A stretch of 48,852 nt of DNA, taken from contig CAWVRN010000032.1 of the NCBI GenBank assembly GCA_963932905.1, forward strand, positions 1-48,852, written 5' to 3'. The DNA is from an uncultured Bdellovibrio sp. Lineage in GTDB: Bacteria > Bdellovibrionota > Bdellovibrionia > Bdellovibrionales > Bdellovibrionaceae. Below the pieces are notes generated by a model. The model saw only the letters and a program-made list of their open reading frames with translations, was not told the DNA's origin and searched no databases. The stretch's first letter is position 1; the number at the start of each line of letters is the position of its first letter. Below, piece by piece: positions 1 through 48,852 of this stretch. The translations under genes were made by a program, and so were the position numbers.

Positions 1-51
1 AATGAGCCTTAAACAAATACTATTCTAAAATGCAAAGTAAGGGGCCAGTTC

Positions 52-1659
52 TTAAGTGGTTTCCTCTTCCTTATACTTTTGTTTTCCCATCGTATGCTCT
101 TGAACAATAGTTTCACGCACAACAACAACTTTGATTTGCCCTGGGTAATTACATTCTTTTTCGATCTGTGCGGCAATTTTCATACTTAAAGACAAAGCAT
201 CTCGATCAGAAATTTTCTTATTGTTTACATACACGCGGCACTCACGACCACCAGATAATACGTAGCAATCTGTAACGCCCTCGAAGCTGCGCGCGATTTC
301 TTGTAATTCGGTTACTTTCTGTGCGTAGGTTTCCAGTGTCGATCGACGCGCGCCAGGGCGACCACCGCTCATCGCATCGGCCGCAATAACTAGGAAAGCA
401 TGGGCTGTGTTCGGAGTTTCGTCATAGTGATGGGCGCGAACATTGTGAACAACGTCAGGGTTTTCCCCTCGTTTGGCGATAAAGTTTGCACCGATGACGG
501 CATGGCCCCCATCTATTGCGTGATCCATGGATTTACCGATATCATGCAGTAAACCACTGCGTTTACCGATTTTAACATCCAAACCTAATTCACCTGATAG
601 TAGGCCGCATAGCCAGCCTACTTCGCCGCAGTGGAAATATTGATTTTGCGTGAAAGAATAGCGGAAACGAAGACTACCCATCATTTGTTTGATTTCCGGG
701 TGCATATTTTCCAGTTTTAATTCTTTGGCAATCGAATCGCCGTCATGCTTAATTTGTTTAAACAATTCGTTCTTTTGATTCGTGTACATGCGTTCAATAA
801 ATTCTAAAGAAACCGGTTTCTTTTCTTTTAGCAAACGTTCAAGTAGTCGTCGGGTCAACTCACGGCGAACGGGATCGAAACCAGCGACACCGATCATGTC
901 GTTTTCAGGTTCGATGATAATATCGCAACCAGTTAGTTCCTGAATTTTAGCAATATTCTTTTTCTCAGCATCGACTAGAATTGTTCGATTGTAGTTTTCA
1001 GGAAAATACACGGGCGCAATACCACGTTCTGAACAGTAAGGACGGGCAAAGCGATCAAGGGCAACATCTAGCAAACGCTTAGCGATCACTTCCTGTTGTT
1101 CTTTGACGTCCAATTCATAGTATTCGGCATCGCGAGTGATGATGCGTTTAATGTCATCAATAAACTCATCCGATATCCCGCGTTTTACGTCTTCGGCATT
1201 CAGGTTTAGTTTCGAGCATAATTCGACAACCATTTTCTTTTGTTCAGCCTTGATCATTTTTTTGAAATCTTGGTGGAACAATTGTTTCTTTTTAATTTCT
1301 AATTCTTTTTGGCGAATCTCGTTGTGCTTTTTGTCTTGAGTGCTTTTTAAACCTGACCAAATTTCATCGTTACGTGCTTTGCGTTCTTGGTATTCTGTTT
1401 CTAAATCCGTAACGTTCAATTCGATCTTCAACAAATCAGGTTCTGACTTTGTCCAAAGTTCCATTTCGATTTCCGTTAGGATTTCATTTCGTTCAATTTC
1501 TTTGATTTCGGCGGCTTCTTTAGCCTCGTCGATCATCTCTAAAGCTTCGGTTTCCGCCTGTTTTAGATAAATACGGCTGCCCCATTTGTAAAAGGCAAAA
1601 CCAAAAATGGCTCCAAGAACCAGGCCGACAACAGAATAAATCAGTATATTGAGTAACAT
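52..1659 (-). CDS. rny: Ribonuclease Y (N-terminal TM helix, coiled coil, KH and HD domains)
   Basis: N-terminal TM segment, coiled coil, 'FDPVRRE' KH region, 'LLHDIGK' HD motif, 'ADAMSGGRPGAR', C-terminal 'YPGQIKVVVVRE'. Confidence 0.95.
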   Translation of the reverse strand: MLLNILIYSVVGLVLGAIFGFAFYKWGSRIYLKQAETEALEMIDEAKEAAEIKEIERNEILTEIEMELWTKSEPDLLKIELNVTDLETEYQERKARNDEIWSGLKSTQDKKHNEIRQKELEIKKKQLFHQDFKKMIKAEQKKMVVELCSKLNLNAEDVKRGISDEFIDDIKRIITRDAEYYELDVKEQQEVIAKRLLDVALDRFARPYCSERGIAPVYFPENYNRTILVDAEKKNIAKIQELTGCDIIIEPENDMIGVAGFDPVRRELTRRLLERLLKEKKPVSLEFIERMYTNQKNELFKQIKHDGDSIAKELKLENMHPEIKQMMGSLRFRYSFTQNQYFHCGEVGWLCGLLSGELGLDVKIGKRSGLLHDIGKSMDHAIDGGHAVIGANFIAKRGENPDVVHNVRAHHYDETPNTAHAFLVIAADAMSGGRPGARRSTLETYAQKVTELQEIARSFEGVTDCYVLSGGRECRVYVNNKKISDRDALSLSMKIAAQIEKECNYPGQIKVVVVRETIVQEHTMGKQKYKEEETT

Positions 1660-1688
1660 AGGAATAATTTATGCGGCTAACACTTGGA

Positions 1689-1717
1689 TTGTCCAGCACT
1701 TTAAACTGAGTTAGCAT
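1689..1717 (+). promoter_or_regulatory. Putative sigma70 promoter of arfB (leaderless geometry)
   Basis: TTGTCC-N17-TAGCAT ending 6 nt before ATG 1724. Confidence 0.4.
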
Positions 1718-1723
1718 GATAAC

Positions 1724-2140
1724 ATGACAGTAGAAACGATAATGTCGATAATTATTCATGAAGTGACTTTTAAGTACTTCACAGCCAGTGGCCCTGGAGG
1801 TCAAAACCTGCAGAAAAACAAGACAGGCGTGCAATTGTTTTGGAATATAGACGAATCCAGCATTCCCTTGGAAAACAAAGAAAAAATACGCCGAGTCAAT
1901 CGTACCACTAAGGAAGGATTCTTAGTTCAGTTCAAATCGCAGACCGAGCGATCGCTGGATATGAACAAAAAGAATGCAATTTACAAATTAGAAAACCTAG
2001 TTGAGCAGTCATTGTTTGTTCCCAAAGCTCGCAAAGCGACGAAACCAACGCGTTCGTCCGTAAGAAGGCGCCTGACCGACAAGAAGGTTCACAAAGACAG
2101 AAAATCCTCGCGTCGTGGAAACAAAGTATCAGACTGGTGA
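1724..2140 (+). CDS. arfB: Alternative ribosome-rescue peptidyl-tRNA hydrolase ArfB/YaeJ
   Basis: 'ASGPGGQN' GGQ motif, 'SQTERS', basic C-terminal tail 'RKATKPTRSSVRRRL..KK'. Confidence 0.92.
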   Translation: MTVETIMSIIIHEVTFKYFTASGPGGQNLQKNKTGVQLFWNIDESSIPLENKEKIRRVNRTTKEGFLVQFKSQTERSLDMNKKNAIYKLENLVEQSLFVPKARKATKPTRSSVRRRLTDKKVHKDRKSSRRGNKVSDW

Positions 2141-3334
2141 GGATGCAGAGGTATGTTTCACTTGATGAACCACCGCCACAGCCAATAGTGTAAATACGAT
2201 GGCGATATAGCCTACCATTTCATAGTTAGCCATGTAGCCCGTGACCGTGTCGCGAACAACGATATAACCGGCTAACGATGAACCTACGGCTGAACTCAAA
2301 GATTGTACTGAACTGACCAGGCTCATATACGAACCACGTCGTTCGGGTGACGGTGCACCTGAAATCAGCGCCATGGCCGGGATCATCCGCATACTCATCG
2401 AAATAAAAAACAAACTTGAAATGCCTAAAATAATCGGAACTTCTGTTGGACCTAAATGAGTTAGCAGAAATATCGGGATAATGGAAAGGATAGCGCCGAC
2501 AATAAAAACGGTGTGCTTGCCAATGCGATCAGAAATGCGGCCAATTAATGGTGCGCCGACAATGGAGGTCAAACCACCGCATAAATAAATCAGTGGTAAG
2601 TGGGCTTCGGGTAATCCGGCGTTGGCCACGAGCGTAGGACTGATAAATGGAATGACGGTGAATTGACCAAGAAATAAAAAAATCATGTACACCAGTCCCA
2701 TCAACAAATTGCGGGTACCCGCAACTTCCAGTAAGGGCGTTAACAGCGACGATGTTTTGCCCGATTCAAGTACGGCCCGAGGTGGAACATATTTAAAGAT
2801 GAAAAAGAATAAACCCAAACTGATGCAGCCCAAAAAAACAAACGGGGCGTGCCAGTTAAACGTTGTCGCCAGGTAAATAGAAAACGGCACACCTAAAATA
2901 CTAGCCAATGAAAATGATGTCGATGTCCATCCCACGGCTGTACCACGCTTTTCGTAGGAAAAGTTATCTGACACGATCGAAAGGGTGATTGAGTTCAAAA
3001 CGCCGCCAAAAGTTCCAGCGAGTGAGCGCGCAATTAACAGAAAATAAAAGTTGGGGGAAGCCGCACAGAATAGGGTGCTGATGGCAAATCCGGTGAAGAA
3101 AAACAGGAGTAAGCGTTTTCGTTCAAATCGATCCATAAAAAATGAACTAACAAAACCAGAAATACCAGCAAATAAGGTGTAGGAGGCCACTAAAAAGCTA
3201 AACTCCTGGGCTGAAATCGAAAATATTCGAATCAGCTGCGGTCCTAACGGCATCATTATCATGAAATCGACAATGTGTGCGAACTGGATAGCCGCAATGA
3301 TGAATAAAAGGAATTTTTCTTGTCGTGAAAACAT
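2129..3334 (-). CDS. MFS transporter (drug/sugar efflux-like)
   Basis: About 12 hydrophobic segments; motif A-like 'MDRFERK' and 'GRISDRIGKH'. Confidence 0.9.
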   Translation of the reverse strand: MFSRQEKFLLFIIAAIQFAHIVDFMIMMPLGPQLIRIFSISAQEFSFLVASYTLFAGISGFVSSFFMDRFERKRLLLFFFTGFAISTLFCAASPNFYFLLIARSLAGTFGGVLNSITLSIVSDNFSYEKRGTAVGWTSTSFSLASILGVPFSIYLATTFNWHAPFVFLGCISLGLFFFIFKYVPPRAVLESGKTSSLLTPLLEVAGTRNLLMGLVYMIFLFLGQFTVIPFISPTLVANAGLPEAHLPLIYLCGGLTSIVGAPLIGRISDRIGKHTVFIVGAILSIIPIFLLTHLGPTEVPIILGISSLFFISMSMRMIPAMALISGAPSPERRGSYMSLVSSVQSLSSAVGSSLAGYIVVRDTVTGYMANYEMVGYIAIVFTLLAVAVVHQVKHTSASSPV

Positions 3335-3376
3335 ATAACAAATACCATTGTAAGCAGAAAAGAAAGGACTGTCATT

Positions 3377-3778
3377 ATGAAAGCTCTAGGGAAGTGGTTA
3401 GTAAGAATTTTGATTTTTGTTGGAATCCTGGTAGTGGCGTCCGTGTATATGGTGTACTATTCTTTTTTCCACGCGCGCACCGTAGTTGGTCCAGTTAGTG
3501 GGGTAAAACAATTATTGGAAAACACTGCGTTTGTGGCGGGATCACAAGATCCTTCCAGTAAAATTTATTCTTTTGCCGTAGGGGTAAAAGATCTTAAGAA
3601 TCATGAAATCGTTACGGGCTCATCCGAAGACCGCCAGTGGGGCGTAGTCAAAGATGGTCAGTGTGTGGAAGCTAAGTTCTTCCCATATCCACCATGGAAC
3701 CTTCAAAAAGCGGGGACATATTTCAATGTGCGAGTACAAAAACTTTACGACAACTGTGATGTTATACCTAAAGATTAG
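3377..3778 (+). CDS. Membrane-anchored hypothetical protein
   Basis: ORF with AAGGA SD and N-terminal TM helix. Confidence 0.75.
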   Translation: MKALGKWLVRILIFVGILVVASVYMVYYSFFHARTVVGPVSGVKQLLENTAFVAGSQDPSSKIYSFAVGVKDLKNHEIVTGSSEDRQWGVVKDGQCVEAKFFPYPPWNLQKAGTYFNVRVQKLYDNCDVIPKD

Positions 3779-4832
3779 TTTAGCCAGTGTGCTACTGTTG
3801 TCGGCATGCCAAACAACGTCGACGGCCATGGGTGATTTTCAAACGACAGCAGAAAATAAAAAATTCGCGCGACCGATAGTGATTGCTCATCGCGGGGCCA
3901 GCGGTTATTTGCCGGAACATACATTGGAAGCCTACATTCGTGGAATGGAACTGGGCGCAGATTTTGTTGAGCCAGATTTAGTGATGACAAAAGATGGTGT
4001 GTTGGTGGCTCGCCACGAAAATGAAATTTCTGAAACTACGAATGTAGCCGAGGTATTTCCAAAACGAAAAACAGTAAAGACTGTTGATGATGTTAAAGTC
4101 GCTGGATGGTTTGTAGAAGATTTCACATTAGCCGAAATTAAAAAATTGAAAGCTAAGCAACGTTTGGCCTTTCGCCCGCAAATGGATCAACAACCCTTCT
4201 TAGTTCCAACATTTGATGAAATCATTGATGTCGTTGATCAGTATAATACGAAGACAGGTAAACAAATCGGTATCGTTCCTGAAATCAAACATTCATCGTA
4301 CTTCCGGTCGATTGGTGTGAATATGGAAAAAGCTCTACTTAAGGTTCTTGAAGATAAAAAATGGGATAAAAAATTAGACCAAATCTATATTCAGTCGTTT
4401 GAAGTTTCTAACTTGAAAGAACTGGCATCGCTGTCAAAGTATCACCTAGTGCAGCTGTTAGGTGATCCCGCGGAATCGCCCTACGACTTAAAAGGTAGGA
4501 AAACATACGCGGATATGGTGACGCTGGAAGGTTTAAAAGAGATTCGTAAGTACGCCCAAGTTATAGGACCATACAAAAAGTACTTGGTCGTGGAAAATGC
4601 TAAAAGCGAAACGACGATGGTGCCCAACGATGTCCTTAAAAATGCCAAGCTTTTGGATTTTAAAATCATCCCGTATACTTTTCGGAACGAGTCCTTTTTT
4701 GTGATGAAACCGCTGACGGACCCGGTTAAAGAGTATGAGTTTTTCTACAAGATCGGGGTTGATGGGGTGTTCAGTGATTTCCCTGATACGGCAGTAAAAG
4801 CGCTTAAAACGGGTAGTGAAACAATAAATTAA
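3759..4832 (+). CDS. glpQ: Glycerophosphodiester phosphodiesterase (lipoprotein)
   Basis: 'IAHRGASGYLPEHT', 'EPDLV', 'ARHE'; start moved to ATG 3759 giving lipobox 'LLLSAC'. Confidence 0.92.
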   Translation: MLYLKISLASVLLLSACQTTSTAMGDFQTTAENKKFARPIVIAHRGASGYLPEHTLEAYIRGMELGADFVEPDLVMTKDGVLVARHENEISETTNVAEVFPKRKTVKTVDDVKVAGWFVEDFTLAEIKKLKAKQRLAFRPQMDQQPFLVPTFDEIIDVVDQYNTKTGKQIGIVPEIKHSSYFRSIGVNMEKALLKVLEDKKWDKKLDQIYIQSFEVSNLKELASLSKYHLVQLLGDPAESPYDLKGRKTYADMVTLEGLKEIRKYAQVIGPYKKYLVVENAKSETTMVPNDVLKNAKLLDFKIIPYTFRNESFFVMKPLTDPVKEYEFFYKIGVDGVFSDFPDTAVKALKTGSETIN

Positions 4833-4882
4833 CCACCTTTAGTTCAGATATTGTCTTAACTTTGAGAACAGTTAGGGCAATC

Positions 4883-5773
4883 ATGACGATAATAAAAGAC
4901 ATCACAGACCAGCGATATAAAGAGATAACGGAATCCTCGTTTACACCATTTAAAATGCGCCAGGATTGGTCGCAGAAATTAAAAGATGGGCACAGTACGA
5001 TTCAACTTTTTATAACAAAAAATTTCGATCTCAACCTCAACGAATATCACTTGTTGGTGGGTATAGCGAAGGATTCCCATTATCTTATTTTTAGTTATTT
5101 ATGCGAACAGCCGCCCACATTTGTTATCAGTGATATCTGTCACATTATTGCGAGCAACATCCAACATCATGGTAATAATACATACCTCGTGAATCAGTAT
5201 TTGAACGGCAGTGGCTATAAAAATTTAGATCACATTGTGATGGACATTTTTACTCAAGAAATGGGCAACAAAATTGGGCAAAACTATATAAGCAATACCG
5301 CGATACTTTTTAACGATTATTCGTATCTGATACAAAAAGCATTAACCGATATTCAGTCGACCTTGAACGGTATTGATTTGAAAGAAGAAGCCGATCAGAA
5401 TTTTTTCTTTTTTTTACTGACTGTCGAAGAGTCGATCAAGAAATTGAACCAAGAATTCATGTACCTGTATTTTTGCTTTTTCAAAATGGCTGACGAGGAT
5501 CATGTAAACAAAATCAGTTGGGCGCCAATGTTGAGTGGCTTGCGCCGAGACTATTTCCAGCGCATTGATCATCATATTAATGCATTGAAGGTTTCGCTGG
5601 CTAGCCAAACAGAAATGGATACAGGTTCTGCAGCGGTCGAATCCGTATCCATTCAATTAGAACATCTATTAAAAAACTTAGAGCTATTTCAAAGAAAAGA
5701 ATCGTACTTGGGACTATCGCCACAGACGGCAGCAACCTCGCAGATTAAAAACTTGCTTGAAGCTGGCGAATAG
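4883..5773 (+). CDS. Hypothetical protein
   Basis: Long ORF (about 296 aa from ATG 4883); no recognised motif. Confidence 0.65.
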   Translation: MTIIKDITDQRYKEITESSFTPFKMRQDWSQKLKDGHSTIQLFITKNFDLNLNEYHLLVGIAKDSHYLIFSYLCEQPPTFVISDICHIIASNIQHHGNNTYLVNQYLNGSGYKNLDHIVMDIFTQEMGNKIGQNYISNTAILFNDYSYLIQKALTDIQSTLNGIDLKEEADQNFFFFLLTVEESIKKLNQEFMYLYFCFFKMADEDHVNKISWAPMLSGLRRDYFQRIDHHINALKVSLASQTEMDTGSAAVESVSIQLEHLLKNLELFQRKESYLGLSPQTAATSQIKNLLEAGE

Positions 5774-6530
5774 CGTTGTCGATAAACTGTTGGTAAGGAA
5801 TCACTATTGTGTAGATTCCAGTCTTTCGGCACTGAGCATCGCCGCGACTTGTGATTCCCCAGATATAGTAGGCACCATTTAACAATAGGAACGCTGGTCC
5901 ACCGGAATCCCCGTTACATGTACCGCGACCGATCGTTTGATCCAGAACGGCTTCGGTTTGTGAGTAACGTGGATTTGTAAGAACCGTGAACGTTTCACGC
6001 AAAACACCGGCGCCAGTTTGTGCCGTTCCATCATCTAAGCCAAAACCGGCCAGTAGCGTAAAGGCAGAAGGTGCTAGGTAATAACTGTTCTTAAGGACAC
6101 TCACTGGTACGTAACCAGTAGGTGCTTGGCCTTTAAATTTCACAATGGCGATATCGCCTGTGTTTTTATCCCCATTTGATTTTCCCCACAATGGACCAAC
6201 AACGGCACCGACGACTTGAGCCGCATTTGACGAGTTAGCTCCTTTCAGAGTTGTGGAAAATACAACATACATAGATTTTGGATCGCGAGGAATACAGTGG
6301 GCCGCAGTGATTACGATATTCTTATCGATAAGCGTTCCCGTACAACTGCCAAAGCGTGGGACGACAAGTCCAACCACATGTTGCGCTGTTTTTAAACCCG
6401 AAGTCACAAGGTTTCCGCCGATGATATTTGATTCTTGTGATGATGTCGTTAAGTCGTCGCCTTCTGGTTTATTCGGGGTGCATTGGATCAACGATAAACT
6501 CAGAATTGAAAGTAGAAGAAATTGTTTCAA
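5745..6530 (-). CDS. Trypsin-like (S1) serine protease, probable lipoprotein
   Basis: Triad motifs 'ITAAHC', 'GDIAIV', 'GDSGGP'; signal ending 'LIQC'. Confidence 0.92.
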   Translation of the reverse strand: MKQFLLLSILSLSLIQCTPNKPEGDDLTTSSQESNIIGGNLVTSGLKTAQHVVGLVVPRFGSCTGTLIDKNIVITAAHCIPRDPKSMYVVFSTTLKGANSSNAAQVVGAVVGPLWGKSNGDKNTGDIAIVKFKGQAPTGYVPVSVLKNSYYLAPSAFTLLAGFGLDDGTAQTGAGVLRETFTVLTNPRYSQTEAVLDQTIGRGTCNGDSGGPAFLLLNGAYYIWGITSRGDAQCRKTGIYTIVIPYQQFIDNAIRQLQASF

Positions 6531-6658
6531 GTAGACTCCTGTCTATAAAGTTGACGCTTTTATAGATAGGCTTGAGCCTTAAAACAAATTCATTCTTTTA
6601 TGGCCGTTCATAAGGAAATATTATGGTAAAAATTTCATCGTACCTATTGGAAAAAGAA

Positions 6659-6687
6659 AAATGGTAGAGCATTGAACTCTACCATTT
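6659..6687. terminator. Intergenic hairpin, terminator-like
   Basis: AAATGGTAGAG-N7-CTCTACCATTT, perfect 11-bp stem with A-run on the left. Confidence 0.45.
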
Positions 6688-6958
6688 CTAAAATTGCCGT
6701 CAGTGATTTTAACGCTGGCTATATACCTGTTGGCAACTTTGACGATAATCTTTTTGAAGGTCACTCGCTTCCTAATTTCGATCCACTTCCTTTAAAATAT
6801 CAAAAAGTGATATAAGAATATAGATCTGCAGGATAGAAAAAAATATACTTACTGTCTGGGGAAAGGTTAGGTCTGTTTGCCGTCTTGTTTCAATGCCCCT
6901 GCAGTTATTACCTGTTATTTTGTTGTACATTGTTTAATCTTGGTTGTTTCTTTAATAT

Positions 6959-8005
6959 TTGAATATGCTTCTTAAATGGGTTTTCAATGTTTTGGTAGTT
7001 TTGCTTTCGATCACTAGTTGGGCCGAACCCTTTGCTTCTAAGTCTATTGTAAAGTCTGCGCCTTTGGCCAATCTATGTAAGTCTTTTTATTACTCGGGTT
7101 TAGCTGTTTTAGATGGTCAGAATAGTTTAGTTAGACAAATCGAACGAGCCCATTTGAAATACCTGGGTGACTTTAGGCGGGCGTACTATCACTACGAAAA
7201 CTATAGATCCTCACTGACCAAAGCCAAACGCCAGGCTATTCTTGCCTACAAAGGGACTTCGTATGGAATGGTGAATAAATTTTTGCGAACAGGTGAGTCA
7301 AGTCTTGTCGGTAAAGATTTGGATACATTGAAGCAGGTTATCAAAGATGTAGATGATTCTATCGACGACGCTCCGCAAATTCCTCGTGATATTGTTTTGT
7401 TTCGAGGTATTGGGTCAACATCAAATTCGTTTGGAAAAGCTGTTGTAGGTGACGTAGTTGAAGACAAAGCTTTCACCTCGACAAGTCTATCTATTCGAAC
7501 GGCTTTGAATTTTGCAAACAACGCGATAAACCTTGGTTCACCTGGAATTTTGCAGGTTATTCATGTGAAACGGGATAATATGCGAGGACTCTATATCGAG
7601 GGACAGACCTTTGAATTTGAAAGTGAAATTTTGATTGATCGCGGAAGCAAATACAGAGTTTTGCGAACTCAGCATGTTGTGCTTGAAAATAAAGTTAATA
7701 TTTTTGATTCTGATGATTTGCCCACCGTAATAGGTTCGCCGGTGATAGGTAATGACCCTGTGTTGTTTCCGCCGACACAGACGTTTCCTTCAACCGTAAT
7801 CGAAGAGCCAGTTTTTACCCAATTAGAACTGTTTAAGCCAGAAGAATTGCCTGTAGTGATTGGGTTACCGGGTCAGCCTGTATATCCCAGTTCGCCTGGA
7901 GTAGATCCTGGTATTCTCGGCGGCCCAGTATTTCCTTCAAATGGTGCTCGTCCTACTCATCTAATTATACAGCACTTGGAACTGATTCAAGATCGCGACC
8001 AATAA
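6959..8005 (+). CDS. Secreted VIP2/C3-family ADP-ribosyltransferase
   Basis: Signal peptide; 'AYKGTSYGMVNKFLR', 'LFRG' (R), 'FTSTS', 'ESEILI' (E-x-E) form the R-S-E motif set. Confidence 0.85.
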   Translation: MNMLLKWVFNVLVVLLSITSWAEPFASKSIVKSAPLANLCKSFYYSGLAVLDGQNSLVRQIERAHLKYLGDFRRAYYHYENYRSSLTKAKRQAILAYKGTSYGMVNKFLRTGESSLVGKDLDTLKQVIKDVDDSIDDAPQIPRDIVLFRGIGSTSNSFGKAVVGDVVEDKAFTSTSLSIRTALNFANNAINLGSPGILQVIHVKRDNMRGLYIEGQTFEFESEILIDRGSKYRVLRTQHVVLENKVNIFDSDDLPTVIGSPVIGNDPVLFPPTQTFPSTVIEEPVFTQLELFKPEELPVVIGLPGQPVYPSSPGVDPGILGGPVFPSNGARPTHLIIQHLELIQDRDQ

Positions 8006-8044
8006 ATAGTCCGAATAATTTAAGCGGTTCGCACTCTAAAATAA

Positions 8045-8547
8045 TCAATGGCGGTAGAAAATTAAACATTTGTTAATGCTATTTTTGTTTGAATTCTTGT
8101 TGATTGGGTCATTGGCATTAGTAATTTTGAGCTCGCTACAGTATTTTTCGAATTGAGCTTTCCATTTGGCAACGGTCATACTCTTGAAACCTTTTCTTGG
8201 CTTTTTCTGTATGAAGGGTTTAAATGTGAACTTGTAGTGTACAACTTAGTCAACACCCTCATCCAAAACAACAGCCGTGTCTTGTTCCTTAAAATATTTT
8301 CCGAGTTCCGTAGGATGAGGAGATAAATCCAACTTAAATTTTTCCGCATGTGGATCGTCCTTAAATTTAGCGAACTACTTGTCGATGGATAGACTTGGGA
8401 TAGACTTGCAGTATTGTCGTTATTTGGAAAAGCATAAAATTATGAAAATAAAATCCTTTAGGAGGATGTTTTTTTTCGGATAAGGTTCCACTTCCCAGGC
8501 TGGTATTGGCTTTTCCCAGTAAGGCCACGGTATAAGGTGATTATAAT
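8045..8547 (-). pseudogene. Degraded gene remnant, family unknown
   Basis: Protein-like fragments on the minus strand broken by stops, frameshifts and an 11-bp tandem duplication (8387-8408). Confidence 0.45.
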
Positions 8548-9477
8548 CTACAAAGATTTGATAATCTCTGCGATGAGTCTGATGTGATCGAGGGGATGTT
8601 TACCCACATGCTCGACCATTAATTTTTTCGGGGCATCCGTTTTTGAAATTCCTTCAAATGTAAGAAGGCGATCCATGGCATTACAACTAGAAACGATGAT
8701 CGATAATTCGTCCAATTGATTTTCCATTAGTTTTTTTGGAAAGCCAGATCCATCAATGCACTCTTCGTGTTCGTTGATGATTTTTAATACCTGCGGATCA
8801 AAGTGCATCGTATTTTTTAGTTTTTCAATACCTGAATGAGGATGTGCTTTATACACCGTCAAATCAGCAGCAGCTAAGGCACTTAATGGTTGTTGAAAGT
8901 TAACCGGCGAATCATGCAAACCAATGTCATGCAATAGCGATCCCAACGTCAACCACTGCGATGCTTTAGGGTCTGTCAGTTTTAGTTTTTGACTTAAGGC
9001 AACGGCCATCGTGCCGACAGTGACACCGTGATGGGCCAAGTTTTTATCCGTGTTTTCAATTTTTAAAATCGATGCAGCCGCGGGTGCATTCTTCGTTAGG
9101 AATTCAACGTATTTACTAGTGGCTTCTTTAGTTGATTCGTAAGCTTGTTTATCTTCTGGGCGTTCAAAAACTTCCTCGACATGAGATTGCTGATCGCCTT
9201 GGATAATTTCCGCACGCGTCTGCATATCTTTTTGTGAGTTTTGATCGTAGGCAGATTCGATATTAGTTTTTAAATAACTTCGATAATTGGGTTCATCATC
9301 GTCGATAATATAAAGATTTTTTAACTTTTTCTCTTTCAAACGTTTTAAACGTCCACCTTCAAAACTATCGCCTCGACGAAGGTAATGGACCATTTTATCG
9401 TTAATTTTAACATACACATCGAAGGTAATTTTTTGATCGCCTCGTAAGGTGCTCACGCGGATAGAAGTATGATTCAT
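8548..9477 (-). CDS. HD-GYP domain protein (partly degenerate)
   Basis: 'LLHDIG', 'HPHSG', 'HEECIDGSGFP'. Confidence 0.85.
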   Translation of the reverse strand: MNHTSIRVSTLRGDQKITFDVYVKINDKMVHYLRRGDSFEGGRLKRLKEKKLKNLYIIDDDEPNYRSYLKTNIESAYDQNSQKDMQTRAEIIQGDQQSHVEEVFERPEDKQAYESTKEATSKYVEFLTKNAPAAASILKIENTDKNLAHHGVTVGTMAVALSQKLKLTDPKASQWLTLGSLLHDIGLHDSPVNFQQPLSALAAADLTVYKAHPHSGIEKLKNTMHFDPQVLKIINEHEECIDGSGFPKKLMENQLDELSIIVSSCNAMDRLLTFEGISKTDAPKKLMVEHVGKHPLDHIRLIAEIIKSL

Positions 9478-9528
9478 ATTTGACCTTTTACTTGTTGTCC
9501 TTCATCTGAGTTTTGTTAGACTCAAAGA

Positions 9529-10047
9529 ATGACTTTAGATGAATCAATTTTAAAAGAATTTGTACAGGAATCCAAATCTTTAATTAAAGAAAGTCTAGAT
9601 ATACTAGAAGAAGTTGAATCGGATCCAAGCCAAATTAAGAAGTTGGAAGTGTATGGTAACAGTGTTGATCGCATCATGGGCGGCGCGAAAAATTTGGCGT
9701 TGATGGTGGACGTGTCTCATCCTATTCACTTCATCGGCGACTACTGTGCTCTATGTAAAGCCGTGGGTTATAAATCGTCACAGATTGTGAATAATCCCGA
9801 TTTCTTGATGATTTGTGTGGCTTTGTTGCTGGACGCTACGGAAACCCTGGACGAAATGGTTGAAAAATTAGTATCTGGCGCCAAACAAGAAGCAACTAGG
9901 CTAAGTAAAACATTCCTAGATCGATTGCAGTGGGTATCAAATCAGTTCAGTAAAGATATTCGCGAAACGGTGGGGGCAAAAGCTAGCGGCGAGAAAAGTT
10001 TTGGACAAAGTGAGATTGACGAACTTTTGAAAAAACTAGGTATTTGA
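9529..10047 (+). CDS. Hpt/CheA-P1-like helical protein lacking the phospho-His
   Basis: 'ILKEFVQES..L..LE' N-terminus; 'NSVDRIMGGA' in place of 'HTIKG.A'; CheZ/FliM-like tail 'QSEIDELL'. Confidence 0.65.
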   Translation: MTLDESILKEFVQESKSLIKESLDILEEVESDPSQIKKLEVYGNSVDRIMGGAKNLALMVDVSHPIHFIGDYCALCKAVGYKSSQIVNNPDFLMICVALLLDATETLDEMVEKLVSGAKQEATRLSKTFLDRLQWVSNQFSKDIRETVGAKASGEKSFGQSEIDELLKKLGI

Positions 10048-11076
10048 TAATTCCCCAAGGCACCAGTGAGCTATTTCCTTTAGTTCCTCGTGTTCCAAAT
10101 AAGGCCGTACATCATCGGTCAAATTTTTTAATTTTAAATTAGCAATTACGATCATAGCATTACGTTTAAGGCCGCGTTGTCCGGCACGGGTGAGCGGCGT
10201 GCCATGAAGCATTTTAAGCAGCTGTTTACCGGAACTATTTAAAACCAATTTTAATTCGGTAGCTAACCCTTCATCACTGATTTGCGCTTGGCGTTTTTGG
10301 TAAGGCTCCGAACGTTTTAAAATTTTTTGATTCCATGGGCAGACAGTTTGGCAGATATCACAGCCAAAGAATAATCCACTGAATTTGGATGCTAGCTCTA
10401 AAGGAGGATTTGTTTTTGATTCAATTGTCCAATAGGAAATACATTTCGTGGAATTGATTGTTTTGTCTTGGCCAATCGCCGATGTCGGGCATTCATCTAT
10501 GCAACGAGTGCATTTGCCGCAAAAGTCGGGCAGTGGATCGAGCTGGTGATTTTGACTTAAATCCAATGAGGTTACAATATTGCCTAGTAAAAACAGGGAG
10601 CCTTCTTTGGGATGAATCAGGCAGGAATTTTTTCCAATCCAGCCCAGGCGATTTTGATACGAAAAATCGCGCTCCATGATTGGAAAAGAGTCGGTCGACG
10701 ACATGAAGAATTCATTCGGATGTAGTTCTTTTAATCGGGTCACGATTGTTTCTAATTTTCCACGTAACCAAAAGTGATAATCACTGCCTTGGGCGTACAT
10801 TGCCGTCTTTAAATGCTGGAACGGGAATTCCGTTTCGTTTTTCAGGGCTAAATAGGGATGAGCCAGACTAATGATTGAGGTTGCTGATGATTGAATGTTC
10901 TTAAGATCGCGTTTGATCTCGAGATGCCGTTTTAAATAATCCATTTCGCCATGATAGTTGTTTTCGATCCAATGGATATAACGATCCCAACTGAGTGGTG
11001 TTGTGATGGCACTGTATCCATAATGTGAAAAACCAAGTTGGTTTATTAAATCTTCGACGGCGACTAGTGGGTTCAT
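10036..11076 (-). CDS. queG: Epoxyqueuosine reductase
   Basis: 'HGEMDYL', 'DYH', 'GWIGKN', 'CGKCTRCIDECPT', 'GCDICQTVCPWN'. Confidence 0.95.
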   Translation of the reverse strand: MNPLVAVEDLINQLGFSHYGYSAITTPLSWDRYIHWIENNYHGEMDYLKRHLEIKRDLKNIQSSATSIISLAHPYLALKNETEFPFQHLKTAMYAQGSDYHFWLRGKLETIVTRLKELHPNEFFMSSTDSFPIMERDFSYQNRLGWIGKNSCLIHPKEGSLFLLGNIVTSLDLSQNHQLDPLPDFCGKCTRCIDECPTSAIGQDKTINSTKCISYWTIESKTNPPLELASKFSGLFFGCDICQTVCPWNQKILKRSEPYQKRQAQISDEGLATELKLVLNSSGKQLLKMLHGTPLTRAGQRGLKRNAMIVIANLKLKNLTDDVRPYLEHEELKEIAHWCLGELSNT

Positions 11077-11120
11077 TCGAGGTTGAATATTAAAGGTTTA
11101 ACGACGTATAATCAATTCAA

Positions 11121-12368
11121 ATGAACAAAGAAGTAGCAGCCAAGCTGGCTTCAGTGGAAAGTTATCCATTGGCCATAGAGATAATTCAAAAATTAGCCGA
11201 TATCGGCCACACCTCGTACTTTGCAGGCGGCTGTGTCCGCGATGCTTTACTAGGATTAAAACCAAAAGATATCGATATCGCTACGACGGCTCATCCAGAA
11301 GAAATCGAGCGAATTTTCAATCATACGGTCGCCGTAGGTAAAAAATTTGGAATTATCGTTGTCGTAGAAGGTAAGCACAACATCGAAGTTGCTACTTTCC
11401 GTAAAGAAAGTGATTACCGCGATGGTCGTCGCCCCGAAAACATCGAATATTCGGGTCCTGAAGAGGACTCGGTTCGCCGTGATTTTACGGTGAATGCTTT
11501 ATTTTATGATCCTTTGAAAAAAGAAGTGATCGATTTTCAGAATGGGGTCGCCGATCTTCAGCAGCGAAAACTTCGCTGTGTGGGTAATCCAGACCGTCGT
11601 TTTAGCGAAGACTACTTAAGGATACTTCGTTGCTTTCGTTTTTCACTTGTACTGGATTTAGAAATTGAGTCTGCGACGTTGCAATCAGCAATAAAACATC
11701 GTGATGGACTAAAGCAAATCTCACAGGAGAGAAAGCGGGACGAACTTTTAAAAACTATTTTAAACTTGAAAACTCCCTGGGATCTGATCGTTGAGTTTTC
11801 GAATCAGAAACTATGGGCTATGTACGGTTTGCCGAATGAAATTTTGGATTACAAAGACTATTTGTTTCAATCGCCTATAAAGAATGAAACAGAGATGTTG
11901 ATTAAACTGCTTTGGGAATTAGACACGCGGATCGAGGCAAAAAATTGGCTCAAAGAATTCAAGTGTTCAACGGACGTGCGCCAATCAGTACTGCGGTTGT
12001 TAGAGTTTAAAAAGAATTTATTAAATGTTCTAGATTGGTCAGAAGAAGAAATGCATTACTTTAGCTATAAATATGATATGCGTTTAGTGATCGATATTGT
12101 TAATCAGGAAATGAAAAGTCCATTTTATAAATCGAATCCGAAGACAGTCGATTTGGGTCAGAAGCTCGAAATTCTAAAAAAATTAATGGCGTACTATGCC
12201 GAGAATACGATTAAGCCTGTGGTGAATGGGGAGCATTTAAAAACTAAGTTTCAAGGTGCGGAACTGGGGCGAATGTTAGATTTATTGTTCCGCAAGCAAT
12301 TAGTTCATAGGTGGACGCGTGCGGAAGAAGCGCTTCGCTGGTTAGAATCAAATTCGGGAAAAGGGTAA
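11121..12368 (+). CDS. cca: CCA tRNA nucleotidyltransferase / poly(A) polymerase family
   Basis: 'AGGCVRD', 'KDIDIAT', 'EVATFR', 'RRDFTVNA', 'EDYLRILR'. Confidence 0.85.
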   Translation: MNKEVAAKLASVESYPLAIEIIQKLADIGHTSYFAGGCVRDALLGLKPKDIDIATTAHPEEIERIFNHTVAVGKKFGIIVVVEGKHNIEVATFRKESDYRDGRRPENIEYSGPEEDSVRRDFTVNALFYDPLKKEVIDFQNGVADLQQRKLRCVGNPDRRFSEDYLRILRCFRFSLVLDLEIESATLQSAIKHRDGLKQISQERKRDELLKTILNLKTPWDLIVEFSNQKLWAMYGLPNEILDYKDYLFQSPIKNETEMLIKLLWELDTRIEAKNWLKEFKCSTDVRQSVLRLLEFKKNLLNVLDWSEEEMHYFSYKYDMRLVIDIVNQEMKSPFYKSNPKTVDLGQKLEILKKLMAYYAENTIKPVVNGEHLKTKFQGAELGRMLDLLFRKQLVHRWTRAEEALRWLESNSGKG

Positions 12369-12372
12369 AGTC

Positions 12373-12996
12373 ATGTATTATTTTCCATCCACTTGGCGCC
12401 GTTTAATAGCTCACTTTGCAGATCGTGTGTACATCAGTCTTTTGCAAACCCCAGTGTGGATAAAGGTTGGGATGGATTATATAAATCACGACCAGTTTCG
12501 CATTCATTGGGCTGATTTTGTTTACGCTGTGTTAGTCGGTTTTCTGTATGAAATACTATCGCTGTATTTTTTCTCAACGACTCTGGGTAAATGGCAGATG
12601 AGTTTAAGAGTTATCACTCGCCATAAAACAGAAAACAATGATGCCGTCGGTTTGGATCAAGCGATTTTAAGAACATTGGTTTCTAATTTAAATTTCTTTT
12701 TTGGTTGGGCTATTTATGCGTTGGCCTTTTTCAAACATAATCGGACTCACTTGGCCGATTGGGTCGCTGAAACCCAGGTGGTTAGTTTGAAAGAACGAGC
12801 TAGTTTGCCTCGGGTTCGCTGGATACTAGCAGCCGGTTTTATATTTTTAACGGCGGGTGAGTCTCTGCAAACCGCTTCTATAACGTTAAATTCAATGAAA
12901 TGGCGTGATCCGTATATTTATTTTAATAGCCAGTCTACAAAAGCCTTTTTGCAGGATTTGAAATACAGAATGGAATACGAGAGCGACGAAGACTAG
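12373..12996 (+). CDS. RDD family membrane protein
   Basis: 'WRRLIAHFAD', 'TLGK..MSLRV', 'HLADWVAETQV'. Confidence 0.85.
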   Translation: MYYFPSTWRRLIAHFADRVYISLLQTPVWIKVGMDYINHDQFRIHWADFVYAVLVGFLYEILSLYFFSTTLGKWQMSLRVITRHKTENNDAVGLDQAILRTLVSNLNFFFGWAIYALAFFKHNRTHLADWVAETQVVSLKERASLPRVRWILAAGFIFLTAGESLQTASITLNSMKWRDPYIYFNSQSTKAFLQDLKYRMEYESDED

Positions 12997-14672
12997 CGAT
13001 CGTCAATGCCAAAGCCATCTGTACGTTTATAGTTTTTCAGGTATTCACCCAGTTTTCTGGTGCTTTCTGGAGTTAACTTAGCGAATTGCAAGCCGCCTAA
13101 ATGGTGGCCCCAGTAATGACCCTCGATAGGCGCAATCCATTTAACTTCGGCTTTAATCATACCCATTTTCGGGCCGAAGCCATCCGAGTTAAATTCGACA
13201 AGGACTTCTTTGTAATTCCCGAGCATGCTTGGTGTTGTTTCAAAACCAATTCCACCCAGGCAGCAGTTTCTTAATTTTGCTTTTGTAATAATTTTTCCGG
13301 TCGTGTCGTAAATATTGATGCGGCCATTTACAAGAGTTCTTACTTTTTGCGTATCACGAATTTTCAAAATTTTCGAAGGATCGATATTTAGATCTCGAGC
13401 CAACAAACTATCGAAATGTTCTTGTGCTAAGTTTGTGTCAGAACTACGATCAGTGAAGTCGTCTGCGTCCATGCGCGGTTCGACGCGTGACACACGCGTG
13501 GTTTCGTGATCAAGACGCTTGATCAAGCTCTCTACGATCGCGATACGTGTTTGTAAGTTTTCTTTGTCTTCCATCAGATCTGCCGTTGGTGTCAATTGTT
13601 GGGGAGCAGGGCTGATAACAACAGTTGCATCTTGGTTGAACAAGGCTTGTTGTATTTCTTTATTTAAATTAAAAATTTCGGTTTTCTCTGCCGCTATTTC
13701 AGTTTCAAAAAGACTGCGAATATATTTGCCGGTCTCTGCATAGGTATGGCCTGCATAGTATCGTTGCATCACTTGGCGAAGAGCCACTTGAAACTCGTTA
13801 GCTGATTGATAGCGATCGCTTGGATTGATACGTAAAGCTTTTAGGATAGCCATATCAAGATCAAGTGGGATTTCATCATTGTAGGCCGATGGCGCTACTG
13901 AATTTTCTCGAATGCCATTTGCATTTTCGTTTACTTTGTTAGTCGCGGCTTTTTGTTCATAGTAGCGAATTAACGTTAACAGTTCCCAGGCTACGATACC
14001 TAAGGAATACACATCAGATCGGCAATCAACGACTTCACCACGATTTTGTTCTGGTGATAGGTATGCCGCTTTACCTTTGATGGTTCCGATACGAGTTTTT
14101 TCATCTAAGTTGGTATTGGCTTTAGCGATACCGAAATCTATAACTTTCAAATTACCATCATACGATACGATCAAATTTTGTGGCGATACATCACGGTGAA
14201 TCGTGTTGGCTTGTTCGCCTGTAACGGCATTTGAAAACGTGTGTGCATAATCCAATCCTGCCGCCGCTTGGATAATCAAGCTTAAAACCACAGGGATAGG
14301 AATTTGTTTGGATTTTTTTTGAATAACTTTATTAGATACATCGCGCAGGTTTTTCCCATTTAGGAATTCCATGGCGATGAACGGTTGGTCGCCAACGTTA
14401 CCGAAGTCATGCAGTTGTACTGTGTTTGGATGGCAGAAACCCATTAACACTTGGATTTCATTTTGGAACATACTTAAGAACATAGGTTGATTGGAAAAAT
14501 GAGGAAGCAAACGTTTGATCACTAGCAGGCGTCCATTGCCCATGTATGAATTTGGTCGGGCTAGAAATACCTCCGCCATGCCGCCTTCCGCGAGCTTTTT
14601 CAGCAAGATATAATTGCCGAAACTTTCGAATGTAGTTTGTTCAGCCGGTTTTAATTTTAAGTTATCACTCAT
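12993..14672 (-). CDS. Hanks-type Ser/Thr protein kinase with C-terminal PilZ-like domain
   Basis: 'LAEGGMAEV', 'VIK', 'HRDVSPQN', 'DFG', 'YLSPE'; C-terminal 'RDTQK..NCCLGG..EVKW..GLQF'. Confidence 0.88.
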   Translation of the reverse strand: MSDNLKLKPAEQTTFESFGNYILLKKLAEGGMAEVFLARPNSYMGNGRLLVIKRLLPHFSNQPMFLSMFQNEIQVLMGFCHPNTVQLHDFGNVGDQPFIAMEFLNGKNLRDVSNKVIQKKSKQIPIPVVLSLIIQAAAGLDYAHTFSNAVTGEQANTIHRDVSPQNLIVSYDGNLKVIDFGIAKANTNLDEKTRIGTIKGKAAYLSPEQNRGEVVDCRSDVYSLGIVAWELLTLIRYYEQKAATNKVNENANGIRENSVAPSAYNDEIPLDLDMAILKALRINPSDRYQSANEFQVALRQVMQRYYAGHTYAETGKYIRSLFETEIAAEKTEIFNLNKEIQQALFNQDATVVISPAPQQLTPTADLMEDKENLQTRIAIVESLIKRLDHETTRVSRVEPRMDADDFTDRSSDTNLAQEHFDSLLARDLNIDPSKILKIRDTQKVRTLVNGRINIYDTTGKIITKAKLRNCCLGGIGFETTPSMLGNYKEVLVEFNSDGFGPKMGMIKAEVKWIAPIEGHYWGHHLGGLQFAKLTPESTRKLGEYLKNYKRTDGFGIDDR

Positions 14673-14721
14673 TCTTATTTTTCCTATATCAGTGGCTCTT
14701 TCAATATCTTAGCAAGATTTT

Positions 14722-14735
14722 TTACATCGATGTAA
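14722..14735. promoter_or_regulatory. Perfect palindrome upstream of the kinase gene
   Basis: TTACATCGATGTAA, 14 bp. Confidence 0.35.
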
Positions 14736-15044
14736 TTTTCCGTTTTTGTCGTTTTTGTTTACAACCCAAATTTCAAAGAAATTGACTTAAGTTTTTACTA
14801 AATCGGCGGCGTTTCTACAAAAGAGTGTAAAAAAAATTAAAGACTGAAGCCTGATGAGGCAGGCAACAGAAATTAAACCAGCATGCAGACTTTGCACTTG
14901 GCCAATAACTGTCCGAGACCACAGCAAAAAACGTAAACGCGAAAAAAAGTGAAAATTTTTTCGTGTAATCTCAAGATTTTACGAGGGTTCGTCTCATTAT
15001 GATATAGGACAGCTAATTGCAGTTATAGAGTTAAAGGAGGCCCT

Positions 15045-15416
15045 ATGAAGATGTTATTGGTGCTTGTGGTATTTATTGGATTCGGATTTGGTTTTCATGC
15101 AGCTAACGCCACAATGAGGTCGCTAACACCGCAAGAACAAGCGGCCACCTGTTACCCGTCGTCACCGATGTTGTATTCAGATGCTTGTGGAGGCGTTCCC
15201 TTTATGGGAGGATTTCCGCAAAGTAGCAACTATCAGACTCAGCAAAACGATCCGTTTTCACAGATGTATGTGTTGATGAATGCACTTCAAGGGCAAACCG
15301 GCGGTGGAGTGGATGCGATGATGGGACTGAATCTAGATCCCACTATGATGTGGCAACATAATAGTCCGATGGGAAATTCTCCCATGTTAAATGCGACTGC
15401 ACCTATCGTACGATAA
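15045..15416 (+). CDS. Secreted Met/Gln/Pro-rich hypothetical protein
   Basis: AAGGAGG SD; signal peptide ending 'ANA'. Confidence 0.75.
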   Translation: MKMLLVLVVFIGFGFGFHAANATMRSLTPQEQAATCYPSSPMLYSDACGGVPFMGGFPQSSNYQTQQNDPFSQMYVLMNALQGQTGGGVDAMMGLNLDPTMMWQHNSPMGNSPMLNATAPIVR

Positions 15417-15422
15417 CCTGTC

Positions 15423-16799
15423 TTATGCCTTGGCCGCTTTTGCTAAATTAAGAACAGTATTTAGGTCTAAAGGAATTTGCGAAGCCATTACTTTTTCTTT
15501 CATTTCAATTAACGCGCTGGTGGCCGTTCTTTTGTTTTGATTTTTTGTCAACGCTGTCATGGTTTGAAATTCGTAGGCAATACGCAGGATGCGTGGCAAA
15601 AGTTTGATCGTCGCGGAGATGTGGTTAGGAAAACCGGAGCCGTCCATATTTTCACGATGTTCAATGATGGTATCTGCCACTATGGGCGGTAGAGGCACCT
15701 TTTTGCTTTTAATCATAAGCACTGATTTTTCAGGATAGGTGTAATACATGGTCAATTGATCTTGGGATAAAGTTGAAACGTCCGTCTGCAATTCAAAATT
15801 GTCTATATAGCTTAAACCAATGTTATGAAGGAGTCCGGCTAAAGCTAACGATTCGATTTGTTCAGATCCCAGATTCAGCATATGACCAAACATAGCGGAA
15901 AATACGCATAAATTGATGGCCTCATTATAAAACGTTCGCTCTTGGCCCGCATAACGTAGTACTTTGGCAAACGCTTCTTGAGTCGTGTGAGGCTTAAGAA
16001 GATCGTAATCTTGAACGATTTCACGGCAACGTTCATAAATGATTTTTCCGCCTTTAAAATCGGTACTTTCTTGGTCGAAGAATTCAGACATGATTTCAAA
16101 GATCAGTTTTTTTGATTTTAGAGCACGCTCCGTTTCGGCAACGGGGTTATCTTTGTTAGCTAAAGTTAGAGCCGTGCGGGCGTATTCTAGGAATTGTTTC
16201 TTTTCTGTTTTTTTAAAATATAAACGTTGGTCTTGTGATTCTATTTTCTTAACTTTATTAGTTTCTAACACTGCACCCTTTTTCCGGTACAGGATTGTTT
16301 TTTTATTGTAAGGCAAGTGAACAAAAACATCAAAATTGATTTCAAGATCCGAACTTAAATCACCACTATCAATTGAATTCAATGCGGATAAGGGTATCTG
16401 GCTGTCAGGAAAATCGTAAGGAATAATTTCTAACAACAGCTCGATAATGAATTCCTTATCAAAATTAAAATGGATCAGCCGATCTGCGCCATTTTTTCTG
16501 ATGGATTCAAAATTTAACGGCGTGGACGTCGTGTGGAATACAATCAGAGGAATTTTCTCAAAACTCATTTTAAGAGTCTGTGTCCATTCTTGGACAGGGC
16601 CTTGTCCTAAATTTCCGTCGATCAAAAATAGAAAAGGATGTAAAGTATCGGTAATTTCTGTGAAGGCATTTAAGTCTTCGGCACGTTCAAATTTAAAATC
16701 GGGGAAGTCGGCCAGAAGTTCGGTGACGCGTGTTAAAAAAAAAGTGTCTTTGGAAATTACAAAGACACTTTTCTGAGTTGGGGCGGTGCCACCGTTCAT
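15423..16799 (-). CDS. Degenerate receiver-like + HD-GYP domain protein
   Basis: N-terminal REC-like 'FLFLIDG..GAD'; 'LLHNIG' (HD to HN), 'HRENMDGSGFP'. Confidence 0.8.
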   Translation of the reverse strand: MNGGTAPTQKSVFVISKDTFFLTRVTELLADFPDFKFERAEDLNAFTEITDTLHPFLFLIDGNLGQGPVQEWTQTLKMSFEKIPLIVFHTTSTPLNFESIRKNGADRLIHFNFDKEFIIELLLEIIPYDFPDSQIPLSALNSIDSGDLSSDLEINFDVFVHLPYNKKTILYRKKGAVLETNKVKKIESQDQRLYFKKTEKKQFLEYARTALTLANKDNPVAETERALKSKKLIFEIMSEFFDQESTDFKGGKIIYERCREIVQDYDLLKPHTTQEAFAKVLRYAGQERTFYNEAINLCVFSAMFGHMLNLGSEQIESLALAGLLHNIGLSYIDNFELQTDVSTLSQDQLTMYYTYPEKSVLMIKSKKVPLPPIVADTIIEHRENMDGSGFPNHISATIKLLPRILRIAYEFQTMTALTKNQNKRTATSALIEMKEKVMASQIPLDLNTVLNLAKAAKA

Positions 16800-16816
16800 A
16801 AAAATTATTCTACTAG

Positions 16817-17311
16817 TTAGTAAACTGAGATTTCAATGTAGAACTCAGTTTGATTTGATAGTTTAAAAGGAATCACGAGTGTCGCTGATTTAGAGTGTTG
16901 TAACATAATGAATTGACCTTTGATCACCGTAGGGATCGCCATTTCAAAATTATAACCTAAATCATTTAAAGTACCTTTTGCACTTCCGTAGATCATATTG
17001 GTTAATTCACCAACAGCATCAAACACTTCATCAGTGATATCGCTGTATTTTTCACCCAACATGTTTTCTAAGATTTGCAAGATCGCAGGTTTAGGGAAGC
17101 TTAATGTAAGGGTCGCTTTATACTCGTTAGAGACCATGCCCACGACGCCGGCAACTTCTCCACGGGCAGAGAACTTTTGTTCCACAAACGGTTTCCCGAA
17201 TGTCACTTTCGTGCTGGCCATTGTTTCAAGAGTTTTAGAAACACCTTCAATAAATGAATTAATTAATGTCTTATCCAAAAGTGGATTTTGCATTTTAGGG
17301 GCCGCTGTCAT
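16817..17311 (-). CDS. cheX: Chemotaxis phosphatase CheX
   Basis: 'DAVGELTNMIYG' (E-x-x-N), 'IPTVI'. Confidence 0.92.
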   Translation of the reverse strand: MTAAPKMQNPLLDKTLINSFIEGVSKTLETMASTKVTFGKPFVEQKFSARGEVAGVVGMVSNEYKATLTLSFPKPAILQILENMLGEKYSDITDEVFDAVGELTNMIYGSAKGTLNDLGYNFEMAIPTVIKGQFIMLQHSKSATLVIPFKLSNQTEFYIEISVY

Positions 17312-17328
17312 TTTAATCCTCTTTTAGC

Positions 17329-17742
17329 TTAGGCAGCTTGGTTGTTGGTTTTAGCATAAACTTTTTCAAGCTTAGCTTTTAAGGTAGCCGCATTAAATGG
17401 CTTAACGATATAGTCAGAAACGCCCGCTTTGGCCGCCTCTAAAATCTGTTTTTGCTCACTTTCTGCTGTTACTAGCATAAAAGGAACTTTGGCAAACTTA
17501 GGGTCTGCTTTGCAGTGTCTTAGTAAATCGATACCCAGCATTTTAGGCATATTCCAGTCAGAAATAATGAACTGGAACGGTTGTCCTGCTTCGTGGGCCT
17601 GTTGAATTAAAGGTAGAGCGGTCGCGCCGTCATCAGCTTCCTCGACTTGAGTGTAACCAAGTTCGGTTAAAATTTTTCTGATAATTTTTCGCATAGTAGC
17701 GAAATCGTCGATCACTAGGAACTTCGTATTGGCTGGGAACAT
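17329..17742 (-). CDS. cheY: Chemotaxis response regulator CheY
   Basis: 'VIDDFATMR', 'SDWNMP', 'VTAE', 'YIVKPF'. Confidence 0.93.
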   Translation of the reverse strand: MFPANTKFLVIDDFATMRKIIRKILTELGYTQVEEADDGATALPLIQQAHEAGQPFQFIISDWNMPKMLGIDLLRHCKADPKFAKVPFMLVTAESEQKQILEAAKAGVSDYIVKPFNAATLKAKLEKVYAKTNNQAA

Positions 17743-17781
17743 ATTATCTCCTGTATAAGATACTATTGTGAATCTATGATA

Positions 17782-17808
17782 CGATCGGTCTAGTTTTTGA
17801 AAACTGTA
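17782..17808 (-). promoter_or_regulatory. Putative sigma28 (FliA) promoter for cheY-cheX
   Basis: Minus strand TACA-N15-ACCGATCG versus consensus TAAA-N15-GCCGATAA. Confidence 0.5.
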
Positions 17809-18074
17809 GTCTGGGAAGCTTGCTTCAAAAAAAAATATTGTGCAGACTTAGACTCAGGTGGTGTGTTTCTCAACTTTCAACGGGGGGTCTAAAGTCGTTT
17901 TTTCAGCTAGATAGCAGAGGAAAGTTCAGTCTGAGTCGGGTTTGTCCAGGATGGGTAAATCGGGAAATCCAGAAAAACGGACTAAAGTTATCAAAATGAG
18001 AAAATGTTAGATTAACCGAAAGTCAGGGAACAAAGGTCTTAAGTTTAACAACAATTTAGCGGGAGGGAGCAAGG

Positions 18075-18479
18075 ATGCTCAGAGATACATTAATTCAGAA
18101 GGGACTTTCAAACAGAGAGTCAGAAGTAGCGGAACTAGTTTCTAAAGGTCTTTCAAACAAGGAAGTTGCAAACCAACTATTTGTTACTGAAAAGACAGTA
18201 AAATTTCACTTAACTAACATCTATAAAAAGATGAACGTTAAATCTAGAGCTCAATTGATCGTTTGGTGCCTTCCGCATCTTGGATTCTCAGCTGATGATA
18301 ACAGAATCGAGAACAATGCAGCTATCCAAACTCAAAACATTTCTAATCAGTTTGGTGCTCAACAAACACAGACAATTCCAGCAGGTAGTTCAACAGTAGC
18401 GGCTCCAACTTTGCCAGCTTCTGCAAGCCAATTGAACCGTGGTTCAGGTAATTCTGATATCGGCGCAATGGGTATGTAA
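18075..18479 (+). CDS. LuxR-type HTH regulator with low-complexity C-terminal tail
   Basis: 'LSNRESEV..GLSNKEVA..LFVTEKTVKFHLTNIYKK'. Confidence 0.9.
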   Translation: MLRDTLIQKGLSNRESEVAELVSKGLSNKEVANQLFVTEKTVKFHLTNIYKKMNVKSRAQLIVWCLPHLGFSADDNRIENNAAIQTQNISNQFGAQQTQTIPAGSSTVAAPTLPASASQLNRGSGNSDIGAMGM

Positions 18480-18495
18480 TTAGTAGGGTCATTAG

Positions 18496-18963
18496 ATGCT
18501 TCAATCAAAACCGGTATCGGCTTCTGAAGTTATAATGACCCAGCTGGTTCTACCGATTCATATTAATTCGTTAGATACAATATTCGGCGGTACTATCATG
18601 TCATGGATAGATATCGCCGCAGCTATTTCTGCTCAACGACACTGCAATCGCGAAGTCGTCACTGCCAGCATCGATCAATTGTCATTTTATGCGCCAGTTA
18701 AGAAGGGTTGGGTAGTAAACCTAAAGTCCAAGGTTAACTTTATCTCAAGAACTTCAATGGAAGTTGGCGTGCAAGTCACGGCGGAAAATCCTCGTTCTGG
18801 AGAATTGTTTCACACATCGTCCGCTTATCTTACGTTTGTCGCTTTGGATTCCAACAGTCGTCCAACGACGGTGCCGGAATTGATCTTAGAAACTGACGAG
18901 GATCGTCGGCGGTTTGAAGAAGGCAAGGCTCGCCGAGCAGCTCGTCTGGCTAATCGCAAATAA
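18496..18963 (+). CDS. Acyl-CoA thioesterase (hotdog fold, YciA-like)
   Basis: 'IFGG.IMSWID..A', 'VVTASID', 'TSMEVGV', 'TFVALD'. Confidence 0.92.
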   Translation: MLQSKPVSASEVIMTQLVLPIHINSLDTIFGGTIMSWIDIAAAISAQRHCNREVVTASIDQLSFYAPVKKGWVVNLKSKVNFISRTSMEVGVQVTAENPRSGELFHTSSAYLTFVALDSNSRPTTVPELILETDEDRRRFEEGKARRAARLANRK

Positions 18964-19279
18964 CTTTCAAATGAAATTCTGCTTTTTTGTTCCGGGGGAG
19001 GGAATTCTTTCCTGGGGGTCTTTCTTTTTCTTCGATTTGGTGGGGTAAGGCGAGGGGACATTCTTTGAATGACTTTTGTATTTTTTGGAGGGCGGCCATC
19101 GTGGCCTCAGCACCCGGTTCGCTGCGCGAACAATACAGCATCCTGCTGCGGGTGAGCCTCCAAAAAATACAAAAGTCATTCAAAGAATCTCCGAGCTTGT
19201 CTTTGGAAATCGAAGAAAAAGAAAGACCCCCAGGAAAGAATTCTGCAGGAAATGGTGGGAAGAATTTCATTTGTAAGTT
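18962..19279. repeat. Nested inverted repeat (three stems of 19, 37 and 32 bp) with a multi-hairpin core
   Basis: 18962-18980/19261-19279 (1 mismatch), 19002-19038/19207-19243 (perfect), 19060-19091/19157-19188 (perfect). Confidence 0.95.
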
Positions 19280-19474
19280 TTTGAAGGTTGGGTTGCCTTC
19301 GTTTTACTTAGTTTGGCGCTTATAGGCTGCGAATTCTTTCTGGTTCCTCTGCTTTTTTGTGTTCATCTGTATAGGTTTTATGCATCTATAACTGCAATAA
19401 CTTAGTTTCCGCTATTAAATGGAATAATTTGGATTTGGCATGATTTGCACTGTTTTGATTGATGAGGTGATTGT

Positions 19475-19753
19475 ATGAAGGCTAAATTAGGTGTTTTTTT
19501 TCTGTCGTTGTTGTCTTTAATTTCTATTGGGTGCGTGTCTATGAGTTACTCTTCATCGATGAGTAATGGGGAAGTGAAGCAGACGATTTGTGCTCAAGGA
19601 GAGTGTCGCACATTGTATGGAATGGGACGAATTGATTATGATCATAATGCTAAAACAGTAACCGTCACGTGCCGAGGCGCTGACCCCGTCGTATTTGCGG
19701 CCAATCAAGTGCAGAGTTACAGTTGCTCAAATGGTTCGGTGGTTCCACAGTAA
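19475..19753 (+). CDS. Small Cys-rich lipoprotein
   Basis: GAGGTG SD; lipobox 'ISIGC'; four further Cys. Confidence 0.7.
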   Translation: MKAKLGVFFLSLLSLISIGCVSMSYSSSMSNGEVKQTICAQGECRTLYGMGRIDYDHNAKTVTVTCRGADPVVFAANQVQSYSCSNGSVVPQ

Positions 19754-19760
19754 AATTTAA

Positions 19761-20018
19761 GAACTGGCTCCTTAGCTTGCGGCTAAGAAGCTAAAATCTA
19801 TTGGAAAGACAGTTGTTTAGCTGAAATTTAAAAGCGCTGTCTTGAAACAGCTTTTCAAAAAAAAATTATTATCCGAATTAACTCGTAATACATTCGAGTT
19901 TCGATCCCTCAAAAAAGCGAGCGTGTTGAATCTTTCTGGATTTTAGAGAGCACGTTTTAAATTCACTTGATTTGGCGATATTTTACCTGGCCTTAGCCGC
20001 AGGCTAAGGGGCCAGTTC
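19761..20018. mobile_element. 258-bp MITE/REPIN-like element, copy 1
   Basis: 27-bp terminal inverted repeats (19761-19787 / 19992-20018, 2 mismatches), each with an internal hairpin; second copy at the window end. Confidence 0.8.
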
Positions 20019-20101
20019 AAGTGGGTTTTCCCCAAGATCAAGGACTAGAACCCCTCGTAACTGCAAAGCCGTTTTGTTTTAGATCCCGACCTTCCGCTAA
20101 T

Positions 20102-20128
20102 ACAAATTTGTCTCGAATCCACCGATAG
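20102..20128 (+). promoter_or_regulatory. Putative sigma28-like promoter of the T1SS operon
   Basis: ACAA-N15-ACCGATAG just upstream of GTG 20137. Confidence 0.4.
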
Positions 20129-20136
20129 ATAACCTA

Positions 20137-21399
20137 GTGGGAAATCATAGGAAAATCCAAAGTCAGAAACATTTTTTCAAAGATAATCAAATATCTTGGG
20201 CTGCTGTTGATGCCGTGGCTGAAGGCCCGTCGTTCTTAAGTCAAATGGGCGTTGCCTTTCTATTTCTGTTTGTAGTTTGCTTTTTTATCTATGCTAATCA
20301 AGCCAAAGTTCCCGTTGTTGTAGAAGGTCCCGGCCGAGTGGTGTCTTCGTTGCCTTCAGTACCTTTGCGTTCACAAAGTACTTTTACTGTTGCGAACGTG
20401 AATGTTCGTGACGGTGAATTTGTAAAACGTGGGCAAATTCTAGTCACTGCGAAAGAAAGTTTAACTCCAGAGAGTATTGATTTGCTTAAGAGCATGATCA
20501 AGGGCCTTCAAATCATCAATGAGCTTGATGACAATGCCTTATGCTTGAATTGTCGTACGTTGTTGCAGCAATTGACTCAGATTTATTTAAGCATCAAAGT
20601 TCAGGGTGAAATGGTGACCTTGCTTTCAAATTTGAACGATCAAATTCGACATTTGAACTCGGTGGTAGATGCGTATAATGACATCGAAAAAAGTGTTACG
20701 ACAACACGGTCACAAATAAAAAATGCGCAAAGGAAATTGAACGATATTGTCAAACGTAAGGCGCATATAGCACAAGCCAAAGACGTGGAAGAACTAGAGA
20801 GCTACATTGAGCGCGAAACAAACTCAATTGCTGATCGGTTCCGCCAGGGTGCTACGCAAATTAAAGATGTCCGTCGTACCTTGAAAGCACGTACGAAAGA
20901 ACTTATCGATCGAACTGAACAAATTAGCAAGACCTATGCGGTACAAGCGCCGATTGACGGTAAAATTTCAAATTTGAAAATCAAAGGAACCGGCGAGCTA
21001 GTTTCCGCAGGACAAGAATTGATGGAATTAATCCCAGCCGCCAGTTCAAACATCGCATTGATTGAAGTTCTAAACCGAGATATTTCGAATATCAAAGTAG
21101 GCGACGAAGTTATTATTTCTATCGATTCAATGCCAGAATTAGACTTTGGTACTATCACGGGTAAAATCATCGACGTGATTTCCGCCGACATCGAAGAAAA
21201 TATGCGTGGTCCTGCCAATACGAATTTTAAAATTAAAGTTTCAATTCCAAGAACCTCACTTTCAAATGGTACGGGTGAACGACCTATTTTATTAGGGATG
21301 AATCTAAAAGGCCGTATTGTAACGCGTTTTGAATCGTTAGCTAAATCTATTTATCGCGTATTATTCAGAGTAAAAGAAAATGTAAAGGTAAAACAATGA
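20137..21399 (+). CDS. HlyD-family membrane fusion (periplasmic adaptor) protein
   Basis: TM anchor, 'VRDGEFVKRGQIL', coiled coil, 'VQAPIDGKI', 'VSAGQELMELIP', 'FGTITGKI'. Confidence 0.92.
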   Translation: MGNHRKIQSQKHFFKDNQISWAAVDAVAEGPSFLSQMGVAFLFLFVVCFFIYANQAKVPVVVEGPGRVVSSLPSVPLRSQSTFTVANVNVRDGEFVKRGQILVTAKESLTPESIDLLKSMIKGLQIINELDDNALCLNCRTLLQQLTQIYLSIKVQGEMVTLLSNLNDQIRHLNSVVDAYNDIEKSVTTTRSQIKNAQRKLNDIVKRKAHIAQAKDVEELESYIERETNSIADRFRQGATQIKDVRRTLKARTKELIDRTEQISKTYAVQAPIDGKISNLKIKGTGELVSAGQELMELIPAASSNIALIEVLNRDISNIKVGDEVIISIDSMPELDFGTITGKIIDVISADIEENMRGPANTNFKIKVSIPRTSLSNGTGERPILLGMNLKGRIVTRFESLAKSIYRVLFRVKENVKVKQ

Positions 21400-24300
21400 G
21401 CCATGCTTATCAAGAGGATCAGCCTACCTTATTGTCACCTAACTTCGCATTCGAGTCGAAAACAGTCGAAGAGATGTACACCAATGGTCTAAAGGAGACC
21501 AGCTTTCTAAGATTTTTTCCAGAAAAAGCAGAAGCCATTTTATCATTAGGACAAGTGCGTACGCACGGGCGCGGTGCTTTGATTTTGCAAGGACGCCAAC
21601 GCCTAGATGTACTGATGATGCCGTTAAATACGCCGTTGCAGATTAAAGTTTCTAGCGAAAATATGGGCTTAAACAAAATCATTGATACGGTGGAGCCAAA
21701 CGAATTGATCGGTTTCCGCGAAGTTCTTGAAGGGACAGAATATCCGTTTGTTATTCAATCATTATATGGAGCGGCGTCGATATTTAGTATCAGTCGATCT
21801 GATTTCCTAAGCGTTTTCACCGACCAAAATGACTTAAAAAAGATCGCACTTTTGACAGCGTCAAAAGCATTGTTGCATTTCTTTAATTGGCTTCTGGATC
21901 ATGATGTTCCATTAGAAAGTATTCATGCATTAATGCGAAGTACGATCGAGAAAATCCAAGTCGAAAAAAATACACCCATCCAATTGAAGCGAAAGTCTTT
22001 GATTTTTATTGAAGATGGTGTGATGTCAGCAGAACGCCTGAATGGTATCGATAGTATCAAAGTTAAATTACATCGCGGCCACTGGTTAGGGGCTTCGTAT
22101 TTTCCAGAAAACAGTCAGCGCCGGTTTGAATTTAAAGTCGAAGAAGCCGCGACCCTATTGTTGATTGATCTTCAAATTTTAATGACTCATGTACCACAAG
22201 CCGTATTGGGAAAAATGGTAGCAGAGCCGATAATTATGAGCCTAGTTAGTAAATTTGACACGACGGTTGAAGTCGCGACTTTGGCATTTGCGCCGGAATC
22301 TGGCAAAGCATCTGATTTTGGCTGGCGCGTAGATGAAAGTAAATTTAGAAAGACGACGGAAGCTGCGTCTTTTGCATTTACTAATTTGTGGAACTTGCTT
22401 GTTTTCCTTGAATACAGTGCGAATGAAAAACAAATCTTAGCTTTGGCAAAAGCAAAATCGTTCTTAAATTTAGGATCAACTGCACAAATCTTAGAAGACA
22501 TGGGGTTTGTCTGCAATATTATCCGTATTCCCACAGGAACAGAATACTATCCTGATTTTCCAATGGTTCACTACGCGTTGGGGCGTCCATTTTTAGTTTT
22601 AAAAATGGCTAAAGACCATGTCCTATGCATGGATCCAGAAAATGGAATTGTGACATTGTCGCGGGAATATTTTTCGTCCGCGGGAGCCCACTATTTTTTA
22701 CAAGTGACAGAAACTCATATTAAAACGATTACTAAAACATCGGCAAAAATTTCGCAATTAAAACCAGAAGTGGCTGGTAAAATGCTTTTGAATTATTTCT
22801 TTAGTTTAAATAAAAGCGAATTTAGAAATGTATACATTTTTAAGATGTTCCAGTCGGTAGCGATTTTGGCAGTGCCTGCCTATTTACTGGGTTTAATTAA
22901 TCAGACAGTCGGTTTAAATAAAATGGATCACATGGATTCCTATATTTCAGGTCTATGCATTTTCATTCTATTCCAAGTCACTGCTATTATCGCGTACAAC
23001 TATTTTTCGAGCTCCATTTCGGCGACGTTTAAATCAGACATTCAGCCGTTTTTTTTTCGACTATTTTTGCAGCAGCCTACAAACCAAGTTACGGCCATCA
23101 AATCTGGCTTGATTAAATCTCGCATTCAAATGGTCGAGTTCGTGATGTCGGGCTTGCGGGCGAATCAAATCGAAATCAAACAGTATTTACTTACTTTATT
23201 GGTGTGTTTGCTGTCGATTGGATTTTTTGTGTGGCAGTCCGCGGCCGTTTTGCTTGCCTTTGCGTTGGTTGGAGTTGTCGTGGTGGCGTACCTACGTCGT
23301 AACGGTGATTCAGAAGAACTAAGTGCATCCCAAGCGCGACAAGAACTAAACGATTTGATCACCGATTTAGTAAAAGGTTTTGAAAGCATCAAAGTCAGTC
23401 GCGCCGAAACCTGGATGCAGGAAAAAATCAAAAGTAAATTTATCAGCGTTAGTCGTTCAACATTAGCATTTTCAAAATCAAATTCAGGATACAATTTCAT
23501 TGGTCGTGCTATTTTTCAAACAGGCATTGCGTTATCCTTGTTTGTTGCCGTCGACGAAAGCTTGAAAGCCCACGTATCGGCCCATAGTACCATGGTTCTA
23601 ACGATGTTCTTTAACTATTCGTTAGGCCCATTTTTGGGTTTGTTGACTGTATTTTTTAATTTTCAAATGCAAGGTCTATACAATATGGCCGGTCAGTTTT
23701 TGAAAATGGACAATTCAGAACAATCAAAAACGTTAAAAGTTGTTTCACTAGACGGAAACATTCGTTTTGAACGAGTCAGTTTTCGTTACAATGATAAATT
23801 GCCTTTTGTATTACAAGATATCAGTTTCACGATTAACGAAGGCGAAACGATCGCGATCGTGGGACCCAGCGGATCGGGTAAATCCACATTGGCGCGCCTC
23901 ATTGCAAAAATGACAGAGCCAACAGCGGGCAAAATTTTCTTTGATGAAATCGACGCGCGCACAATTAATCCTGTCTCGTTCCAATCACAAATTGGTTTTG
24001 TGGCACAGACGCCAACATTGTTTTCTGGCACCATCGCGCAGAATATTTCTTTAAGTGATGATGTGATTGATTCTAACGCTATTTTAAATGCAGCTCGCAT
24101 ATGCGGCGCCAATGCCTTTATCGAAAAACTACCCGGTGGTTATGCGTATAAACTAAAAGAAGGTGGGCGTGGATTGTCTGGCGGTGAACGTCAGTTAATC
24201 GCGATGGCTCGTATGTTCTATTCCGATCCTAATATTATTGTATTAGATGAAGCCACTGCATACTTAGATAAAATGACTGAAAACGGTGTGTCTGATAGCT

Positions 24301-24485
24301 TGTCAAAAACAGCGGAACAAAAAACAATCGTGTATGTCGTTCAAAATATTTCCATCGCAAAACGGGCAGACCGCATCTTGGTGGTGAAACAAGGTCGCAT
24401 TATAGAGTCAGGCAATCATAATTATTTATTATCCTTGAATGGTGAATACGCAGAACTGTATCGTAATCAGGTGGGGTTTAACTAA
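21396..24485 (+). CDS. HlyB-like type I secretion ABC transporter with cNMP-like and inactive C39-like domains (subunit A)
   Basis: 'GPSGSGKS', 'LSGGERQ', 'IIVLDE'; TM domain; C39-like 'FPMVH..LVL..MDPENG' without catalytic Cys/His. Confidence 0.88.
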   Translation: MSHAYQEDQPTLLSPNFAFESKTVEEMYTNGLKETSFLRFFPEKAEAILSLGQVRTHGRGALILQGRQRLDVLMMPLNTPLQIKVSSENMGLNKIIDTVEPNELIGFREVLEGTEYPFVIQSLYGAASIFSISRSDFLSVFTDQNDLKKIALLTASKALLHFFNWLLDHDVPLESIHALMRSTIEKIQVEKNTPIQLKRKSLIFIEDGVMSAERLNGIDSIKVKLHRGHWLGASYFPENSQRRFEFKVEEAATLLLIDLQILMTHVPQAVLGKMVAEPIIMSLVSKFDTTVEVATLAFAPESGKASDFGWRVDESKFRKTTEAASFAFTNLWNLLVFLEYSANEKQILALAKAKSFLNLGSTAQILEDMGFVCNIIRIPTGTEYYPDFPMVHYALGRPFLVLKMAKDHVLCMDPENGIVTLSREYFSSAGAHYFLQVTETHIKTITKTSAKISQLKPEVAGKMLLNYFFSLNKSEFRNVYIFKMFQSVAILAVPAYLLGLINQTVGLNKMDHMDSYISGLCIFILFQVTAIIAYNYFSSSISATFKSDIQPFFFRLFLQQPTNQVTAIKSGLIKSRIQMVEFVMSGLRANQIEIKQYLLTLLVCLLSIGFFVWQSAAVLLAFALVGVVVVAYLRRNGDSEELSASQARQELNDLITDLVKGFESIKVSRAETWMQEKIKSKFISVSRSTLAFSKSNSGYNFIGRAIFQTGIALSLFVAVDESLKAHVSAHSTMVLTMFFNYSLGPFLGLLTVFFNFQMQGLYNMAGQFLKMDNSEQSKTLKVVSLDGNIRFERVSFRYNDKLPFVLQDISFTINEGETIAIVGPSGSGKSTLARLIAKMTEPTAGKIFFDEIDARTINPVSFQSQIGFVAQTPTLFSGTIAQNISLSDDVIDSNAILNAARICGANAFIEKLPGGYAYKLKEGGRGLSGGERQLIAMARMFYSDPNIIVLDEATAYLDKMTENGVSDSLSKTAEQKTIVYVVQNISIAKRADRILVVKQGRIIESGNHNYLLSLNGEYAELYRNQVGFN

Positions 24486-27400
24486 TGTTATTTGGTATAA
24501 ACTCTTACATTAAAGTTATCAAAGGATCGATGCTGGCATTTGTGTCAGATGCTGATTTGCAAAAGGTATTAAAAGATGCCCAAATTCAAAAATCTGATCG
24601 TGGTCAGCGATTGCAGCGTGAAGACCTTCCCGGGTTTTTATATTTAGTGTTAGATGGCGAAATTTCTTTGCGTTCAAAAAGCGGCCCAGAAATGGATCGC
24701 ATGAAAGTCGGCCGTACGTTAGAACTTCGCCCACTTATGTTGGGCGAAAAAGCGTGGCAATATGACTGGGTTGCCGAAACCAGCTGTGTGTTTCTACGCA
24801 TTCCGTGGGGGCCATGCCAAGAAGCGCTGAAAAAAAATGCGGAAGCGTATAGTTACCTAGGCCGCATGTCGAGTTCCGTTATTTTGCAAAAAACCAAACG
24901 CGACATGCGTGGTATTGGAATGACCTACGATTCGGTCGTAAAAATTGTTTCCAAATTAAAATTTGATGGAATCGAAACGATCGTAGGCAAAGTTAAAAAC
25001 AAAGTGTTCTGTATAGTTCAGCAAGGTGAAGTGTACGGCTACGTAGAATTGAATTCACAAAAGCGTAAAGTGGTTACTTATCAAGCGGGTGATGCGATTC
25101 TATTTGATTTACTGCAAACTACGGTTCAATACAAAGGCAGTGAGAATAACAAACTATGGTATATGCCGGAATCAGACTGGGTTGAATCTGGTTTGGGTGC
25201 CGAGTTTAGAAAATATTTAGAAGTTTTCATTCATGGTGGTCAGCGAATGAAAACAGCTGACGCGGACGAGCCTACGTACATCGGCGAGACGGCATTGGCG
25301 GCAAAACCGGCTGAGCGTGAATATGTAAAAGTGGGCGACAGTGAACTGGATCCAAAAACGAAGGCGAAATTTTATTTATGGAAATTTTTCCCGCCATTCA
25401 TGGAGATCAGCTATGGTGATGATCGCAGTCTAGTATCGATCATCGCGACGTTGTCGGCGCAAATGGGGTTCCCAATGGGGCACAAGCGCGCCGATGCTAA
25501 AGTAAAAGGTTTAATCAGTACACCATCACTAGATAGCTTAGAAAAATTCAGTAAAGCTCTTGGTTTTGATTGTAAGTTTTTATTTTTCGAACAAATTCCT
25601 CAGAATGAAGCTATCTGGCCATTTATTGTTCATCTGGATAGTGGATTGAAAATAGTATTTGCTACGATGGGAGATGAGGCTATTGTCGGTGATCCCGAAA
25701 CGGGATTGGTTAAAACAGAAAGTCTATCTGATTTGCAGTCACGTCGTGTGGATAAACGGGCAATTTGTTTATTGCCAGGCAAAGGAATTAAAAAACGTCC
25801 TGATCCAGATGTTCCGACGGAGTCCTTCATTGAAATGTTATTTGAAAACAAGAAATGGGTAGGGTTGTTTTTTGCGGCCGGTATGTTGGGGTATTTATTT
25901 GAATTAATTCTACCTGTTTTGATTCAGTACCTGTTTGATAGCGTTATCATGGCGCGTGAAACTCAGCTGTTAGGTCCTGTAATATGCGTGTATCTATTTT
26001 TCTCGATAACCAGTAGCTGGCTAAGTAGTTTCAGTCAGAAACTGACTTCTGATATTGGTGCGAACTTTGTATTGAGCTTAAAAAATCGAATTTTGCGTCG
26101 TGTTTCCATTTTGCCAATTGAAACATTCCGAGGTTTTGGAACATCCGGAATACTAAGTCGCATTGCTGAAGTTGATCAAATGGGTCAAGTTTTAACAGCG
26201 GGAGTTTTCAATAGTATTCTAAGTGTATTTTTAATCGTGGGTTCACTAAGTGTTTTGTGGCTGTATCACCCGACATTAGTGTTTGTCGTAGTGGCCGCCG
26301 TTCCGTTCGAAATGGTATTTTCATTCTTGTTTCGCAATCGGATAGAACGACTTAAAGTTGATGATTCACGTATACGTTCGCAAGAAAATCGTATGCTGAT
26401 GGAACATTTCACATCGGCAGAAGATATGAAATCATTAAAAGGTCAGCTGACAACTCGGTGGCGCTGGGAATTGTTGGCTGTATCGGCCGCTAAAAATTTG
26501 AAGCAGCTTGGGATTGTGAACTCACTATTCCAAGTGATTCATTTCGTAGTGGGTGAAGGCGTAAAAATTTTCTGTCTATTAATCGCGTTGAAGCTGTACA
26601 CGGAAGGTAGCTTGTCTTTGGGGCAAGTTATCGGTACGGCATTTTTAGTTCCGAAAATCTTTTCACCATTGCAAAATTTGACAACTCATTTCTTTCAGTT
26701 TTTGTCTATCAGGCCAACGCTTTCTATGATTAATGATTTTATTTATTCGCCGGTCGAACTTTTGGACGAAGGCGCTATTCCTAATAATCAAGAAAAGTTA
26801 ATGGGTGGTATTGAGTTCCAAAACGTAGAGTTTAGTTACGATTTGAATCCGACTTTAAAATCAGTCAGTTTTAGAATCAATCCAGGTGAAAAGGTAGCTA
26901 TCCTAGGGCCAACAGGTTCTGGAAAATCCGCTATCGCCAATCTGATGGCGGGTCTTTACGAACCCAACGTGGGTGAAGTAGTACTGGATGGTCGTCGTGC
27001 TGATCAATGGCCGTTAAGGTTTATTCGTTCGTCATTTGGATTAGTGTCGCAAGAAGGTTCTCTCTTTGGCGGAACTATCATTGAAAACATCGCTCTTGGC
27101 GAAACGTCTCCTGACTTTGAGAAAGTGCAGCGAGTGGCGGAACTAGTCGAAATGGATGACGAGATCCTGGCTAAGCCAGGCGGATATGATTTTGTATTGC
27201 AGCCAGGTGGCCTAGGGGTCAGTGAGGGGCAGAAGCAGCGTCTACTGATAGCTCGAGCACTTTATCATGATCCTTCGATACTGTTGTTTGACGAAGCGAC
27301 CAGTTATTTAGATCCCAGTTTAGAGAAACGTATCGTGGAACGCGTACTAAGGATTTATCGTGAAAAAACAATCGTATTTATCACGCATAGAACACACCTG

Positions 27401-27529
27401 GCGACGAAAGTAGACAAGGTTCTATATCTTGAAAATGGCAAACTTGCTGAAGATGGCAATCACCGTGATCTGATTTCTAATCACCAAAAGTATTACGACT
27501 TCTATGTTTCTCACTTGGGTGTTGGTTAA
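24485..27529 (+). CDS. HlyB-like type I secretion ABC transporter with cNMP-like and inactive C39-like domains (subunit B)
   Basis: 'LYLVLDGEI' cNMP-like; 'WPFIVH..GDPETG' C39-like; 'GPTGSGKS', 'VSEGQKQ', 'LLFDE', 'ITHR'. Confidence 0.88.
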   Translation: MLFGINSYIKVIKGSMLAFVSDADLQKVLKDAQIQKSDRGQRLQREDLPGFLYLVLDGEISLRSKSGPEMDRMKVGRTLELRPLMLGEKAWQYDWVAETSCVFLRIPWGPCQEALKKNAEAYSYLGRMSSSVILQKTKRDMRGIGMTYDSVVKIVSKLKFDGIETIVGKVKNKVFCIVQQGEVYGYVELNSQKRKVVTYQAGDAILFDLLQTTVQYKGSENNKLWYMPESDWVESGLGAEFRKYLEVFIHGGQRMKTADADEPTYIGETALAAKPAEREYVKVGDSELDPKTKAKFYLWKFFPPFMEISYGDDRSLVSIIATLSAQMGFPMGHKRADAKVKGLISTPSLDSLEKFSKALGFDCKFLFFEQIPQNEAIWPFIVHLDSGLKIVFATMGDEAIVGDPETGLVKTESLSDLQSRRVDKRAICLLPGKGIKKRPDPDVPTESFIEMLFENKKWVGLFFAAGMLGYLFELILPVLIQYLFDSVIMARETQLLGPVICVYLFFSITSSWLSSFSQKLTSDIGANFVLSLKNRILRRVSILPIETFRGFGTSGILSRIAEVDQMGQVLTAGVFNSILSVFLIVGSLSVLWLYHPTLVFVVVAAVPFEMVFSFLFRNRIERLKVDDSRIRSQENRMLMEHFTSAEDMKSLKGQLTTRWRWELLAVSAAKNLKQLGIVNSLFQVIHFVVGEGVKIFCLLIALKLYTEGSLSLGQVIGTAFLVPKIFSPLQNLTTHFFQFLSIRPTLSMINDFIYSPVELLDEGAIPNNQEKLMGGIEFQNVEFSYDLNPTLKSVSFRINPGEKVAILGPTGSGKSAIANLMAGLYEPNVGEVVLDGRRADQWPLRFIRSSFGLVSQEGSLFGGTIIENIALGETSPDFEKVQRVAELVEMDDEILAKPGGYDFVLQPGGLGVSEGQKQRLLIARALYHDPSILLFDEATSYLDPSLEKRIVERVLRIYREKTIVFITHRTHLATKVDKVLYLENGKLAEDGNHRDLISNHQKYYDFYVSHLGVG

Positions 27530-27606
27530 TACTAGGTTCAAAAAACAATCGGCCGCCAAGCAGCAGCCGATCGATTCTTTGAAGTTTAATTTAAATATAG
27601 TTGCTG

Positions 27607-27954
27607 TTATTCATCTTGATCAAAACGAGTTGCGATATCAGTAGGCAAGCTATCTACGACGGCTACATGTGAAGCATCAATAGTGTTGTTTACATAAGGA
27701 TGACCTTCGCTATCGAATTGAATAGCGTCTGTTTGAGCGATGAAATCAGAAACAGGTTCAACGGCAGCAATATTTTCACTTTCACCTGGAAAGCCTTTGT
27801 TAAATGAAGCCAATATTTCGATATCGGCAAATCCGTTTTGCTGGCTGAAAAGAGAACTATCGCCTTCTGTGTGTGTTGCCTCAGGTGTAATACCTAGGTG
27901 ATTTGCAGAATCAACATCCATCTGAAATTTATAATCATTTTCGTCACCAAACAT
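27607..27954 (-). CDS. Small, very acidic hypothetical protein
   Basis: 115-aa ORF with GGGGG SD-like run; D/E-rich; no signal peptide. Confidence 0.65.
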   Translation of the reverse strand: MFGDENDYKFQMDVDSANHLGITPEATHTEGDSSLFSQQNGFADIEILASFNKGFPGESENIAAVEPVSDFIAQTDAIQFDSEGHPYVNNTIDASHVAVVDSLPTDIATRFDQDE

Positions 27955-28196
27955 GGAACCCCCGTTTGTTAGAATTATTTTTTACTGTGTTCAGTATATC
28001 AAACAATTCGCTTATAAAAAGGTCCGGTATCAAGATAGGACACGTATCGTACTGAGAATCACTACGACTTTCTAGCTAGTTGCACTAGTCACCTGTCATC
28101 AGGGTGAACAGGTGTTATGGGCAATGACGAGTTATTTTGGGAACCGCAAAAATAAAAAGGCCCAAGCACCAGAACTGATGCTTCTTTCCTTTAGAT

Positions 28197-30242
28197 CTAA
28201 AACTTTGCGGTCATTCCCATCTTGTCATACAAGAAAGTCCAGATCAGCGTCTGGGCTTTCCACGCAATAGTGTTCTGGTATTGAACCGTCGTCATGAAGT
28301 GACCAGAATTGGGAAGTGAAACCAAATGGACATTGTCAGGAGTCGTAGAATGATGTTTCAACGCATGAGCAATTTTCAATGAGTGCGCCATGTTTACGCG
28401 CGAATCATTGCGGCCATTCATGAATAACATGTGTGGCGTTGGCGATGGCATTTGCGCCCGGAATACTGGGCTCCATTTTTTCAAGTAAGCTAATACGCCG
28501 GGTTTGCGACTGTCGCCATATTCATATGCCCAGCCGTCACCAAACTGAGCATCTAAAGCTTCTTTGCGTAGTTGATCGTTCACGCCGTTACCAGAAACAA
28601 CAATACCAATAATGTCTGGGTACAATAATCCCGTCGCAGAGACCAGAAAACCTCCGTTAGACCAACCTTGAATCGCCGTGATTGCTGGTGAGGATAATTC
28701 CATGGCATGAACTAGCTTGGCAGTGGCCACAAAGTCTTCCATCGTTTTGTGCTTGTTTTCAAACATCGCTGATTCATGCCATTTTTTACCGAACTCGTTG
28801 CCGCCGCGCAGAGCTGGTCCGGCGATGATTCCACCATTTTTAATAAACTGCGCATCCATTTTAGCATTGAATGAATTCATATAACCGGCGGACATAAAAC
28901 CACCATAGCCATAGATCAATAATCCATTTTTACCGTCGCGCTTTAAATCTTTTCTGTAGGTCAATCGCACGGGAATGCGTGTCCCGTCTTTGCTGGTAGC
29001 CCAGTGAATGGCGCTAGTGAAATCAACGCCATCAAAACTCATCATTTGTTTTTCTAGAGTTGGATCTAGGTAGCGTTTTTCTTTTAAAGAGTATTTAAAG
29101 GTTACACCTTGTTTAAAGTGGCTGCTAACCACGACGTCAACGATGTCACTGTCGGATTTAAAATTAACCGAATTTTTTAAACAGCACGATGGCGCAGGGA
29201 TCGAGGCGATTTCTTTGCCAGAGTAGTCCAAAATCTTGGTAACAATAGTTGGTCCCCAGAACGTATTAACTGAAATATGATTTTCGTGGAATTGAACCGA
29301 TTCAATTACAGTGTTTTTAGGTGTTTCAAATAACACCGACCAGCTGTTTTTGTCGCCTTGGCGACTATGACGTAAAATCTTGCCTTGGTTTTGCCATGAA
29401 TCGTTGGCAAAGATCATTGTGTCGCCGTTTTCACGTACGTTCAATGCACCGATTTCAACATCGGTATTGAAAAATGATTTAGGTAGAAATATTTTCGGTT
29501 TATCTTTAATGCGCAAGTGGGCGTGGTTGCCTTCGAATTTAACGTAGGCATTTGTGTCTACGAACATCAGGGATTCGTTTTTAACGATGAATGTTGCGCC
29601 CGTTTTTAAATTGTAGGTAGTCAGCGAAGGGCCCTTTTCACCACGTAGTTTTTTTTCTGCATTTAGGAAAAATAATTCGTGATCATTTTTCCAGGCGATT
29701 TGTTGACCATCGATTTGGAAATGTTGAACGACTTTCTGAGCTTTTAAATCGTAAATATACATCTGGAAAATATCGATATTACCGTTATCGGTAGCTGTTA
29801 AAATAACATGGCTGTCGTTAGGTGAGGCATACACTTGCAGTAAAGAAAACGAGCCATCGTGTTTGATCGTTGTTGTGTCTAGGATCTGTTTTCGTCCTGA
29901 TTCAGTGACTCGGAACAATGCTTGCGGTTTATTAAGTCCCATAAAACGCAGTTCGTAGCTGGCTTCTGGGCTGGCATCCGCGCTAATGGTCGTTGGCTTC
30001 GAATTCAGGCTTAATACGACATCAGAAATCGTCGAATAGTTCCCGGATTCACGTAGCTTCCGTATAGAATCGCCCGATTCTTTGCTGACCCAGGCGTCTC
30101 TGATGAGCGAATTTTTTTCTAACCAAAGGGCATATTTTTCAGCTGGTTCTTTATAGAATCCTACGCAGGAGTTAGATTCAGCTACAGCGAATTGAGTTAA
30201 AACAGAGATAAATGTCACGGCATAGAGTCGCCAAAATCGCAT
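28197..30242 (-). CDS. Secreted prolyl oligopeptidase (S9A)
   Basis: 'SKDGTRIP', 'YGYGGF', 'RGGNEFG..WH', 'GWSNGG', 'NDSRV', 'SGH'; signal peptide. Confidence 0.92.
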   Translation of the reverse strand: MRFWRLYAVTFISVLTQFAVAESNSCVGFYKEPAEKYALWLEKNSLIRDAWVSKESGDSIRKLRESGNYSTISDVVLSLNSKPTTISADASPEASYELRFMGLNKPQALFRVTESGRKQILDTTTIKHDGSFSLLQVYASPNDSHVILTATDNGNIDIFQMYIYDLKAQKVVQHFQIDGQQIAWKNDHELFFLNAEKKLRGEKGPSLTTYNLKTGATFIVKNESLMFVDTNAYVKFEGNHAHLRIKDKPKIFLPKSFFNTDVEIGALNVRENGDTMIFANDSWQNQGKILRHSRQGDKNSWSVLFETPKNTVIESVQFHENHISVNTFWGPTIVTKILDYSGKEIASIPAPSCCLKNSVNFKSDSDIVDVVVSSHFKQGVTFKYSLKEKRYLDPTLEKQMMSFDGVDFTSAIHWATSKDGTRIPVRLTYRKDLKRDGKNGLLIYGYGGFMSAGYMNSFNAKMDAQFIKNGGIIAGPALRGGNEFGKKWHESAMFENKHKTMEDFVATAKLVHAMELSSPAITAIQGWSNGGFLVSATGLLYPDIIGIVVSGNGVNDQLRKEALDAQFGDGWAYEYGDSRKPGVLAYLKKWSPVFRAQMPSPTPHMLFMNGRNDSRVNMAHSLKIAHALKHHSTTPDNVHLVSLPNSGHFMTTVQYQNTIAWKAQTLIWTFLYDKMGMTAKF

Positions 30243-30517
30243 ATGTACGTCCTTAGAAAAGGAAGCATCCTAAACCAAAGCCAGACGAAATTCTAATGTA
30301 GAGTTTTAGACGAAATGACCTTCTGTGACCATGTCTCCGGTTGAGACGCGACGGCAAAAAAGGTCATTTTTGGGGTGAGGGTAACACTTCTGAAAATCGT
30401 TTCAGGATGAGATTCTCTTGGCAAACAGAACAGATAGACAACTTGGCACGACTCTTAATTGTGGCCTATGAATCGCACAGTATTAAGACAAAGCCCTTCA
30501 AAATGAAGGAGGAGATT

Positions 30518-31288
30518 ATGAAAAAACAGTTACTATTATTAACAGTTCTAGCGTCGATGGTTGGTGTCGGTTGTTCAAATAAAACAAATACGGCAACTCC
30601 GCCTGTAGATGCTACAGTGACTACAAATCCAGCGGTTGATCCCGGCACTCCAGGTGGTGGTGGTACTGATGGAGGATTGTCAGACGGTGGTGGCGATACG
30701 GTTGATTTCACTCCTGTCAGCTTCTCGATCTTTAATGCTTATGTAGGAACACACCCGATCAACAGTCCTAAGAACATTAAGATCTCGGTAAATCTATCAG
30801 AGGTCGATACGACTCTTAAATTTGCGGGATCAGTTAAGATTTCATACGAAGACAACGGGCAAACGTTCACTGGAACTTTTGAATCAGGTGCAGACAAGAA
30901 TCAAAATATCAGTGGTTTGAAAGATAACGATGTTTATGAATCGATATACAATTTTTGGTATCGCAATCCAGCAGACGGCAAAACAGTATTCTCGGGAATG
31001 TTCCAAGATGCTTTAGGTTCGATCGTACTTGTAATCGATAAATCGGTAGACCAAGGCGATGGCCAAGGCACTGGATATGTCAGCGGTTCTGTGTACTTTA
31101 AGAACTTTGCTCAATCACAAGCGACGCAAAGTCCGTATCGTAAATGCTGGTTCATCTACACAGGTCCATACGATTGCCGATCTTCAGAAGTGATTAACAA
31201 GAGCTCTTTAACCCTTGGGACTCAAGAGGGATATAGAAAGCTAGGAACATTTACAGGTTTATCGAAAGCGAACGCATTTAATTTATAA
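30518..31288 (+). CDS. Lipoprotein, hypothetical
   Basis: AAGGAGGAG SD before ATG 30518; lipobox 'VGVGC'; Pro/Gly linker. Confidence 0.85.
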   Translation: MKKQLLLLTVLASMVGVGCSNKTNTATPPVDATVTTNPAVDPGTPGGGGTDGGLSDGGGDTVDFTPVSFSIFNAYVGTHPINSPKNIKISVNLSEVDTTLKFAGSVKISYEDNGQTFTGTFESGADKNQNISGLKDNDVYESIYNFWYRNPADGKTVFSGMFQDALGSIVLVIDKSVDQGDGQGTGYVSGSVYFKNFAQSQATQSPYRKCWFIYTGPYDCRSSEVINKSSLTLGTQEGYRKLGTFTGLSKANAFNL

Positions 31289-31320
31289 AAAATAAAAGAA
31301 ACTAATTTTTAGGAGATATT

Positions 31321-31971
31321 ATGGAAACGAAAAACTATTACACAAAGAGTAACTGGAAGGCCAAAGCCACACAGTTCGCAGGAATAATTGCAATCTCTTT
31401 TGCAGTTTTAATTTCCTGCCAAAAGAAAAATGATTCAGGCACGGTCTACGCAACACCGGCCCCAATCGGTCAAGCGGGAATTGTCGGCGGGTGCGCGGGA
31501 TGTACCTTTGCGCAAGCGCAATTAGGTACGCCGGTTTCAAATGGAAGCTCGATAGCCGTTCAATGGAACTTAGTTGGTGAACAAACAGCTGTTCAACAAT
31601 TACTAGCCTACGGATACTCGGCTAAATTATACTCGGGCCAAGTGGTATTAACTGGGACATTAACAGCACGAACGGCACTTTCTTTTGGTGGCGGATATGG
31701 CTACGGCTATGGATGTCAAATGCCTGCGGGGCAATATCAGATCACATCGAATCAAGTGGGACAGATGTCGCAAGGTTCATTCGGTAACATGCAATTGATC
31801 GCATCAGGTAATGGAGTTCAAATCGCATTCACATTGTCAAATGCAGTGGTCGCTGACCCATCAGGTTCAGGAACTATTCAGTATATCTTTGGTCAATTGA
31901 CTCCGACAGCCGCTGTTATCAACGGTCAGCAGATGTCATGTAGCGATGTAGGGTTCTACTTAAGCTACTAG
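31321..31971 (+). CDS. Lipoprotein, hypothetical (Gly/Gln-rich beta protein)
   Basis: AGGAG SD; 'VLISC' lipobox. Confidence 0.8.
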   Translation: METKNYYTKSNWKAKATQFAGIIAISFAVLISCQKKNDSGTVYATPAPIGQAGIVGGCAGCTFAQAQLGTPVSNGSSIAVQWNLVGEQTAVQQLLAYGYSAKLYSGQVVLTGTLTARTALSFGGGYGYGYGCQMPAGQYQITSNQVGQMSQGSFGNMQLIASGNGVQIAFTLSNAVVADPSGSGTIQYIFGQLTPTAAVINGQQMSCSDVGFYLSY

Positions 31972-32006
31972 AGCAATCCATTCTGAATACATATCAAAAA
32001 ATTAAA

Positions 32007-32036
32007 ATGCGCTTATCATTCACATGATAGGCGCAT
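32007..32036 (+). terminator. Intrinsic terminator-like hairpin
   Basis: ATGCGCTTATCAT-TCAC-ATGATAGGCGCAT followed by a T-rich tail. Confidence 0.55.
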
Positions 32037-32239
32037 AGTTTATTTGCAAATGTGTGTCTTAACGCCCCATTAGCCACGTCTTGGAATGCTCTTTCAGAGG
32101 GCATTTCCAGTAAAGTAAAGAAACCAATTTGGAACCACTTTAACTTTTAAGAATCTTACATTTTCTCTATCGTCTACACTTTCATAAACATAAAAATGAA
32201 TGCATTGACTTTAGAGTTATTTCTAATTCTAATGCTTGT

Positions 32240-33166
32240 ATGGAATTAAATTTGTGGGTCGAATTTTTTGAAGAATTGCAGAATGTGAGAGGTAGATCTC
32301 AAAACACGATCATGGCGTATCGCCGTGATTTAGAGCTTTGGATTAAGTTCAGACAACAAAATCCAACAGCCCCAGTGATCAACTTCTACGAATACATGAA
32401 AAATGAAAATCTGTCGCCGCGCTCACAAGCTCGCGTGATTTCATCGATCAGAACTTATTTCCGCTTTTGCGAATCCAAAGGAATTAAATCTCCTGAACTT
32501 CGCGAATTAAAACCACCTAAAATCAAGCTCTCTCTTCCAAAATCATTAACTCAAGATGAATTTCAACGTTTGTTTGAAGCGTGCGTAGTTCCTGATGCGA
32601 ATAAAACATCAAGAAACAGACTGACGCTGTTGTTGTTATACGGATTGGGATGCCGAGTTACTGAGCTAACGGGTTTAAACGTAAACGATTTCAATCCAAC
32701 AGACCGTTGGGTCAAAATTTTGGGTAAAGGCAATAAAGAACGCCTGGTTCCTGTTACTGAAAAACTAGCAGAAAGCTTAAGCTACTACTTAAAAGAAGTT
32801 CGTCAGCACCTTATCAAAGATGCGACACCTTCATTATTGATCAATGACCGCGGTAATCGCCCATCACGTGTTGACGTTTGGCGCTGGTTAGATGCGTGGT
32901 CATCACGTGCGGGTTTCCCTGAAACTGTTAATCCACATCGTTTCAGACACGGTTGTGCGACGGCTTTATTGGAAGGCGGCGCGGATTTACGTTCGATCCA
33001 AATGTTATTGGGTCACGCTAGTATCCAAACAACTCAGGTGTACACAACGGTGACCGCGAAAAGCTTGAACCAAACTATTGATGAACATCACCCATTAAGC
33101 GGTATTGAACACGAAACTGCGGCTCCGGTAGCCCCAGCTCGCAAAGCTGATCTAGATACTCATTAA
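32240..33166 (+). CDS. xerD: Tyrosine recombinase XerD/XerC family
   Basis: 'NTIMAYRRDL', 'GCRVTEL', 'GKGNKERLVP', 'PHRFRH', 'ADLRSIQMLLGHASIQTTQVYT'. Confidence 0.8.
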   Translation: MELNLWVEFFEELQNVRGRSQNTIMAYRRDLELWIKFRQQNPTAPVINFYEYMKNENLSPRSQARVISSIRTYFRFCESKGIKSPELRELKPPKIKLSLPKSLTQDEFQRLFEACVVPDANKTSRNRLTLLLLYGLGCRVTELTGLNVNDFNPTDRWVKILGKGNKERLVPVTEKLAESLSYYLKEVRQHLIKDATPSLLINDRGNRPSRVDVWRWLDAWSSRAGFPETVNPHRFRHGCATALLEGGADLRSIQMLLGHASIQTTQVYTTVTAKSLNQTIDEHHPLSGIEHETAAPVAPARKADLDTH

Positions 33167-33180
33167 TTATTCTATAATCG

Positions 33181-33204
33181 GACTCGAGGTTTTGATCTCG
33201 AGTC
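33181..33204 (+). terminator. Hairpin downstream of xerD
   Basis: GACTCGAGG..TCTCGAGTC inverted repeat. Confidence 0.4.
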
Positions 33205-33261
33205 TGAAGTTTTCCCTCCGTCTTTTAAATTCCTTTATCAAAATTGCAGTTAGTCCCGATC

Positions 33262-34755
33262 ATGAGAGTGATTGGATATAGTCAGCGTCAAAAAGAATGG
33301 TTACCTGTAGAAATTGAAGTCAGTTTTGTTCCTGGTTTGCCGCAAATACATTTGATCGGGCAGGCTGATGCGGTTTTAAAAGAAAGCCTAATTAAAATCA
33401 AAAGTGTGCTGCGTTTATTAGAAATCGATCTACCGAAAAGTCGACAAATCGTCGTCAACCTTAGGGGCGGGGATTTTAAAAAGAAGTCCTTGGATCTGGA
33501 GCTACCGATTTTGATTGCGATTCTGACTGAACTTGGCGTGATCGATTTTCTGTCTTGCGATGAGCTGTGCGCACATGGTGAGCTCAGTTTAGAAGGCAAA
33601 ATTTTTTCTTCAGATTTGCTGTTGATTAAAAAATCGGTGGGTCATCGGCGGCTGTTAACGGGTTTTCATCCGGATGGTTTGCTAAATGAAAATCATGCAC
33701 AATTTCTGAATGTTAAAGATTTAGTTTTAACTTATTCTATAAATGAGCCCGACTGTGGCAAGGCTAAAAAACAGTCGCGAAAAAATACGAATGTGCGGGT
33801 CAGCGGTGATGAACTATCGCCGACATATAATGTGTTTTCGAATCGAACTCTGTTGCCCGAATTTGAAAAAGATCCCGCTCAAGTTTTGTTCACCGATCAG
33901 GAACGCGAACTTTTAAAAATCGTCAGTCTTGGTCGACATTCCTTATTATTGATGGGCCCGCGTGGTTTAGGAAAATCGACATTGGCCGAATCCTTAAACT
34001 ATTTAGCCGAACCCCCAGATGAAGAAACCTTTCTTCACCAAATGAAGTATTTCTTTGTGGAAGATGGTCGTTACTGGCGACCATTTGTGCATCCTCATCA
34101 TTCTATTTCTCATTTGGCATTGATCGGTGGCGGTTCGCAATGTCTGCCGGGTGAAATCACGCGGGCCCACGGCGGGATATTGTTAATGGATGAATTCTTA
34201 GAATTCGATCCGAAATGCCAAGAAGCTTTGCGCGAACCGATGCAGAATAAAACGATTCATCTGGCGCGCGGGCAGAAGTACCAAAAATACGAATGTGATT
34301 TTCATTTGATTGCCACCACCAACTTATGCCCCTGTGGACAGTGGCTACCCGGGAAATCGGTGGATTGCGCGTATTCGCAAAGTCGCTGCAGTAAGTACCG
34401 TGACAAATTATCCGGCCCGGTGATCGACCGGTTTCATATTTTGTCGTTTATGCGGTCTTCAGGGAAAAAAGAAAAACGGCATACTTTAGCCAGCATCGCC
34501 CTGGAAATCGCTGCGATCAGAAACGATTTTAAATTTCGACGGCAAGAACTTATTTTTAACACGGCAGATATTTCTCACAGTTTGAAGCAACGACTTGATA
34601 GCGAACTGGGCTCATTGCGGCGATTAAATGCTTCGATTGAAGTGGCGAAAACTCTATGTGCGATCCAAGACACATCTAAAATTACGGATCAGATATTGAA
34701 CAAGGCTCTGGAATACACATGGAGGCCGTTTCTAGATTTGAAGACGTGTGGCTGA
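33262..34755 (+). CDS. comM: YifB/ComM Mg-chelatase-like AAA+ ATPase
   Basis: 'VEIEV..PGLP', 'GELSLEG', 'GPRGLGKS', 'PHHS', 'PGEITRAHGG.LLMDE', 'NLCPCG', 'LSGPVIDR'. Confidence 0.88.
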   Translation: MRVIGYSQRQKEWLPVEIEVSFVPGLPQIHLIGQADAVLKESLIKIKSVLRLLEIDLPKSRQIVVNLRGGDFKKKSLDLELPILIAILTELGVIDFLSCDELCAHGELSLEGKIFSSDLLLIKKSVGHRRLLTGFHPDGLLNENHAQFLNVKDLVLTYSINEPDCGKAKKQSRKNTNVRVSGDELSPTYNVFSNRTLLPEFEKDPAQVLFTDQERELLKIVSLGRHSLLLMGPRGLGKSTLAESLNYLAEPPDEETFLHQMKYFFVEDGRYWRPFVHPHHSISHLALIGGGSQCLPGEITRAHGGILLMDEFLEFDPKCQEALREPMQNKTIHLARGQKYQKYECDFHLIATTNLCPCGQWLPGKSVDCAYSQSRCSKYRDKLSGPVIDRFHILSFMRSSGKKEKRHTLASIALEIAAIRNDFKFRRQELIFNTADISHSLKQRLDSELGSLRRLNASIEVAKTLCAIQDTSKITDQILNKALEYTWRPFLDLKTCG

Positions 34756-34922
34756 ATAACAGCCGCATTTTTTTTCGATTCGTCCGAAGAATTCCCTCTG
34801 AGTTGGACGACGACAGTTTATGCCAGAATTTAAAGTTGTGTTATAAATAAGTTAGTCTTAGCCTAAGTGAAGTAAGAGAAGAAGAGAAGTAAGTGAACTA
34901 AGTTTTTTTAGGGGAATCGATT

Positions 34923-35321
34923 ATGAGGATTTTAAAAGTATGTGTGACCGCCGCCTATTTGTCTGTGGTCATTGTGTCCAATGCCCAGGCCAAAGTACCC
35001 GTTAAATATGGCGTCGACGAAAACGTGGACGCCTGTTCGACGCTGGGTCATGTTGAACATCTGAGTAGTGGGCCAGACGGATTTCTAGCTGTGAAGGATG
35101 CTCCGAACATTAAAGCACTTCGTATTGACAAGATTTTCAATGGCCAGAAATTGTGGATTTGTGACGAGTCCAAAGATGGAAAATGGTTGGGTGTTGTCTA
35201 TACGTCCGACGCCAAATTGAATTGTGGTGTTTCCAGCCCAATAGAAACTAGGAAAAAGTATCCTGGTCCTTGTAAATCCGGATGGGTCAGCAAAAAATAT
35301 GTAACCGTCGATGCCGGGTGA
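34923..35321 (+). CDS. Secreted SH3-like domain protein
   Basis: Signal peptide 'AQA'; 'GFLAVKDAP', 'KWLGVVY', 'GWVSKKYV'. Confidence 0.7.
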   Translation: MRILKVCVTAAYLSVVIVSNAQAKVPVKYGVDENVDACSTLGHVEHLSSGPDGFLAVKDAPNIKALRIDKIFNGQKLWICDESKDGKWLGVVYTSDAKLNCGVSSPIETRKKYPGPCKSGWVSKKYVTVDAG

Positions 35322-35495
35322 ATTTTAATAGACTGATTCGTTAGCTCAGATTTAATGTAAAGCAAATGACCGCAAGCTGGTCGAGTCTTGTTCATGCCCG
35401 AAAGTCTATTTCCTATTTTTGTTTGAGATAGGGCTTTTAGTTATGAGGCCTCCCAATTAAAATAAAGTCTATGACATTGCCATTAAGGAGGCTCA

Positions 35496-36541
35496 ATGGG
35501 TCCATTTTTTAATGCTGTTGTTCTAGCGCTTGTGTTCACAAGTTTTTTTTGCGCCCAAGTCAGGCCGAGGTAAACAAACACGGAACCGCATTGGCGGCTG
35601 ATGTTTGGAATTCATTAAAGACAGTCAATGAACTGGAAACCTTTTTGATTAAAGGTAAAAAGAAAGCGGACCAAGCCGAGATTAAAAAAATTCTGAGTCA
35701 GTTGAAAGTGAAGCCAGCGGCTGTGTTTGTAAATCGTGAGTCCGTCCAATTTGGAACATCAGAAACAAAATGGTCGCTGGATGTCGAGGGCGGCGTATGG
35801 GTGAATGGAAAATTATTCGTGGCCAAAGAGGGTAGCTCGATCGGTGAAACGTTGAAGCAGTATAAGGTTTGGAAAAAGCAAAACGTAAAGACATCGATGA
35901 TGAGTCTGTGGGTTCCTTCGGCCTATGCGCAGACGCAAAGCGGGCTTGAACCAGCGGATGATGCGGCCTATGTGACTTTTATGACCGAGTTCGGGCAATT
36001 GATGAACAGACCTTGCCTGTATCAAATGGCAGGAGAGGCATTGAAAAAAATCGCGGAAAAATCACCAGAGGGTGCGGAGCCAAAAATTACGACGATGGCG
36101 ATCATTTGTTCGGACCAAAACCCAAATAAGGAAACCATCTATGGCGCCGCTAGCGGATCCAACATAGCGATCATGATGAATGGTGAATATGCGAATAGCC
36201 CATCGACATCGAAATCCTATTTGAAGAAAGTCAGAATTTCGTTAAACGGTGAAAACCGGGTGAATGTGAACTTTATCGAATCCGCGACCGGTTCAGACGT
36301 TCACACGATGGAAGTCAAACCCCCGGGTGGTAAAACAGAAGTTCTAGATAAAAACCAAATTCAATCCAAATCCACCATCGCCTGCACGGCGGAGTTGGCC
36401 CAGCGGATGATCACGACCATAAACACAGTTTGTGATAACAGAAAGGCGTCTGGTTATGTCCAAAAGAGTCTCGGGCAGACCAGTGGACCCGCGCCAGCCA
36501 AAGCTGGGGCAGCAGCCGGTTCTGAAGCGCAGGCCAAATAG
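35496..36541 (+). CDS. Secreted hypothetical protein, frameshifted in a T8 tract (or sequencing indel)
   Basis: AAGGAGG + ATG 35496 encodes a signal peptide that joins ORF 35549-36541 if T8 (35543-35550) becomes T9. Confidence 0.7.
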
Positions 36542-36696
36542 GGGATTCAGCCAAGACTAAACGCGTCGGCAGGTCGCCGATGCTAAGGTTTTGAGCAATC
36601 CAAACAGGGGCAAAGACTCCAAAAAACGAGTTAGACATTTCCACTCACCAGGTATACAGTGGACTTTCCTTTTGCACGATTTTTAAAAAAATCAAT

Positions 36697-36770
36697 GGTG
36701 GGTTGGCCGAGGAGTTAGGCAAGGCTCTGCAAAAGCTTCTACGGGGGTGCGAAGCCCTCACCCACCTCCA
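36697..36770 (+). tRNA. tRNA-Cys (GCA)
   Basis: Acceptor GGTGGGT/ACCCACC, anticodon arm AGGCT-CTGCAAA-AGCTT, T arm GGGGG-TGCGAAG-CCCTC, discriminator T, encoded CCA. Confidence 0.93.
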
Positions 36771-37071
36771 AATTTTTTATTGAATAATCTCGAAAAAATA
36801 ATCTAAATCACTGAAATAATTAATTGAAGATTCAATGGGTTACGCTGGTCTGATTTTCTTAAATATAATTCCGAATAACAATTTCTAACTATGTTTGGTG
36901 TACTTTGGGTGTCCCTCAGGTGTCCCTGGAAAACGAATAGGTATTTCATACGAGCCCAGAAGATGACTGAAGGAATTAAATTTAAAGGTTTAGTTTGTGC
37001 CCACATAAATGTTGTGGTTTGTAACGGCAATTTGACTTAATTCTCCTCCTATCTAAGTCATTTAATAATTT

Positions 37072-38055
37072 TTATACCTTTTTCTCGGCCAAAAGCTTTG
37101 AAACCAAACTCTTTCCTAATATCGTTAACTGCCAATAACTAGCATAACTTCCATCCTGTAATCTTACAGTGGCCGTTTCCGAAATTAGACCAAGAGCAAG
37201 AAGTTGCATTTTAATCTTATTGACGTCTTTTTTATCCACATACAAAGAATACGAATCTAAATGGCGCTTGATCCCGCCATTGATAATTTGCTCAACTTGA
37301 AAGTCATATTTTGCGGCAAAAAGGTCTGGGCAAATTAGTTTGATAATTTCATTCCAGGTAATGCTAATTACAGGATCACGCTGTAGTTTTACTACACCGT
37401 GGACTTTGATTTGCGTTGTTGCTTCTCCGTCAGCAAGAGTTTCGTCGACAACGTTCTTAGCCAAGTCGCTGGCTCGATTTTTATCTTCCAGTTGTTTCTT
37501 TAAACTAATATTTTCATTTTTCAATGACACAATTTCAGGGAGGCTTTCAATTTGGTTTCCTCGTATCCAACCTACTCCTGGATTCGCTTGCACTTCATTA
37601 CCTAAGCTATTTAAAATAGAAACTGCTAACTCAGCCATGTTACTCCAAGGTTTACAGAGTTGATCTTTTTGGAGTAAGGATTTAAATAATTCTAATTTTT
37701 CGAGTTTGTCGCCGTCATCTACTTTTTCTTTTGGAAGCAATTTTAAATCGGAATGGATGAATGCAATAACTGGCTTATTAATGGATTTTGCATATTCAAA
37801 TTCTTTTTGGGTATAGCTAATTGTTGAATCATACAGAGAACCATACCTGCCGGCCACTATTACAATGTAGTAGTCGGACTCATTTATGACATTTTCAATA
37901 TGTGTCCATTGATCCGAGCCAGATGCTGGAAACAATTCCATCCCCGTCGGCAAATAATTTCCATTCGAAAGGATGGAATGAAGGATGAATGATCGTTCAG
38001 CGATAAGATCTGTATAAGTGGAAGAGATAAAGACTTGATATTTTTTAATTCCCAT
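37072..38055 (-). CDS. DUF4062 domain protein
   Basis: 'KKYQVFISSTYTDL..ER', 'GMELFPA', 'SDYY..IVAGRYGS', 'ISYTQKEFEYA', 'GWIRG'. Confidence 0.88.
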   Translation of the reverse strand: MGIKKYQVFISSTYTDLIAERSFILHSILSNGNYLPTGMELFPASGSDQWTHIENVINESDYYIVIVAGRYGSLYDSTISYTQKEFEYAKSINKPVIAFIHSDLKLLPKEKVDDGDKLEKLELFKSLLQKDQLCKPWSNMAELAVSILNSLGNEVQANPGVGWIRGNQIESLPEIVSLKNENISLKKQLEDKNRASDLAKNVVDETLADGEATTQIKVHGVVKLQRDPVISITWNEIIKLICPDLFAAKYDFQVEQIINGGIKRHLDSYSLYVDKKDVNKIKMQLLALGLISETATVRLQDGSYASYWQLTILGKSLVSKLLAEKKV

Positions 38056-38188
38056 TGATTTAGTAAACTATAATGGTTTAACTATGTAAACTTACCTAAG
38101 TCTAAATTGATGTTTAAACTAAAGGAAGTAACTTTTTAGAAATGTTTAAGTGAAGATAAGCCTTTCGGTCACCTATGTTTTCCAATAG

Positions 38189-38488
38189 TTATGATGCCGA
38201 CTTCTTCGCTTTCACTGTTATCTCAAGTCCAATCGCATTCAAAATCTTATTAATATTCTGAAGGGTAGGGTTACCTTTCTTCGAAGTCATAGCATAGATT
38301 GCTTGTCGGGCGATACCAGTCTCTTCAGAAAGATCAGCGATACCGTGAGCTTTTACAACATCACCCAAAGCTTGATTTAAAAAATCAGAATCGTTTTCTT
38401 CTATAGCAGAAACAATATACTCAGCCGCAAATTTTGGATCTAAAAGTTTGTTAGTAAGATATTTTTTAAACTCAGTGCCTTTAGCCAT
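38189..38488 (-). CDS. Addiction module antidote (HTH antitoxin, HigA/HI1420-like)
   Basis: 'AAEYI..A', 'ALGDVVKAHG', HTH, 'GNPTL'; directly downstream of the toxin. Confidence 0.88.
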   Translation of the reverse strand: MAKGTEFKKYLTNKLLDPKFAAEYIVSAIEENDSDFLNQALGDVVKAHGIADLSEETGIARQAIYAMTSKKGNPTLQNINKILNAIGLEITVKAKKSAS

Positions 38489-38489
38489 T

Positions 38490-38822
38490 TTATTTCTCCT
38501 TCTTGTGAGACGCCCAGAGTTTTTGAGCTTTCTCGATATCTTTTGATTGGGTTGATTTATCGCCCCCGATCAAAAGCAAAATAATTTTTTGCCCCTCAAT
38601 TGCATAATAAACACGATAGCCCGGACCAAAAGGAATTCGTAATTCATAAACACCACTGCCAACACTTTTATGATCGCCAAAGTTTCCATCTTCAGCTCGT
38701 GCTATTCTAACTGCGATCCTTGCTTGCGCGGCAGTGTCTTTTAAGCCGTCCAGCCATTCTTTAAAGGGTTCTTTTTCTGATTTTGAGTCTTTAAAGAAAA
38801 TAGCTTTATAGGGCTTATTCAT
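38490..38822 (-). CDS. RelE/ParE-family toxin (HigB/HI1419-like killer protein)
   Basis: 'FKEWL..LKD', 'GNFGDHKSVGSGVYELRI.FGPGYRVYY', 'LLLIGGDKSTQ.KDI'; likely start ATG 38822. Confidence 0.9.
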   Translation of the reverse strand: MNKPYKAIFFKDSKSEKEPFKEWLDGLKDTAAQARIAVRIARAEDGNFGDHKSVGSGVYELRIPFGPGYRVYYAIEGQKIILLLIGGDKSTQSKDIEKAQKLWASHKKEK

Positions 38823-38831
38823 AAGGTCTAT

Positions 38832-38870
38832 TGTCACATATAAGTGACATATTGTCCATTAAAAATGACA
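38832..38870. promoter_or_regulatory. Tandem palindromic operators of the TA operon
   Basis: TGTCAC-N6-GTGACA (38832-38849) and TGTC-N10-GACA (38853-38870) just upstream of the toxin. Confidence 0.6.
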
Positions 38871-39298
38871 TATTTTTTGGTGATTTTTAGGTGGCTTAGG
38901 CTGCATAACTAGCTGTAATTGCTTATAACTAGACACCACCTCCAAATCTCCTGTAAGAAAAGTCTCAAAGCACACCTAAGCATCGAAAAACATTAACAAA
39001 GGAATTCAATTACTTAACTGTGTGCTGGTTGTTCAAACATAATCGCAAATAACAAAAAATAACTCTATTTGGTGGCTTTTAGGTGGCGCGCAGGTGGCAC
39101 TTAGAAAGAGGGATTTTATTATTAGATTAGAATGAACCTGGCATCCATCTAGTTCAATTCGTTATCAAAAGGCAGAGAATATTCGATTGGATTTGAACCC
39201 CTCTCACTTTCTTAACTGAAAGGAATTTTTATGATGGGAGTTGTTCAATTTATTAGAAGTCTGCTTTATGTTGCCTGTTGTGTGCAACGAATTCCTTC

Positions 39299-39326
39299 TT
39301 GACAGCGTTCGGTAGGCTTCTAGAAT
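39299..39326 (+). promoter_or_regulatory. Sigma70 promoter
   Basis: TTGACA-N16-TAGAAT upstream of ORF 39342. Confidence 0.55.
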
Positions 39327-39341
39327 AGCTGCGAGGCCGAC

Positions 39342-39677
39342 ATGCTAAACTCAGAATTTACTTTTGCATTCGAAGATTTTTCAGGTCTCGAATCGCAAAT
39401 TCAGTTTCATGCTCCATTGAATAGTGTTTCGGAAGCTTTTGGCGACGGGTACATTAAATGGAATATAAATGGGCTTGGTGAGGCCTATGGCTTTTGGTTC
39501 AAGCTCAAGTCTAATCAGCAGCCATTTATTGTGAAGACGTTCGTCGATGTGAACGGATCTGATCAGACGGAACCAATCGAATGGCTTATCGACACAAAAA
39601 GTATCGAATTAGCTCATGAAGTCTTGAAGGGGCTTAATTTGGATTCGAAAATAGTTACCTGGGAAAAGAAAAATTAA
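39342..39677 (+). CDS. Hypothetical protein
   Basis: 111-aa ORF with promoter and GAGG SD. Confidence 0.65.
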   Translation: MLNSEFTFAFEDFSGLESQIQFHAPLNSVSEAFGDGYIKWNINGLGEAYGFWFKLKSNQQPFIVKTFVDVNGSDQTEPIEWLIDTKSIELAHEVLKGLNLDSKIVTWEKKN

Positions 39678-39719
39678 TTTTCTGCTCCAAAACCTCTTCT
39701 TTTTGAGGTCTTAAAATAA

Positions 39720-39753
39720 AAAACGGCTCTACCTTGATTGGCAGAGCCGTTTT
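39720..39753. terminator. Bidirectional terminator-like hairpin
   Basis: AAAACGGCTCT...AGAGCCGTTTT. Confidence 0.55.
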
Positions 39754-39832
39754 GCTTTTTACGGTTTTTAATTTCGATCCTAAAAAGGCGATCTTGGACC
39801 TATGCTACCAATGCAAAACGGAAAGGAATTCG

Positions 39833-40132
39833 TTGCACACAACACCAATCGCAGCTTTTGCTAATGAAAGCCAAGTTATTGAAATCAAAATTACAGAAGA
39901 AGGGTTTGAGCCTAGCAATTTGGAAGTCCCAGCCGATGTTCCCGTGACTCTAAAAGTGACGCGAACAACGGATAATACTTGCACGACCGACATCAAAATT
40001 AAAGATAAAAAGATCGAAAAGAAACTGCCACTTAACGAAACAGTTTCGATCGATTTAGGTAAAGTTAAAAAAGGTAAACTTGGTTTTGCTTGTGGAATGA
40101 ATATGCTTAAAGGGGTAATTACAGCTAAATAA
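39833..40132 (+). CDS. Cupredoxin-like domain protein (N-terminus possibly truncated)
   Basis: 'GFEPS.LEV', 'TCT', 'FACGMNM.KG'; TTG 39833 after AAGGA. Confidence 0.75.
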   Translation: MHTTPIAAFANESQVIEIKITEEGFEPSNLEVPADVPVTLKVTRTTDNTCTTDIKIKDKKIEKKLPLNETVSIDLGKVKKGKLGFACGMNMLKGVITAK

Positions 40133-40263
40133 ATAGAGGGCTCTTCAAAAGAGCCCATGTGACCTGTTTTAATCATTACCTAAATGGTCACTTTGTCTAA
40201 AACTCTACAGATGAAAATTTTTCACACCTCATTTAAAATGAACAATAATTAATGGAGTTGGCT

Positions 40264-40869
40264 ATGAAAAAAGGTTTTATTTTATTTATTTTCTTAGTGT
40301 TAGCAGCCTGTGGTGAAAAAATTCGCGGTAATATAGAGATTCACTCTAAGGAATCAATACAACTAAAAGATAAAAATGGTTTATTGGTTCCCCTACTTCC
40401 TGGGGAAGCCGAAATAACAATGGAACCTCAAGGGAAGTATCTAAGCTCTAACTTTTTCTTGAAAACAAAAAGTGGTCAGTGGACTTTCAAAATACCAAAG
40501 CAGGCATTTATAGAATCTCATTCTTTCAAAGTTAGTGGTGAAGCTCTCGGACAGCCTATTGGGCTTATAACAGACCAGGTTCCTATAGCGGAGCAAGCTC
40601 AAGTGGAAACTCGAAAAATAAGCTGCGCACGTCCCGGTGTTTGCTGTAAAAGTGGCCTGACGATGGCTGGAAAATTTGAAACAAGTTGTGGCCTGTGGCG
40701 AAATTGCCCAGGCAAACAAGATGCAGAATTTGAAGTAACCAAATTTTCCAGTCAACTCAAAGTAAATTTCTACCGTAATAGCGAATCAAATATAGTTGGC
40801 TCTTTTTCAGCCCCACCAAAACATTGGGAATCGAAAAAGTTTATTCGCAATTTAACGGATTGCAAATAA
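40264..40869 (+). CDS. Cys-rich lipoprotein
   Basis: GGAG SD; 'MKK..LAAC' lipobox. Confidence 0.8.
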   Translation: MKKGFILFIFLVLAACGEKIRGNIEIHSKESIQLKDKNGLLVPLLPGEAEITMEPQGKYLSSNFFLKTKSGQWTFKIPKQAFIESHSFKVSGEALGQPIGLITDQVPIAEQAQVETRKISCARPGVCCKSGLTMAGKFETSCGLWRNCPGKQDAEFEVTKFSSQLKVNFYRNSESNIVGSFSAPPKHWESKKFIRNLTDCK

Positions 40870-41063
40870 ACCTCTTTGGAAAACTAGAAAGCGATGAGCT
40901 GGAACAGGTAATGTAAATAAGCCACTTGTTTGAAATAAAAATGGTGATCAGTTTTGCTGATACCATTTTTCAAATTCGATATGGAAAATTCGCGTTTTCA
41001 CAAAATAGTTCGCTTAACTGAACATCGCCAACTAAAGAGCGCAGGCTCCAAAACGGTGTGTTG

Positions 41064-42821
41064 TTATGGCAGCGCACAGAGGTCACCTGATTTCATCCTC
41101 TCCGCCGAAACCTTTAGCGGAAGTAAACCGTAGGAAAGCAGGCGATCGTTAAAGCACTTAACATTGAAGGCGCTGCCTAATCGTTTCTCAGCACTTAGAC
41201 GCATTTCTTTCACCAGCAAGTAGCCATAATAATACGAAGGAGCTTGGCCGATATCTTCGAATTTGTAACGACGCAGCTCTAGTCCCGCCATCACTTTTGA
41301 AACTCCTAATTCTTTGGTGAAGACCTCAATCACGCGTTGATCTTTGATTAGACCAAGCTGAAGTTGAGGATCCAGAAACATACGTGCTATCCGCCACAAA
41401 CGCATTTGCAGAAGGAACAACTGCTCTTCAGGCAAAACATATGGATAAACAAGATCTTCGGCGTAGAGAGCCCAACCTTCGATATTGACATTATTTGCAG
41501 CGTATCTTCCGCGAATTACTGAAACCCCTCGATCAAGCATTTGGCTGAATTGCATGTCATGTCCTGGCCGTCCTTCATGTGCCGTCAGTCCGATAGCTGA
41601 ATACTTTGACGAGAAATCATCGAAAGGCAGACCTTTAGACGAAGTCGGTACGACGAATTCAGGACGTTCTCCTTTGTTACCGAGAAGAGGAGGTTGGTTC
41701 AGATGCGGAACCGGCATCACCAAAGACTCTGCTTCACTTGCGAATCGGATACGTGCCGGTGTCGTGGGTACTGTGATCAAATTTTGATCCGTCATAATTT
41801 TTTGAAGGCGACTGTCAGCATCGCGATAAAGGGCTTCGACATCCTTTAACTGAGTAATAGGACTTGCCTTGAAGTAGGTAATCACAGATACAGGATCACT
41901 TTTTTTCAGGCCGTATTTCTTCGCAAGTGTTTTAGCCAGTTCACGGTAGTGCGGGTAAAGATTTTTATAACCCTCAAGTCCGCTTTTAATCAGCTCATTG
42001 GGTGTTGCATCTATTCCTCGGGCCTTCAGTACATACGCATAAATATTCGAAGGCATGCGCGCATCCTTCGACGCCAGTGGCAATACTTCCTCACGAACAA
42101 ATTTTTCATAAGCATCGGCTTGTTTTTTAAATACCGCATAGTCATCAGCCCAGTCGTTTCGTCCTGATTTCTGCAAAAGCTCTTCAACTCCGGCTACTAG
42201 GGCTCTATGATCTTTCAAATATTGCTCAACTTCTCCAACGTAAGGAGCATACATTTTCTGGTCTTTATACTTTCGAACTGAATCACGCCAGAGCTCTTGC
42301 ATCGCTGGCAAAAGCGGCAAATGCTTATCGTCGCCACGTACATACACGCGAAATCGGTCGACCGAAGCCGCTCTGGTTTTATTATCAACCTGTTCACCAA
42401 CGAGAGGGCGCAAACCGCCATAAACACTATTAACGGCCTGATTAAATATTAGCTGTCGCGCTTCCCTAGAAAGATCGATACTCATAACTTGATTTTGGAG
42501 CCAATTTGCTAGGACATCTAGATCGGTCATGAGCTCTAAATCTTTTGCATCAGTTCTGGCGTTCTGAATGCGACTGAGCCATCGAACGTATAGAGCTCTG
42601 TTTTTGTCTTCGATTTGATTGTCAATTAAGGATCCCCGGACATTATACTCGGCAAAGCCAATGTCACTTCCAATCTCTGGCTGAAGCTCTGCTCGTTCAC
42701 GTGAAAACTCTTCGGCCAGTACATCTGATTTTGCCATCCACTCAGGTTTGGTGATTTTATGTTTTTGCGGTGGCAAACTAGAACATGAGACACAGAAAAT
42801 AAATAAAAGAAGACGTTTCAT
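41064..42821 (-). CDS. DUF885 family lipoprotein (putative metallopeptidase)
   Basis: 'AHEGRPGH', 'EGWALYAE', 'GQAPSYYYG'; lipobox 'CVSC' from ATG 42821. Confidence 0.88.
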   Translation of the reverse strand: MKRLLLFIFCVSCSSLPPQKHKITKPEWMAKSDVLAEEFSRERAELQPEIGSDIGFAEYNVRGSLIDNQIEDKNRALYVRWLSRIQNARTDAKDLELMTDLDVLANWLQNQVMSIDLSREARQLIFNQAVNSVYGGLRPLVGEQVDNKTRAASVDRFRVYVRGDDKHLPLLPAMQELWRDSVRKYKDQKMYAPYVGEVEQYLKDHRALVAGVEELLQKSGRNDWADDYAVFKKQADAYEKFVREEVLPLASKDARMPSNIYAYVLKARGIDATPNELIKSGLEGYKNLYPHYRELAKTLAKKYGLKKSDPVSVITYFKASPITQLKDVEALYRDADSRLQKIMTDQNLITVPTTPARIRFASEAESLVMPVPHLNQPPLLGNKGERPEFVVPTSSKGLPFDDFSSKYSAIGLTAHEGRPGHDMQFSQMLDRGVSVIRGRYAANNVNIEGWALYAEDLVYPYVLPEEQLFLLQMRLWRIARMFLDPQLQLGLIKDQRVIEVFTKELGVSKVMAGLELRRYKFEDIGQAPSYYYGYLLVKEMRLSAEKRLGSAFNVKCFNDRLLSYGLLPLKVSAERMKSGDLCALP

Positions 42822-42969
42822 AGAAGTCCTTTTTCGATCGTATAAGTTGTAAACGAAATCATATCTAGATATTTTGAAAAGTGTCAAAAGCATTAACTTA
42901 AAACGTATCCATTATCTTAAACCTTTTTGAAGCTCTAAAATCGGCAGAGCTCTCCTTCCTGATCGGCGT

Positions 42970-43218
42970 GATAGGGAAATTTGACCTTGATGCTATGGTG
43001 GTGGTTTTGTGTCTAAGCCCCGGTGTTCAAGGATCTTTGGAATCACTTTGGGATCTACGATGGCGGCAATGATTTTCATATTGCCACCGCATTTGATACA
43101 GGTTTCAACGTCGATATTTAAAGCCCTTGCTAGCAGCCGTGCCTGGGGAATGTTCTTATTTTTTTTGCTCCAGCTGTATATAGTGCGGATCCAGCACACC
43201 ATGATAACGAGTTAGAAA
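42970..43218 (-). pseudogene. IS91/ISCR-family transposase C-terminal remnant with oriIS-like end
   Basis: 'LTRYHGVL' then frameshift to 'ARLLARALNIDVETCIKCGGNMKIIAAI.DP.VI.KILEH.GL'; minus-strand GGTCAAATTTCCCTATC downstream. Confidence 0.8.
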
Positions 43219-43460
43219 CAACCTGCTATTTCTGTTGCGACCAAGAGGATGATGACGGAAGTATTTATTTTATCTTATGATGAATATCGCTTTCTTAACG
43301 GACAGCGTTTTGGAAGCGGGCTTTATGATTGAGTGATCAATCGGATCAATTGATCCAGCATCTGCAGGGCCTGAAATAAGTTAACAAAAAAAATTTACTT
43401 TATTTGTTTTGTGCCCTAGGTCGTGTTTACATTTTTATAGGAAAAAACGATATTTAAAGT

Positions 43461-45236
43461 ATGGCTTTAAGTTATAAATTTATGGCACTTATTTGGATAT
43501 TTATTTTTTCTATCGCCAATGTGAGTCTGGCGCGTAGTCCGCGTATGCTGTCACCTAAAGTTCTACCTGTTCATATGAGTGCCAAAGACTGTGCCACATG
43601 GGAAGAATTAGTGACCCAATCCGATGGGGCGCGCCGATGTCAGACAAAAGCCCACGCGGACATCGACCCTACCTGCACTGAAGATCTTTTTGATGCTGTG
43701 GCTGCAAAGCAAGGGTGTTTGTTGAATTTAGAAGGGAATAATTCGTGTTTGGCCCTTTTGTCTGTGAGTCCCATTTTTGCGGGTGTCGCCGGAAAGTATG
43801 CGGGTAAAGCTTTTGCGGCCTTGGTCAACAAACAACCGGTCGCCATTCAAAAAAAATTCAATGCAGCCATTGAGGTCATCAATTTTGAGGTATCTCAGAA
43901 AGCCAAGACACGTGAAATATGGAACGATCAGCGAAATGAAGCTGTTTTTGAAGCTACCAAGGGAAAATATAAGACCATGGCTGGCCTTAATCGTGCGATT
44001 AGGGATGCTGATAAGCGGGGGGATCGGAACGCCTACTACGAGCTAAGGGAGCTTTCCGTAAAATCCGTTCAGCTATTGCATAAACGAGTTAGTAAAATTA
44101 TCGACTCGATGCCGGACTCTGATTTGAAATTATCTCTTCGGTCGATACAACAGAGCGGATCAGGCGCGGTGGCGGAACGTATTGAGAAAAAGCTGCAACA
44201 GATTTTCCCAAATGAGTATAGGACAGCCCGGTCGCTTTTGGAGGCTCGTCAAAAAGCGATCTCTGGCGCCGTCGAAGCAACTGGTAAACCAAATGGCCGT
44301 GAGCATGTCGAGCGCTATAATCAGGAAATAGACATGTACAATGAACGTTTATTCCAGTTGGGTATGAAAAACCCGCGAACGGCCTTGTTTCTGGCCTTTC
44401 TTAAACATGGTTATTCCATGACCGATCCGTCATCAGATGTGATTCGCCCGCTCACCGAGTTTGTTGAAAACAAGATAAGCGAAGAAAAAGACGCCCGCCG
44501 CGTACGAACAAATCGATATCAAACGCGAGGGGTTATTGCGGGCGGCGCTTTTGATGTCGGTGTGATTCTTGCGGCCCTCGTCATTAACAAACACGAAGTT
44601 AAATCGTGTCAGTCTTTGTTTGGTTTCAGTCAAACCGAGTTAGATTTTTTGGGTGGTAGCGGATCATTCAGTATTCAAAAGGCTCAAAAATCGACATGGA
44701 AATGTGAATCGCTGGGTTTAAGTGATCCTCAGGCGGCCTATGCGCAAATGGAAGCGCATTTTGGTGGTGTGCCTAAAGGCATTTGCAAAATGATGAAGCA
44801 GCAGAATCAACGGATGGATCAATTGCTGGGTGATATTGATTCCTATAAGCCAGAGTCATGTGAAAATACGAAAGACTTGGCTCACATTCAGTCGGGTCCT
44901 TACGCTTATAAAATACCTATGGATGATGTATTGAACTATCCACGATTAAAAATGGCGAAAGCCTATAGCGACAATGGGTATGACCAAAAGCAAAGTCTTA
45001 AAATGCAGAGCTTTTATTTGAATATTCATCGGCCCGGTGATGTTTTTGATGTTCGTCCCGACTTGGTCGATTTAGCATCTGAATGCCTACCTAATAGCCA
45101 TAATGGTAACACCTTCTGTGAAATGAGAGAGGCTTTTGTAAAGCTACGTGTTGACCGCTCTTTGTGTAAAGATATGTTGGCATTAGCCGAGGAGCCTGTG
45201 GCCACCCCAGACCGAGTGAACACACCTGTTAAATAA
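43461..45236 (+). CDS. Large secreted hypothetical protein
   Basis: 591 aa; signal peptide 'SLA'; Cys-rich ends. Confidence 0.8.
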   Translation: MALSYKFMALIWIFIFSIANVSLARSPRMLSPKVLPVHMSAKDCATWEELVTQSDGARRCQTKAHADIDPTCTEDLFDAVAAKQGCLLNLEGNNSCLALLSVSPIFAGVAGKYAGKAFAALVNKQPVAIQKKFNAAIEVINFEVSQKAKTREIWNDQRNEAVFEATKGKYKTMAGLNRAIRDADKRGDRNAYYELRELSVKSVQLLHKRVSKIIDSMPDSDLKLSLRSIQQSGSGAVAERIEKKLQQIFPNEYRTARSLLEARQKAISGAVEATGKPNGREHVERYNQEIDMYNERLFQLGMKNPRTALFLAFLKHGYSMTDPSSDVIRPLTEFVENKISEEKDARRVRTNRYQTRGVIAGGAFDVGVILAALVINKHEVKSCQSLFGFSQTELDFLGGSGSFSIQKAQKSTWKCESLGLSDPQAAYAQMEAHFGGVPKGICKMMKQQNQRMDQLLGDIDSYKPESCENTKDLAHIQSGPYAYKIPMDDVLNYPRLKMAKAYSDNGYDQKQSLKMQSFYLNIHRPGDVFDVRPDLVDLASECLPNSHNGNTFCEMREAFVKLRVDRSLCKDMLALAEEPVATPDRVNTPVK

Positions 45237-45411
45237 ATTCAAGACGACGGGACGCCGATGTTTTAATCTAAGTCAGTTTTTGGTTTCAATATGTGACGTG
45301 CTTCTGATTTAGCGGGAATATTTTCAATGTTTCCTTCTATTGTAATGGGATCGGCCTCGGCATGGTCGTATTTAAATTTAGCCATTTTTGAAGTATTTTT
45401 TAGTAAGCCCG

Positions 45412-46503
45412 CTATGGTTGGCCCAAGGTACTTCGTCTAAAATAATTGATGAAGTGCATTCTTGCAGGGGACCCATGCATGAAGCAAAGGGCTAGGGCTA
45501 AAAAGTACCAACCACAGGACACAAAAAAGCTGGCACGAGAAAAATACCCCTCGGCACGCCTCCATTGAAGCAAAGGATATTCGGCATCATAGGCCAGTAA
45601 AATGCGGTCGTGAGTCTTTAGAACTGCAAGTATGGAGGGGGAATTGCTTGGCTGAATAAAAGCGAAAGCTCCCAGCGTCGCAAAGTTTCGAATTAGGTGG
45701 ATTTTGACCTCTTCTTTTTCATTTTTTCCAAAGGGAAGAGTCTGTGTATCTAAGTCCTGAATATTTGAAATTTCAAGGCAAACGATTTTGAATTCTTTGC
45801 AGGAGTCTAAGCGTGCATCCATAGATTTTGAATTAATGCCTAGCAAGAGTTCTTTGCGATCATTTAATACATCTTTGTAAAATCCATTGGGCAATGAGAA
45901 GTGGTTGATGGCGACTACAAGTAAATTCACAACCAACAACAAGAGCGTGATAAGACTAAATAACTTGGGTTTTTTTCTTAAAAACAACAGAATACAAAGA
46001 GCAAATATAACTAGAGCATAAACAAAAAGTTTTCCATATTGATCATTCTGTTCGAAGTTGGCAACTCCTAAGACTCGATAAAAATGGGTTTGAATAAAAA
46101 GTTCATGGACGTATTTATCTAAAGGATAAATAAAACTAGCGATAAATCCCAAAATCAAAGCAGCTAAAAAATGTAGGAATTTTAATTGAAAATAAAACAA
46201 GGCTAAAATGCCCAAAAACAGAGCCGCTTGGTAAAACATTTGATGTAAGCCGGTGAAAACCTCTAAGCTAGGCTGAGTTAGTAGATCCTTGGTTCGTTCT
46301 TCTGAAATCGTTTCGCCATCCTTTGAGCTCGTTTTTTGTATTTCTGTGGCCGCAGTCGGGCTATCGATTTCGCCTGGGTGATTTAAGTGTGATTTTTCAG
46401 TCGTTTCAATTTTCCCAGCCGCTAAGTTAGGCGTTTGAGCGACTGCAAACTGAAATAAAAATAGTGAACAGAGAATGAATAAAAGTTTCAGAGTAGCCTC
46501 CAT
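45412..46503 (-). CDS. Multi-pass membrane hypothetical protein
   Basis: Signal peptide from ATG 46503; several TM segments. Confidence 0.7.
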   Translation of the reverse strand: MEATLKLLFILCSLFLFQFAVAQTPNLAAGKIETTEKSHLNHPGEIDSPTAATEIQKTSSKDGETISEERTKDLLTQPSLEVFTGLHQMFYQAALFLGILALFYFQLKFLHFLAALILGFIASFIYPLDKYVHELFIQTHFYRVLGVANFEQNDQYGKLFVYALVIFALCILLFLRKKPKLFSLITLLLLVVNLLVVAINHFSLPNGFYKDVLNDRKELLLGINSKSMDARLDSCKEFKIVCLEISNIQDLDTQTLPFGKNEKEEVKIHLIRNFATLGAFAFIQPSNSPSILAVLKTHDRILLAYDAEYPLLQWRRAEGYFSRASFFVSCGWYFLALALCFMHGSPARMHFINYFRRSTLGQP

Positions 46504-46808
46504 CTGATAATTAGACCTTTTTTTAAATAATAGATAAATGGGTGCTGCATCAATATCCTCACGGCAAAAAGCATTCAAATTTTCGTAATTTTAACGCAAA
46601 ATTGGAGCCCCTGTCTTATGGGGAATTGAACGCATTCGTTTTCTTTGCAGCAACGATTGTGTCTGTTTGGCATAGATATTTACCCAGATCTGAATTCTGC
46701 CGTGCAAAAAAAAGAAAATTCAGAAATTTTAAAATTTAAAGGTTCCAACGTTATTCATCAAAGTTTCGGGAGGGGTGGAGCATTCGACATTGGTTTAACG
46801 ACAAAGAG

Positions 46809-47270
46809 TTATTTTAAATTTACCGTAGTTGTGATTTCGCATGTACCAAACTCTTCACATTGAGTGTTCTTGATATCAGAAACTGCTTTCGTTGCATCAA
46901 TATTGAGAATTTGTGGTTCTGTGCCTTTATCAGCGTCAATAAAAGTCACTTGATACAAACCAGGTCCGACTCGCTTTGCTGAATTTAACCCAATGGATCT
47001 ACCTAACACAAAGCTGGCCTCGACAGTGGACCATTCACTGAGCTGAGAAATAGCTAAGACGATTTTACTGGTATTTGAAAAATCAGTCGCGCCTTTTTCA
47101 AAAACTGACAGCACTTGAACACGCATTGAGTTTTCTTTGTTGTCGACCAAAACCACGCGAGTGGTAATGCGAGTGGGTTTAATTGATAGTCTTGAACTCG
47201 TAATTACATCAGCCATGGCTACTGTTGATATTAAAGACATGGAGCTCAAAGCTGTGATCACTTTTTTCAC
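46809..47270 (-). CDS. Secreted hypothetical protein
   Basis: AAGGAG SD; signal peptide 'AMA'. Confidence 0.75.
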   Translation of the reverse strand: MKKVITALSSMSLISTVAMADVITSSRLSIKPTRITTRVVLVDNKENSMRVQVLSVFEKGATDFSNTSKIVLAISQLSEWSTVEASFVLGRSIGLNSAKRVGPGLYQVTFIDADKGTEPQILNIDATKAVSDIKNTQCEEFGTCEITTTVNLK

Positions 47271-47316
47271 TAGAGTCTCCTTCTTTTTTTAACAATTTAG
47301 TAAGCGCGACTAATTT

Positions 47317-48423
47317 TCATCTAATTTTATGATTTGGCCAATAAAAGCGATTTTGATTGGCTACAAAATCATTGATCACTTTCCAAATTTCAGAATATGG
47401 CCCATAGGAGTCATTTGCGAAAACATCTTCATGGCTGGATTCAAAATCTTTAGCAAATACAGGAAATTGTGGGTATTGTTTCTTTAATTCAGCAGCTTTC
47501 GCAGTAAAAAGAGTGTAGTGCCTATAACTCACACTATCGTCATTTTTTCCATGTAGGAATAAAGTTGGAGTTCCTGATTTTGCCAATAGAGCTAGATTTT
47601 CATCACCCTTCCATTGATGATTAGCTGCAAAAAGCTGTACTACTATTGGGGCCAAAGCATCGCTCATAAAAAATTTAGAAGAATCTTTAGCTCCTTCTTT
47701 TAAAGTGTAAAAGCTAGCATGAGAAATCACACCAGAAATGAGTTCTGGATGATGTGCTGCTGTTTCAAGGGCAACTGGGCCTCCTATGGAATGCCCCATT
47801 AAAAAAATGGAATTTTCTGGGAGTAGTTTTCTAATGAAAACGACTAAACCATCACTTGCTAGTTGCCAATTATCTTTTGATGGAGTTCCCATAGAACCTC
47901 CATAACCAGGATATTCCATCATAACTACAATAAATCCATGACGAGTTAAATCCTGTGTCACATCCAAAGTGGTTGCAGAATACAAGTTATGCGTTGCGGA
48001 TGAAAATAAAATAATAACAGGGGCATTTTTTTTATTTAAATTAGTTGTTACGATTCCCGCAATCGAATGATATTTTTGAACTTTCTCTTTAAAAGTAATT
48101 TCATCTAATTTGGTCCAATCAATAGGTTGATCTGCTAATAAATCTAAATATTTTATCGTACCACTGCTAATTTTAGAAATATTTTGTAGATTAATTCTGT
48201 GTTGAGCTGTCTCGGAGCGGTTATTAATCATGAATATGTTGTGCAAAACAGGGTTGAGCCAATTCTTTTTATTATAATCTTTATTGTTTTTTTTCGCAAA
48301 TATAGAAGCTTCTTTTGAGGTCAGGTCGTGATTAAATAAGTCTAACGGTGATGAGCTCTCTGTTGCAAAGCCAATCTGGTTTACCATCAATCCAAAAATG
48401 ATAATAAAAATTTTAGATTTCAT
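47317..48423 (-). CDS. Secreted alpha/beta hydrolase
   Basis: 'EYPGYGGS', 'GHSIGG', 'LHGKNDDSV', His in 'SSHE'; signal peptide. Confidence 0.88.
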   Translation of the reverse strand: MKSKIFIIIFGLMVNQIGFATESSSPLDLFNHDLTSKEASIFAKKNNKDYNKKNWLNPVLHNIFMINNRSETAQHRINLQNISKISSGTIKYLDLLADQPIDWTKLDEITFKEKVQKYHSIAGIVTTNLNKKNAPVIILFSSATHNLYSATTLDVTQDLTRHGFIVVMMEYPGYGGSMGTPSKDNWQLASDGLVVFIRKLLPENSIFLMGHSIGGPVALETAAHHPELISGVISHASFYTLKEGAKDSSKFFMSDALAPIVVQLFAANHQWKGDENLALLAKSGTPTLFLHGKNDDSVSYRHYTLFTAKAAELKKQYPQFPVFAKDFESSHEDVFANDSYGPYSEIWKVINDFVANQNRFYWPNHKIR

Positions 48424-48707
48424 AAGTCTCCTAACTTAATCAGTTATTAAAGTCGCTCAAGTTACCTAGGTTTATATACTAAATTTCAAAAAAATGAAAA
48501 ATTAAAAATAGGATAGTTGATTTGATGTCAATTCTTGGAAAGAATACACTCTTTTATAGTTTAAATTGTCTTTGTTTCAGTCAAAATAGGTATTCTTTTA
48601 TTCCAGTTGGAGCCATGAAATTCAATACACATTTGATTTATAAATTATCATTCACGAATGGATCTGACTTTACTCGTGTAAAAAAAGAAAGAGGCTCTAT
48701 TATTTTT

Positions 48708-48852
48708 GAACTGGCCCCTTAGCCTGCGGCTAAGGCCAAGTAAGATATCGTCAAATCAAGTGAATTTAAAACGTGCTATCTAAAATCCAGAAAGACTCAA
48801 CACGCTCGCTTTATTGAGGGATCGAAACTCGAATGTATTACGAGTTAATTCG
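48708..48852. mobile_element. MITE/REPIN-like element, copy 2 (inverted, cut by window edge)
   Basis: 48706-48852 equals the reverse complement of 19874-20020 with 6 mismatches in 147 nt. Confidence 0.85.

What the first reader, a model, noticed from the sequence alone, without database searches (positions are those of the whole stretch)
20137..27529. Type I secretion operon with two cNMP-domain ABC subunits that look like an obligate asymmetric heterodimer
Seen: hlyD-like gene followed by two coupled ~1000-aa ABC genes. Each has N-terminal cyclic-nucleotide-binding-like segments and a C39-like domain lacking the catalytic Cys and His. Subunit A has a normal signature (LSGGE) but its H-loop His is replaced by Gln ('VVQN'). 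Subunit B keeps the His ('ITHR') but has a deviant signature ('VSEGQ'). Established: each ABC ATP site pairs Walker A/B and H-loop of one subunit with the signature of the other, so both defects fall in one composite site, as in heterodimeric exporters such as TM287/288; classical HlyB is a homodimer. Inference: a heterodimeric, possibly nucleotide-gated, non-processing protein exporter. No TolC or RTX cargo lies in the window.
Basis: partly seen in the sequence, partly recalled or inferred. Interest (0 to 1): 0.75.

Follow-up and report, generated by a model that had tools for sequence, protein, structure and literature searches.

The report
Secretion pump pair shedding ATP sites
A Bdellovibrio-family bacterium carries a three-gene protein-secretion set whose two different pump subunits likely pair up with one standard and one altered ATP site, and its relatives show a series from two standard sites to none, which would give a natural test of how such secretion machines are powered.

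Summary
Observation confirmed: hlyD plus two coupled ~1000-aa ABC genes, each with tandem CNB folds, a C39-like domain lacking Cys/His, TMD and NBD; A has LSGGE/VVQN, B VSEGQ/ITHR. The parts are known: long-type CNB-C39-ABC exporters (HetC) and two-ABC T1SS (RtxB/E, NHLP cassette). A heterodimer is likely: B follows A in 15 of 15 orthologous loci, and A and B form separate clades. 'Obligate' is unproven: SEGQ occurs in 65 stand-alone exporters, H>Q is tolerated in MRP1, and both Walker B glutamates are intact. cAMP/cGMP gating is unlikely (no canonical phosphate-binding cassette). New: the family spans a series. Outgroup pairs have near-canonical NBDs and an active peptidase. The window has one consensus site. 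Four of 10 single-contig pairs have none, and one of them has lost catalytic motifs in both subunits. A tree suggests that the window lineage regained A's consensus signature. TolC is unlinked here but in-operon in one relative. A 115-aa acidic leaderless ORF downstream (7/7 versus 0/3 congeners) is a candidate cargo. New variant of a known kind.

The parts
20137..21399 (+). hlyD-type membrane fusion protein, 420 aa, one TM helix at residues 33-51
   Evidence: PF13437 E 2e-14, TIGR01843 E 4e-35; TM scan; dN 0.05 / dS 1.36 against G521
21396..24485 (+). ABC subunit A, 1029 aa: CNB-CNB-C39-like-TMD-NBD; consensus signature LSGGE, H-loop Gln
   Evidence: dN 0.037 / dS 2.26 against G521
21456..22259 (+). 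two CNB-fold domains of A (about residues 21-288) with non-canonical phosphate-binding cassettes
   Evidence: fold search Z 16.2; alignments; canonical motif from PMC2246266
22347..22715 (+). C39-like domain of A, no catalytic Cys, Arg at the His column
   Evidence: alignment with catalytic PCATs; orthologues hit PF03412
24174..24188 (+). A signature LSGGE; completes site 2 with B's Walker A/B and His968
   Evidence: tree suggests it was regained in this lineage
24342..24344 (+). A H-loop Gln983 (site 1)
   Evidence: Gln in 18, His in 5, Ser in 2 of 25 A-clade rows
24485..27529 (+). ABC subunit B, 1014 aa: CNB-CNB-C39-like-TMD-NBD; signature VSEGQ, H-loop His
24497..25258 (+). two CNB-like domains of B; the first has an invariant Trp where the cAMP-binding Arg would sit
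25382..25789 (+). C39-like domain of B, no catalytic Cys, invariant Gly387 at the His column; active (Cys+His) in outgroup B subunits
27224..27226 (+). B signature Glu914 (site 1)
   Evidence: Glu in 21 of 22 B-clade rows
27386..27388 (+). B H-loop His968 (site 2)
   Evidence: His in 14, Gln in 7, Ser in 1 of 22 B-clade rows
27546..27573 (.). terminator-like hairpin (12 pairs) between B and the convergent orfX
   Evidence: a consensus match only (14 found against 9.4 in shuffles)
27607..27954 (-). orfX: 115-aa acidic protein (23 D/E, 3 K/R, no Cys, no hydrophobic leader); candidate cargo
   Evidence: found in 7 of 7 congeneric genomes with the operon and 0 of 3 without; dN 0.081 / dS 1.06; directly upstream of hlyD on the same strand in G525

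Best explanation
The three genes encode an HlyD adaptor and two long-type ABC half-transporters without an active peptidase, which likely assemble as an A+B heterodimeric type I secretion engine with one consensus ATP site and one attenuated site, and likely export an unprocessed protein through a TolC encoded elsewhere. Shown: domain layout, motifs, gene order, loss of the C39 catalytic residues and purifying selection. Inferred from established NBD geometry: site 2 (B's Walker A/B and His968 with A's LSGGE) is the power site, and site 1 (A's Walker A/B and Gln983 with B's SEGQ) binds ATP and hydrolyses it slowly or rarely, acting as a hinge as in TM287/288-type exporters. Inferred from the tree and outgroups: the system descends from an A/B pair with near-canonical NBDs in which B was an active C39 peptidase; B's peptidase was lost, both sites drifted from consensus, and this lineage regained A's LSGG. 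The C39-like domains would hold the unfolded cargo as in HlyB. The CNB domains likely sense a ligand other than cAMP/cGMP or act as spacers. The cargo is likely acidic and leaderless; orfX is the best candidate here (about 30%).
For: B lies directly after A in 15 of 15 orthologous loci whose contig reaches past A, and hlyD directly before A in 13 of 13 that reach that far. A (25 rows, SH-aLRT 99) and B (22 rows, 100) are separate clades with motif columns removed. A and B are only 26% identical over 713 aligned residues, so this is not a recent duplication. Outgroup pairs L123 and L135 share the A/B layout and B's N-terminal W-x-Y-x-W motif, with LSGG/VSGG signatures, Glu and His, and an active C39 in B. 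G525 has orfX-hlyD-A-B-tolC on one strand (PF02321 E 4e-8); G570 has a convergent homologue of that TolC (E 2e-24). Two-ABC T1SS needing both ABCs are known (RtxB/RtxE). HlyB needs its His for secretion (H662A), which makes one consensus site meaningful.
Against: No physical or predicted interaction was obtained. SEGQ is compatible with stand-alone exporters (65 loci, selected by that very pattern), and H>Q can be silent (MRP1), so site 1 may be active and homodimers are not excluded. G525 has His in A. Four of 10 single-contig pairs have no consensus site, so a consensus site is not a family requirement. The site-2 covariation rests on one or two independent changes among kin. orfX is confined to the genus and was not found in seven more distant operon-bearing genomes, which are 74-97% complete; its co-occurrence may reflect synteny among kin.
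Confidence: 0.55

Rival explanations
1. The deviations are close to neutral: both composite sites hydrolyse ATP, and A and B form homo- and heterodimers, possibly mixed within an HlyB/HlyD-like ring of three dimers. The pair is co-required for cargo recognition or assembly, not for ATP-site complementation.
For: Walker A Lys 25/25 and 21/22, Walker B Glu 23/25 and 21/22, Q-loop 24/25 and 22/22 are kept. Signature position 3 varies freely in A (A, V, T, M, Q, S, L, G). 65 stand-alone SEGQ exporters. MRP1 tolerates H>Q. HlyB/D holds three dimers.
Against: Glu at B's position 3 is fixed in 21 of 22 rows while A's position 3 drifts; A LSGG never co-occurs with B Gln; strict A-then-B order in 15 of 15 loci.
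Confidence: 0.2
2. The family works as an ATP-binding-gated or ATP-independent protein conduit, driven by proton motive force, folding or diffusion; hydrolysis is dispensable and the window's consensus site is a secondary refinement.
For: G513 keeps two full-length hlyD-A-B operons with wrecked motifs (A: LTLKL/DDPT/Ser and TKLNS/DEPT/Ser; B: GHNESGRH, FSPSE, DQIN, Ser), and its two A paralogues are more alike in the TMD (49%) than in the NBD (39%). G465, G578 and G404 have Gln and a deviant signature at both sites. A gating model and a PMF role are discussed for HlyB. Earlier unchecked notes describe other T1SS-like pumps without catalytic sites.
Against: In HlyB hydrolysis is essential. The window lineage keeps a complete site under strong purifying selection, and the NBD is the most conserved domain in most of the family. 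G513's operons may be decaying or have another role; no selection test was possible for them.
Confidence: 0.13
3. Export is switched by cAMP or cGMP binding to the tandem CNB domains.
For: Clear CNB folds in tandem, as in PKA/PKG; HetC's CNB domain is needed in vivo.
Against: The canonical cassette FGE..PR is absent: A1 has Phe and Tyr at the Glu and Arg columns, B1 an invariant Trp at the Arg column, B2 no cassette; A2 has Arg/Lys at the Arg column only within the genus and no Glu. HetC's domain did not bind cAMP and bound ppGpp at about 59 uM.
Confidence: 0.07
4. The operon is a decaying relic that lost its cargo and TolC.
For: No linked TolC, no RTX protein, no homologue of G525's 1769-aa neighbour in this genome; found in only 11 of 182 family genomes.
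Against: Intact frames with dN/dS of about 0.02-0.04 for A and hlyD; invariant motifs across the genus.
Confidence: 0.05

Closest known systems
HetC and the cyanobacterial 'long-type' C39-ABC exporters with an N-terminal CAP_ED/cNMP domain (PMC10986499; PMC3140520; CNB family 'AAA_Atpase' of PMC2246266)
   Same: CNB + C39(-like) + TMD + NBD in about 1000 aa; usually next to hlyD; variable cassette Arg; a Nostoc plasmid gene is already annotated 'cyclic nucleotide-regulated ABC bacteriocin/lantibiotic exporter'.
   Different: HetC has an active peptidase and an essential catalytic Glu, and no adjacent hlyD; the Nostoc plasmid protein is single with LSGGQ/Glu/His and an active-site Cys. Here there are two distinct subunits, no peptidase and non-consensus ATP sites.
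Four-component MARTX T1SS RtxB/RtxD/RtxE (PMC3034196) and the NHLP three-gene cassette TIGR03794/03796/03797 (PMC2887384)
   Same: One HlyD with two ABC exporters; TolC outside the locus; in the NHLP cassette one ABC has a peptidase and the other not, like the outgroup pairs L123/L135.
   Different: Both window proteins score far below the TIGR03796/03797 cut-offs; no RTX cargo and no double-glycine precursor found; the four long NHLP-type hits checked (two carry that name) have canonical LSGGQ/Glu/His. RtxB/RtxE motifs were not checked.
E. coli HlyB/HlyD/TolC
   Same: Inactive C39-like domain, PCAT/HlyB fold, HlyD partner.
   Different: HlyB is a homodimer with two canonical sites and no CNB domains; its cargo is an RTX protein.
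Heterodimeric exporters with one degenerate site (TM287/288, TmrAB, TAP; PMC7756269)
   Same: Two half-transporters whose deviations fall into one composite site.
   Different: The Walker B Glu, often changed in those degenerate sites, is intact here; those are not HlyD-coupled long-type proteins; relatives of this pair lack any consensus site.

Membership tests
Type I secretion system (HlyB/HlyD/TolC kind) | ABC exporter of PCAT/HlyB fold | tested here: met
   TIGR01846 and TIGR03375 are the best models though under cut-off; PCAT1 and HlyB top fold matches
Type I secretion system (HlyB/HlyD/TolC kind) | adjacent HlyD-type adaptor | tested here: met
   13 of 13 informative loci
Type I secretion system (HlyB/HlyD/TolC kind) | TolC-type outer-membrane channel available | tested here: inconclusive
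   13 OEP frames in the genome, none linked; in-operon tolC in G525, with no tblastn hit in this genome
Type I secretion system (HlyB/HlyD/TolC kind) | leaderless cargo secreted in one step | not testable with these tools
   only candidates: orfX; 1769-aa and >1138-aa acidic neighbours in G525 and G465
RTX-type T1SS | cargo with GGxGxD repeats and no signal peptide | tested here: not met
   one ORF of 8132 stop-to-stop frames has 2 or more GGxGxD and begins with a signal-like stretch; genome 98.6% complete
Peptidase-containing ABC transporter (PCAT, processing) | catalytic Cys and His in the C39 domain | tested here: not met
   kept only in outgroup B subunits
Long-type CNB-C39-ABC exporters (HetC-like) | N-terminal CNB fold before the C39(-like) domain | tested here: met
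NHLP export cassette | TIGR03794/03796/03797 above cut-off and a double-glycine precursor | tested here: not met
   scores 236-310 against cut-offs 709-853; no hit for a double-glycine leader pattern in the genome (one regular expression)
cAMP/cGMP-binding CNB domains | canonical phosphate-binding cassette FGE..PR | tested here: not met
Asymmetric heterodimeric ABC exporters (TM287/288 kind) | deviations of both subunits fall in one composite site, the other is consensus | tested here: met
   window, G521, G522, G280, G406; not met in G465, G570, G578, G513
Asymmetric heterodimeric ABC exporters (TM287/288 kind) | physical, obligate heterodimer with single-site hydrolysis | not testable with these tools

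The most novel reading that the evidence does not exclude
This is a Bdellovibrionota family of paired T1SS engines that exports proteins without needing a canonical ATP-hydrolysis site: its members form a natural series (two consensus sites with peptidase; one site; none; catalytic motifs erased in both subunits), and the window's lineage rebuilt one consensus site from an ancestor that had none. Comparing them would test directly whether type I secretion consumes ATP per step or uses it only as a gate.
Probability: 0.2. Interest if true: 0.8.

Novelty: new variant of a known kind. Interest (0 to 1): 0.5.

Why it matters
How type I secretion couples ATP to the movement of long unfolded chains is unsettled (continuous consumption versus gating, PMC5018854), and the T1SS engines studied are homodimers. 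A heterodimeric engine allows each ATP site to be changed separately, and this family offers natural pairs with two, one and no consensus sites, plus an apparent return to consensus. It also extends the long-type CNB exporters beyond cyanobacteria and poses the ligand question for non-canonical CNB domains. None of my 10 literature searches returned a description of this family or of a T1SS pair with a degenerate composite site; the library lacks most subscription papers. For the window alone the result is moderate: each ingredient has a precedent.

Tried and rejected
Complex prediction of A+B was not available, so the interaction is untested. No RNA holder was listed. Sequence searches of the N-terminal domains against the PDB gave no significant hit; only folds identified them. 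The AF2 model of A is poor beyond residue 440 (mean pLDDT 54.9); B's is usable (77.1). A first tree run did not finish. A shared leader between orfX and the 1769-aa and >1138-aa neighbours was rejected: scores -3.2 and -2.4 bits against up to 4.6 in 200 shuffles. orfX has no Pfam or Atlas hit and no credible hit outside the genus in 384 order-level genomes; one E 0.0095 match has two stops. The 314-aa gene after B in G465 was rejected as a component: it is a multicopy family in 30 of 182 genomes, absent from this genus. The 1510-aa and 1153-aa genes upstream of the G513 operons and the window's ADP-ribosyltransferase-like ORF begin with signal-like hydrophobic stretches and were not taken as cargo. 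The promoter scan was no richer than shuffles (16 against 20.9). Plasmid search gave no record covering 80% of B. Three look-ups of earlier findings were blank.
Full report
Observation. The window is a whole contig (G000:C32) of a Bdellovibrionaceae-type genome, judged from the labels of close homologues. Walker A, Q-loop and Walker B Glu are intact in both subunits. Pfam sees only weak cNMP hits and no C39 in the window proteins. Orthologues and folds settle both: 16 of 17 B orthologues hit PF00027 and 6 of 17 hit PF03412; the A model matches CNB domains at Z 16.2, rmsd 2.7 over 129 residues; PCAT1 and HlyB are the best whole-chain matches for both models. Alignment to catalytic PCATs shows no Cys and no His in either C39-like domain.

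Distribution and pairing. With the A alignment, 11 of 182 family genomes matched at E 1e-72, seven of them from this genus; an order-level search with the B alignment added more distant pairs (23 of 384 genomes matched at E 1e-95, some being single outgroup proteins). In all 15 orthologous loci whose contig reaches past A, B follows at once; in all 13 that reach upstream, hlyD precedes A. In a tree of TMD+NBD with motif columns removed (90 rows; fragments and near-duplicates dropped; quick search, LG+G4) A and B are separate clades (25 rows, 99; 22 rows, 100). Two outgroup loci (L123, L135) have the same hlyD-A-B layout with LSGG/VSGG, Glu and His in both subunits and an active C39 motif in B; other long-type proteins of the phylum occur singly with mostly canonical motifs. 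I infer an old A/B pair, once a processing exporter, that lost its peptidase in this subfamily.

ATP sites. Each site takes Walker A/B, Q- and H-loop from one subunit and the signature from the other (PMC7756269, passages). It is not the family rule. Of 10 pairs with both NBDs on one contig, five show the window pattern (G000, G521, G522, G280, G406), one has His back in A (G525), and four have no consensus site: G465 (A LSLGQ/Gln, B VSEGQ/Gln), G578 (LSAGM/Gln, LSVGQ/Gln), G570 (LSVGQ/His, LSEGQ/His) and G513-L158, where signature and H-loop are gone in A and Walker A, signature, Walker B and H-loop in B. G404, split over two contigs, also has none; G400 and G526, also split, match the window. 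Over the clades, A has His in 5 of 25 rows and Gly at signature position 3 in 9 of 25; B has His in 14 of 22 and Glu at position 3 in 21 of 22 (rows include kin and a near-duplicate). In a careful full-length tree of 23 A-type rows and 7 canonical outgroup rows, the nine LSGGE rows form one clade (95/96) nested inside six successive non-Gly lineages. One loss and one regain is more parsimonious than six or more losses; no AU test was run and the model had no mixture.

Against 'obligate'. A scan of genome contigs with a pattern that contains SEGQ returned 70 non-orthologous loci, mostly Bacteroidota. My filter found one exporter in 65, none in 5 and two in none; all 65 keep the His, 57 have an active-site Cys and 54 a detected hlyD. 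They were selected by the motif, so they show only that SEGQ does not force a partner. The review reports that His>Gln or Asn in MRP1's consensus site kept wild-type-like transport, whereas HlyB H662A blocks hydrolysis and secretion (PMC5018854, passages). Site 1 is therefore 'attenuated' by inference, not shown dead. The heterodimer rests on gene pairing, clade structure and the covariation of site-2 elements, which reflects only one or two independent events.

CNB domains. The canonical cassette is FGE[LIV]AL[LIMV]x[PV]R (PMC2246266, passages). A's first domain reads GFREVLEGTEYP (Phe and Tyr at the Glu and Arg columns); B's first has an invariant Trp there, also in outgroup B subunits; B's second has no cassette; A's second has Arg or Lys at that column only in the genus and no Glu. 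HetC's domain is essential, did not bind cAMP and bound ppGpp (PMC10986499, passages). cAMP/cGMP gating is thus unlikely; another ligand is open.

TolC and cargo. The genome has 13 OEP frames, none on this contig. G525 has orfX-hlyD-A-B-tolC on one strand and a convergent 1769-aa acidic, leaderless repeat protein; this genome has no tblastn hit to either and no RTX protein. orfX (27607-27954, -) is the second most acidic ORF in my genome screen (net -17%), has no leader and no Cys, and is under purifying selection. It was found in the seven congeneric genomes with the operon and not in the three without (83-99% complete), but in no other genus. It is a candidate, no more.

Comparison. Long-type CNB-C39-ABC exporters are described in cyanobacteria (PMC3140520, passages and Discussion; its figures and supplements not seen) and HetC. 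Two-ABC systems are RtxB/RtxE (PMC3034196, passages) and the NHLP cassette (PMC2887384, passages). The HlyB/HlyD ring of three dimers is from a preprint's introduction (10.1101/2025.05.27.656419, passages). PMC8277102 was read in passages. It works like a T1SS engine and, in this lineage, like an asymmetric heterodimer; it is not a processing PCAT, not an RTX system on present evidence and not an NHLP cassette. Earlier AI notes on other T1SS-like pumps without catalytic sites are unchecked leads; they suggest that such loss recurs, which slightly lowers the uniqueness of this case.

Verdict. Observation right; heterodimer likely (about 0.75 on its own); whole mechanism 0.55; obligate complementation and cyclic-nucleotide gating not supported. 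The most interesting result lies outside the window: a family series from two consensus ATP sites to none, with an apparent regain. New variant of a known kind, interest 0.5.

Noticed in passing
L157 (G513:C71) 1714-5972 and L158 (G513:C40) 7242-14562: Two full-length hlyD-A-B operons in one genome whose NBD catalytic motifs are lost in A and, where sequenced, in B.
   Followed up: partly
L172 (G525:C147) 2705-8014: 1769-aa acidic, Cys-free repeat protein with no hydrophobic leader and no Pfam hit, convergent with the operon's tolC; plausible cargo in that genome. G465 has a different >1138-aa acidic neighbour (L154 6701-10117).
   Followed up: partly
L188-L257: 65 stand-alone exporters, mostly Bacteroidota, with signature (L/V)SEGQ, intact His and (57 of 65) an active C39 Cys; 54 have a detected hlyD beside them.
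   Followed up: partly
L153/L172 against window 18496-31288: The hlyD-A-B block is inverted between the thioesterase and the lipoprotein gene in G525 relative to the window; G523 holds unrelated genes in that interval and G349 is rearranged there.
   Followed up: partly
L154 5719-6663: 314-aa unannotated protein of a multicopy family found in 30 of 182 genomes of the family, up to 7 copies.
   Followed up: partly
window 6959-8005 (+): ADP-ribosyltransferase exoenzyme-like domain (PF03496, E 3e-18) with a signal-like N-terminus.
   Followed up: no
window 19475-19753 (+): 92-aa ORF with a hydrophobic, lipoprotein-like N-terminus between the thioesterase and hlyD; congeners have only a short gap there.
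   Followed up: no
window 12993-18479: Signalling cluster upstream: Ser/Thr kinase with PilZ, HD-domain protein, CheX, response regulator, LuxR; partly syntenic in congeners, including G523, which lacks the operon.
   Followed up: partly
G000 C52, C33, C1:366819, C3:35056, C11:45853: Five paralogous 2600-2700-aa proteins with near-identical N-termini and different C-termini (polymorphic-toxin-like layout, by eye).
   Followed up: no
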